A stretch of 64,000 nucleotides of DNA from Selaginella moellendorffii (lineage: Eukaryota; Plantae; Lycopodiophyta): NCBI RefSeq assembly GCF_000143415.4, contig NW_003314405.1, forward strand, positions 20,282-84,281, in the 5' to 3' direction. Below the pieces are notes generated by a model. It saw only the letters and a list, made by a program, of their open reading frames with translations. It was not told the DNA's origin and did not search any database. A program made the position numbers and the translations under genes. Below are positions 1-64,000 of this stretch, in pieces (position 1 is the stretch's first letter; each line of letters begins with the position of its first letter).

Positions 1-3000
1 ACTCTCCAAATCTCACTCGTAAGAGGTTGTTTACTATATCACCAAAGTTGTTAGTAACCTTGTGTAAAATTGATACCTTCTCCTTAAATATCAACAATGG
101 ATTGTATTTCATTTTCATATCTAACATGGAAACATTTATGGATGCCTTGTGGTACTAAGTATTTACCAAATGACCACTTAATTTTAGATTCAATATTTGT
201 ATTCCAAAGAAAAAAAAGCAAGAGATGGAATACTTGGATTTTATGGTCCAAAAGTAATAAGAGTGAGAATAGCACCTTTGGACTAACTAGAATATCTAAA
301 CCAAATAACACTTGAGATTCATAAGTTGTCCTTGAAAGCCAAGATATCAACAAAAAGTAGTGATCACAAGAATAATAGAATAAGTGGTTGCATATGAAAT
401 GTTGGAGATGAGTTGAAACTACATTCTCGAAATAAATATTATAAATAGAGGATGTTATTATTGTAGATTTGCATGTTTTGCAAAGGTGATACATACTTGT
501 ATAACATTTCTCCAAAAAAACCATAAATAATATCTAAAGAGTTTTGAGAAAAAATTTATCTTTCATATTTGTAGTTTCCAAGTATCATGTATGTTGTATT
601 TACATTGTTTCCTATAAGAGCCACAATTTTCAAGATTGTGAATAAAAGTAGTAAGCCATTATTTTTTAGGAGAACAATTCCTTGGAAAGCAATATCTAAA
701 GCAAATTGTTGATAATTATCATTGCATCTACAAGCGATGAATATAGTTAAGTGTTTGGATTGCCATTGAATAATCTAAGCCACATTTTGGTTGTAATGAG
801 ATTGGATATTATATGGTTAAAGTTAACCTTGGTGATATTTCTAATTTGAAGTGTTGATTTCTCATGATTGTCAAGAAAAAGTTTTGAATTTATTAATTTA
901 AAATAATCTTGCTAAAACTTTAGAAGTTGGTCCCAAAATTAATATTGAAACCTGCAACAATTCTAATTATCAAATTTTTACCTATAATATGAAATCAACA
1001 ACTGCATCTTTGGCTAAGGGAGTAAAAACTATATATTTAATAAAAAGTAAAAGAATGATTTTTCTCGAGGAGAGAAATGAATAAATTTATTGCATCTCCA
1101 CCTATTTTGTATTATATTTGTGAGCAAACTTTGATTAGCACAAGTTAAGAAACTATTTACTTGGTTGTAAGAGCACATCACACTGCTCATTTGGCCATCT
1201 TAAATGTAACTTTGGAAAAGTAGGTTATAAGAGTTAATCAAGTTTTATTCACTCACCTATGAAAAACTTACGAGTGAAAGCATTTCACTCACTACATATT
1301 GAAAAGCAAAGAAAATAAACTGAAAGGAAGAGAGATAAGTTGAAATTATACCTTTGCATTGAAATAATTATAAACTCTTAAATTTGAAATTCCCGGAGAG
1401 ACACTTAACCCTAAATATCCCAAGACCTTTAACCAATTGAAAAAATGAATGCACTTGGAAAATAAGATATATTTTTATTCATAAGCACTTTCCTTCTATA
1501 TTTGAACCCTATTGATCATCTTTCAAGTTATTCTCTTTAATTGTTTATAGTAATATTAATGCATTTATGGATAAACTTGTGGTTTTGTAACTATAGACAA
1601 AATTCTAGAACATGAGACAAAACTTTACATCTCTAATCAAGTAAAAAAGTGTGGAGTTGAATGAAGCTACAGTGAGTATCAACAATGGAAAAATTGTAGT
1701 AGCTAAAGTAAAATTGCCAAACTCTAGTGAGTAAGAATTTTTCTCTTGTCTTTTTCATATGGCAGGGTGACACTATACAATTCAGATGAAGCATCCTTGG
1801 AAAGCCTAGGTAAACATAGTGAATTTCCACTTGCATTGCAAGAATGCTTTGATTATAAGCACATCTTGCTGTTTTTCTTCAGAACTAGTACTTGTGATCT
1901 TGCAAATTGCAATTAAAGTACTTCGATTTAGTCGGGTATAGTTGCCGCAAAACATCCTCCTCTGCTGCCGCAGTGCAAGTGGCCAAGCAGCACAAACATT
2001 CATTCCCAACAAACACTGATTAGTTTACTCGTTTTGAAACATTACCAGATAGATAGTGTGGTGCTGGATTCAGGGGAGGTGCTCGTAACAATCACGAAAG
2101 TTCCAGTTTGACTCCAAACATCTCCCGTGTGATCTTCCACTTGCAAGCGATATCTTGTTCTTCATGTATCAATCAAATGGAAGGGAAGTTGCTACCTCCA
2201 AAACTCGTTTGTTTCTTCTACAACAGTGTCGATACGATACGCGGAGTAAAAAAGGAAGCAATCCAAAAAGAGGATGTCCGTAAGATCACTACAGCTTAAC
2301 CTCACTCTCGCAACTTGGCTCGGTGGTCTCTTCATGGAGGAATCCATGGCAGAAAGAGAAGGATCGTCAAGTCCGAGCTTTTGCAAACGAGGGAGCGATC
2401 GAGCGAAACGACGGCTGCCGCACACTGTGGATTGATCGATAAGTCTCTAGCTGGAGACACGGAGAATCCACCGAGCATCTCGACAGGAACTTTCATGATC
2501 ATCATCACGCGCTTCAAGCATGGCCTAGCTTAACATCAACGACTTTGGGCTTGGCAAAGTTCTTTATGTCTCTCTCTCTCTCTCTCTCCTTGCTCGTGGA
2601 TTTTTTAACGAATTTCTTCGTCTTCCGTGTGCTGCCGGGCTTGAGGAAATCTGTCCGAGAAACTGGGCATGTATCTTGTTTCCAGTTTGGGTTGCTTCGG
2701 ACGACTTTCGTGCCGGTCGCCGGAGGAAAAAGAATTGTCATGGAAAAAACAATGGAACCTGTAAGCGCTCTGGACAACACGTTAGCTTGTCACATCCTTG
2801 GCAAAAAGCTTAGACTTTGCTGGATGATCCGCGGCCTTGATCTCAGGCTAATGCCGTGCTGATCGCATCAGCGAGAGGAATTTAAAGACTTTTCCAGTCG
2901 ACAAGAAGTGGTGGAGTGATCGGGCAGTGATCCATCGACTTCGAGCGAAACATGACATGGATCGAATCGTCCGAGTCCAAGTAGAAAAAGAAAAAGGACG

Positions 3001-3177
3001 AGATGGAGATGGAGGGATCAAAGAAGTGGAGCGCGGCAAAGTCAATCAAAGCCGGTGCCATTTCTCTCTCCTCTCAGATTTTTGCGCTCTCTCTCTCCTT
3101 CAAACTTTCTGTGTGTTTCTTTGGCTGGCAACAAAAACAAAGGCCACACATGGGGAGCTAAAGAGGGAACATGGACT

Positions 3178-3296
3178 CCCAGCGAACAATAAAAATAAGC
3201 ATTTTAGGGGGGGGGCCCAAAACCTCTTGTCACTGGTGGACCATGGGCCGATTCCGGAATATTCTCCGGCAGCGAATATTCTATTATTCGCTAGGG
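3178..3296. mobile_element. Candidate ~120 bp MITE-like element with imperfect terminal inverted repeats (second copy 22890-23013)
   Basis: Left end cccagcgaacaataaaaata versus reverse complement of right end ccctagcgaataatagaata. Internal palindromes. More divergent between the two segmental copies than its flanks. No clear target-site duplication. Confidence 0.35.
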
Positions 3297-4365
3297 TTAA
3301 GGCACCGGCATCTAAGCTATAGAGTCAAACCAATAATGGCACGATGTAAAAAAGAAGAACTACTAGCATTGTCATCCCCTTAGTTTTTGATTTCTAGGTT
3401 TTGCTACAGTGGCGTTCTCTCTTTTATTCTCTTTAACAAAGCCCAATGAATGGAGTTTCAAACGTCGTACCCCGCGTACTCTACGCGGGGTTGGTTGTCA
3501 CATAGAGGTGATCATGAGGAAGCACTACCAAGGATTGGAGGCGTATAATAAACTAGAGAGAGGCGTATGGTAGCGGTGGAGGCGTAGAGCGTACGGTGGC
3601 AGGTTCGAGTCCGGCGACGAGACCGCCGGTCCGTGGCTCGAGTCCGGCGCGGCGCGGCATCCGCTGGTCCGGGTTCGAGCCCGGCGTCCCCCAGTGGTCC
3701 ATTTTATGACCCAAACTGGATTCCGACAAACTTAAATTCGGGGAGCTGCTAAATCTGGCAACAAACCGGTTATAGCTAAATTTGAGGCAGATAGCAAGCC
3801 CGAAGGGCTGAAAAGGGCGTCCACGGTGGCTGGATTGTATATCCAGATGTAGCTGTGCCACGTGTCAAAAAGCCAGTGGACTTCCATGTCAGAAACCCGA
3901 CCTGGGGGAATTGTACGGCATTTGGATGGATAGCTATTAGCTAGTAGTTGGCTATGGCGAGGGGCGCTGCGCCTTTGCTCTTCTCTCTCTCGCCGAGCAA
4001 AGCGGGGATCTTGATGCGCTAGGGCATCGATTCTCGTTGATCGTGTTGGCAGCGCCTCGCAGCGGTGGCGGCATTGGGATTATGACGCTTGCCCGGGCAA
4101 TGTGTCGAATTTGAAGGCGCTGCGCCACTGTGTCACGGGCGCGATCGAGCGCGCGTCGACGGGGCATCGATGGAGCTAGGTAATCACACAAGGGGCTCGC
4201 GTTGAATCGAGCTTTTTCCTTCTTTCTCTCTGCTTCCCGTGATCTTCCTCGCTTTTCCCATTCGATCCTCGGCTTTCCATGGCGAATTGGAGGTAATCGC
4301 TCCGAAATATTCCCTCCTCTCGGAAGCGCTTGCTCGAAATATTTCCACTCCGATCGATCCGCAAG

Positions 4366-5373
4366 ATGGAGCTCCACGGCGGCGACCCGGACCTCTGCTA
4401 TGGCCTGGACGTGGATCTTGTGGGAGACAACGATGAGGCCTGGGCGAGGCGGTCGTCCAGGATCACGAGGATTTCAGCGACGACGACATGGACGTGGACG
4501 AGCTGGAGAAGAGGATTTGGAACGATCGGCTGCGGCTCAAGCGGATCAAGGACAAGCAAAAGGCCAGGGTCAACAACGCATTCTCCTCGAATCACTCGAA
4601 TCACAGCCATGGGCAGCAGCAGCAGCAGCAGCATCACGGCGGCCCAGCAGCGCAGCACCAGAATCTGGGCAATCTCCAGGAGCAAGCCCGGCGGAAGATG
4701 TTGCGAGCCCAGGACGGGATCCTCAAGTACACGCTCAAGATGATGGAGGTCTGCAAAGCCCAAGGATTCGTCTATGGCATCATCCCCGAGAAGGGCAAGC
4801 CAGTGAGCGGCGCCAGCAACAACAACCGCGTGATGGAAGGAGAAGGTCCGCTTCGATCGGAACGGCCCCGCCGCCATGGCCAAGTACGAGGGCATCTGCT
4901 CCAGATCCGGCGGCGGCGCTGGCCAGCTCTCCGCCGCCGCCCCGACGCCACACACTTTCCAGGAGCTCCAGGACACCACGCAATGCAGCACTGCGATCCA
5001 CCCCAGCGGAGGTACCCGCTGGAGAAAGGGGTGGCGCCGCCGTGGTGGCCGAGCGGCGACGAGGAGTGGTGGCCCGAGCTTGGGCTTCCAAAGGGGCAGG
5101 GGCCGCCGCCGTATAAGAAGCCCCATGATCTCAAGAAGGTGTGGAAGGTTGGAGTTGTCACTGCGGTGATCCGACACATGTCCCCGGATATCGGGAAGAT
5201 CAGGAAGCTCGTGAGGCAGTCCAAGTGCTTGCAAGACAAGATGACTGCCAAGGAGAGCGGGACGTGGATCTCGGTGCTCAACCAGGAGGGCAGTGCTCGG
5301 GGAATTTGATCGGGCAGCAGCAGCAGCAGCAGAGCCACCACCACCACCACCATAGCCAGGTGATTGTGATGAG
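4366..5373 (+). pseudogene. EIN3: Truncated, frameshifted EIN3/EIL pseudogene
   Basis: Same start ([17 protein letters not shown]) as the 24126 gene, but with a 1-bp loss near 4435 (gatgaggcc vs gatggaggcc) and several deletions ([16 protein letters not shown] and EALAR segments). Ends abruptly after HHHSQVIVM. Confidence 0.95.
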
Positions 5374-5420
5374 GATAACCCTTGAGACATTAGTATGAGG
5401 CTGCCTTGGATTGCTCTTCC

Positions 5421-6490
5421 AGGAAGAGGTCGGAGAGCAAGCACAGCGACCTCACAAAGTCAGCTTCAAGCTGAAGAAGGCGGAGGCTGTTGAAGAGATT
5501 GATCGAGTGTGAGGCAAGTTTTTAGAGGATCGTTCGAAGCTTTTGTGATCTAATCCTTGAGCAGCTGACAAGGGACAGCTCATGAGGGAAGGCAGAGCTC
5601 CTCAGAAAGTTCTTGTGTGTGGTGATTCCGGCAACGATTCTGAGCTCTTTGCCGTCAAAGACGTTTCTGGAGTGATCTTAAGTTCTTGAAGTCGATTGAT
5701 CACTCACTCACTCACTGACGATCTCAGGTCGGGAATGCGTTTGAAGATCTTACGCAGTGGTACCTTGATAATGCCAAAGACAATCCCAAGATCTTTCGTG
5801 GCACTGAAAGATGCGCTTCGGGAATCTCACAAGCTATCCGAGAGTTCAAGTTTGATCCTTGTGTTTCGCCCAGGGATGCCGACTTACTGAGCCAGCTCAC
5901 TGCTGGGGACACCGAAGGGTTGATCGGACGTGGAGTGGTGCTACTGTGTGAGATGGTTACGAGGCGAGGTTGAAAGCTCCCACGAGGTGTTTGAACACTT
6001 GAAAAGGCCAATGGTAAGTTCCTCGTGTTTAGTAGTTTTTGATGGTTGAGCAACGAAATGGCTGGCAGGCCCCTGACTCAACGCTGGGACTAGAAGACGA
6101 TCTTCGTAGAAGCGTTGAGATTCTACGTCCCCTCCACGGTATTTACAGGGGAAAGAACTTCTGTATGTGGGTTGATCGAATTCGTGCGACGAAGGTTGGG
6201 GACGTTACTTGGGTTGTCAAGTTTGATAAGTGGCAGCGAACGGGTACGTTAAGTTCTTCTTTCTGAGTCATATGCATTATTTTATTGCTGGTGCATTCCA
6301 GACGAAGAGCTGAATTATCGCTTGACAACCGCCGTGTGTTTCAATATGAGGTGGCGTTCTTATCGCTTTGTCTTGGTGGAGTTATTCAGCTTTGCTTCTC
6401 TTACAGGATGGCATGCCTTATGCGAGTGCATTACGAATCCACGAAACGTGGCTTGATGGTTATGCGGGAAGACCTTTGCTCCTAATGTAG
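5421..6490 (+). pseudogene. SPP: Sucrose-phosphate phosphatase (SPP) 3' fragment, degenerate, multi-exon
   Basis: Translated pieces EQAQRPHKVSFKLKK, VLVCGDSGNDSELFAV (HAD motif), VGNAFEDLTQWYLDNAKDNPKIFRGTERCASGI, WVDRIRATKVGDVTWVVKFDKW and RIHETWLDG are characteristic of plant SPP. Has an in-frame stop, deletions and no N-terminus. Confidence 0.85.
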
Positions 6491-9331
6491 GAGGCACAGC
6501 CAACGATAGGCGAAAAAATAAGCAGGGACGAGTCATCGTCCAGGTAAGCGTGTTAAAGTTCTCAGCTCTGGAATCTAATTTAGTGGATGCTGCTGTGTGT
6601 GCAGTGGCATACAAATTCCAGGTTTACTGAGATTGATATATGGTGAAGGAAAACGAGGGTATGTTTACACATTTATACTCATCCATTCATGGTGGTTGCT
6701 GTAGAACAGGGTGACATCAGGATCAAAAGCGAGAATCAAGCACACTCAGGTCGGAACGACAGGGATCAAACTCATCAGTAGCAACGGAGAGGTTTGTATT
6801 CTGGATTTAAATCGCGTGTCTCAGCAAGCTTTCGATGAACAGCAAATGGAAGGAGAAAAAACCCGGCGGGTTGGGGTCCACGTCGTCAATAAAACGATGC
6901 GGATCAATGTTAAAAACCCACAGACTGGTACGTGAAATGCTTTACAGCCAGAAGTTTTGGCTTTCTTACCGAAGAATTGTGCAGAATCTGGCAAGGAAAA
7001 GGAAAAGTATAATCGGGCCACTAAGAAGGTGGAGCATTGCGAATGGAAGATAAGCTAAAATGCATTTATTTTCGTTCTCTTTCTTTCTGCGTGGTATGGC
7101 GGACTTCTCTCAGCATATCCCGAGCTGCATATCCAGTGATTCAAAGCAAAGTTCTCACCCTTATACCCCCCTTTGATGATAGTCGGGCAATTATCACACC
7201 ACTATTCTTCCATGTCTTGTGTGTCTCTAGTCGGCCAACCAGAGTATAAAATGCGACCACCACCTTCATTGCAAACTCCCCCCGCTCCCTCTTCCTCTCG
7301 CAGAAGGAGAGAAGGCTCCAAGTTTTTGAGTGAGCAAAGGGCTCTCACCTCGAGAACTCGACAAGCTCTCTCGATTCCAAGCTTGGCTCCTTCGGTTATT
7401 CTTCTCCTCTTCGTCCCCTTTCAAGAGTAAGTTTTTTCTTTGCTTTCGTAGTTCTGAGCTTGCGATTCTTTCAGTTTGGTTGCGCCAGCAATCGGGACTC
7501 TGACGAAACAAAACGCTCCATAAGCGTGATTTCCAGAAAGAGTACGTGCCTCGCTTCCTTCCATGCTTTAGATGCTCAAATGATTCTTTCATTCCCTTTC
7601 GCTCGCATAAATTACTCGTGTTGACAAGAAAAGAGTTGAAGTGTGTGAGAGTGTGTGTAACTGTGTAACTTACGGCAGCTTCTTTTCATGTAGATTCCCC
7701 TGCATTCCCTGTCCTTTTGCTTCCATTTTTAGTTCCATAGGCCAATGGATCGCTTGCTTCTTCTCTCCTCTTGCACTCTGCTGCGTCAGTTTCACTCGGG
7801 AAAACGTGTTCTTATGTAATTGTTCGCTGGCCTCGGTGAGAAACGAAGGCTTTCCCCCTTTTTTCCAGAGATGATCTTAAGGCGCTGTTTTCTTGTGAGA
7901 ATTGGTGGTGCTCCTCCCCAGCACAATGCATTTGATGATTCCACGCCACCATTTGTCTCGTCATATGCTCACTGCCACTGTTCTTCCTCTGCTTCCAGAG
8001 CACAGGCGCCAGAAAAGTTTGAAGAGGCATTCTGAACTTGACACCATTTCCTCCAGGTATTTCATCTCTTGCTTGATCGTTTTCTTGACGATGTTCGCCT
8101 CAGGTAATCCAAGCTTTCAGACATGGTGAAGTTCCAGAAGCAGCTGGAGGGCCAGCTCGTCCCAGAGTGGCGGGTGAAGTACTGCGACTACAAGCAGCTC
8201 AAGAAAGTTGTCAAGAGAATCAAAACCCAGATCCTACATACCAAGAACCAGCAGCACAAGGTGTTCGATCCAAATGTCTTCTCGGTTGACAAGAGCAAGC
8301 TTGAAAACTTGCTGCAAAATCCCAGCGCCATCCTGAGCAGCTGCTGCGAACAATCCATATCCTCGGAAACGTCCATGGTCTGTGATGATGGTCTAAAACA
8401 CTTCAATATGATCAGGTTGTGCACAAGACGAGAATTGGAGATGGCGAGGATTTTTACGAGACAGAGCTGTTTGGAACTCGATCGGATCACGAAAAGAGCT
8501 TCTTTTTCGGCCTTGACGATCAGCTCAACAAAGTGGACAAGTTTTTTAGATGCAAGGAAGACGAGTACGATGCTCAAGCACGGCAACTTCACATCCAAAT
8601 GGAAGAGCTCATCCCTATGCAAGGTTCGTTCTAGCAGCCTCTAATTCTGTGGCACTTAACTTGGAATCGTTTGATCTCTGCCATGTTGTAGATGACGAAT
8701 CTCAGAGCTTGAAGGGGAGCCCGGCAACAAAGGAAAGGTTCAGCGAGCAGCCAAGATGCTCCAGACGGCCTTTGTCGAATTTTATCGTGGGCTTCGACTC
8801 CTAAGAAACTTCAGGTGAATGACCTCTATACGATTGATCCATGTTCTCAAAGTGTTGAAAACTTACTTGGCAGCTCCTTGAACATGATGGCATTCGTCAG
8901 GATCCGCAAGAAATATGACAAGGTACTTATGGAAAATGGAAAATTACTGCAGACTTCTAAAAAGGTTTTTTAAATTTTCAGGTGACTGGAGTCTGGCAGT
9001 TATCTCAAGATGGTCGAAAACTCGCATTTTGCAACGTCGGACAAGGTGTGAAGAAATTTTCCTTTGAGGGTCTTGCTGATGGAATTTCATTGCTCCAATG
9101 CACTCCAGGTAGTAAAGTTTATGGACCGCGTAGAGAGAGTGTTCACTCTGCACTTTACGAAAGGCAACTGAAAGCAAGCCATGGATATCTCAGGCCCATA
9201 CACTCTGCGAGCAATCATGGAAATATAAACTTTATCAGGCCCATACACTCTGCGAGCAATCAAACTTTATCCTGGGTAAGAGCAGGATATCCATTTCATG
9301 CATTCGGATCGTGGTTATTAATTAACCTTCT
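6413..9331 (+). repeat. Inverted duplicate of 60887-64000 (SPP last exon, intergenic region, PHO1 5' half)
   Basis: Reverse complement of 63961-64000 matches 6413 onward. ORFs 8123..8644(+) and 61548..62087(-), and 6711(+) and 63160..63507(-), are near-identical. Homology ends in the PHO1 intron at attaaccttct. Confidence 0.96.
8123..9275 (+). pseudogene. PHO1: PHO1 pseudogene (SPX-domain exons only)
   Basis: [28 protein letters not shown] start. Lesions: 1-bp deletion near 8720 (gagcccggc vs gagccccgg), premature stop aactga near 9168 (cga in intact copy), and a tandem duplication of tcaggcccatacactctgcgagcaatca. The EXS half is missing. Confidence 0.93.
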
Positions 9332-9483
9332 ATCACCATTGATGATGCGACGCAGAGATTGTATACTAGTGGTTTCATGGCAATGGCATTGCCTCTAGAA
9401 AAGGAAAGCAGTCACCATACCTTTGGGAATAACTGTAATCTATTCATTTAATTTTCAGCTAGAACTTTCAGAGATCACGGACC

Positions 9484-12052
9484 TTATCGTTTCTTCTTGC
9501 TGCGCTCTTTGGAAGGTTTGGTAGCCTCCTCTTCGGCGTTGTGGTCGGCTTCAAGTCTCACGAGCTGCAAATCAAACAATGCTGTTGTGAGGATTCCTTC
9601 TTGAGACACCACTTTACCTTGTCAAGGATGGGTTTAAGTTGTCTGTAGCGTGTCTTTGCCAAGTCAAATCCATCCTTCCTGAGCTCCTGATAGATGCAAA
9701 GAGCATGAAGAACGAGCGAAAGAAAACCTGCGTTGTCACCTTTCCAGTGTGTTGGGTGTGATCGTAAGGTGCCATTTGCCAATACATGATCGTCCAAGAG
9801 AAAAAATCTCTCAGCGTTTCTCCAGGCTGAAAGACAAATCAATAACAAAACAGGAAGATGAACTACTATCAGCACTCACTAAAAGTGTTTGTTGGGAATC
9901 AGCCAGGCCCAGCTCGGATCGATCTTTAATTTCCGTGCTTTCTGTGTCAGCTTTTTGCCTTCGCCCCTAAGAATAGCAGCTGCCTCTTCACAGTGACTCC
10001 ACTGCATCCTAGAATACAAAAGGAAACCGACAAGTTTTCTTACATCCTTCTTTTTTACTACCTCGTCATCGTCCTCTTCGTCTTTTCCTTTATTAATCGA
10101 TCCAGCATCACTGTTGTCACCATCAGTTTCGCCTTTCTCCTTACTAGCTTCAATCCACGCGCTTTGTGTTTCCTGCTTGAGACATTAGTATGAGGCTGGG
10201 TGATGGCTCGATCATACTAACCTCAATAATGCACTTCCACACATCGAAGGTCCAGCGAGGAAAGGTCGTCGTATCACTTTTTTTTTGCCGACTTCTTTCA
10301 TACCTCCATACAGAAACAAAGTATCCTTTCCAACGACCATTCCAGCATTCATTCTTCCACCAGGCAACAACCTTCAAGCAGAACGCTCAACGTTGAGACG
10401 CATTTTCCACATTTGGATCAGCCACTTTCTTCTGCTTTGGATGCACACTTAACCACTACACAATCTCAGATTGCCATACCTTAATCTTTAGGCTCTTTGG
10501 CTTGAGAAGCTCCAAAGGATACCTGCGAGCGATGGTGTTTAGATAATTTTAAAAAAATCGACGAGATACAAACCATCTGGAAAGCATATACATCTCGATC
10601 ATAAAAACGCTGTGCAGGGAATCACCTGCAAAAGACATTAGTTTTTCCAACGCATGCATTGAAACCGTACTCGTCAGCATCAACTACACCACCAAACAAG
10701 ATGTGGACAATAATCCTGCTCTTGGCCAGGAGCCAAACCGGATTTTTTCACCTTCACAAAACACATTGAAAAACTAAAACTCCAAACGAGAATGTAAAAC
10801 AAGCAAACCTTGTCCCACTCCCAATCCGTGGATCTAACGTCCACATATCTGCGAGCACTACACCTTTGTCGGATTGATCTTTGTCAGGGGCAGGCTCTTT
10901 GAAATAGCCACCGTACAAGAAAATCTAGAAAAGAAAAAATGTTCACAACACGCAAAACTATACTTTTAGTAGACAAATACCTCATCTAAATAAACAGCAA
11001 GCTGAGAACCAGCTCCAGCTGAAGGCCAGGCAGCTCCAAGCTTGGGTTTTATCTCTTGCCACTGCAAAAGGAAATCAGTTTAGTTGTTAAAAAACAAGGA
11101 AGAACGATGAGCGACAGAAACAAACCTTATAATCGTCTAAATCCAGCACTTAAAGATTATTGAAGTACCTGTGTCAAAAATTCAATACTAAACATCTACA
11201 CTGCTGAAACAGCCGACCTTTCTTCCCTCAGCGTGTCATAAAATCCACCAAATAGAATAAGTTTATGTTTCTGTGGCAAGAAAGAAAAAAATAAAGATTA
11301 TGTTTAGAAGTGCAATACATACCAATCTATGTCCGGAACGAGCACCTGGACAGCCTTTTAGTTTGAAGCTGCTCCAGCCACACATATTTGTGTTTAAATC
11401 CAGTCTCCATAAATCCTGCAAGAACTCTCTTGTAAGTCAGCTAGAAACACAGCTTATAGTGATGAAACCGAATTCACCACCTACACTGCCAAAATCAAGA
11501 GAAGTCCTGGATACCAAAACTGAAGAGCCAGTTTTCCACGCAACCCCCTGGTGAGCGCTTCTCGGGGGAGGAGAGTTTGGACTGGTGACAGGCTTCCACT
11601 CGTTCTTCTCGATGTTGTATCGGTAGACATCACCATAAACGTAAAGTCTAGCATAGCAAACACGAAGATCAAATCACCGTAGCGAAACTAACCACAAACC
11701 TTGTCACCGTTGTTAGTATTCACCTCCATAGACGATCAGCTCAGTGTCCTTGACTGGATTTACAGTCACCTGAAACGCAAGAAAAGAAGTCTAGAGAATG
11801 TGAGCTTCCAGAGTGGAGATTTCAATCGAATTCTTACGCACAGAGCAATTGCATTGTGGTGAAGGAGCTGCTACATTCTCATCGACATGAATTTCTGCTT
11901 CCTCCTCGTGGAGTTTCGCCTGACAAAAAGGAAAACAATTGAGAGGCCAGAGATTGCTTACCAAGATCGCATCGATATCATCCTCGTCTAACACCTTGTC
12001 GTGGCGACGAACTCGCTCGGTCTTCTCTTTTCCCTTTCCCCTTCTTCCCCAT
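9484..12052 (-). pseudogene. KLHDC4: Kelch-repeat / DUF4110 (KLHDC4-like) pseudogene, full span, multi-exon
   Basis: Exons give MGKKGKG(K)EKTER, EDDIDAIL, VDENVAAPSP, ELIVYGGEY, SPNSPPPRSAHQGVAWK, LFGGFYDTLRE, GKDTLFLYGGM, PGETLRDFF..YWQMAPYDHTQHTGK, ELRKDGFDLAKTRYRQLKPILD and end KKKR*. Frameshifts (extra A in exon 1, tactaacaac near 11715), stops and deletions. Confidence 0.9.
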
Positions 12053-12064
12053 TTTATCTGTTCT

Positions 12065-12072
12065 AAACCCTA
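12065..12072 (+). promoter_or_regulatory. Telo-box (AAACCCTA) in the 96-bp divergent gap between the KLHDC4 pseudogene and the Roco gene
   Basis: Exact aaacccta motif between the two start codons. Confidence 0.45.
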
Positions 12073-12148
12073 AACTAACTCGTGCTTACTTTCTTATCCA
12101 CAGCTGGGAGAAGTTTACTCATGATCACTCGATCTAGGGCAAACTTCC

Positions 12149-15100
12149 ATGGAGGAGGAGCGACGAGTGTGGATCGGCTGTGACTCTGTCAAGGAGATCA
12201 AGGAGGCTCTCGCAGCGGAGCGGGACAACAAGCGGCACTTCGATGCGATTATGTTTACTTGTGGGGAGATCTTGGAGAGGCTTCACTCATCCAAAGGTGA
12301 GTTTGTTGATGAGGTGAGTGCTACCGTCGAGAGGTTTGGAGGCACAGAGGAGGATCTGATTGGTGTGCTCAACTGCTGCATTTCAAGACCACGCTGGTTA
12401 GACAGGGCTCTGGATGTGGGAGATGGCAGTTCGTCTGCTGCTGCTGCTGCTCACATTGACATTCTCAAGGCCGCTTTGGTACCACAGCTCGACATCAGAT
12501 TCATCCACTTCGCTGCCAGGGTCGCTTGTAGGTTGGGCATTCCCAGTGATCGAATGCAAAGGGTGGCAGAGGGCATTGCTCCTCCTCAGCAGGGACAGGA
12601 TATTCTCCAGATTGAGATGCAGAGGTTTGCAAAGCTACTGACGATGACAGAGGAATTCAAGGTCTTGAAAGGGCTAGATTTCTATTGGCGAAGCGAAGAC
12701 ATCCTCACACCACCTCAGGAGCTTGAGTTGGCCTTTGCTCAGCTCGACTGCTTGACAGAGCTCGTGTTGGACAAGGTTGGGAACCCAGAGACTCTCCTTA
12801 GCCAACTCCTTAGGAAAGCAGGAAACAACTTGAAACGTCTCGAATTGCTGGGGAACAGGATGACAGTGGAAGGATTTGGGAAATTGAGTAGGGATCTGGC
12901 AAGTCAGGAGTGCAAGGTGGAAGAGTTAGTCATCTTCGACGATGAGGGCATTGCCAAGGAAGGGTGGGAACAGGCATTTCAGAATGGCATTTGCAATAAG
13001 CTAGTAAAACTGACGGCATCGTTTCCAGAGGGGGCAGGTGAAGCACTCTTCAAGGCACTCACGAGTCCAAGCTGTTCGCTGCAAAGACTATACCTATCTT
13101 GGGAAACTGATCCTGGAGTGTTGCCATGGGTATGCAAGGCTCTTCAGGAGGGCACCAGCCTGTCAGTTTTAGGTTGCCGAAGTGAGGACCTGAGCAATGC
13201 AACGGGCCTGGGTGAGGCCCTGAGCAGCGCTAAGTGTGGCTTGGAGGAACTCTGCGTTCCACTTTATCCAGGTGATGGTGGTGGATGGTTGGGCAAAGCG
13301 CTACAAAATCCCAATTGCAAGCTGATCAAGCTCAACCTTGATTGTCCCAACGAGGGAGGAGGAATGGTCTGGGACAGCAGTCTGTGGTCAGCTCTCTCAA
13401 GTCCACATTGTAAGCTGCGCCATTTGGAAATATGGGGTAGCGCGGGAGGAGAAGATGAGTTAACGTTGGAGTTTGCCGAGGGCATAGAGAAGAGCCAACT
13501 GGAGCATTTGGGTATATCGGAGTGCAAAATCACGAATGGGGAGCCCTTTTGGAAAGCTATCACCAGCTGCAAGTCTCTGAAAGCTTTGACTTTGTCATGT
13601 CACTGGGAGCTGCCATGGAGGTGCCTTTTGGGAAGCAGCATTGAAGACTTACATATTCAATTTAAGTCAGAAATTGAAAACCTGGAAGATCTTTGCCGGT
13701 TGCTGGGGGATGCAAAATGCAAGGTGCGCAGATTCAGGGCTCCTTTTCTTACAAGTGATGCACAGAAGAGACAAATTCTGGCTGCCCTGGAGGAAAACTA
13801 CCAAAGCCTCGTGGAAGAGCTTGATCTAGGCAATGATTCCGAAGCTTCTGAAGCTTTCAAGCAGAGGTGTTCTGGTCTTTTAGAGCGGAATGCAATCTTC
13901 CAGCAGAGTGCATTCAAAGACTTTGACAACCCGTCAACAGCAAAGCTCTTCTTGTGTGGTGCTAGCAGGGTTGGAAAGACCACAATAAAAAAAAACCTCT
14001 GCCGCAGAGTGTCTTGGTTTCCATCATGTCTCCAAAGGCATGCTTCAACAGCAGGCATTGAGCTGCAACCACTTGTCTATGCGACCACCAAACAAAAGCT
14101 GCTCATTTGCGACCTGGCTGGACAGGAAGAGTTCCATGCTTTCCACCAGTACTTTCTCAGAGGAAGTGAGAACGATCTCTTCTTGATCGTATGCAAGGTG
14201 GAGGATGACAATTGTGACGTTTTCAAGCAGAATTTGGTTTACTGGCTGAGGTTCATCGCTTCACGTCAATCAGCCTCACCCAAAAGGAAGCCCAGGGTCT
14301 TGATTGCCTCGAACTTTTTCACTCCAGAACCCGACTTTGACCCAAAGGAGGTGGTTTCTGCAATAATCTCCGACAAAGGCTATGAGCAAGTACTTGAGTT
14401 TGGGACAGATCTTTGTTTTGAGGTGGTGGCCACTCAAGTGAAAGATTTAAGGGGGATAAAAACCATGTTGGGGAGTTGCTTGGAAGAACTGCTGTCAGCC
14501 CAGCAAAAAATACCACGGGAATGTCTCAAAGCAAAGAGGAAATTGGTACAAGATCCAACTCACAAGAAGGTCATACCCCTAGAAAAAGTTGGCAAAATCC
14601 TCTTGCCTCACAGGAGTTCCAAGAATGTTCTCAAATTCGTCTTGCAATTTCTACATGATTCTGGTGATGCAATTTACTTTGGCTTGGGACATGAAGAGGA
14701 CGACATTGTGTCTCAATTTGTCATCTTAGATGTCCAATGGTTTATGAGGGATGTGGTGCAACTCTTCATACATACTGAGACAAGCAAATTCAAAAGTCAA
14801 ATGGAAACACACAGAGTTAAACATCAGTTGAAGCAACAATGTGGGAACCAAGACAAAATAGTGGAGTACATTCTTGGAGTGCTCCATGAGATGGGAGTGA
14901 TATTGCCTTGGGATGATAAATGGGATGGGAATTGGCATAACTTGCCCAAAGAGTTGATAATGCCAACATTATTGCAAGAAGAATATTCACCTCCAGAATG
15001 TTTATTGTCACCCTCAGTGCCAATTGACACTCAAAAAAACCACAACTACTGGGGCAGGAGGTTTGAATGCAAAGACAAGGACTTGAAATTGTTTCCTGCA

Positions 15101-16521
15101 AGTATTTTCACAAAGATCCAAGTTAAACTTCACAAATTAAGCAAGCAAGGTATCAAGCTTGGGAATGGATGGGTGGCTTTGAAAGAAAACCTTATCAACA
15201 CAATTGTGAGAGTTGGGGGAGACACAGACAATTGGAAAGATAGGCAATGGGTTGATGTCATCATTTACTACCCAAAAGAGGTAGAGAATACACCAAGGCC
15301 GGATTTAGAAAAGGAAGCTCAAGGATGGATGGAAAAAATTAGAAATTGCATTATTGGGGTATGTATGGAGGATTGCCCATCTTTGGAAATTGAAGAAAAT
15401 GTGATGAGACGTGGTTATGTGTGGAGAAGGATACTAAATAATGTGGGCAAACCAAAATCATGGGATGCAGTTATTTATCCACTAAAGAAAGTCAAATGTG
15501 AAGCAAGAGAAAGCGGTCTAGACTACTCTCACACTTGGAATGATTCACATGAAGCAGAGAGTTGGGATGTGATTAACAATTTGAAGGTCTCAGATGAGAA
15601 TGCTTTGGCCAAGTTATTGATGCCTAATGAGCAAAAGTATGAAGTGGTGAATAAGTTTGTTGAGCTTCATAAACTCTTAAAGGACTATGAGGAGGTTGGA
15701 GAAGTCACAATTCCCAAAGCATCATCAAATGTTGTTGAGTTTCCAAACATTGAAGACCCAAAACTCGATGCAATTTTTAGATATTTTGATAAGAAGTTTG
15801 ATAAAATGGAGAACCGGTTTGACAAGTTGGATACAAAACTTGATAACATTGAAGTAAGCCTTAACGAGCTCAAGAATGGACTCAAGTCTATCATGGATAA
15901 AGTGAATGCAATCCATACAACGTGTTTTCAAGTATTATTGAAATTGGAGACAGATTGCCCAAAATATCCATATATTCTTGATGAGAATAATAGGTGGAAA
16001 AATTACAGCAAAATATTGGGAACACATGTTAAACTTCACTACTTGTGTGAATGGCCTCAAGGAACTTTTAAAGGTCATCAAGTGAAGAGTTCTGTAGGTG
16101 TTGAATTGGATCTCCCACCAAACTGGCTCAAGAAATTTGCTCCAGTACTTAAACATACATTGATCCTATTATTTATTGGGGCTAAAGTTGGAGGACATTT
16201 TGCTGGTGTTGGAGAAATAATGAATGCAATGGTGGATGAGATCAAGGGAAGCCTCATAAGCTTTTTGGATTCATGTCTTCTCAAAAACAAGTTAACTACA
16301 AATCCCAAAGCAGAAGATGTGCAAGAGATATTTAAGCTAGTGACAATTACAATTGGGAAAGAAGAAAAACAGGAGACAATCATGGAAAAACATTTTGCTC
16401 TTCATCCCACAATCTTAGAGGGAAGAAAAATATGGGTCTGCAAAGGTATTTAATATTTAAGTTTTTAGTTTTTTCTAACAAACATCATTTTAAAGCAGAT
16501 CATCAATCTAAATTTTTATGA
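12149..16521 (+). CDS. TORNADO1-like Roco protein (LRR-Roc-COR-coiled coil); long exon 12149-16445, predicted 53-bp intron 16446-16498, terminal exon 16499-16521
   Basis: 1434-codon ORF. RI-like LRRs (LTSPSCSLQRLYL, LSSAKCGLEELCV, LQNPNCKLIKLNL, LSSPHCKLRHLEI). P-loop GASRVGKTT at 13958, switch I STAGIEL, G3 DLAGQEEF at 14111. COR-like LQFLHDSGDAIYF..VILDVQWF. Heptad coiled coil at ~15790-15915. C-terminal KLHYLCE and WVCK|DH as in TRN1-type proteins. Confidence 0.9.
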
Positions 16522-17540
16522 GGTGGTTTGGTAAAACGAAGGTAAATAAACATGCTTTATATAGTTATTACTATATGTCTTTGGTATGATTGGGGTATTT
16601 TTTATAGCAGAAGTTAAGGAGGTAAGTTTGCATTATAACTCCAAATTATTCTTTCCTGTTTATTCTAATGTTTCAAGTTCATTTCAGTGTTGAATTTTTA
16701 ATGCTTTAAATGAAGGAAAAACTACCAAATAATTTATTTTTTATCTTATAATTTAGATGATAAAACAATATATATTTACAAAGGTATTTTATATTGAAAT
16801 GTATCCATGCTTTTAGTTTTATCTAACAGAAGCTATGTAGGGTATTTAAAGTAAATCATTAATCATATGTTTTGTTTTTCATCCCATAATCCTGGATGAA
16901 AGAAAAATATGGGTCTACAAAGGTATTTAACATTTAAGTTTTTGGTTTTATCTAACAAAAACCATTCTAAATCAGATCATCAATCTATATTTTTACGAGA
17001 TGATTTGGCAAGATGAAAGTAAATAAATATGCTTTATAAAGTTATTGCTATATGTCTTTGGAATGATTGGGCTATATTTTGTAATAGAAGTCAATGAGGT
17101 AAATTTGCATTATTGCTTTAAAATATTATTTCATGTTTATTCTAATGTTCCAAGTTTATTTCAGTGTTGAATGTTTAATAATTCAAGTGAAGGAAAAGCT
17201 AGTCAAATGATGTCATATTAATCATATTTTGATAAGAAGACTAAAATTGTGAAAGAAATTGATCAAAAGACAATCATGGCCAAATATTTTAATATCCATC
17301 CTATAACCTTGGATTATAAAACAGTATAGATTTACAAAGGTATTTTACATTCAAATATAACTATGATTTTAGTTTTATTTAACGAAGACTATGTAGGGCA
17401 TTTTTACTATGATTATGCTACATTTCTTGATATAAGTCGATGAGGTATCTTTGCATATTGCTATAAAATAATTTTTATATTTATTCTGATGTTTCAGTAT
17501 TGAATGCTTTAAAGAAAAGCTACTCAGATGATCTCATGTT
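16360..17540 (+). repeat. Degenerate tandem array of the Roco C-terminal exon/intron module (about 4 copies, A-B-A-B, ~480-550 bp period)
   Basis: catcccacaatcttagagggaagaaaaatatgggtctgcaaaggtattt (16403) recurs at ~16880 (catcccataatcctggatgaaagaaaaatatgggtctacaaaggtattt), with more diverged copies at ~16740 and ~17295. All end in caaaggtattt. Confidence 0.85.
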
Positions 17541-17549
17541 AGTGGCATT

Positions 17550-20500
17550 TTTTCATTTTGGCATCTTTGGTAAAACAATTCTAGGAATAAAGTTAATTAT
17601 TATTAATAAACCTTTTGAGGTAATGCATTTCAAAACTAAATACAAGTGCTTAATTGTTATTTATCATCACATACTGTAGGAGATAACTTTATATTATCTT
17701 TACCAACTTCAACTTATTTTTTAAATTAATATTTAGCTAAAATATGTTACAAACTACACTTTAAAGACTTATCAAAATTGTCATTGTTCACAATTCCATT
17801 TACTTACTAAAGTTTATATAGAAATCTGTTTACTCTCCTCAATTACATATATTTACCATCCCATAAAACCAAACATTGTATTGTGTTTTAACTATTGTAA
17901 ACAAGTGCTTGAATGACAATAATTTAACAGCAAAAGGTTTTTGAGTGTCTGTAGATATTGTTTAGAAAATACAAAATATGTATTAAACACCACTAATTAT
18001 TATTTTAAAAATGAAGTATAAAGATATTTTTTACTATGAAATCATTTGCAACACATCAAGTATTACTTGAGAGTAGCTCTAATAAAAATGCTTTCTAAAT
18101 ACTTATTTTGAACATTCTAGTAAATATTTCATTTTTAAAAGGTTGTTTAATTTTAAATTGTTTTCTTTCTTGCTAGTTTCTTTACAAACATTAACTTATA
18201 TTATTTATGGCACTATAATCTCCTGAATTTGGGCTTTCTAGAAGGTCATCTAACCCAATACTATTTAAAGATGCTTAATCTCAAATAACCTAATACTTAT
18301 AACTAATTGGAACAAAGAGTACATTTCTATATTTAAAATAATATTAATAATTTTTTAAGTTATTATCTTTGGTTGTTTATAATCCATCATGTTTTTTTGC
18401 AAGAGTAGGGCTCTTCTAAGAGCCTTACTCTTTTAACACCTTACCCCTCGAGTTGAAATTAAAGTAAACTAAACCTATTAAATATCAATCTTAACATGTG
18501 GTGTGATTTTTTTAATCAACTAATAGAGTCACACCTTACACTTTTCTAATACCAATATAAGTTTTTAAATTTGGACTTCATAAAAAGTTATCTAGCCATT
18601 TGGGTATCCAAAAGTGGAACTAGACACATAGAGCATTTAGACCAAGTACAAAGTTGATGTGGTTACAAAAACACATCTTAAAGTTAGGAAACACCCAAAT
18701 TAATATCAGGGCCTATAGAAATTATAAGTGAGACTCCTTTAGATGATCCTAAAGTAAAAAAAAATTAATCATTTATAAAGATGTCGAAAGCATGGTGATA
18801 GTTGCAATCACCACCACCATAACAAAAATGACAAGCCATAATTATAGTATACTCCTATTTACATTGCCTTGATAAGCATTTATGACATGTAAAAATTCAA
18901 AAATAAACTTTATCGAAACCTTTGCAAACTCAACCAAGTTTATGAGCCAAATGAAGAAGTTTGGCTTAGAGATGTTTGCCTAAGATCACTCCCAATTTTT
19001 ATCTCATCTTTGTTTAGAGAACCAACATCTCAATCATTTATTATACCTTGTAAATTGACAAGAAAAAGCTTCAAATTATCATTACTATACTGGTTTATAT
19101 GTTTTTCTCAAATTTTTGGACTAGTATTTAGTATTGGGTTGCTAAGATTTTATGCCAAGCTAAGTAATTTCTCAAGAGAAAGATTTAAGTGAATTTAAAA
19201 TAAACTCTTTTTAGACAATAACTTACAAAAAAAGAAAGGGTAAATCACTATATTATTTATATATGGAACTTGTTAAAGAGGACCAGTTTGATAAAAAATA
19301 CATTATCCAACTTAGGGCTTTATATATTGGTTGAGTGGAGCTAGATTATCAAGCAAAGATGAACATTTGGCTAAAGCTTTGATTTATTAATGGTTTTGTC
19401 GAGATTGGGCAAAATGTTATTATAAATTTATAGTTCATTTTGTAAGTGATTGGATTAATCTTTGTTACTCTTTACAGTTGGACAATCTCAAAAGTTCTCT
19501 CTTTTTTGCTTTTGAAGGAGAGCTTTGTTGGTGCTTGTACAAGTAAGTTGAGTAAAACAATCCAAACACGAAACGAATCCACCTGACCGCTGCCAGGGAT
19601 ATCAAAAAATTGTAACTTTTCTTATAATTATTTTCATCTATGTATCATTTACAAAAATTACACTCTAAAAATCTCACTTGCAAGAGGTTGCTTACCATAT
19701 CACCAAAGTTGTTAGTAACCTTGTGTAAAATTCATAGCTTCTCCTTAAATATCAATAATGGATTGTATTTCATTTTCATATCCAATATGGAAACATTTAT
19801 GAATGCCTTGTGGTACTAAGTATTTATCAAGTGACCACTTAATTTTAGATTCAATGTTTGTATTACAAAGAAAAAAAAGCAAGAGAAGGAATACTTGGAT
19901 TTTATGCTCCAAAAGTAATAAGAGTGAGAGTAGCACTTTTGGACTAACGAAAATATCCAAACCAAATAACACTTGAGATTCATAGATTGTCCTTGAAAGC
20001 CAAGATATCAACAAAAAGTAGTGATCACAAGAATAATAGGATAAGTGGTTGCATTTGAAATGTTGGAAATGAGTTGAGACTACATTCTCGAAATAAGTAC
20101 TATAAATAGAGAATGTTATTATTGTAGATTTGCATGTTTTGCAAAGGTGATACATACTTGTATGACATTTCTCCAAGAAAACCATAAATAATATCTAAAG
20201 AGTTTTGAGAAAAAACTTATCTTTCACATTTGTAATTTCCAAGTATCATGTATGTTGTATTTATATAGTTTCCTATACGAGCCACAATTTTCAAGATTGT
20301 GAATAAAAGTAGTAAGCCATTGTTTTTTAGGAGAACAATTCCTTGGAAAGCAATATCTAAAGCAAACTGTTAATAATTATCATTGCATTTCCAAGTGATG
20401 AATATGGTTAAGTGTTTGGATTGCCATTGAATAATCTAAGCCACATTTTGGTTGTAATGAGATTGGATATTATATGGTTAAAGTTAACCTTGGTGATATT

Positions 20501-21450
20501 TCCAATTTGAAGTGTTGACTTCTCATGATTGTCAAGAAAAAGTTTTGAACTTATTAATTTAAAATAATCTTGGTAAAACTTTAGAAGTTGGTCCCAAAAT
20601 TAATATTGAAATCTACAACAATTCTAATTATCAAATTTTTACCTATAACATGGAATCAACAATTGCATCTTTGGCTAAGGGAGTATACCCTTCAAAAAAA
20701 GTGAAGAACATCACAATCAAAAACTATATATTTAACAAGAAGTAAAAGAATGATTTTTCTAGAGAAGAGAAATGAATAAATTTATTGCATCCCCACTTAT
20801 TTTGTATTATATCTGTGAGCAAACTTTGATTAGCACAAGTTAAGAAACTATTCACTTGGTTGTAAGAGCACATCACACTACTCACTTGGCCATCTTAAAT
20901 GTAACTTTGGAAAAGTAGATTATAAAAGTTAATCAAGTTTTATTCACTCACCTATGAAAAACTTACGAGTGAAAGCATTTCACTCACTACATATTGAAAA
21001 GCAAAGAAAAAAAGTTGAAAGGAAGAGAGAGAAGTTGAAATTATACTTTTGCATTGAAGTAATTATAAACTCTTGAATTTGAAATTCCCGGGAAGTCACC
21101 TAACCCAAAGACACTTAACCCCAAATATCCCAAGACCTTTAACTGATTGGAAAAATGCTTGGAAAATAAAATGTATTTTTATTCATGAGCCCTTTCCCTC
21201 TATATTTGAACCCTATTAATTGTCTTTCAAGTTGTTCTCTTTAATTGTTTATAGTAATATCAATCCATTTATGGATAAGCTTGTGGTTTTGTAACTATAG
21301 ACAAAATTCTAGAACATAACACAAAACTTTACATCTCTAATCAAATAAAAAAGTGTGGAGTTAAATGAAGCTACAGTGAGTATCAACAATGGAAAAATTG
21401 TAGTAGCTAGAGTAAAATTGCCAAACTCTAGTGAGTAAGAATTTTTCTCT
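17550..21450. mobile_element. AT-rich, CpG-poor decayed element or gene relic of unknown family (right part duplicated at 1-1750)
   Basis: Sharp drop in GC and near absence of CpG. Broken protein-like frames on + (e.g. RNLCKLNQVYEPNEEVWLRDVCLRSLP, GEQFLGKQYLKQ). No recognisable transposase or RT motif. Confidence 0.35.
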
Positions 21451-24400
21451 TGTCTTTTTCATATGGCAGGGTGACACTATGCGATTCAGATGAAGCATCC
21501 TCAGAAAGCCCAGGTAAACATAGTGAATTTCCACTTGCGTTGCAAGAATGCCTTGATTATAAGCACATCTTGCTGTTTTTCTTCAGGACTAGTACTTGTG
21601 ATCTTGCAAATTGCAATTAAAGTATTTCGATTTAGTCAGGTATAGTTGCCGCAAAACATCCTCCTCTGCTGCCGCCGCAGTGCAAGTGGCCAAGCAGCAC
21701 AAACATTCATTCCCAACAAACACTGATTAGTTTACTCGTTTTGAAACATTACCAGATAGATAGTGTGGTGCTGGATTCAGGGGAGGTGCTCGTAACAATC
21801 ACGAAAGTTCCAGTTTGACTCCAAACATCTCCCGTGTGATCTTCCACTTGCAAGCGATGTCTTGTTCTTCATGTATCAATCAAATGGAAGGGAAGTTGCT
21901 ACCTCCAAAACTCGTTTGTTTCTTCTACAACAGTGTCGATACGATACACGGAGTAAAAAAGGAATCAATCCAAAAAGAGGATGTCCGTAAGATCACTACA
22001 GCTTAACCTCACTCTCGCAACTTGGTTCGGTGGTCTCTTCATGGAGGAATCCATGGCAGAAAGAGAAGGATCGTCAAGTCCGAGCTTTTGCAAACGAGGG
22101 AGCGATCGAGCGAAACGACGGCTGCCGCACACTGTGGATTGATCGATAAGTCTCTAGCTGGAGACACGGAGAATCCACCGAGCATCTCGACAGGAACTTT
22201 CATGATCATCATCACGCGCTTCAAGCACGGCCTAGCTTAACATCAACGACTTTGGGCTTGGCAAAGTTCTTTATGTCTCTCTCTCTCTCTCTCTCTCTCT
22301 TGCTGCTTGCTCGTGGATTTTTTAACGAATTTCTTCGTCTTCCGTGTGCTGCCGGGCTTGAGGAAATCTGTCCGAGAAACTGGGCATGTATCTTGTTTCC
22401 AGTTTGGGTTGCTTCGGACGACTTTCGTGCCGGTCGCCGGAGGAAAAAGAATTGTCATGGAAAAAACAATGGAACCTGTAAGCGCTCTGGACAACACGTT
22501 AGCTCGTCACATCCTTGGCAAAAAGCTTAGACTTTGCTGGATGATCCGCGGCCTTGATCTCAGGCTAATGCCGTGTCAGCGAGAGGAATTTAAAGACTTT
22601 TCCAGTCGACAAGAAGTGGTGGAGTGATCGGGCAGTGATCCATCGACTTCGAGCAAAACATGACATGGATCGAATCGTCCGAGTCCGAGTAGAAAAAGAA
22701 AAAGGACGAGATGGAGATGGAGGGATCAAAGAAGTGGAGCGTGGCAAAGTCAATCAAAGCCAGTGCCATTTCTTTCTCTCCTCTCAGATTTTTGCGCTCT
22801 CTCTCTCTCCTTCAAACTTTCTGTGTGTTTCTTTGGCTGGCAACAAAAACAAAGGCCACACATGGGGAGCTAAAGAGGGAACATGGACTCCCAGCCAACA
22901 ATAAAAATAAGCATTTTGGGGGGGGGGGTGGGGCCAAAACCTCCTGTCACATGTGGACCACTGGCCGATTCCGGAATATTCTCCGGCAGTGAATATTTTA
23001 TTATTCGCGAGGGTTAGGGCACCGCCCGAGTAAAAGGTGTTGCAATAGAGTCAAACCAATAATGACACGATGTAAAACAGAAGAACTATTGTCATCCCCT
23101 TAGTTTTTGATTTCTAGGTTTAGCTACAGTGGCGTTCTCTCTTTTATTCTCTTTAACAAAGCCCAATGAATGGAGTTTCAAACGTCGTACCCCACGTACT
23201 CTACGCGGGGTTGGTTGTCACGTAGAGGTGATCATGAGGAAGCACTACCAAGGATTGGAGGCGTATAATAAACTAGAGAGAGGCGTATGGTAGCGGTGAA
23301 GGCGTAGAGCGTACGGTGGCGGGTTCGAGTCCGGCGACGAGACCGCCGGTCCGTGGCTCGAGTCCGGCTCGGCGCGGCATCCGCTGGTCCGGGTTCGAGC
23401 CCGGCGTCCCCCAGTGGTCCATTTGATGACCCAAACTGGATTCCGACAAACTGGCAGCTTGGACAAAAGTGATTTAAATTCGGGGAGCTGCTAAATCTGG
23501 CAACAAACCGGTTAGCTAAATTTGAGGCAGATAGCTAAATTGGCCGTAAGCCCGAAGGGCTGAAAAGGGCGTCCACGGTGGCTGGATTGTATATCCAGAT
23601 GTAGCTGTGCCACGTGTCAAAAAGCCAGTGGACTTCCATGTCATAACCCGACCTGGGGGGAATTGTACGGCATTTGGATGGATAGCTATTAGCTAGTAGT
23701 TGGCTATGGCGAGGGGCGCTGCGCCTTTGCTCTTCTCTCTCTCGCCGAGCAAAGCGGGGATCTTGATGCGCTAGGGCATCGATTCTCGTTGATCGTGTTG
23801 GCAGCGCCTCGCAGCGGTGGCGGCATTGGGATTGTGACGCTTGCCCGGGCAATGTGTCGAATTTGAAGGCGCTGCGCCACTGTGTCACGGGCGCGATCGG
23901 CGAGCGCAGCGCGCGTCGACGGGGCATCGATGGAGCTAGGTAATCACACAAGGGGCTCGCGCTGAATCGAGCTTTTTCCTTCTTTCTCTCTGCTTCCCGT
24001 GATCTTCCTCGCTTTTCCCATTCGATCCTCGGCTTTCCATGGCGAATTGGAGGTAATCGCTCCGAAATATTCCCTCCTCTCGGAAGCGCTTGCTCGAAAT
24101 ATTTCCACTCCGATCGATCCGCAAGATGGAGCTCCACGGCGGCGACCCGGATCTCTGCTATGGCCTGGACGTGGATCTTGTGGGAGACAACGATGGAGGC
24201 CTGGGCGAGACGGTCGTCCAGGATCACGAGGATTTCAGCGACGACGACATGGACGTGGACGAGCTGGAGAAGAGGATTTGGAACGATCGGCTGCGGCTCA
24301 AGCGGATCAAGGACAAGCAAAAGGCCAGGGTCAACAACGCATTCTCCTCGAATCACTCGAATCACAGCAGCCATGGGCAGCAGCAGCAGCAGCAGCAGCA

Positions 24401-25207
24401 GCATCACGACGGCCCAGCAGCGCAGCACCAGAATCTGGGCAATCTCCCCAAGCACAAGCAATCCCAGGAGCAAGCCCGGCGGAAGAAGATGTCGCGAGCC
24501 CAGGACGGGATCCTCAAGTACATGCTCAAGATGATGGAGGTCTGCAAAGCCCAAGGATTCGTCTATGGCATCATCCCCGAGAAGGGTAAGCCAGTGAGCG
24601 GCGCCAGCGACAACATCCGCGCGTGGTGGAAGGAGAAGGTCCGCTTCGATCGGAACGGCCCCGCCGCCATCGCCAAGTACGAGGCGGAGCACGGCATCTG
24701 CTCCAGATCCGGCGGAGGCGCTGGCCAGCTCTCCGCCGCCGCCCCGACGCCACACACTCTCCAGGAGCTCCAGGACACCACCCTCGGATCGCTTCTCTCG
24801 GCGCTAATGCAGCACTGCGATCCACCCCAGCGGAGGTACCCGCTGGAGAAAGGGGTGGCGCCGCCGTGGTGGCCGAGCGGCGACGAGGAGTGGTGGCCCG
24901 AGCTTGGGCTTCCAAAGGGGCAGGGGCCGCCGCCGTATAAGAAGCCCCATGATCTCAAGAAGGTGTGGAAGGTTGGAGTTCTCACTGCGGTGATCCGACA
25001 CATGTCCCCGGATATCGGGAAGATCAGGAAGCTCGTGAGGCAGTCCAAGTGCTTGCAAGACAAGATGACTGCCAAGGAGAGCGCGACGTGGATCTCGGTG
25101 CTCAACCAGGAGGAGGCGCTGGCGAGGCAGTGCTCGGGGAATTTGATCGGGCAGCAGCAGCAGCAGCAGAACCACCACCACCACCATAGCCAGGTGATTG
25201 TGATGAG
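19662..25207 (+). repeat. Second copy (with intact EIN3) of the segment duplicated at 1-5373
   Basis: Same co-linear match as for 1-5373. Confidence 0.95.
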
Positions 25208-26660
25208 CAACGGGATGGTGATCTCCGGCTCGCAGATCCAGCAGGCCGCCACTGGCGGCAACAACAGTGAAGGGAGCAACGGTCTGGCGCTGAGCAGTAC
25301 GAGCGAGTACGACGTGGATGGATTCGATGGCTCGCTCAACGTTGTCTCGTGCGAGGATGATCCAGCCGAGGTCAATGGGCCGCCAGCTTTCGTTGGATCG
25401 AGTGGTGGTCGTGGGGGATCCGGTGCTGCCACTGCCACCACGGCCAACGTGAGTGTGGTGAGTGGGGAGCTTGCGGACGTTGTTCTTCACCAGCGGCAGC
25501 AGGAGAGTAAGATCATGTCGCAGCAGCAGCATCACAATCACATGGTGGTGGATCATCAGCAGGACGAGAGCTGGAACAAGCGGAGGATCCCGAGGCTGGT
25601 AGGGAGTCTGAGCAGTAATCTGGGAGGAGACAACGTGAACCGAGCGTTCCTTTGCCAGTACGAGGACTGCCGCCATCACGACCTCAAGTTCGCGTTTGGG
25701 GACAGGAGCTTGAGGAACATCCACCAGAGCAGCTGCCCGCACAGGCCGGAAGCGAAGTGTGTCAGTGTGATCCACGCCGGGAATGGGAGTCAGCACCAGA
25801 ATCACATCCATGGCTTTGGCAGTCAAGCGCCAGCCTCGGTGGCGGCGGCGTCGGCGGCGACGACAAGCGCCTTAATCGCGGGGCAGCAGCAAGACAACAA
25901 AGCCGGCTTGTTTCAATCCGCGATCCTGTCAGCCGAGGATCTCTCGCATCCTCCACAGGCCCAAGCAGCACTGCTTGCGTCCAGCAATGGCACCACCACC
26001 CCCGCCACCACCATCACCACCACCGGCACAGCCACCACCGCCAGCAATAGCAGCCAGCCACTTCACGAGCTGCTACTGGGGATTTACGGTGGCAGCACCG
26101 CGGGGCTCCAGCTCCAGCAGCTGGTGGAAGCCATCGACCACAAGCTCGGCGATCATCACTTTGGCGATGGTGGCGGTGGCGGCGGCATGGATCATGGTTT
26201 TAGCGGCCTGGGATTTGCTCTTGGCAGTAACAACGCCGCCGCCGCCGCGAGCAACAGTCACAGTAGAGTGACGGTTTTGGATCCGGGACGCGGTCTACAG
26301 CAGCAGCAGCATCATCATCACGAGCATCGGATGGATCACAAGTTGTTTAGCGGAGTTGCGAATCATCACCAGCACCATCACCATCAACAGCACCATCAAC
26401 AGCAGCAGCAGCAGCAGCACAATCGCCAGCACCACCACCAGCAGCAGCCACAATTCGAGGCTCCTCCTCCTCCTCCACCGCCATCGCACCACCACCACCA
26501 TCATCACGTACTGGGAGAGAATCTGGTGCTTCACAACGCCGTGCAGGCCTACGTCCCAGCGGCGAGCTTGAATCTGGCCATGGACAACTCGAGAATGCTG
26601 TGCCGGGGAGCTTCGCACGAGATCATCACGGACGAGCCGATCTGGTACTTCGGAGCTTGA
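24126..26660 (+). CDS. EIN3: ETHYLENE INSENSITIVE 3 / EIL transcription factor (intronless, 844 aa)
   Basis: [124 protein letters not shown]-rich C-terminus ending IWYFGA. Confidence 0.98.
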
Positions 26661-26814
26661 CGAGATCGAGAGAGGCATAGATTAAAAAAAAACACCATCG
26701 CCAAGATCGTCCCGCCAACTTTTGGGAAGAATGGAGAGTGTCAAGTTATAAACCACACACGAAACGCTTTTTCCTGTGCTTAGTGTTTGTATAATGTATT
26801 GTTCTCGATTTAAT

Positions 26815-27090
26815 CTCCATAGCCATCCTCCATAGCCAAGAGCTCCAAGAAAAGCTTTGGAGATCTCTCTCATCCTCCATAGCCAAAAGCTCGTTCAGAG
26901 GGAATCATCGAAACAGAGCTTTCTTTTTGGAGATCTCTCTGTTGCTAAAAGCCATCCTCCATAGCCAAAAGCTCGTTTAGAGGGAATCATCGAAACAAAA
27001 GCTTTCTTTTTGGAGATCTCTCTCTCATCCTCCATAGCCAGGAGCTCGTCTAGCGTGAAACAAAGATTAAAAGCTTACTTTTTGGAGATG
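26815..27090. repeat. Imperfect tandem repeat (~50-80 bp units, core CATCCTCCATAGCC...GGAGATCTCTCT) 3' of EIN3
   Basis: catcctccatagcc at ~26824, 26871, 26953 and 27025, each followed by agctc...ttggagat. Confidence 0.85.
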
Positions 27091-27644
27091 TAAGTGTGCT
27101 CCTCGCTCGTGGTTGTAGGTCTTAGTCGCGATCTTAACCGCGTTGATGATGGTTTTACGTACGCTCAAATCTGGGCGATGGCGAGCACTTTCTCGTCGGT
27201 GCACTTCACCCGGCTGGGATTTTTCCAAACGGAAAAAATTCGAACAGAAGCAACGAACTCTGTGCGAGCGAGAGTGCGAGAGCGAAGTGGTAGTAGTAGA
27301 TCTCCTTACGCTTGGCATTCTCGATCGAGCCCCTGGAAAGGCGAGCACTTAGAGAAACTAGAAAAGAATGCGAAGTGGAGAAGAAAGAAAAGCTTACTTA
27401 AATGGAGAGGAGACGAAGGAAGCAGCGAGCGTGCTTGTGCTGTTTTGTTTGCTCCGCTGAATAAGCTTGGCGCTCTGACCACAGCCACAGGCACACATGT
27501 AGTGCTCGCTCGTTTGCTCCGGACAGGCAGCCAACCATGTGGCCGAGACGCAGCGCCCAATCCAGGCCTAGCACCTGTGGAAGTTTCACGGCATTGTTTT
27601 TGCTTTCCCTCTGTTCTTGGCTCTTCCTCCTTGTCTTCCTGTTC

Positions 27645-28353
27645 TTGATGACTTCGCTGCGAGGATAACTTAACTGATCCACAGTCCGTGTCGCTTCTCT
27701 CGCGATCCAGATCCAGACTGACTTTGCGAGTAGCTTAACCGATGCCGTGTTGTTCGCTTGTTTGTAACTTTCCTCCTCCCTGATGATTACTTAACGACCA
27801 TCTTCTCGAGACTGAACGGACAATCTCCTCGTTTCCTGTTCACCGAAGTACTGACTTTGAGAGAAAACTTGCGCAAAAACTTGCTTTTCCTGTAACCGGA
27901 TCCTGACGGGATCGCTCTCCCGTGACTGAACTTAACCGATCGAGACGATCATCTTGTTCTTCGTACTTCCTTTCCCTGTGGCCGACTAGATGAAAAATCT
28001 AGTCAACCATCTCAAAGTACCGACTATGAGAGAAACTTGCGCAAACACTTGCACTGGATCCTCAGAAACTCGCTCTCCCGTGACTGGCTTCGCAAAGAAC
28101 TTAACCACCATCTTGTTCTTCGTCCGTCCTTTCCCTGTGGCCGATTACGCGAGCGGGGAGCTTAGACACCATCTCAAAGTACTGACCTTAGCGAGAAACT
28201 TGGTCGACCATCGACTGTAACAGGATCCCGACAAGCTCGCTCTCCCGTGACTGGCCTCACGAAGAACTTAACCGATCGAGACGACCGCCGACTACGAGGA
28301 GCTTGAAAAATCTAGACAACCATCTCGTTCTTGTGACTGACTTCGCGAGGATC
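27645..28353 (-). repeat. Degenerate tandem reiterations of the TyrRS last codons and 3' flank
   Basis: cttaaccgatcgagacgatcatcttgttcttc (27931), cttaaccaccatcttgttcttc (28100) and cttaaccgatcgagacgacc (28267) copy the gene end cttaaccaatccggacgaccatcttgttcttc (28353). Confidence 0.75.
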
Positions 28354-29769
28354 TTAACCAATCCGGACGACCATCTTGTTCTTCTTTCCTGCCGAAAGTA
28401 GCAGCATCTTGCCATCGATGATATCCGACTCCGCCACGAGCAATCTCTCGTCGTCCACCTTCGCGTTGTTCATGTAGATGCCACCTTGTTTGATGAGGCG
28501 ACGAGCAACAGCTTTGCTCGGAGCGAGGCCGCAGCTGACGCACAGATCCACCACGGGGCCGACGACGACGGACGAGTCGAGCGTGCACGACGGTACGTCT
28601 CTGGAGATGGCCTCGATCGCTGTCCAGTCCAGCGTCGTGGTGCTTCCAGGAGACAGTGCCTGTGTGACTTTCAGAGCCTCCTCCAAGCCATCTTCTCCAT
28701 GCACGAACCTCGTCACTTCTTCCGCCAGCCTTCTCTGAGCAGTGTTGGCGACGTACCCCGGCTCGGACATGGATTTCTCCAGCGCCTCGATCTCCTCCAG
28801 CTCCACAAACGTGAGCATTCTCAGCATCTTGATCACGTCCGAGTCGGGTGTCGCAAAGAGGTGCTGGTAGAAGTGATACGGCGATAGGAACTTCGACGAG
28901 AGCCACACCGCGCCACCTTCCGATTTTCCGAACTTGGTTCCATCGCTCTTGACGAGAAGTGGAAAAGTGAGGCCGTAGGCATCGTCTCGTTGCAAGAGCT
29001 TGCGTACCAAGTCGATTCCAGCAGTTATATTCCCCCACTGATCGCTGCCACCGATCTGGACCGAAACGCCATTGCTTTTGTAGAGATGAACGAAGTCGTA
29101 GCCTTGCAGTAGCTGATACGTAAACTCCGTGAAGCTGATACCTTCTTCCGAGGCCAGCCTTCTCTTCACACTCTCCTTTGCAACCATCGTTCCAACCCGA
29201 GCAAACTTTCCAACATCCCGCAAGAACTCGAGCAAGCTAAACTCCTTCCACCAGTCGTAATTGTTGAGCACAACAGCCTTTTGCTGCAAGATCTCCGTGA
29301 GAAGAGCTTGGATTCCCTGCGTGTTCTTCTCGATCGTAGCTTCATCCATGACAGGTCTCTCAGCACTCTTTCCCGATGGGTCGCCTATTCTTCCAGTCGC
29401 ACCACCTAAAAGAGCCACGGTCTCGTGACCACACCGCTGGAACCACTCGAGTACCACAATTCCCAGCAAGTTTCCCAGGTGCAAGCTCTCCGCTGTGGGG
29501 TCGAAGCCGCAGTACACCTTGATGGGTTTCTCGTCGCATGCCTTCTTCAAGCTCTCGCCAGCAATCGACTCGACAAGTCCCCTCTGCTCTAGAATTTCCA
29601 CCACATTCCTCCTACAGCGAACGCTACTCGAGCTGGAGCTGTGGCTGAAAATCCCCGAGAAGCTGCTGCTGACCAGTGCCGGAAAGTGGCAAGAGCTGCT
29701 GCTAGTGACAAACCCGGCACTCCTGCTCAAGGCGACATAGCCAGACGCTAGCTCCATAGCTATATCCAT
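28354..29769 (-). CDS. Organellar (bacterial-type) tyrosyl-tRNA synthetase, intronless
   Basis: Ser-rich transit peptide. YCGFDPTAESLHLGN (HIGH motif), FTYQLLQGYDF, QIGGSDQWGNI, KFGKS (KMSKS motif). C-terminal S4-like domain ending LSAGKKNK. Confidence 0.97.
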   Translation of the reverse strand: MDIAMELASGYVALSRSAGFVTSSSSCHFPALVSSSFSGIFSHSSSSSSVRCRRNVVEILEQRGLVESIAGESLKKACDEKPIKVYCGFDPTAESLHLGNLLGIVVLEWFQRCGHETVALLGGATGRIGDPSGKSAERPVMDEATIEKNTQGIQALLTEILQQKAVVLNNYDWWKEFSLLEFLRDVGKFARVGTMVAKESVKRRLASEEGISFTEFTYQLLQGYDFVHLYKSNGVSVQIGGSDQWGNITAGIDLVRKLLQRDDAYGLTFPLLVKSDGTKFGKSEGGAVWLSSKFLSPYHFYQHLFATPDSDVIKMLRMLTFVELEEIEALEKSMSEPGYVANTAQRRLAEEVTRFVHGEDGLEEALKVTQALSPGSTTTLDWTAIEAISRDVPSCTLDSSVVVGPVVDLCVSCGLAPSKAVARRLIKQGGIYMNNAKVDDERLLVAESDIIDGKMLLLSAGKKNKMVVRIG

Positions 29770-29817
29770 GGATTAAATCTTGCAAAACTGTACAGCTACC
29801 GTTGGGATAAGTTATCT

Positions 29818-32348
29818 CTACTTTGTCGCAACTGTGGTAGCCTGAGTAGCTGAAACCGACGACTCGGAACTAGGGACTGCTTTGGAAAATCCAATCACTT
29901 TGTTAAGAGCACTCACGTAAGCTCGGACGCTTGAGACTGTCACGTCTTCGGATGCACCGGATCCACTGAGCAGGCAGAAGGTTGAATCGTAAGAATGAAG
30001 ATGTAGCAACTTCATGGATTCTCACCTGAAAGACCTCTGAACAGGCTCTGTGCTTTGGGCGTGCGTTACTGGAGTCGAGTTCTCGGCACGTATCACGACT
30101 CTTGTGTTGGCGATTGCATCGATTCCTTCAGTAACAGCGTTCATGGAATACTCCAAAAGAGTTACTGGAATCTGTAAGATTGTTCAGTGCAATGCAAAAG
30201 TTTCCTCAAGGAAATTTGATTACCTGAACGATTGAATCAACTGCCTTGTATGCTGCATCCACAGGCCCCGTTCCAATGGACGTACCAACACGTTGAATGT
30301 TATCTGGACCAGATAACTTCACGGTCGCTGTTGATAATCCCAGGGTTCCACACACGACCTGTTGTTTCAAGAAAGGTATTCAAACAGTGAGCCGAAGCAA
30401 CAGCAAAAGCAGCAAACCTGGAGGTCCAAAAGAGCCCACACAACTTCTGGTTGAAAAACTTCGTCCGATAACAAAGCTTCCAGGTCAACATCCGATAAGG
30501 ACTAAAAGCACAGCACAGCACTTAGAAGCCGGAAAACATCGCAAAGTACAACATTACCTTCTTTTTGTCTGCCACAGCCTTGAAACGTTTAAAAACGTCA
30601 TCCAGCTGCTTGGATTCTAGCTCGTATCCCAGCTATCAGCTCGTAGAATTAGACTATGGCAACTGATGCTAAAACGGGCAGTCATACCTGGGACAACCGA
30701 GTTTTTAACGCATGCCGACCACTAAAGATAAAAAGCTCGCCGTCAGGACAAACAAGCAGCAAAAACCATAGTTGTTACCTGTGCTTTCCAAGGACGATAC
30801 CGGCTTCATCAGCACGAACAAGTCCAATGTCTTCCGGACACATGATCTCATAAGTTCCTTTAAACTTTAGCATCCCATCCTGCCAAGAGACAATTACGTG
30901 AGACCTCTTCCATTACAGTATGTAGATTTAACCTGGTGGATTCCGCTTTCGTGAGCAAATGCGTTGGCCCCAACAATGGCCTTGTGAGGTTGAACGGTCA
31001 TTCCTGTATAGTCAGACACCTGAAACGCGCAACCAGAGAGAAAGCCACGTTACAGAAGAAACTGAAGTAAAACTCACCATGCGACTTGTGACAGCAATAT
31101 GCTTGGGTTTGATGCCCGTGTGGAGACCATTGAGCTGCTCGTCTCCGCGGCATCTAATAGCCATGACTACCTACGACGAAGTAATGAGTAACGGGTAAAC
31201 CCAGGCAGACTTTAAGATGGCAAACCTCTTCAAGCGACGCGTTGCCTGCTCTCTCTCCAATACCGTTGATTGTTACTTCCAATTGCCTGGCACCTGCATA
31301 AGCACCCTGCTCGAAAGATCAGACCCGAGAATCTCAAGCTGCGAGAAACAAAAAAACTACGAAAGCAAGAAAAGTTTCTTCTTATGAGGAACACTTACAG
31401 CAAGAGTGTTGGCAGTCGCGAGTCCAAGATCGTTTTGACAGTGGGTAGAAATGACAACACTCTGGCTTCCCGGCGTGTTTTCCTTGATCATCGCTATCAA
31501 CCTTCCAAACTCCGAAGGTAGCGTGTAGCCAACAGTATCCGGAATGTTGAGAGTGGTGGCTCCAGCCTTGATAACTTCCGCGAGAATTCTATACAAAAAC
31601 TCGGGATCGGACCTAGAAAAACAAACAAAATTTGTTTTTTCGTGTCAGAAGATCAAGAACAAGCAAGGAAAAAAAATCTCCATGCATACCTTCCAGCATC
31701 CTCGGGACTAAACTCGATGTCCTGGCAGCCAAGGCTCTTGGCGTATCCAACCATGTCAGTGGCGATTTGGACGACCTCGTCCGGTGATTTGCGAAGCTTG
31801 TGCTTCATGTGGATCTCGCTAGTCGCGATGAAGGTGTGGATTCGAGGCCGGAGAGCATGGCTCACAGCCTCCCAGGCGGCAGCTATGTCCGCCTTGTTGC
31901 ATCGAGAGAGCCCACAAATCACTGGAACATACCCGTCATCGTCCACCCTGTTGCCAACGTCGAGCGCGATCCCCTTGACCGCCAGGAGATCGTCGGGCGA
32001 CGCGATTGGGAATCCCGCCTCGATGATGTCCACGCCCAGCTTGGCAAGCTGCCGCGCAATGTCGAGCTTCTCCTTGCTCGTCAGCGTCGCGCCGGGGGAT
32101 TGCTCGCCGTCCCTGAGCGTCGTATCGAAGATCCGGACGTAGCTGGGATCATCGATCCTGCTAGGGACGTAGATCGGCCGCTTTCTCTGAAAAAACTGGC
32201 GCTCGCTCGAGGAGGCAGCCAAAACCCTGCATTTCCATGGCGCTGGCGATGGAGATGGAGATTTTCGCAGCTTGCATTGAAATGCTGGGGATCCAGGGGC
32301 TGGAGCGATCACACGATGATCCATCGCCATGGCCGACACGGCCGACAT
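29818..32348 (-). CDS. IPMS: 2-isopropylmalate synthase, plastid, multi-exon
   Basis: [73 protein letters not shown]. Regulatory domain GTGPVDAAY and [11 protein letters not shown]. Confidence 0.95.
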
Positions 32349-32386
32349 CGCATCAACGCAACGCATCAGACGCACACAAGCCACAA

Positions 32387-32402
32387 AACCCTAATTAGGG
32401 TT
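32387..32402. promoter_or_regulatory. Palindromic double telo-box AACCCTAATTAGGGTT in the IPMS/VHA-C divergent gap
   Basis: Perfect 16-bp palindrome in a ~100-bp head-to-head gap. Confidence 0.55.
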
Positions 32403-32450
32403 CTAAAGTTTTTGGGATCTCTTTCGCTCTCGCGCGGCATCGATCGCTCG

Positions 32451-34177
32451 ATGGCATTGGCCGTGACGCGCTACTGCCTCGTCTCGCTCCCGGTGCTCGA
32501 ATCGGCAGCTGCGACATGGGCAGCATTGCAGCAAGGGATCTCCAGAGTCGCCTTCGACACACCGACTTACAAGGTATTTCCCCAAATCTCTTCTTCCTTC
32601 TTCCTCACTCCCATTCCTCGCAGTTCAATATCCCTGAATTGCGGATCGGGACGCTCGATGCGCTCATGGTTCTCAGCGATGATCTTGTCAAGGTACTCAT
32701 AGCTCAATTATTTCGATGGATTCATTCTCAAGGGCTACTGGGAAAAAAAAATGTAGATCAATGGCGTGGTGGAGGGAGTGACACACAAGATTCGTCGCCA
32801 GATCGAGGATTTGGATCATCACGCTGGAGTGGAAGCGAGCGCTCTTACAGTCGATGGGGTACCAGTTGACACTTACATTACCAAGTAGAGAGAACGATTT
32901 GTTTTTCTTCTTTCTCATCCTAGTGCTCGGAATTCTAAAGCGTTTGTCGTGACTACTGACAGATTTACGTGGGACGAGGCGAAGTATCCACTCATGAATC
33001 CTCTCAGAGAGACTGCCGATATGATCCAAGACAACGTTTCCAAGCACGAAGACGACTTAAAAGTGAGTTTTTTTTTGTGTGTGATTTGCTCAAGTTGGTG
33101 TTGTGAATTTTCTTGCAGATTAGAGTAGCAGAGTACACGAATGTGAAAACACAACTCAGTGCTATCAATCGCAGGCAAACTGGAAGGTCTGTCGCGGTCA
33201 TTCGTGCTGGAAAAACTGAGTTTTTGGTTCTTTGTAGCATGGCCGCGCGTGACATCTCCAACCTGGTGAAGCCGTCCGACGTTATCAGCACGGAGCACCT
33301 GGTGACTTTAGTGGTGGTAGTCTCAAAGTTTTCGCAAAACGAATGGCTAAAGAGCTACGAAAGTCTCACTGACTTTGTGGTAAGACAGCGCGCTCTAACC
33401 GACAAGATTTTGATCAAAACGTTTCAGGTTCCTCGATCATCTGCGAAGCTACACGAGGACAACGAGTATGCTCTGTACACCGTGATCCTCTTTCGCAAGG
33501 TAGCAGACAACTTCAAATCAGCTGCACGAGAGAGAGGCTTCCAGGTAAAAAGTCCATTTCTTCTTCACTGACGGCCTTTAGATTCTATCAGGTTAGAGAT
33601 ATCGAGTTTGATCCAGAGGGACAACAACAAAGAAGGCAAGAACAAGATAAGCTGAGCCGCGAACTCGACAGCCTACGAAGCTCCCTCCAACAGTGGTGCT
33701 GTGCTAGTTACGGAGAGGTGTGTGATCATTTTCTCTTTTTATCTTTCGTGATCTGAAAAACAATTTTCATCCCTCGTCGCAGGTTTTCAGTGCGTGGATG
33801 CACATATGTGCCATCCGGATCTTTGCCGAGAGTATTTTGAGATACGGCCTTCCTCCAAAGTTCCTGGTAAGATCCATCCATACCACCAAAGATTTGTCTA
33901 TACAAAAAACCATTTTTTCTCGATTCACAGGCCGCAGTGATGGCTCCTAGCCAGAGAAACGAGAAGAAAGTCCGATCAATGCTCGAAGGACTGTGTAATG
34001 CTCCCAACAGGTAAAGAAAAAAATGGATTTTTTTCTTGGTTTGTGACATTCGAGCGTGTTTGATCGCGCAGTGGCTTTTGGAAATCTGACGAAGATGGTG
34101 GTGGCGTGGCTGGAATCGTGGGAGGAGAAGTGGAAGCTCATCCATATGTATCGTTCACTTTAAACTTGGCTGGATGA
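32451..34177 (+). CDS. VHA-C: Vacuolar H+-ATPase subunit C, multi-exon
   Basis: [94 protein letters not shown]. Confidence 0.95.
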
Positions 34178-34272
34178 TTCATCCAACAAGACTCTCTTCC
34201 TTCATTCTTGTGAGTTTTAAAACAAATAAATAAAAGATTCTCCCTCCTCTTTCCCTAGGGTTTTTGGAAGCG

Positions 34273-36014
34273 ATGGAGGTTTTGGCGAAGCAAGCGGTAT
34301 GGCGCCCAGGGTTTTGCGCGCCGTCAAGGAGTTCTAGGATGAGCGCCCGGGCAATGCATGGCGAAAGCAGTGTCAGATCGATTCCGAGTCCACAGAAGCC
34401 GATTCGAGCAGAGATTAAGGTACCGGTTCCTCCAGTAGGCAAGAACAGCAGCGCTGGCGAGGAGAAGGAAGATTTCGAGGAGAAGGCGCCGATTCCAGCT
34501 CCTGTGGAGGATATTTCGGTGGATTACTACGAGCCAAAGCTCGGGGATGTTGTTGTGGGGATGGTAGTGTCCGGGAACAGCAGCAAATTGGAAGTGGACA
34601 TAGGAGCTCAATCGCTGGGAATGATGTTTGCGCGGGATCTTGTTCCTTTCGAGAGGTTCAAGCTGGAAGATCGAATGTGGAGGATTGACGACGATAATTC
34701 TGATGGTTATTCGGAGAGATTTGTTCCACCAACAAGTGGTCGGGCTTGTCTCGTGAAAGATGACGAGGCATTGGATGCTTCCGCTGGTGGCGATCTCATG
34801 GTGGAGCCTGGGACGATTGTGCAGCTTTTGATAATCGGGAAGACTTTGAGCGGCACAGCTTTGCTATCTATGCGGAACTTTTCTCGACCGATCGCATGGC
34901 AACGAGTGAGAGATGTGAGTATTCTTCTCTTTATTCTAGCAGTTCATATTTTGATCATGGTGGAATTTCATTTCCTGCTTTCTTTTAGTCAGATTCACAG
35001 CGCTGAAGAAAGTATAGAAGTCCGGATTGAATCGTACAATCTCGGTGGGCTGATCTGTCGGATTGAGGTACTTTGTTTGGAGCATTTACCCGATTTTGGT
35101 GGCCGACCAAACTATTGCAGGGGTTGACAGCTTTCCTTCCAAAAGATATGATCCAGAACTCGCCTCGGGATATCACACAGCTGAAAGACTATGTAAGCTG
35201 GATACAGTTTCACTTCACGTAAGAAACTGAAGTGCTTTCTGTTGCGTATAGGTGGGAAGAACTTTGCTTGTGATGATTATTGAGGTAGAGGAAGCAAAAG
35301 CGAGAATACTTGTGAACGAACGCGCAGCATGGGTGGGTACTCCAGTTTCTCTGAATAGAGTCCACTTACTGGGTACTGTTCTGCTATTTTTTCAGGTACA
35401 ACAGCTTGCACCCCCGGACTCACTAGTTGAAGGTGTTGTCAAGAAGGTTGAAGCTTATGGAGTTGTTGTCAGCATTGATGAAACAGATTTAAGGTAGTTT
35501 GTCTATGTATCGAACCGGCTTGAATCGTTTTTTTTTTTTTTTCTTTCAGCGCATTGCTCCATATATCGAACATATCCCATCGAAGAATTGCTCGCGTGGC
35601 CGACATTTTTGCGGAAGGTGATCGCATCAAGGCAGTGGTACTGAGACCTCGAGTTCCGGACAAAGTCATCTTAAGGTGTGATTTTCTTTCCTTTTTTTGT
35701 TCGATATTCTCAAACAACTTCTGATCAGCACTTCACTCTTGGAGCGCGAGAAGGGATCGATTATCGCAGACAAGGAGGTAAGATGTTTCATTTCTCGTTA
35801 TTGCTCTCTTCATTCTTCCTCTCGCTTGTTCCAGAAAGTGTTCAGAGAAGCTGACGACGCTTTCAAAGACTGGAGGAGGGACAAATCGAAATTTGTAGAC
35901 GATGTCCGGAGGTCCAAGACCGGCTCATACGAAGAGACGCTGAAACAAGCACGGGAAGTGGAGACGAAGCAAATCGCCAACTTGGACTGGTTGGATTTTG
36001 AAGAAAACAAGTAA
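34273..36014 (+). CDS. Plastid S1-domain RNA-binding protein (PDE338/RLSB-like), multi-exon
   Basis: Transit peptide. DYYEPKLGDVVVGMVVSGNSSKLEVDIGA. Three S1-like repeats (YNLGGLICRIE, LLHISNISH). C-terminal IANLDWLDF. Confidence 0.8.
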
Positions 36015-36121
36015 CCAAACAGCCTGTACCCATCCATGTCTTATAAACTGGATGGGAAGTGCTTGGAACAGCCAAGAAGAAGAAATTGAGTGTGAGCCCT
36101 AGGTAGAGAGGTGAGGAGAGA

Positions 36122-39027
36122 ATGGAACGCCTTCTCAAGATGGCTCGAGCATCCGGTTCTCTCGACCTCTCCAACAGGAATCTGAGGTACGCGCATTCAA
36201 TCCTTTACTTGCGACACTAACTGGTAATGTGGGTGATTCCAGGGAAGTGCCTCCGCAAGTCTACAAGCTCCTGGAGTGTGTTGGGCAGGATGAAAAGTGG
36301 TGGGAGGTATGGTTCCGCATTGGACTTTTTATAAACGGTTTTGCTGGTTTGTCTTCTCAAGCTTGTAGATCTTCACAGGCTTGTTCTTGCTCACAACAAG
36401 ATCAAGCTTCTTTCCCAGGAGCTCGGGAATCTCGTCTCTGTCGTGGTCCTCAACATCAGCTACAATGAACTGGAATCTCTTCCTGAAAGCATTGGCATGT
36501 AAGAGTTTTAGTGGCTTGACTTTTCTCGTCTGCTGATTCTTTCTTCTCAGGCTGACTTCATTGAAGACGCTCGATGTTTCTCACAATGCGATTTTGGAAC
36601 TTCCGGTGGAGATTGGAAATCTAGCATCTCTCGTGAAGTAAGCTACAGAAATACGAACACGATTGACACGAATCGTGTGGGTCCTTATTTTATTTGTTTT
36701 TTGGCAGGTTTCTCGCGTCCAACAACCAAATTAAGGAGCTTCCTTCCACGATTGGACTGTGTGTTGATCTTGCAGAGCTAAAGGTGAAGATGTGAAAATT
36801 TTGTGCTTTTTTCTAGCGCGAGTGTTTGTTTCCAGTTGTCCAACAATGGCCTCACATTTCTGCCAGATCAACTGGCTTCCTGTTCTCGACTGATTAGCCT
36901 CAGTATCGAGGTAAAAGTGATTTTTTCTTACTTTTCTACTTTCTCGTTGAATCCGGTGATCCCACTTTTGTGACTTGCTTGTAGGGAAACAAAATCACCG
37001 GTTTTCCTTCAAGCTTGTTCCACTCGCTCGGTAATCTGACTGAGCTTAATGCAGGTACATTCTTCCGCCCGTTTCGGCATCATCTTATTTCTAGTGGAAA
37101 TAAACTGCAGGAAAGAATGCTATAACTGAGCTACCAGAAGAAATTGGTAATCTCACTCGACTTCTACGTCTCGACTTACATCAGAATAGTATGTGCTCTA
37201 TTTTCAAATGTGATTAGCTTACTGACAAAATTCCGCATAGAGATCAAGTCGATACCATCTTCTTTGGTAAATTGCAGTATGCTGGTGGAGGCGTATTTTG
37301 GGTATGTACCTTTCTTTACATGTGTCTAAAAAGTATATATACATTTTATTGTTGTTCAGAGATAACTTGCTTTCTTCTCTTCCAAACGAGATTGGGAACC
37401 TCCAGTCATTGCTCACATTTGATCTGCATGGTAATCAGGTGATGTTTCCAGTCCTGGCTCCTTGTGTGATGTTTCCACTAAACATTGTCTCTCAGCTCTC
37501 TGAGTTCCCAGTTTCTGCTTGTTCCATGCGGCTTTCTGTGCTCGACCTTTCTAACAACAATCTAAGCGGATTGCCTCCTGAGCTCGGTTAGTAAAAGCTG
37601 AAGTTCCTGATTGCGTTTTTGACACTTCGGTTCCTACAGGCTTCATGGGATCGTTGAGAAAGCTTGTGCTTACAGGAAATCCCTTGCGAACGTTAAGAAC
37701 GTAAGATCTTTGACCTATGCCAAAGTACTGATTGCACTTTCTTTTTAATGAGTGCAGTTCCTTGGTTACTGGAAGTACTCCTGCTCTACTTAAGTACTTG
37801 CGTGATCGTTCCACAGCTGAAGATGGTAATTTATGAGGCTGGAACAAGACTTTTCAACTCTAGCTTTTGATTTGCAGAATCAAAACCAGAAGCTGCCTCG
37901 TCAGGCAATATATTTGGCATGAACATCCAGGAGCAGGTTGTCCAAGCAGCACGAGCGGCAGTTTCTTCAAAAGTGTGGTACCAAACTCTTTCCAATTAAT
38001 ACTTTCAAAGACAACAGACTGAACTTTATTTCAGGCCTTGTCTCTTTCCGACAAAAATTTGGACCATGTTCCTCCTGCAGTGTGGGAGTCATGCGACCTT
38101 GTCCAACTTGATCTTGCTAAGAACTGCATCCAAGAGCTGCCGCCAGAAATGTCGATGTGCACTTCGATGGAGGTAATCAGCATTTCGAGAAAGCAGTTTC
38201 TTGTCTCACCAAGTTATCGCGTCACAGGCTCTCATTCTTGCAGACAATAAGATCCAAGAGTGGCCAGGAAGCGTTTTCGCCTCTCTACCAAACCTCAAGC
38301 ATCTAAATCTTGCTCGAAATCCTATAGTTGCAGTACGGGGTTTTCAAACAAGCTCCAACTTTCTGTATTAACCTGCGTGTGTTTAGCTTCCACCAGGTGC
38401 ATTCTCGGCCGTGTCCAATCTACAACTCCTGGATTTAAGTGGCGTGGTTGCACAGCTTCCACCACCTCCGTGCTTGTCTCTAATGACTGGCCTCCAAGAA
38501 CTGCGACTGATGTGAGTAAACGTATACATGCTCTTAGAATCTCTCTAAAACTAACTTTGGCGTCTGCACAGGAGAACTCAAATGGCAGCCATCCCTTGGG
38601 ATTTGCCCCGGATGTCTAGCTTACGAATTTTGGACTTGAGCCAGAACAATATTAGCGTGCTACCTCAGGCAAGTCTCTTAAGTTCTTTTATGTTTTGCGT
38701 GCTATTGCTTGATGCAGGAATTCGGTGAGATGAGTACGCTCGAAGAACTGGACTTGACGGACAACAACCTGTCTACTCTTCCTCCTCAACTGGTATGCTT
38801 TTCCCGCAAAGTTCTCTTTTTCTTTGCTTCTCATTGTCCGGGTCATCAGGGATATCTGGAACCCACATTACGCAAGCTTAAAGTGGACGGGAATCCATTG
38901 AGAAGGTAGCTCTCGCGATACAGAGGCTTTTTAGTGATCTTGGATTCCTTGCAGCATTCGGCGAGGCATCCTCGAGCGCGGAACAAAAGAGTTGCTTCAA
39001 TACCTCCACGGCAAGCTCCCTCAATGA
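36122..39027 (+). CDS. LRRC40-like (plant intracellular LRR) protein, many short exons
   Basis: [34 protein letters not shown] start. Repeated LxxLxLxxNxLxxLP. Internal LTGNPLRT and terminal [29 protein letters not shown]. Confidence 0.9.
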
Positions 39028-39561
39028 TAGAGGTAGTGTGATTCTTATTATAAAGGTTGGATAGATTAATGGTTTTCTAGCTATGCTTGGCTTGGTTGGT
39101 ATGCTTGCGATGTTTCCTTGTGGTTCCCATAGTCCGGATCAACAGGGATCACAAGCTTTATTCTTTCGAGAAGAAGGTAAGCTACCGAGATTTTGATGGC
39201 GAACTTTGGAGCTGCTCCAAAGTCAGTGGCCACTTTCGTCGCCTCGTGGGTGTGTACTTCCATCGCGATTTTAGCGAAAAGCAGTCAAAGATTTGACAAA
39301 GTTAAGCCTGGTTCTTCCAAGAACAATAAAAATATGATTCATCTTTCTCGTGTATTTTTTAAAGTCAGCTACTGAGATTGTGATTGCGATTATATATCCA
39401 TCGTGATCTTTGATTCCCATGATGTCACAAAAACAAAAACTATATGCAGCTTTACATTAATTTATATCGAAGATTTTTGTCTCAAGAGAAAGCTTTACAT
39501 TTTTCATACACTTTTAACTCCATATCGATGTACAAAAAGAAAGTTTTAATAGATTTTTTCT

Positions 39562-42133
39562 TCACGAGACTTCGAGGCAAAATGATATTTGTTCGCGTTG
39601 TTTACGAGACTTTTCGAGGCCGTAGCGTTGGGATCCAAATCCTAAGGCTGCTGAACGTCCGAACTAGACCAAGGTGACAATCTTTGATTGGATTTTTAAA
39701 CAGATACCAAGAAAAAAAGGAAAAAAGAATGAAATGAAATGGTTTTCATTTCCATACCTCTTCGTTGCAGGATTTGAGCTGCGAGGATTTGGTGACCCTA
39801 GCCACCGTTTTCATCTTGCGATTGCTGAAGACTTCCACCTCGGCCAGGAACGCGGACTTGACAGGCCTGTGATCTGAGAACTGGTGCTCGGCTCGAGCGT
39901 AGCTAATTTGCTTGAGGCCGCGGCCGCGATACAGTATCCTGTCACACCTGTGCGTTCCACAACTTAGATCCAAAAGCTTGAATCATCTACCAAGATCACA
40001 CTGACCAGGATGGTGTTCGACGCTTCTCTCCGGGTTTAGAGTTGACTCCAAAGTAGCAGTCCGTGTTCTTCACGTACTTGTAAGTGGGAGCAAAGTAGAT
40101 CCCTCCTTCTTGCCAGCCATCGAAGACACGACCGGCAGTTTGCTCCATCTTAAGCTGGAAAAGATGGAAGAACACTCAATCAGCAGAGAACACTCGCAAG
40201 GAGAAAGAAGAAAGAAAGAGAAAAGATGACAGAAAACGTTACCTGGTCTCTAGCGAGCAATCTTTGCCAGTCACCTCTCGCAACCAAAGCTCGCGTCTCG
40301 GAATCACTGAGCGCAAGACGATAGTTCAAGTCGCCCAGCCAAACCACACGACTGTGCCGAAGAAAAACGAAACTTTAGAGCTCTCAAAGAACACAAAAAC
40401 TCTATGAAGCTTACTCGTGCTGGAGGATTGTCTCGGGAAGATCCGAGCTAGACGAGCCGGCCTTGCTGGATCGATTAAACGCCGTCCGCCGGAGAATCTC
40501 GGCAACGTCGCCATTTCGTCGTAGCTCGTCACCTTCCCTGTCACCCGACGTCAAATGCGTGCAAACGAAGCAAAAGCTCGTCTGGTGGAGCAACATACTG
40601 ACAGCAACGGAGCCCTGAGAAGAGAAGAAAATACCCGCAAGATCAAGAACAAAAAATCCAAAAGATGATCAGGAACAAAAAAAGAAGAACTTGGAAACGC
40701 TTACTTTGTTTCCACAGTATCCCATGAGTCCACAGCCAACGCAGCAAACTTTGAGTCCGTGGACGTGCCTGCGAAGGTTCTTGCGGATCCAGATGCTGAC
40801 ATACACTCCCACCATTTGCTTGCTCACGATCCGGACGTAGTTCTCCGAGTTTCCGGGAGAAGCCATCGTCGTGTTGTCCGAGAGACAAGCCGAGATGGTC
40901 GGGGAGATCGCGTCGTGGCTTGGACACGGCAAATCCACAAACTTGATGAGTGTGGCGTCGGAGCTAGAGCGCGGGATACTCGGTGTCCAGGTGTTGAGAA
41001 AGTTATGGTCCGAGGCACTCCGGCTCCTCCGGTGGAATCCTCCTCCTCCTCCTCCTCGAGTTGAAAGTTTGCTCTTTTGTCTTCCATCGGAGTCTCCGGA
41101 AGAAGACGAGGAGGAAATAGTTGGCGATGCACCGCACTGGCGAGATTGTTCTTCCGATGACGACGACGATGATGAGAGCAGCGAGGAGAAAGTTTCGATG
41201 GTGTCGTCGCCGGGATGAACAGCGGCTGGAGAGGCTGGACAGCTCTTTGTTCTTCGCCGATCGCCATTGAGTGTCTTGCGGATGAGCGACTCCCACTTTG
41301 CCACGGGGCTGTTGTCGGCGGCTACCAGGACGTTGCCGGCATTCAAAGGAACGACCTCTTGAAATCTACCAGAGCAGAAAACTCTTGAGTTCTAAAGATC
41401 GAAAGAACTCGAGAGAGAGTTTGGCTTACCCGATCACGTACATATCCACGGGTTGATCGACGTCCAGCCACTTTCGAAGATCTAAGTCGGGGTTTGGAGA
41501 CTTCCCAGCTACATTCCAGCTCCCAACATGTATCCTGGACAAAGAATTCGCGACTGGTAAGCAAGAGCTTCTCACAAAATCGAATTTGGAGAGACATACC
41601 GGTAGTCGAGAGTGTCGACAAGCTGCGTCCACAGCGTCTCGGACTGTCCTCGCGCAAGAGCCACAGTTGGAGACGGTGTTTGCTTCGGTCGATCTGAAAG
41701 AAAAAACAAGAAGTACTAAAAAGATCCATATCTAAGTTGCGGAAAAACAGATTTTTCTCGAGACCTGTCGTTGGATACAGCGGGGGCAAACTTCGCGTTC
41801 GATTTGCAGGCTTGAGCTCCACCTCGTGCTCACTCGAATCTGCGGAAGAACACGAGCAAAAGTTTATGGAAAGCTTAGCATTATCAAAGTTTTGAAAGAA
41901 TACCGGACGACAAGGTGCCATCGCCGCTGCTTTCCATGTCGTCGTCGTCGTCGTCTTCGTCGTGATCGTCCGCATTGAACGCGTCCGACGCGGGCTTCAA
42001 CTTGAGCAGCTTGCGAAGAACTTGTCGGGGCCAGAAAAACTGCGAAGAAAGAAAAAGAAATATTTGATCTTTTAAATCTCTCTCGCAAGGAAGAAAAAAT
42101 TCTCAAACTCGCTTACCTCCGGACCCTTCGCAT
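39562..42133 (-). CDS. Type I inositol polyphosphate 5-phosphatase, multi-exon (last exon uncertain)
   Basis: [96 protein letters not shown]. Confidence 0.9.
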
Positions 42134-44113
42134 TTGTTCTTTGAGCCATTTTTTTTTCTTCCAAAAGTCGTGAGCTTCTTCTACCGAAAAAACGACCCAA
42201 TTTTCCCCATTTTTCCTCTTTTCGTTTCTTTCTCACGCTACCTAGACACTAAAAAACCAATTTTTTTCCTTCTCCCTGAAACGATCGAGATTCCCTGCGA
42301 CGAAATCGCTCCAAACTCCGTGTCGATCGAGTGGGATTCTTTAAGGCAGCGAAGCAAGCCGACCACCAAGACACGAAGGAAAAAAAAGAAGCAGAGGAGG
42401 AAATGAGAGAGAGGGGACGAGAAAGAAATAGTTGGGCGTGTGTGTGTCGCTAGCGATGATCTTGCTAGTAAAAAAGAGGGAGGAGCAAAGGAAACAATGC
42501 AAGTATCGAGCAATGCCGGCTTGGAATCTGATTTGCTGATCTCGCTCGCCGCCGTGCCACAAGAACCCAAATACCAACGTCACGCTTGGAGCTCCTCCAC
42601 AATCGAGCCACAAATCCATTCCTTTCGTCCATCCTATTTGCTGTAAGCTACATGCTAGGATCTTTGGCTTGTAACTAAACAGCTCTAGCTCTCTCTCTCT
42701 CTCCCTCTCTCCCTCTCCTCTCGCGCTTACTGCTAGAGAAGATCGATCAGAAAAATTGGAGAAAACCCAAGATGGGTCCCTGGCTATGATCTAAGCATGG
42801 TGGCATCAATCACAGATTGGAGAGATCCTGTGTAGTGGGCTCTGGGGCTCTGGATTGAGAGCGAGTCAAATTTTTTTCCTTGCCACTATGCTATGGTGGA
42901 AATGGATGAACTACAAGGTCTTAAGATAGATCAGAGAATCAAGTAAAAAGGGCCAAATTTTTCGCCTTTAAGATAACAAGAAATGGCTTTGAATAGTCCT
43001 AAATAGTCTGCGCAGATATGTACAAATACCTACCAATTGGAGTGTATAATTTGACTCGTATCGATACAGTAGCACACAAACATTCTAGGAGAGAGGAAGA
43101 GTTTGTTGGCTTGCAAAAAATATCGGCGACTTTGTTAGAGTTTTCTACGCTTTTTAATATGCCCCAATGTTGTCGTTGTAACAAAAGAATCAAGGTATCG
43201 ATGATCGAGGTTTTTGCATGGTTTTTATAATGTTTGCTATCATCATCAACACGAATGGGCCTGGCGATCGTCCAATTAGTTAAAAGCTAGTGCGGCTAGA
43301 TTAATTAATTTTAATTCATTTAGTCGAGGAGCATTAACCACATGGATCGATCAATCAATCAATCAATTCGAACCTTTACAACCTTTACACAATTAAAATT
43401 TCAAATTTGCAGCTACTTATATTCCTCTAGAACCGGAGAATGACGCCCAATGATACCAAAGCAAGCTAGCTTGCCACGCGGCAATTGCCCAGTGGGGCAC
43501 GTGGCAAGCCACTACGTCACCACCTAAAAAGCTTCCAGCTTTTACAAATACCAAGTGGCGAGAGTAAAAACTTTCAAGGGGACCACAAAATGCTTTGTAA
43601 GTTGTTCTTTGTTTTTCGTTGGGTGTTCTTCCCTTTTTTCTTCACGCTCGTTCAAATCCTTGGGTGGAATATCGCGTCTCGTAGCATAAAATCTCGCCTC
43701 GCTTGGAATGTGTGCGAGCAAAGAGTTGGAATCTATCCACTTAAACAGGCGCAAAAGCTCTCCGAGTGAAGCGAGGGGGCAATTCACTGTCTTGCTCGGG
43801 GGATTTCTCGCGGCATACGCAATGCAACTGGCGACAGTGGTCCTGAGGCGAAGAAAAAAATATAAAAAGTGTGCATGAGAAAAAAAAAAAGGAGAGGAGG
43901 AAAGCTAAGCTACCTTTTATGTGGCGTCCAGGCCGTCCCGGGTTTGCAAACTTTGCTGGAAGTCAGGCCGTAGCCACATGACTGCATTGTAAGTCCACCA
44001 AAGTGAGAAGTCAATCATTCTCGGAGCCAAGAAGAAACAAAGTCAAGAAACTCGAGAGAAAAATGAAAACCAGCTATGAAACTCAAGCGAGAGGAGTGAA
44101 AAACAAGCTATGA

Positions 44114-44116
<3 letters not shown>

Positions 44117-44147
<31 letters not shown>
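44117..44147. repeat. (GA)n microsatellite
   Basis: Run of gagagaga. (CT)n runs also occur at ~2568-2588, ~22276-22299 and ~42689-42722. Confidence 0.9.
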
Positions 44148-44149
<2 letters not shown>

Positions 44150-44199
44150 GAGAACCAACTAAGAATCTTCAAACAAAGTCGAAACTAGAGTGAGAATTT

Positions 44200-45895
44200 C
44201 GAAACGTACCTGGGACGTTCCCACAAACTTTCAAACTTACCACGAATCGTCCACAGCTCTGAGAGAAACTTAGCCTCCTGCAAAGTCAAAAGGGCCGATC
44301 ACCATCAAACACAAGGACAACGAATGAAAACCTTTCAGGAAACGCTGGCGTGACCATCAGATTCGTTCGTCAGTTTCCACCTTGGGCTTCTTCGCCCAGC
44401 TTTCTCGCAGTCTCGGCCAGAAACTTCCTTTCGTCAATGGTTCGTCCTCCTCGTCTTCCCTCCTGCAACCGACACGAACAAAGCTTTAGTTCCGTAAGTT
44501 TTGTATGTTCGCCTTGAGCACCTTCTTAAATGCGTACTGCAGCATCTAGAACAGCGCGCACAGCAATCTTTTCCGGTGTCCTGTTTGTTGGCCGAGCGAT
44601 CGACAGGTTTCTGCAAAAGCACATAACTGCATCAAACATGCGTGAGGAAAAGAGAAGCGTTAAAGCCCGATCTGATCACTGGTCTTAATGCTCTACCTCC
44701 GAGCTTAGGATCAGTGTCGCTGTCTGCCAGCCTTGTCGACATGGCTTTCGGCCCACCGCAGGAAGGCACGCCCGAGTCTGACAAAACTTGTTCCATCAAC
44801 GTAGCAAGATGGAATGACAAGAATGAGAGGCTTCGCCAATGAGATGTTGAAAACTCGAAAGCTCTGCTATCCGTCCGAATGCCGCTTCTGCGAATCGACA
44901 CACCAGCATCTTCACTGCTGCAGCCCCTTTCTCAAAAGACACGTACCCCGGAAGAATGCAGCACGAGACGAGAGAAATATCTCCGAGCTCGTCAGTACAC
45001 TTTCCACGGCCTGAAAACTATGGCACCGCTCGATACTCTTCACACCATCGCTGGTTTCTGCGCTTTAGAAAAGTGAGATACTGAATGAAAAGTCTACACC
45101 TCGGTCTTCCTTTCGGCCTGCTTCTGTGCGAAGTCCCAAAACCACGAAAATGCAGCCACTGACGAGATGCCAAGGCTCCACTGCCAATGCGTCACACGGA
45201 GAGGACTAAGAGACACGTATGTGAGCCGTGCCGTGGTAACCTGCGATTCAGGAGGAGAGTTCGTGCATGGGACATGTACAACAAACCGCGTCCTCTTCTC
45301 CTGTCTCGGCAAACCATATGTCCGGCTCCTGAGAAAAGCTTGTTTGCTCGTTAGAAGGATGACTAGATAATGAAGGCACACGGTAACAGATCTCAAAAAG
45401 AGCTCCGAGCTGCTCTGAGACGCTTTATACATTGCTGCTGGCTTGGAACGTTGAAATGGAATAAAGATATTGCTCACTCAAGTTCACCATAACATGGAAA
45501 GATGACAGATTTGTTCTCAGATTTGGAAAAACTGCCAAGACAAGAAAAGAAACATGAGAACATGAGAAAGAAAAGGTCCAAATAGCTAGCATTGTTTACA
45601 TGATTTGAAGAAGCAAGCACCGTGACAAGAAGCGATGCTCCTGCTGTCCCTCAAGCATCCTTATTCTTGTCTTCGTGTTGTCAGCACCAGGAGTTCCCTG
45701 TTGTCTTGCACAATATTTTAGAGCATGAATACACAAGAACAAGTTTCTACAGGAAACATCATCAGCCCAAGTTAGAGAGGGGAGAATTTGATTGTCCAGT
45801 GTCCCGGCATTTAAAAACAAACGCTGAGAGAAACATCAACATGGGAATGCTGTACCTTTTGTCTACCAAACAACAGATGATATCCCTGGCTTGAA
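44200..45895 (-). pseudogene. Old, heavily deleted tandem paralogue of the importin-beta gene (3' two-thirds)
   Basis: Diverged co-linear matches: 44852 aactcgaaagctctgctatccgtccgaatgccgc vs 48200; 44619 gcacataactgcatcaa vs 47930; 45638 ctcctgctgtccc..agcatcctt vs 49837; 45851 tgtaccttttg vs 50210. No continuous ORF. Confidence 0.75.
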
Positions 45896-47320
45896 AAAAC
45901 TTATTTGGAATGATTTTTGAGTCTAAAATACAGAACTAAAGGATATTCTTATTTATTTTAATTGTGAATAATATTTTTTATTTTGCTTTCATTAAAAATA
46001 AAATATCCACAGGTGTTCGGTATACTATTATTAAACCATTGGATTGGCTTGTAAGCTAGGGCTGATGAAATATGTTTATTTTATAATCTTACCTAATTAG
46101 TGTTTGCTATTAATTTATCTAACTTATCAGTAATAGAAATTGAGTTTATATATAATAGAAAATTGCCAAATATTGGCAAATAGCTTATCAACTACCACTA
46201 TGGTAAAATCCAGGATTAGTATATGATAAATGTGAATATATTATAAGACTGTTCCCTCTGGATCTTTAAAACATGTAGAGTTAAATATAAAGTAGTTACT
46301 ATTATTTTTCCATTGCGATAAATAAGATAGATGTATACTAACTCAACATCCAATTTTTATTTATTTTATATCAATTAGAATTATTTATTATTTAAAGATA
46401 AACAACTGTTTATTTTTAGAGTGATATTTTTAAACGTATAACTCTAAATAAACACAAAAATGGTAAATTATTTCTTGTGGATAACCACCCTTCTTGATTT
46501 CAAAAGCTCATATTAATGCTAATCAAAGTTGTATAAATAATAATTGAGAAATAGAAATGAGATTACTAGGTCTCAAGAAATGTAAACGTTTTTATTTATT
46601 ATTGTAGTAAGAAATTCATTCATAAAATATTTTGTTAACATTCAATGTTTGAAAGCAATGCAATTTATGAAACCTCTAGATATAGCTAGTCCTCATAGGC
46701 CTTTACTGGATGTTTTTGTCTTTATACAAGTAGCAATTCAGTGATCTTTAGCAAAGAGGATTGCCGATGAAACAAAGAAGTCTGTGAGAGAAACCAAGGA
46801 TGAGGTGACAGACAAAGCAAACTTTTAGCCTGTAAGAATAGAATTACTCCAAATTTTATTTTACTATAATTCCAACCTCATAGATCTGGAATCTTTGAGT
46901 TATCTTATCTTGGGTATAAAAAGTAGAAAGGTAGCATCTTCCATACTTTCTGAAAATGGTTTATATGTGCATGGGAGAGCTTACAATTAAGTATGGTTAT
47001 TTTACATTAACGTTTTGGTTTGTTTTAATTTTGAATTTTAAGACGATTTCCCACAACCAAGGAAGAGAGTCCCACCAAAAAGACACACTCAAATAGTCAG
47101 CCATCAATGTAGGAAGGCCACACTTTCTGTGCTTGAGATTTCTGGAAAAGAAAAGAACAAAGAAATAGACAAACAGGGAGTTTACACGCAACCTCTTGTG
47201 TATCCTATTTCAATGGCGATCAGATACCTAGTGACGAGAAGGACTGCAATGAACACAAGTCATTCATTCTTAAAAATGAGAAAGACGTGAGATACTTACG
47301 GCTATCCCGTTTCGCTGCAC

Positions 47321-50300
47321 CTAGTGAGCGGGGAACAAGCAGCTTAAATGCGGGAACGCTTGCACAAACTTGCAAACCAGGTCGGGATCAAGAGCCTGTT
47401 CCATCACAAGTCCTCCACGGCTTTGGATGCACAAGGCCAGGGACTTCTCCGCATCCGCCAATGCCAAAACTCCTGCAAAGTCAAAGCCGCTCAGGATCAC
47501 CAAGAATGGATCTTTTGATGACACGCACCTAGCTCGATGTCTTGACCGTCTTCTTCCGTTCCACCTTCGGCATCTTCTATAGCTTCTTCCTCCAGCTCTC
47601 GCGCAGTCTCGGCATAGCGTTCCAGAAACTCGTCCTCTGTTTCCTCGCGCTCCTCCTCTTCGTCTTCCTCGTCGCTCACCTCCTAACGAAAGCGAACCGA
47701 CAGATTTGAGTTACGTAGAGAACATTAAGTTTAGGTTCATCACCTCCGAGTACTCTTCTGAGTTGTCATTGGTATCGTCGTCTTCGTTACCGTCTTCCTC
47801 GCCTTCTGCTTTATTCGTCTGTTGAGCTTCTTTAAGGCGTACCGCAGCATCTAGTAGTGACACAAGGCACTTGCCGGCGATCTTCTCCGTTGTCCCGTTG
47901 TTGGCCAAGCGATCGACAAGTTTCAGCAGGCACATAACTGCATCAACGTCAAGAAAATGTAAGGCCTAATATGATCAGTCGTTGATACCTACCTCCAAGC
48001 TTGAGCTCAGTTTCAAGAACAAGGCCAGGATCAGCGTCTTTATCTGCCAGTGTTGCCATAGCTTCGGCCCATTGCAGGAAAGGCTCTGTGACATCCTTCG
48101 TTTTTCCAGCCACTGACAAAACTTTCTCAACTGTGTCCGGCAGCCCGACGTAGCACGATGAAATGACAAGAATGAGAGGCTTTGCCAATGGGACGTTGAA
48201 ACTCGAAAGCTCTGTTAGCCGTCCGAATGCCGCCTCGGTGAATCGACATACCAACAGCTTCACTGCAGCCTCGCCCTCGAAAGACACCGACGTCGAATGT
48301 AGCAGAGTATGGGAAAGTCTGCAAGCCCGCCATGTAGCAGCAGCGTATGCAGATTCCATCCCCGAGCTTACGAAAGCAGCCATTCCTTCCAGAATGGAAC
48401 GAGGCGGCACTGGAGGGGCTGGAGGTAACGGCGTTTCTGCGACACAAAACTGCTGCAGTGGACATCTTGCCTGTCAAAGTTTAAAGGATTTTAGTACGCA
48501 ATTGAGAAAACAACGAGCAGTAGAGAGCTTTACGTTGAAAGCGATAATCTCCTCCATGGCATCAAAAACTGCCAAGTCTTCTTCTTCGTCCCACGCATTC
48601 CAATCAGCTATAGAATCGGCCCAGACTTGCACCAGGCGCTCAATCTTAAGCCTCGTCATATCGCTAGAATCCGATGTATGCTTGACGAGGCATCCGAGAA
48701 TTACCGACGCGTCATTTAAGCACGACGGAGGTGTCTTTCCTTGCTCCGCGTCATTCTGCATCGTACTTTTAAACGTAAGAACTATAACATCCCACGACCA
48801 AGTATACCTCGGGCGAACAGATCCACGCACGTTGCAAAAGCTGCGCAAACGTATTTCTTAACGTTATGCAGCCTTCTCTCCAGTTCTTTATAGGCTCCTC
48901 ATCGTTCTTACTGACACCTGGTTCTGCAGAGTCCCAACAATGCGCTAATGCAGCCATTGAAGAGAAGCCAAGCTCCACTACCTACACCACAAGTGGAAGC
49001 ATAAGAGACATTAAAAGCAATGAGGCTAACCTGTAAGTCAGGAGGAGCAGGGAGATGCCTCAGAAGTTCGTCTTTGATCGACACAACAAGGTACGGCACA
49101 TGTACAGCAGCATCCTCTTCTCCAGTCTCAACAGTAGTCGTCAGTAGCTGTAGCGCGTGCCTGGCATCATCGGCACCAGATTTGACAGAAGAAACGATCG
49201 CTTGCAGCAACGGAAACCATTTCACTGGCTTGTAATCCTCCTGAGAATATTTTTTTTCCTTGTTAAATTGACGATCACGATTTTTTTCGTAAAAGACCTC
49301 AAGAAGAGCTGCAAGAGCAGCAGCAGCAGACGCACGTGCAGGTCTCCAGGACACACCTCCAACATTCTCAGCCAGCATCGCGGATATCAGGGAGTCAAAC
49401 ACTGGCTGCTTCAGATCCTAATGAAACACAGAAGAGCTTAGTCAACGCCTTGAGTTGCTCAAACCTCAGGCAAGCAAGTTGCCAATTCCCCAAGTAGCCA
49501 GTTCGCATTTGCTAGCAGGAAAGGTGACGGAGGCGTCAAAGAATATATAGGAAAAACTCTTGAAAGGAGTATCATTTTCAGATACTCGGCCGACTGCGAC
49601 TTAAAAAACTGCCAAACGATAGGACAGACTAAGACAATCTGAGAGTAAGAGATAAGAAAGTCATACCTGCTGAAGGGCGCCATATGCGAGCAAAACTCCG
49701 AAGTAGCTGCAAAACAGTGATAGTCACAGTTTACTACCTCCTTTAGAACGTAGCGCGTACTACCTTACAGTTGATTCAAAACACGTGCCGTCAGTTGGTA
49801 GAGGATATCGAGACAGATATGGCATGACTAGTAATTCTCCTGCTGTCCCGCGAGCATCCTTGTTTTTCCCTTTCTTGCGTTTGTTTGGTGTCTTCCCAGC
49901 ACCAGCAGGTCCCTGCTTCTTTCACAGGCATATGTCAAAAATCCACAGGTCCCGCAAGAATACCTGCCTTTGACGTGGCAATAACCCCAAGAAGATTCAA
50001 AGCACTCCTCCTTGGTGTCAGTAAATCGTCCCTCCAACCACACGACTCGTCCTAAATATCACAAGTTACGGTATGAAAATTGACAGCCGAGAAGTTTTAC
50101 CAGGTCAGAGGGGAGATTTTTCCGCAAGTATTCATCTTCATCATCGTTCCAATCAGCAACGTCCTACAGGAATTTTTAAAGTAAACGGTGAGACAGATCA
50201 ACTTGCATTGTACCTTTTGGCTCAGCACCAGAGCCGAAACTATAGATTTCTCCAACAGAGAAGAAAATTGTGGGGACAAAAGTCGCCATCCCTGACAAAC

Positions 50301-51762
50301 CATTTGCGAGTCAAGCTACACAATGCGAGAGCAGAAAAGCCTACAGGCCCAGTTTCTAGGATGTTCGCCAGCAAATCAAACGCCAAGGATATAATCCGCT
50401 CTTGCGCAACATGAATATCCTGTATGAGACACTTGTATACTATTGTCTTCGAATGCGCATACAAATACCTTTCCTGTTGTGTGGCTGCCTACAATCTTTA
50501 GCGATGCAGCGGAAATGGCTGATAAGAATCTGAGTCGGGCATCCAATCAGTTCCTCAGAATAGCGAAAGAAACTGTCAACATACTGTTCGGTGTGTTTTC
50601 GATGTCGTGCAACCAGTGTACAGCATATCTGTAAGCAACGCTTCCAAACCTTCAGTCTAGAAAATTGTTCCGAAAGGTCCATGGTTTGATCGACATTGAC
50701 AATGTCCAGCAGCGCGAGAACATCTCCGATCCAAATTTTGAGGCAGGAAAGTACACTTGCTGGCATATGGGATCCTATCTGTAAAGCAAAGATACACATG
50801 GAAAAACTTGGAGAGAGAGCGATCTTACAGCGAGATGAAAAGTCTTTGCAATCACAAGCAAGACGTTGTCATGTGGCGCAAATCCTTTCTCTTTTGACTT
50901 TAAGGCCTTCATATCAGAGCAAGAGTTAAAAGAACTTTCAGTGCACGCGCACTTTTACCTGTTCAACAAGGTGGTGAAAAAACCCGTGAAGCGGCACAAG
51001 CAAATCGCTCGAGATGAGTTCCAGAAGCGGCGGAACAGGTTCTCTCGCAACAGTAGGATCGAGAAAGTACTGCAATACAAAAGTCCCGAATCACATCTGA
51101 TAACAATAGCTTTGCAATTAGAACGTTAAAAAGAGACCTCTCTCATACGCACCTGGAATGGCTTGGTGATGGCCTGAATTGCAAGAAGAGCATTCAGAGT
51201 TTTGTAAGCAGGAGCAGTGGATCCATCAGCAACAAGATCACTGTTCTTGACCGCATTGTGCAACGCTGGAACGAGCTCTTGCCATGACTTTTCCTGGCCC
51301 GAAAAATCATGAGAAGCAACAATTCGAAACTGGAAAAAAAAAACCATGTCAGAAGAACATCTCTCCGATCCGATAAACTTAAGAACTTACAGCTTCTGTC
51401 AATAGATTGAGAACAATAGAATCCACTCGCAAAAGCACTTCCAAGAGTTGTTCTCTCAGATTTTTACGCTCGGCGCCATGGATCTTTTCCTTCTGGGCCC
51501 AATGCGCTCGCAAAAAATTCTTGAAGTACGTCGCGGCGGCAATCGCCTGCGTCCCATTCTGATCTGCGCGAAAGCGATTCAGAAAGAGAGGAGCTGAGAC
51601 AATGCAAGGGATTTTACCTGCGGAAATCGCGAGAAGGCACTCGGCAAATCCAGTGACGGCCTCGGCGCTCGCGATGGCGGCAGTAGCAGAGGATCTCAAT
51701 GCATCATCGGGACTGGCCGTGTCGATCAGCCACGCCTCGAGCTGCGCCCTCGGCACAGCCAT
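47321..51762 (-). CDS. Importin-beta family (SAD2-homolog / ARM repeat) protein, multi-exon
   Basis: IBN_N-like start (LIDTASPDDALRSSATAAI..AAATYFKNFLRAHW), WQELVPAL, ERIISLAFDL, LANANWLLGELA. Acidic C-terminus ETEDEFLERYA..DIELG. Confidence 0.88.
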
Positions 51763-51850
51763 TCCTCCAAAAGCGTCACGAACCCTAGAGCAAATAAAAT
51801 TCAAAAAATTAGGGCTCGTCCAACTCTACCACTTTCGGCGAATGGAAACG

Positions 51851-51878
51851 CGCCACGTGGAAGATACGTGCCACGTGT
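51851..51878. promoter_or_regulatory. G-box/ABRE cluster (CACGTG x2, TACGTG) in the importin/Sec14 divergent promoter
   Basis: cgccacgtggaagatacgtgccacgtgt within a ~210-bp head-to-head gap that also has telo-box-like motifs. Confidence 0.45.
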
Positions 51879-51974
51879 TGTAGACCTGCTGAAGTCAAGC
51901 AAGGGTATAGCCAGCACTCACCACGCACAGATCCAAGCTTCCTGTTCTTGGCGCTAGGGTTTTACTCCACAGCG

Positions 51975-53213
51975 ATGGCGAGCAAGAAAAAGAGGAATGG
52001 AGAGCCGGATCGCGAGGGATCGGAGCAGCCGCCGCAGCATCCATCGCCTCGCTCGTCAATCTGGAGGAATCGGAGCAAGGGCGACGACCCAGCCTCTCCG
52101 GAGGAAGAGCAAGCAAAGGTAATAATCTCTATCTCTTACTCTAGCTCTAGCTTGCGGAAGTGATTCCATAGCCTCTCTACTTCCGATCACCGTCTCCTTC
52201 TTCCAGGTGGATAGCCTGCGGTCGGCGCTGGGTTCTCTCACCGACAAATCGCAGCGCTACTGCACCGACGCGTGCCTCAAGCGCTACCTGCGAGCCCGGA
52301 ACTGGAATCTAAAGAAGGCCGAGAAAATGCTTAAAGATTCTTTAAAGTGGAGGGCGACTTTCAAGCCAGAAAGCATCCGCTGGGTGAGATCTTAAATCCA
52401 TGGCAAGCTTTTCTTCTGCTTGTTGGTTTTCTTTTTCTTTCTTTTCTCTCTGTCCTCGTTGCTGATGTTGATCGATGAATTTTCGTTTTCCAGGAGGACA
52501 TAGCCATTGAATCCGAGACAGGCAAGGTGTATAGAGCCAATTTCGTGGACAACTACGGGAGAGCGATTCTTATAATGCGGCCTGCGAGACAGGTACTCCT
52601 TTACTTCTTTCTGTTGGTCGAGAGTTAAGATCTGGCAGCTTTTCTCCTCACCTTGTTTTTGGCTTTTCTCTCGATGGCACAGAACACCAAGGATCAAAAT
52701 GGTCAGATACGGCAGCTGGTGTACTGTCTGGAGAATGCTGTTCTGAACTTGCCACCCGACCAGGAACAAATGGTGTGGCTCATTGACTTCCACGGTTGGA
52801 GCGTCTCTAACTCCGTTCCCCTCAGTGCCGCTCGCGAGACCGCTAATGTTTTGCAGAACCACTATCCCGAGAGGCTGGGCGTGGCGATTCTTTACAATCC
52901 CCCCCGGATCTTCGAGGCATTCTGGGCTGTAAGTGTCGAGTTCCCTTCTTCTTTTCCGTTTGCATGGTCAATAACTCGTGGCTGTTGCTTTGCGTTGCAG
53001 CTAGTCAAGCCATTCTTGGATCCCAAGACTTACAAGAAAGTCAAGTTCGTCTACAGCAAGGATCCCGACAGCGTCAAGCTGCTCGAGGACGTGTTTGACA
53101 TGGAGAAGCTGGACACGTCCTTTGGAGGGCGCGGTAACTGCGAGTACAACCACGAAGACTACGGCAGGATGATGAAGCAAGACGACGTCAAGATGCAAGA
53201 GCACTGGCGCTAA
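51975..53213 (+). CDS. Sec14p-like / CRAL-TRIO phosphatidylinositol transfer protein, multi-exon
   Basis: CTDACLKRYLRARNWNLKKAEKML, ETGKVYRA, LVYCLENA..EQMVWLIDF, LQNHYPERLG..YNPPRIFEAFW, KPFLDPKTYKKVKF. Confidence 0.94.
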
Positions 53214-54727
53214 TCCGGAGCCGAGCTACTAACACCGGTAAAAATCGAAAGAGACCAACTTTCCGAAAGAAAAACTATTTTTCTACTATACACAGGAAGC
53301 TACAAGAGATCAGATCGGAGGAGATCCGAGAGAAGCATGAGAGAATCGATGTGGTGCTCGCTCTCTCGGAGCCTCTCTTCCGCCAAAAAGCAATGAATGC
53401 GAGCGGTTTGAGCGTCTCTCTCTCCCGCTCCGCATCCTTTCTTCTTTAGCTCGATCGATGGACCGGATTGATTGGTCGCTGGGATTCCCTGCCAGGCGAG
53501 AGAGATCACGATTTGGAGCGAAACTTGGTGGCAACTTTGATGATCCAACCCCGAGACGTGGATGGATGGCGTTGACCTCACTCTCGCGTGATGTAAATGG
53601 TTGGGACATTCAACCAACATGTGGACTCATTTAAGTTCCACCACTGGACTGTGTGTGGTGCTGAGTTGTTGGTGGATGGGACTTTATAATCACCGCGCCA
53701 CCTTTTTGCGTGGTACTTGACCTAATAATAGAGGGAATGTCCATGTTAGAAGTTAGAACAAAGAGTTTTCCACCTTTTTTTTTCTCTCTTTTTCCCAATC
53801 AATGCTGCCACCACCAAGAACAAGGGGGAAGAAAAAGAGTTTTTGGCCATTGTGGCATGGCTATGGTTCTCGTTACGTCGTCTTCCTTTTAAAAGCTTTT
53901 GGAGCTGGAAATGGGCTGGCGGGTGGATGTTCAAGTAGTTATTGTGGCCGCATGATCCATCCATCGCCGAGAAAGAGAGAGAGCTTTCCATCGTTTTAAG
54001 TTTCTAAGCAATCCTGGATAATGCAAAGAGGAGGCCAGCCAGGAGGAAGAACAGTGTATCAGCGCGGCAGTAGCGAGCGAGCAAACTATAGTGTGGGAAA
54101 GAGAACGCTCTTCTCCGCTTGGAGGAATTAATTTCTTCCCTGGCACCGACCAGGTGGATTTCAATGCGGCCAGGGCCGTATCGTCTTAGAAAGAAAGAGC
54201 GCTTAGCCGGGAAAGATGGATCGCTGGCTGGTAAAAAGAGGGAGTGAAAAGCTGTCGATCGATCGAGACGACAAAGATTCGAAACGGCGTCCTCCTCGTT
54301 CCTCCATAGCCGCGAGCGAGCGAGGTTTTCTTTCTAAGTCCTAGTATTTAAACTGGTTTTAGTTGAGGCATCTCGCTCGCTCGGTCCTGCGGCGTTTGCG
54401 TTTGTTCCTCCTCCTCTCCTCTCGCGCAAACTTGCCTCTCTTCGTTTTTTTCTCTTTTTTTCCTCGTTCCTCTTGGCGCTGGCAATGCTGGTGCTGCTGG
54501 TGCTGGAATCCTCGTGGAATCGCTTGCGCCCACAAGTTCTTCCACTCCCCGGCTGTTCTAGCTAGTTTCTCTCGAGTAGTTTGTAAGAAATATTCGTCTC
54601 AGGTACGTACGTCATTCCTTTTTCTAAGTTGGAAGAAGATCGAGCATGATTTGAAAGCTTGTGAATCTTGCAAGCTTTGAACTTCAGATCGATAGATTCA
54701 CTTTCACTAAAGAGAAGAAGAGAGAAG

Positions 54728-56566
54728 ATGGGATCCGGAGGAACTTTCAGTGATGACCCAGCAGCAGCAGTGCCAGCAAAGAGAAGAACAGCATCACCAT
54801 CGCCACCACCACCTCTCCACAGATCCATCTCTCTCTTCCTCTCCCGCTATGTCTTCACACTCCACGCGGCGGCGCAAGCCACGCTTCTCCTCCTCGTCTC
54901 CGCCATCGCCTCAGGCCACCTGGATCTCTCCACCATCGCCCACCACCGCGACGCAATCGCCCACGACCTCCTCTCCATCCAGGCCGCGGTCAAGAGCTCC
55001 AAGCTCCTGGGAATCACCTCCGTCGCCACCATTTTCTCGCTGGGATGGATCGCGGCGCTGTGGCTCCTGCTGACGCGCAAGAAGAAGAGAACCGGCGTCT
55101 ACATCGTCGACTTCGCGTGCTACAAGCCCGACGACAAGCTCAAGTGCTCGGCGGAGCTCTCGGAATGGTTCGCCAAGCGGCTGGGCGTCTACACCGAGAA
55201 AACCATGGAATTCTTCAAGAAGGTCTATCTCAAATCCGGAGTGGGCGACGAGTCTTACGCGCCGCCCGCGATGTTCCACCACCCCAACGCGGATCTTAGC
55301 TGGAAGCAAGCCCGCGCCGAGGCGGAGCTCGTCATCTTCGGCGCGGTGGACGAGCTCCTGGCCAAAACCGGGATCAAATCCAAGGACATTGGCATCCTGG
55401 TCGTCAACAGCAGCTGCTTCAATCCCACTCCCAGCCTCTCCTCGATGATCGTCAATCACTACAAGATGGGGACCGACATCCGGAGCTTCAACCTGGGCGG
55501 GATGGGCTGCAGTGCCGGCATCATCGCGATCGACCTCGCCAAGGATCTCCTGGGGATGCATCCAAACACGTACGCGCTGGTGGTGAGCACCGAGAACATC
55601 ACCCACAACCTCTACCTGGGCAACAATCGCCCCATGCTCGTCACGAACTGTCTCTTCCGCGTCGGCGGCGCCGCCATCCTCCTGAGCAACCACCCCTGCC
55701 ACTCCCCCGGCGGCGCCGCCGCTGGCAAGTACGAGCTCCTCCACACCGTACGCATCCACAACGGCGGCGACGACAAGGCGTACGGATGCATCACCCAGGA
55801 GGCCGACAGCGATGGCGTTCTTGGGATCACGCTCACCAAGCACATCATGGTCGCCGCCGCCGACGCGCTCAAGAAGAATCTCACCAAGCTCGGCCCGCTC
55901 GTTCTTCCAATCGGCGAGCAGCTCCACTTCGCGGCCAACGTGATCGCGCGCAGCGTCTTCAAGCTCGATCGCAAGCCATACATCCCGGACTTCAAGCTCG
56001 CCTTCGATCACTTCCTGCTCCACGCCGGCGGCCGCGCGGTGGTGGACGAGCTCGAGAAGAGCTTGCGGCTGGGTGAGGAGAAGATGGAGGCGTGCCGGAT
56101 GACGCTCCATCGATTCGGGAACACCTCGAGCAGCTGCGTGTGGTACGAGCTCGCGTATCTCGAGGCCAAGGGGAGGGTGAGGTATGGCGATCGCCTGTGG
56201 CAGCTCGGGGTTGGATCGGGATTCAAGTGTAACAGCGCCGTGTGGCGAGCGATCCGCGATATCGATCGACCCAAGTCGATGAATCCCTGGCTGGATTGCA
56301 TCGATGAGTATCCACTGGAAGTTCCAACTGACATGGAAGATATCCCGCGCCGGGAGAAGCTCTACTTCCAGACAGTGGATGGATTGATCGTGGATACCAG
56401 TACGGGTCAAGCGTATGCCAAGGATGGATCGCTCGTGACGAGCGATTATAGAGCTCCAGCCCCGGATCATCCATCCTCCGCGGCCGGAGAGAATCATCGT
56501 GATCATCCAGCCAGGGAGAATAGGGTGATCTTGTCCAACGGAACCAATGGCGTCCACCACCACTAG
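54728..56566 (+). CDS. KCS: 3-ketoacyl-CoA synthase (FAE1/KCS family), intronless CDS
   Basis: VYIVDFACYKP, FNPTPSLSSMIVNHYK, NLGGMGCSAG (catalytic Cys), HAGGRAV, HRFGNTSSS, GSGFKCNSAVW. Confidence 0.97.
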   Translation: MGSGGTFSDDPAAAVPAKRRTASPSPPPPLHRSISLFLSRYVFTLHAAAQATLLLLVSAIASGHLDLSTIAHHRDAIAHDLLSIQAAVKSSKLLGITSVATIFSLGWIAALWLLLTRKKKRTGVYIVDFACYKPDDKLKCSAELSEWFAKRLGVYTEKTMEFFKKVYLKSGVGDESYAPPAMFHHPNADLSWKQARAEAELVIFGAVDELLAKTGIKSKDIGILVVNSSCFNPTPSLSSMIVNHYKMGTDIRSFNLGGMGCSAGIIAIDLAKDLLGMHPNTYALVVSTENITHNLYLGNNRPMLVTNCLFRVGGAAILLSNHPCHSPGGAAAGKYELLHTVRIHNGGDDKAYGCITQEADSDGVLGITLTKHIMVAAADALKKNLTKLGPLVLPIGEQLHFAANVIARSVFKLDRKPYIPDFKLAFDHFLLHAGGRAVVDELEKSLRLGEEKMEACRMTLHRFGNTSSSCVWYELAYLEAKGRVRYGDRLWQLGVGSGFKCNSAVWRAIRDIDRPKSMNPWLDCIDEYPLEVPTDMEDIPRREKLYFQTVDGLIVDTSTGQAYAKDGSLVTSDYRAPAPDHPSSAAGENHRDHPARENRVILSNGTNGVHHH

Positions 56567-56753
56567 GCACGGATCGTGGATCCAAGAACACGATGCATGG
56601 GATGTTCGTTTCGACGACGGTATATCAAACGGGTTGCATTGATTCGTTCCAACTTCCAGCGAGAGTTCTTCCAAGTTCTTCCAGGGCCATGGTTTTAGGA
56701 TTTGAGAAAATTTGATTGGTTTGTGGGTTTGAGATTCATAGAGTGTCATTCAT

Positions 56754-56846
56754 GCCGGCTATGGTGGACATCTCTCTTTTTCTGATATTTCACTTCTCTT
56801 GGGGAGGGATTTTATTAGAGCGAGCCAGATGTCCTCCATAGCCAGC
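56754..56846. other. 93-nt fold-back (pre-miRNA-like or MITE-like hairpin)
   Basis: gccggctatggtggacatct pairs with agatgtcctccatagccagc (18/20). The inner arms pair further with G:U. Confidence 0.5.
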
Positions 56847-57173
56847 GATTGCTTCACAGCTCCTCCTTAATAATCACCAAGAAAGAAGGAGAATTCAATG
56901 CCCGCCATCTTTTCCATATCAATGCCGAATCAACGTATACCCAAACCCGTTTTTTGGTTCATTCTAAAACGAGGACCAGCGCTGACTGGCAGTGCGACAC
57001 ATATCCATTATTGACTTCGAATCGTGGACTGAGAAGATTGTCAGGGTTGGTCAACTACTAGCTTTGTTCTCTTACTCGTTTCAGTCCATCCAGTCAAAGA
57101 TTTCAAATCTGGTCAACTTGGGTTATGGGAAACTCTATATTATTAACCCAACCAGAGAAAAATCTAACGAGAT

Positions 57174-57246
57174 TCCGTTGTAGTCTAGTCGGTCAGGATA
57201 CTCGGCTCTCACCCGAGAGACCCGGGTTCAATTCCCGGCAACGGAA
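57174..57246 (+). tRNA. tRNA-Glu (anticodon CTC)
   Basis: TCCGTTGTAGTCTAGTCGGTCAGGATACTCGGCTCTCACCCGAGAGACCCGGGTTCAATTCCCGGCAACGGAA. Acceptor stem TCCGTTG/CAACGGA, anticodon stem CTCGG/CCGAG around CTCTCAC, T-loop GGTTCAA, T-run terminator just downstream. Confidence 0.97.
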
Positions 57247-57462
57247 CTAGGAACTACCTTTTATATTTACTTGTGATTTGCGAGATCTTGCAAGAGCTTG
57301 ATTTTTTTGCAGGACTTTCTTCTAGCGTTTTAAAGTGTTCTATCATTCTTCGTCCTTTCGTCTTCAATGTCATATCTTTGACAAACTATTGATTCCGGAT
57401 ATGGTAGTTTCACAAAGGATTAACCTTGAGGAACTTTAGGAACAAGAACAGAACCTCAACAT

Positions 57463-58048
57463 TCACATGATAGAGCAACCATTTGGATTGTCATCACTGA
57501 AGAAGAAGGAATCCCCGACTGGAAATGTCGTAGCACTTTCGCGCTGTTCTTGCTGGCCAGAAGATTTCACCTTGTTCCCGCCGCCGCCCACCGCCTTGTG
57601 ATCCGACCCTCTGGCGGCGCCGCTACTGTCTTTGGCACCGGCCAGCTCGACGTTCTTGCCAGTCTTTTTGGCGATTTGCTTGACGACTTTGCTCGAGTCG
57701 AAGCTGCCAGTGACCGTCACCTTCTTTTGTGTGAGATCCACAGTGATGGATTCCACTCCTGGTGCATTGGAGAGTTTGATCAATGGGTGGGCGATCCACA
57801 CAAAGGAAGACAAAAATGGAAGCTTTGCTTGGTTACCTTCCACTTGACCGATCGCCTTTTTCACCTTGCGAGCACAGCAGTTACAGTTGATCTGGACCTT
57901 GAGCACGACACTCTGGAGAATCGATTGCTCAGTGCTTTGAGATCTAGAAAACGATTGATTTCCACAACTCTACCTCAGATTTCTTCATCTTGCTGCTGGC
58001 GTAGATATCTTCAGCGGTGGAATCCAAGATCCTAGCGGCAACTGACAT
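57463..58048 (-). CDS. Heavy-metal-associated isoprenylated plant protein (HIPP), 3 exons
   Basis: HMA domain LKVQINCNCCARKVKKAI..GVESITVDLTQKKVTVTG. Ends FSDDNPNGCSIM (CaaX). Confidence 0.92.
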
Positions 58049-58349
58049 TCTTCCTTGTTTCTCTCTTTTCTATCTTCTTCTTTGCTCGGTCCGTCCGTTG
58101 CTTGCTTCGTTCGATCGAGTGAATGTGTCAGTAAATTTAAGCCGTTTTTCCCAACGCCGAGGCACCGGGAGCCTCGTATACGTGTGGTGTGACTGATTGA
58201 GATTTGTGAATCTCCACGTACGGAAGTTAAATCTTGTCACGAAACTTTTCCTCGAGAGGCTAGTTTGTGCGCCATTACTCTAGGAAGTACCATATATATT
58301 GTTATGCTTAGCAACCAATTGTTTGGTTTGCAGCGAAATCATTCATTCA

Positions 58350-59230
58350 TTCCTCTGGTGTATCCATTTGTGCTTGTTTCTTAAATAATGTTAAACACTT
58401 TTCCTAACATTACATAATTTCTATTATTATTATTTTATATAAAAAATAATTTGTATATACCTAAAATATGCTTGAATATTTTGGGATATTTTACCATCTA
58501 ACGGTTGTTATTTATATAGATTAATTTCGTATTAATATTTATAAACATGTTTATAATGTATAAGTTTTCCTAAACACTTCCTAGTATATTCTAGTTTATT
58601 CTGCCATTTAATGGTTGATATGCAATAAAATTAATCTTATGTTTATAAATTATAAACATCCATGATCAATTGGATTAATAAATAGGAATAACATTACTAT
58701 TAAGCAAACCAAGAATTACTGTATGAAATGTGCAGCAAATTATTTTATAAATTTATTATTTGTTAAAATTTTGTTAATTAAATTTGCTCTTTTAAAAAAT
58801 TTAAATATCTACAAATTGTACAAAAAGTAATAAGCTCTTGACAAATATAATTATATATTTAAATTTGTCAGAATAAATGGCATTAAAATAAAATGTCTGA
58901 AAACTTTATTACAATGGTATTTTCATCCAAATCATATTAACGAATATTTATTGCTATTAGTTCTTTGACACAGTAATTATAATTAGTTTTAAAAATATAG
59001 CTAATACTTTTTTTCTCTTAAAGAATTGGTAATTGCAAAATATGTACTATTATGCATAAATAAATATCAGAAAGTTTATTTGAATGAATAATAATCAAAG
59101 CATGTACTCAAGTATATTCTAATTAAATCATCATACTAAAAATAAAAACAATGTATATATAATGTTTTTAAAAGAAAGGAGTTTATTATTTTTTGGTTTT
59201 CAACAAGGTGTTGACTAACTAAAATTGTGT
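58350..59230. other. Very AT-rich non-coding block (similar block at ~45900-46680), probable decayed repeat
   Basis: Abrupt compositional shift, no ORFs, almost no CpG. Confidence 0.4.
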
Positions 59231-59239
59231 TAGCATGTT

Positions 59240-62087
59240 TTAAGCTAAAGTGTCATCCATTTGTTTGAAGGGCAATGGCACCGCTCTCACTGCCCTGTAT
59301 CTGCCAACATTGTTGAGGTGTTCGTTCTCCAATCTGAATATTTGAAAATAGAAATATTAACAATGTCAGAAATGACACACATCCAAAAAATTTAGAAAGC
59401 TACAGCATAAAAATTCTCACCTGTAGAAATTCCAATGCCCTCGTCGGATCACCTCAAGCGCTGCAAAAAACAAGTCTATTATCATGAGCTCAATCTCTGT
59501 CCCAGGAGGATGAGTCACGGAGTAAATCCATGCCAGCCTCAGTATCACGTTCAAAGCCTGCATTTCCTGGACTTATAAGGTCAAACTTAAAACAGAAAGA
59601 TGTTACCATGGAAAGGAAGTACGTGATCTTGCGCTTGAGAATCAGTTGGTCTCTCAGCCATGGATTGAAAGACTTTGGCTGGAGAAGCCCCCAATCCACC
59701 ACAATATCCCAGTATAACTGGTACACTGTCGCAAAGATGGATGAAATCACGAAGATGCCCAGCCAGAACTCCGACTTGATTCGAGAGTACGTGAGCCGGA
59801 CCACAACAGCAATTAGCGCCGAGAGATACTTTCCACCATTTGCAATGTGTGCAGTGTCGTGCTCGTCCATCCATCTCCTCCAGCACTGCCAAAGTTTGCA
59901 ACATTATCACATGAGATACAATAAGAAAAGGATATGGTGGTACTTCTATAAGGTATTCGCTATGATTGATTACCTGCATTAGTCGCCACCAGTATGGAAG
60001 CACCGAGATAAGGTACTGGAAGGACTTAAACAATGTGCTCTTTGTACAAGCTCCGGTGTTTCTTGTTCTAAAAAAGCCACCTCCGTAGTAGCAGGAGATA
60101 TACCCAAGGTTTCGCAAAGCAGGCACCTGATGCGATTTACGTTTGTAAGTCTAGGAATACTAGTTTCTAAACACAGACCTGGCTAGTGAGTTGATCAGCA
60201 AGGAAAAAGTCCGCAAAGACGACCTGTAAAAAACGCGAACAGTGGCTAAGGAGATATCTTAGAACACGTCTTACCTTAAACAAGGGAGAAGAGATAATTC
60301 GCCAAGTACACCTGAGGAACGCTGCTCGTGACGATTTGTAGCAAATATCCAAGGGGCAAATTAAGAGAAGGATGAGGAGCTGTCCATGGAAAGAACCAAG
60401 TTACATAAATATTGACGAACAATTCAAGCTAATGGAGAGTATTGGCACCAGGAAGACAACGAGCGCGATGATTTCGCTATCAACGTGAGTAACTGTGTAA
60501 GTTGCGAGATGAAAGATCATTCCGATTATGATAAGAGTTGTCAAGCCCGTGCTGAGGAGAAGCACGTCTTGGTGTCTGAGCTCCTGCTTGGGTGAAAACT
60601 CGAAAATGAAGGTGTAGTTGATGCGAACCTGCTTCCAGACGTAAATGTTCCATCCATACATGTACAAGTGTAGCACGAACAAGAAAAGTGTGCTGTAAGA
60701 AACAAAAGAACTCGGAAACATACAAAACTTTCATAAAAGTATGGCACTGTTTACCTGAACACGGGGAAGACTGCTTGTATGTACTTCGTTGTGATCCCGT
60801 CCTTGTTTCCAAGCACAAGGATTAACACAAACGCTGCTAGGAGACTCCAGGAGCAACCACTGAAGAGGCCTATAGATTTTAATAGAAGAAGGTTAATTAA
60901 TAACGACGATCCGAATGAATGAAATGGATATCCTGCTCTTACCCAGGATAAAGTTTATATTTCCATGATTGCTCGCAGAGTGTATGGGCCTGAGATATGC
61001 CATGGCTTGCTTTCGGTTGCCTTTCGTAAAGTGCAGAGTGAACACTCTCTCTACACGGTCCATAAACTTTACTACCTGGAGTGCATTGGAGCAATGAAAT
61101 CCCATCAGCAAGACCCCCAAAGGAAAATTTCTTCACACCTTGTCCGACGTTGCAAAATGAGAGTTTTCGACCATCTTCAGATAACTGCCAGACGCATTCT
61201 GTCCAGTCACCTGAGAATTTAAAAAACCTTTTAGAAGTCTGCAGTAATTTGCCATTTTCCATAAGTACCTTGTCAAATTTCTTGAGGATCTTGACGAATG
61301 CCATCATGTTCAAGGAGCTGCCAAGTAAGTTTTCAACACTTTGAGAACATGGATCAATCGTATAGAGGTCATTCACCTGAAGTTTCTTAGGAGTCGAAGC
61401 CCACGATAAAATTCGACAAAGGCCGTCTGGAGCATCTTGGCTGCTCGCTGAACCTTTCCTTTGTTACCGGGGCTCCCCTTCAAGCTCTGAGATTCGTCAT
61501 CTACAACATGGCAGAGATCAAACGATTCCAAGTTAAGTGCTACAGAATTAGAGGCTGCTATAACGAACCTTGCATAGCAATGAGCTCTTCCATTTGGATG
61601 TGAAGTTGCTGTGCTTGAGCATCGTACTCGTCTTCCTTGCATCTAAAAAACTTGTCCACTTTGTTGAGTTGATCGTCAAGGCCGAAAAAGAAGCTCTTTT
61701 CGTGATCCGATCGAGTTCCGAACAGCTCCGTCTCGTAAAAATCCTCGCCATCTCCAGTTCTCGTCTTGTGCACAACCTGATCATATTGAAGTGTTTTGTT
61801 TTGTCTTTACAGTCCAGAACATCATCACAAACCATGGACGTTTCCGAGGATATGGATTGTTCGCAGCAGCTGCTCAGAATGGCGCTGGGATTTTGCAGCA
61901 AGTTTTGAAGCTTGCTCTTGTCAACCGAGAAGACATTTGGATCGAACACCTTGTGCTGCTGGTTCTTGGTATGTAGGATCTGGTTTTTGATTCTCTTGAC
62001 AACTTTCTTGAGCTGCTTGTAGTCGCAGTACTTCACCCGCCACTCTGGGACGAGCTGGCTCTCCAGCTGCTTCTGGAACTTCACCAT
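59240..62087 (-). CDS. PHO1: PHOSPHATE1 (SPX-EXS phosphate exporter), multi-exon, apparently intact
   Basis: SPX: [63 protein letters not shown]: [76 protein letters not shown]. Confidence 0.95.
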
Positions 62088-63930
62088 GCCTGAAAGCTTG
62101 GATTACCTGAGGCGAACATCGTCAAGAAAACGATCAAGCAAGAGATGAAATACCTGGAGGAAATGGTGTCAAGTTCAGAATGCCTCTTCAAACTTTTCTG
62201 GCGCCTGTGCTCTGGAAGCAGAGGAAGAACAGCGGCAGTGAGCATATGACGAGACAAATGGTGGCGTGGAATCATCAAATGCATGGTGCTGGGGAGGAGG
62301 AGCACCGATTCTCACAAGAAAACAGCGTCTTAAGATCATCTCTGGAGAAAAGGGGGAAAGCCTTCGTTTCTCGCCGAGGCCAACGAACAATTACTTAAGA
62401 ATACGTTTTCCCGAGTGAAACTGACGAAGCAGAGTGCAAGAGGAGAGAAGAAGCAAGCGATCCATTGGCCTATGGAACAAAAAAAGGAAGCAAAAGGACA
62501 GGGAATGCAGGGGAATCTACATGAAAAGAAGCTGTCATAAGTTACACACTTACACACACACAGCTCTCTCTCTCACACACACTTCAACTCTTTTCTTGTC
62601 AACACGAGTAATTTATGCGAGCGAAAGGGAATGAAAGAATCATTTGAGCATCTAAAGCATGGAAGGAAGCGAGGCACGTACTCTTTCTGGAAATCACGCT
62701 TATGGAACGTTTTTGTTTCGTCGGAGTGGCGCAACCAAACTGAAAGAATCACAAGCTCAGAACCACGAAAACAGAGGCAAAACAAAACAAGCTTACTCTT
62801 GAAAGGGGACGAAGAGAAGAATAACCAAAGGAGCCAAGCTTGGATTCGAGAGAGTTTGTCGAGTTCTCGAGGTGAGAGCCCTTTGCTCACTCAAAAACTC
62901 GGAGCCTTCTCTCCTTTGCGAGAGGAAGAGGGAGCGGGGGGAGTTTGCAATGAAGGTGGTGGTCGCATTTTATACTCTGGTTGGCCGACTAGAGACACTC
63001 AAGACATGGAAGAATAGTGGTGTGATAATTGCCCGACTATCATCAAAGGGGGTATAAGGGTGAGAACTTTGCTTTGAATCACTGGATATGCAGCTCGGGA
63101 TATGCTGAGAGAAGTCCCCCATACCACGGAGAAAGAAAGAGAACGAAAATAAATGCATTTTAGCTTATCTTCCATTCGCAATGCTCCACCTTGTTAGTGG
63201 CCCGATTATACTTTTCCTTTTCCTTGCCAGATTCTGCACGATTCTTCGCTAAGAAAGCCAAAACTTCTGGCTGTAAAGCATTGCACGTACCAGCCTGTGT
63301 GTTTTTAACATTGATCCGCATCGTTTTGTTGACGACGTGGACCCCAACCCGCCGGGTTTTTTCTCCTTCCATTTGCTGTTCATCGAAAGCTTGCTGAGAG
63401 ACGCGATTTAAATCCAGAATACAAACCTCTCCGTTGCTACTGATGAGTTTGATCCCTGTCGTTCCGACCTGAGTGTGCCTGATTCTCGCTTTTGATCCTG
63501 ATGTCACCCTGTTCTACAGCAACCACCATGAATGGATGAGTATAAATGTGTAAACATACCCTCGTCTTGTCGCAAGTGACACTACCGTTTGGAGTGGATT
63601 ATTAAAGACTTGTCGATCATAGATGGAATGTACACGCGTGTGCGTTTGGATCCACATTCCATTCCATTAAGTGTAGAACTGGCTCCTTTTCAATGCGTTG
63701 TAAGTCGACCTCGACCATCGATCGTCGCAGTAGGGGCTCCACACTGGCCTGAGTGGGCATCTGTCTCGTTTTTCTTCACCATATATCAATCTCAGTAAAC
63801 CTGGAATATATTTGTATGCCACTGCACACACAGCAGCATCCACAAAATTAGATTCCAGAGCTGATAACTTTTACATGGTCACCTGGCCGATGACTCGTGC
63901 TTATTTTTCGCCTATCGTTGGCTGTGCCTC

Positions 63931-64000
63931 CTACATTAGGACCAAAGGTCTTCCCGCATAACCATCAAGCCACGTTTCGTAATACACTCGCATAAGGCAT
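63931..64000 (-). pseudogene. SPP: Last exon of an SPP copy continuing beyond the window; carries an 8-bp frameshifting deletion relative to the copy at 6413-6490
   Basis: Reverse complement reads atgccttatgcgagtgtattacgaaacgtggcttgatgg vs left copy atgccttatgcgagtgcattacgaatccacgaaacgtgg (RIHETW). Confidence 0.6.

Follow-up and report, generated by a model that had tools for sequence, protein, structure and literature searches.

A clustered, fast-diversifying Roco GTPase family of Selaginella moellendorffii as candidate intracellular recognition receptors

Classical NLRs are nearly absent from Selaginella moellendorffii, with only about 2 reported (PMC3782705). Could a clustered family of LRR-GTPases serve in their place in the recognition of adapted pathogens? 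The question is raised by a large Roco gene within the stretch of DNA analysed here (the window, 64,000 nucleotides), which a sequence-only reading had described as an intact, divergent relative of TORNADO1 (TRN1) that might behave like a resistance gene. NCBI comparison identified the gene as LOC9646473, with 100% identity across the open reading frame. The best explanation of our results, and one we consider probable, is that LOC9646473 is an intact, expressed Roco GTPase from a clade separate from TRN1 and from a fast-evolving cluster, its likeliest function being that of an intracellular recognition receptor.

All parts of the gene described below lie on the forward (+) strand. The large open reading frame (12149..16453) encodes 1434 amino acids. 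Contigs from four runs of four studies carry a joint that skips 53 nucleotides and define a GT..AG intron at 16446..16498. Spliced contigs and sequence together set the end of coding exon 1 (12149..16445), which runs from residue 1 to the first base of codon 1433, and the last coding exon part (16499..16521) encodes a terminus reading ..DHQSKFL, with a TGA stop at 16519-16521. In NCBI isoform X1 the acceptor lies 3 nt further upstream, and the product gains one Ala. The sequencing runs were presumed to be RNA, which was a guess, and we took them as cDNA because their contigs carry the spliced joint. Zero-mismatch, copy-specific contigs span 15468-16408 in the 3' sequence in runs of four studies. 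From these 3' contigs we conclude that LOC9646473 is transcribed and spliced, the copy-specific 5' LRR part (12243-12966) being covered by no contig at ≥97%; the sequence-only reading had allowed that the gene might be silent in all tissues.

From its N- to its C-terminus, the protein comprises a region peculiar to the family, 13-14 RI-type LRRs, the Roc domain, a probable COR region, a long helix and a conserved terminal domain, which bears out the intact LRR-Roc-COR gene proposed earlier. The N-terminal region (residues 1-172; 12149..12664), previously described as about 180 residues without assignment, gave zero Pfam matches and has relatives only among the 8 copies of the family. ESM Atlas feature searches with this part returned weak LRR-type leads only (scores at most 0.79), and the idea that it is a degenerate LRR run found no support, as an HMM derived from the repeats of the gene itself failed to recognise residues 1-160. 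The LRR domain (residues 173-553; 12665..13807), delimited by repeat register, variability and dN/dS, holds 13-14 RI-like repeats of 21-31 residues that stay in register from residue 173 onward. All Pfam LRR families fell below threshold in a scan of the protein, and the repeats match the LRRs of NLRP1 weakly.

The Roc GTPase domain (residues 599-710; 13943..14278) was identified by Pfam PF08477 at 41.1 bits against a cut-off of 27 (E=2.4e-10), and its best PDB sequence matches were LRRK2 Roc chains (E about 1e-3). Motif alignment found the P-loop, the switch-I Thr and DxxGQ in place. At the G4 position the sequence reads NFFT, so that the canonical [NT]KxD or THxD motif is absent and the G4 Asp is missing, as it is in all aligned members of the lycophyte and fern clade described below; members of the TRN1 clade carry THxD or TRxD at this position, and liverwort members NxxD. 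Membership of the ROCO family does not depend on the G4 motif, which bears on mechanism. As the aspartate is absent throughout the clade, normal GTP-specific switching of this Roc is not assured.

The COR region (residues 789 to about 1150; 14513..15598) was delimited by a COR-A match and by continuous alignment with relatives. COR-A scored 32.2 bits, just under its 35.3-bit cut-off (E=1.2e-7), and Pfam did not detect COR-B in the LOC9646473 protein. The region nonetheless aligns continuously with relatives that include TRN1, whose COR-A and COR-B exceed the cut-off, and a precomputed Pfam annotation of the LOC9646473 protein lists PF16095. Further downstream, an AlphaFold model of segment 1151-1440 (m2032abfe4027) predicts a long single helix or coiled coil of 61 residues (residues 1204-1264, 54-114 of the segment; 15758..15940), and its structural matches by VIA-align against 48,161 chains were generic coiled coils only. 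Pfam gave no NB-ARC or NACHT match at E≤0.1, and none of the known signalling domains TIR, CC, RPW8, PYD and CARD was found in the protein.

The conserved C-terminal alpha/beta domain (residues 1265-1439; 15941..16521, intron included) was defined from alignments A2 and A3 together with a structure model (pLDDT 85, pTM 0.82). It has a near-invariant series of C, E, H ... W, C and carries the HYLCE..GH and WVCKDH motifs and the Gly-rich helix of the sequence-only reading, the latter as a helical hairpin. These invariant residues suggest a putative Zn-binding C/H/C/H site. The domain is not special to this gene: it is homologous to the C-terminal end of TRN1 and is also common to bryophyte and fern Rocos. 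Furthermore, ESM Atlas searches with the predicted model returned shape matches to cyanobacterial Roc-COR clusters (TM 0.63-0.65 over 155-166 of 183 residues). On these alignments and predicted shapes, we conclude that the module is ancestral, common to TRN1 and, by shape, to cyanobacterial Rocos. Foldseek found zero matches in the PDB, VIA-align of the domain alone against 48,161 PDB chains gave a best score of only Z=4.0, and ESM Atlas feature searches with the C-terminal part returned no usable match. TRN1 bears a conserved C-terminal domain that lies outside all Pfam families and has no clear relative among solved structures, a finding of value for work on TRN1, itself poorly understood.

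Is LOC9646473 then simply the TRN1 gene of Selaginella? TRN1 (TRN1/LOPPED1) is assigned a developmental role by Cnops et al. 2006, at least as that work is cited in PMC4104024, and an orthologue or co-orthologue in Selaginella would be expected to act in leaf and vein patterning. The overall architecture is alike: TRN1 also has RI-type LRRs, Roc and COR, followed by the homologous C-terminal domain with its LHLxCE..G.H and W.C..H motifs, and NCBI names some of the Selaginella copies 'protein TORNADO 1'. In addition, a word search of small reach with a fern TRN1-clade protein surfaced no TRN1-clade gene in Selaginella, so that a member of another clade could have taken over the role. The Roc-COR tree argues otherwise. 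It places LOC9646473 in a clade of lycophyte and fern Rocos (support 100/99) that is sister to the liverwort and TRN1 clades, and ferns hold genes of this clade alongside TRN1-clade genes. An AU test rejects the union of the Selaginella sequences with the TRN1 clade (p about 5e-108, delta lnL 149.7), for a grouping that was defined only after inspection of the tree. The part from Roc to the C-terminus matches Ipomoea TRN1 at only E=5e-10, in keeping with the strong divergence that the sequence-only reading had noted. Moreover, TRN1 is single-copy and lacks the N-terminal 172 residues of the Selaginella family, and its clade keeps the G4 motif THxD, in which LOC9646473 has lost the Asp. The Selaginella family is multi-copy with pseudogenes and has a hypervariable LRR face on which omega lies well above 1, as detailed below. 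Based on the phylogeny, we conclude that LOC9646473 is not the TRN1 orthologue and that it belongs to a separate clade; a TRN1-type role in patterning is extremely unlikely.

The plant Rocos, TRN1 and LOC9646473 included, share a root relative to the outgroup, and our tree splits the Rocos of land plants into at least three old clades, which contradicts the statement in a review that ROCO genes are confined to flowering plants (PMC4104024). As part of the best explanation, the lycophyte and fern clade would have split from the TRN1 clade early in land-plant history. The family had been proposed to be lineage-specific, which is not purely the case, as its clade extends to ferns.

The Selaginella family comprises at least 8 gene models that are 83-91% identical, grouped in clusters that are segmentally duplicated and spread over three scaffolds. 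Seven copies were read as DNA; the big exon, with its 1434-codon frame, is intact in four and broken in three, and there is one additional dead, fragmentary copy. The multi-copy, clustered family that the sequence-only reading anticipated is therefore present. The immediate surroundings differ from its description, in which the Roco gene alone was intact, amid dead duplicates and TE-like DNA: intact EIN3-like, TyrRS and KCS open reading frames are present in the window as well, the dead duplicates beside the Roco gene are copies of EIN3 and SPX genes, and tblastn of the Roco protein against the window found no other Roco piece and no dead Roco copies. The nearest paralogue of the gene switches along its length, and we therefore conclude that gene conversion or recombination acts among the copies. 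The loci L001 and L002 form a haplotype pair, in an assembly that we take to represent two haplotypes, in line with their flanks. The flanks are collinear and 99.2-99.8% identical (about 99.4%), and the gene body is 90-97% identical. The positional haplotype counterpart of LOC9646473 itself may be P0008 or P0007.

The variation among copies is concentrated on one face of the LRR domain. Hypervariability is periodic, falling on x5, x7 and x8 of LxxLxLxx (offsets 4, 6 and 7), and the leucines are invariant. At the 39 hot codons, which were picked post hoc, amino-acid identity is 37% versus 90% elsewhere, and NG86 gave dN of 0.45-0.76 versus dS of 0.06-0.09 elsewhere (Fisher p≤1e-12). For the xxLxLxx sites, a set fixed a priori, pooled dN/dS is 2.1 and the ML omega is 3.96 (about 4; LRT against 1, p=1.6e-6), with the proviso that omega tests based on a tree can be distorted by gene conversion among copies. 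Purifying selection acts on COR and the C-terminus (0.42-0.52 by NG86, 0.68 by ML). From these codon comparisons we conclude that strong diversifying selection acts on the exposed sites of the LRRs; the predicted binding surface appears to change at a rate far above that of neutral DNA, a pattern shared with disease-resistance receptors. Thus neither a single-copy gene under purifying selection nor LRRs without diversification or copy-number variation, outcomes that would have counted against the sequence-only reading, were found.

A family in decay or without function could also vary in its LRRs, if constraint were relaxed, gene conversion patchy or mutation locally biased. The disabled copies, the switching of nearest paralogues, a fairly high omega across the non-LRR part (0.59 by NG86, 0.82 by ML) and a dS at the LRR-strand x sites about twice the gene mean are all consistent with such decay. 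However, relaxation cannot yield an omega well above 1, which was observed at sites chosen a priori; the variation keeps to a strict period and leaves the structural leucines untouched; and four copies retain the full frame of a gene that is spliced, transcribed and constrained in its COR and C-terminus. Decay is for these reasons very unlikely, and we favour a functional receptor with a diversifying LRR surface.

Several known systems resemble such a receptor. NLRs (NB-ARC/NACHT-LRR receptors) likewise combine a hypervariable xxLxLxx LRR sensor, with repeats of the RI/NLRP type, with clustering, birth-and-death turnover of copies and alleles that have diverged strongly. In contrast to NLRs, the Selaginella proteins have a Ras-like Roc-COR GTPase rather than a STAND ATPase as the switch, and their LRRs are N-terminal to it. 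The LRR-ROCO proteins of the brown algae Ectocarpus and Saccharina form expanded families with positively selected concave LRR sites and have been proposed as pathogen receptors (PMC3341825; PMC11378527). The Selaginella family is similarly an expanded LRR-Roc-COR family with positive selection on the concave LRR face, but the brown-algal genes shuffle one-LRR exons, whereas in Selaginella all LRRs, with RI-like repeats of 26-31 residues, lie in one 4.3-kb exon and diversify by point changes and conversion between paralogues; our trees cover plant Rocos and an outgroup. Cyanobacterial Roc-COR proteins and animal MFHAS1 share the LRR-Roc-COR core, although sequence similarity is remote. The cyanobacterial clusters match the C-terminal domain model by shape, perhaps in a post-COR domain of those proteins. 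To our knowledge, no diversification has been described for either group.

Resistance-cluster behaviour, as the sequence-only reading called it, is evident in the clustering, the birth and death of copies and the selection on the LRRs, and the immune role itself is our inference from them. The same signature of selection and copy number would fit any recognition system under an arms race or balancing selection, including receptors that tell self from non-self, act in reproductive recognition, sense symbionts or keep endogenous elements such as transposons under surveillance; strongly diverged haplotype alleles within near-identical flanks would likewise be expected under balancing selection. 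Nothing in the sequence points to such roles, however, and, as an analogy, LRR genes of plants and brown algae that cluster and are hypervariable at xxLxLxx sites are tied to defence (PMC3341825, PMC11378527). We consider a non-pathogen role unlikely and return to pathogen recognition as the more plausible function.

In our reading, the cluster copies recombine with or convert one another, arise and die, and diverge almost only at those beta-strand positions of the LRR horseshoe that face the solvent. The hypervariable concave face would bind a fast-changing ligand, most plausibly one derived from pathogens. If other Rocos and NLRs are a guide, ligand binding could then alter the nucleotide state of the Roc-COR switch and its dimerisation, and the signal would exit via the coiled coil together with the conserved C-terminal domain. 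A clustered LRR-GTPase family that bears the evolutionary hallmarks of resistance genes in full is in this sense a concrete candidate receptor, and would carry the idea of LRR-ROCO proteins as immune receptors over from brown algae to land plants. More tentatively, and with less conviction, we hypothesize that seed-free vascular plants, the lycophytes and ferns, possess intracellular immune receptors of a class whose hypervariable LRR sensor is linked to an output domain through a Roc-COR GTPase in place of an NB-ARC ATPase, and that in NLR-poor Selaginella much of effector recognition might fall to them. The Cys/His domain shared with TRN1 might then be a signalling or execution module, and loss of the G4 aspartate might reflect a changed nucleotide switch.

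The transcript of LOC9646473 extends well beyond the stop codon. Blastn to the 3' ends of paralogues, together with the sequence, revealed a tandem duplicate of the gene's own 3' end at 16867..17403, which is transcribed within an intron-bearing 3' UTR. A candidate 5' UTR joint at 11997/12129 (GT..AC) was seen in one contig only and was deemed unreliable. Contigs place further GT..AG joints of the 3' UTR at about 16619/16686, 16781/16839 and 16920/16974, and these introns might expose the mRNA to nonsense-mediated decay.

The phylogeny, gene family and dN/dS estimates bear out the main interpretation of the sequence-only reading, namely that LOC9646473, an LRR-Roc-COR (Roco) GTPase gene, is a diverged, multi-copy Roco gene under diversifying selection, with NLR-like evolution. 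The gene begins as a 1434-codon ORF (12149..16453, + strand). An intron opens with GT at 16446 and ends with AG at 16498, and is followed in frame by seven more codons and a TGA at 16519-16521. Joining the ORF to this last exon reproduced the end coordinate that had been proposed from the sequence alone and gave the ending ..WVCKDHQSKFL. The ORF product is 100% identical to the NCBI 'uncharacterized protein LOC9646473 isoform X1' of Selaginella moellendorffii, in which an acceptor 3 nt upstream gives one extra Ala.

A Pfam scan of the protein identified Roc (aa 599-710, E=2.4e-10, above cut-off) and COR-A (aa 789-923, E=1.2e-7, at 32.2 bits just below the 35.3 cut-off), while no LRR family passed threshold. 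By eye and register, 13-14 repeats of 21-31 aa each were placed between aa 173 and ~553, with the consensus ..L.S..C.L..L.L..., and an HMM made from these repeats recovers every one of them. Angiosperm TRN1 (TORNADO1) has a Pfam match to LRR_6, a family of the RI type. Outside GTPases, only two PDB sequence matches were obtained, both marginal: the NLRP1 LRR domain (E about 0.01) and a short stretch of the YadA adhesin over aa 1208-1237 (E about 0.2). The N-terminal 172 residues have no Pfam match, and local and word searches returned no relatives of them beyond the Selaginella family; their identity as degenerate LRRs was unsupported by the HMM of the gene's own repeats.

Kin were identified with an exhaustive phmmer search of aa 575-1440 against 1.84 billion representatives, in which 11 proteins reached E<1e-30. 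Among the 30 matches that could be named, the nearest were the S. moellendorffii 'ROCO family' proteins D8T252, D8T9Q3/XP_002979346 and LOC9652566 together with several Adiantum proteins, and the farther relatives came from liverworts (Riccia, Marchantia, Calypogeia), a moss (Ceratodon) and one angiosperm, as Ipomoea TRN1 (E=5e-10). When TRN1 was the blastp query, the top matches were Ceratodon and fern proteins, not Selaginella. Trees of the Roc-COR regions, a quick one of 70 sequences and a careful one of 38, were concordant on clades. All Selaginella sequences in the trees and part of the Adiantum sequences form a lycophyte+fern clade (100/99), sister to a liverwort clade plus the TRN1 clade (94/89), in which Ipomoea TRN1 groups with several Ceratodon genes and with other Adiantum genes. 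Forcing Selaginella with the TRN1 clade, a group named after the tree had been seen, lowered the log-likelihood by 149.7 (AU p about 5e-108).

Since ferns contain both kinds of Roco, the split between the lycophyte+fern and TRN1 clades is old. The family is not purely lineage-specific, as had been suggested, for its clade takes in ferns as well as lycophytes. In mosses and in ferns alike, several genes belong to the TRN1 clade. No Selaginella protein of the TRN1 clade was present among the matches of the aa 575-1440 search or in a word search, which does not imply its absence. A review restricting ROCO genes to flowering plants (PMC4104024) is contradicted by the present matches in Selaginella, Adiantum, Ceratopteris, Marchantia, Riccia, Calypogeia and Ceratodon.

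Variation among the Selaginella copies is concentrated on the LRR face. Across six aligned copies, the count of residue types rises and falls periodically from column to column. Counted from the leading Leu of LxxLxLxx, offsets 4, 6 and 7 are the peaks (means of 3.4, 2.8 and 2.6), and the three leucines are nearly invariant. At a site set defined a priori as the five x positions of xxLxLxx, pooled NG86 dN/dS was 2.07 (2.5-4.3 when intact copies were compared), against 0.88 for the remaining LRR codons, 0.52 for COR and 0.42 for the C-terminus. Similarly, maximum likelihood (GY94 in IQ-TREE) gave an omega of 3.96 at the a-priori sites (LRT against omega of 1, 2dlnL 23.1, p=1.6e-6), 1.35 at other LRR sites (not significant) and 0.68 for COR plus C-terminus. 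At 39 hot codons, exposed x5/x7/x8 positions that were picked after the data were seen, dN was 0.45-0.76 versus a dS of 0.06-0.09 in the remaining gene (ratio 7-11, Fisher p<=1e-12), and amino-acid identity was 37% there versus 90% elsewhere. Relaxed constraint cannot be the source of this pattern. Conversion between copies may inflate the tree-based tests; the pairwise counts agree with the ML result.

The hypervariable LRR face may extend to ferns, judging from two Adiantum nelumboides proteins. These Rocos of the lycophyte+fern clade (P0009 and P0158) are 95% identical, and 33 of their 54 differing positions fall within the first 400 residues, many directly after the LxxL of LRR strands.

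Two loci, on GL377709 and GL377608, have a common gene order of aldose epimerase, pseudouridine synthase, Myb, Roco and SPX-EXS. In 500-nt bins their flanks are 99.2-99.8% identical, falling to 90-97% precisely across the Roco gene. The S. moellendorffii assembly of Banks et al. (2011) is said to contain two haplotypes, and we read the two loci as this pair. Their Roco alleles differ with dN=0.53 at the hot codons; old balanced alleles and conversion from paralogues would each account for such divergence.

The family comprises at least eight gene models, 83-91% identical, on three scaffolds. At least four lie inside about 150 kb of GL377608, where EIN3-, S6PP- or SPX-type gene fragments precede three of them and a Kelch-like gene also precedes one of these three. 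The GL377709.1 locus overlaps window positions 55548-64000 at 100%, and a paralogue sits ~1.5 kb past the window end on the opposite strand. The big exon is undamaged in the window gene and three other copies; of the three broken copies, one is frameshifted near codon 91, another has an in-frame stop at codon 568, and the third combines an LRR deletion with a frameshift. An extra copy ~4 kb downstream of the GL377737 paralogue (positions 18264-21341 of that comparison locus) consists of three fragments matching aa 1-315, 535-826 and 1282-1434, and is a dead internal-deletion derivative. Along the window gene, the closest paralogue switches every few hundred bases, and the Roc core (aa 601-700) differs from every copy by 1-5 bases in 300. 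Thus the copies exchange sequence, and the low Roc dS (0.026) reflects homogenisation among them, not age.

Twenty public runs contain the stretch, and contigs from four of them, from four studies, were compared over 11700-17100. The 53-nt GT..AG joint was present in contigs of all four runs, which argues for cDNA. Over 15468-16408, zero-mismatch contigs were recovered where each known paralogue differs by 2-47 bases per piece, so the window copy, or an identical allele, is transcribed. Long contigs over 13715-14982 (linker, Roc and much of COR) bear letters of other copies and are not copy-specific. No contigs at >=97% covered 12243-12966 in the four runs, leaving the transcript evidence for this copy short of full length; unitigs breaking at hypervariable sites may account for the gap. 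At least three additional short GT..AG introns lie downstream, with joints at about 16619/16686, 16781/16839 and 16920/16974. The 3' UTR therefore bears introns, and it passes through a tandem duplicate (16867-17403) of the gene's last-exon/intron junction; one 3' UTR contig 'goes back' 424 nt. Introns this far 3' of the stop codon could expose the mRNA to nonsense-mediated decay.

The Roc domain retains GxxxxGKT, the switch-I Thr and DxxGQ, and its G4 position reads NFFT (aa 719-725; window ~14303-14323). In the Roc motif alignment, the guanine-contacting G4 Asp is missing from all lycophyte+fern clade members (NFFT, NLFS, NYFE and others) and retained as THxD or TRxD in TRN1-clade members and as NxxD in liverwort members.

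No recognised death or signalling domain turned up in the protein; the candidates for output are its coiled coil and its conserved C-terminal domain. In an AlphaFold model of aa 1151-1440 (62 aligned relatives, mean pLDDT 80), a helix of 61 residues (aa 1204-1264) leads into a compact alpha/beta domain. A separate model of this domain (aa 1258-1440; pLDDT 85, pTM 0.82) shows roughly six strands, a long helical hairpin with a Gly-rich turn, and a terminal beta-hairpin bearing W.C..H. The C-terminal module is ancestral and common to plant Rocos, not a novelty of this gene, which corrects the sequence-only reading. A phmmer search with aa 1256-1440 directly matched the C-end of Ipomoea TRN1 (E=3e-6), and iteration extended the match to the C-termini of essentially all plant Rocos gathered for the analysis, plus many shorter outgroup proteins. 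In the alignments one Cys is invariant and Pro, Glu, His, Trp and Cys are near-invariant (LHLxCE..G.H ... W.C..H), from which a putative Cys/His metal site may reasonably be proposed. In none of the relatives scanned does a Pfam family cover the domain, Foldseek with the longer 1151-1440 model returned no PDB matches, and VIA-align, run exhaustively on the domain model, reached a top Z of only 4.0. A shape search of the ESM Atlas matched clusters of cyanobacterial Roc-COR proteins, at TM 0.63-0.65 over 155-166 of 183 residues, as well as one streptophyte LRR-ROCO cluster; thus the fold seems to have accompanied Roc-COR since before plants.

We infer that the Roco gene may have an immune function, since NLRs and the LRR-ROCOs of brown algae (PMC3341825, PMC11378527) offer an analogy and NLRs are nearly absent from S. 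moellendorffii (PMC3782705). In the literature searched, no paper described the Rocos of land plants as a family of diversifying receptors.

The proposal of a rearranging locus was confirmed by EIN3 and SPX remnants and a doubled segment in the window. Segments 1024-5275 and 20347-25099 (about 4-5 kb) each match the same stretch of one comparison locus, so the window carries the segment twice. In these segments lie a truncated EIN3 duplicate upstream of the Roco gene (4202-5444) and an intact EIN3-like ORF of 856 aa with a full EIN3 DNA-binding domain (24090-26657, +). Also upstream, an ORF at 8123-8641 (+) encodes no more of an SPX domain than its initial ~60 residues, and is probably a dead piece of the PHO1-like SPX-EXS gene found next to other Roco copies. 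No Roco pieces beyond the gene itself were found in the window by tblastn of the protein, contrary to the dead duplicates previously supposed. Nor is the Roco gene the sole intact gene there, as had been held: besides the EIN3-like ORF, the window has a KCS ORF (54668-56563) and an apparently intact single-exon tyrosyl-tRNA synthetase ORF (28357-29769, -; 471 aa, tRNA-synt_1b and S4). Chimeric EIN3/S6PP/SPX gene models, akin to the window's EIN3 copies, occur upstream of other Rocos on GL377608. The tyrosyl-tRNA synthetase is of the bacterial or organellar type.
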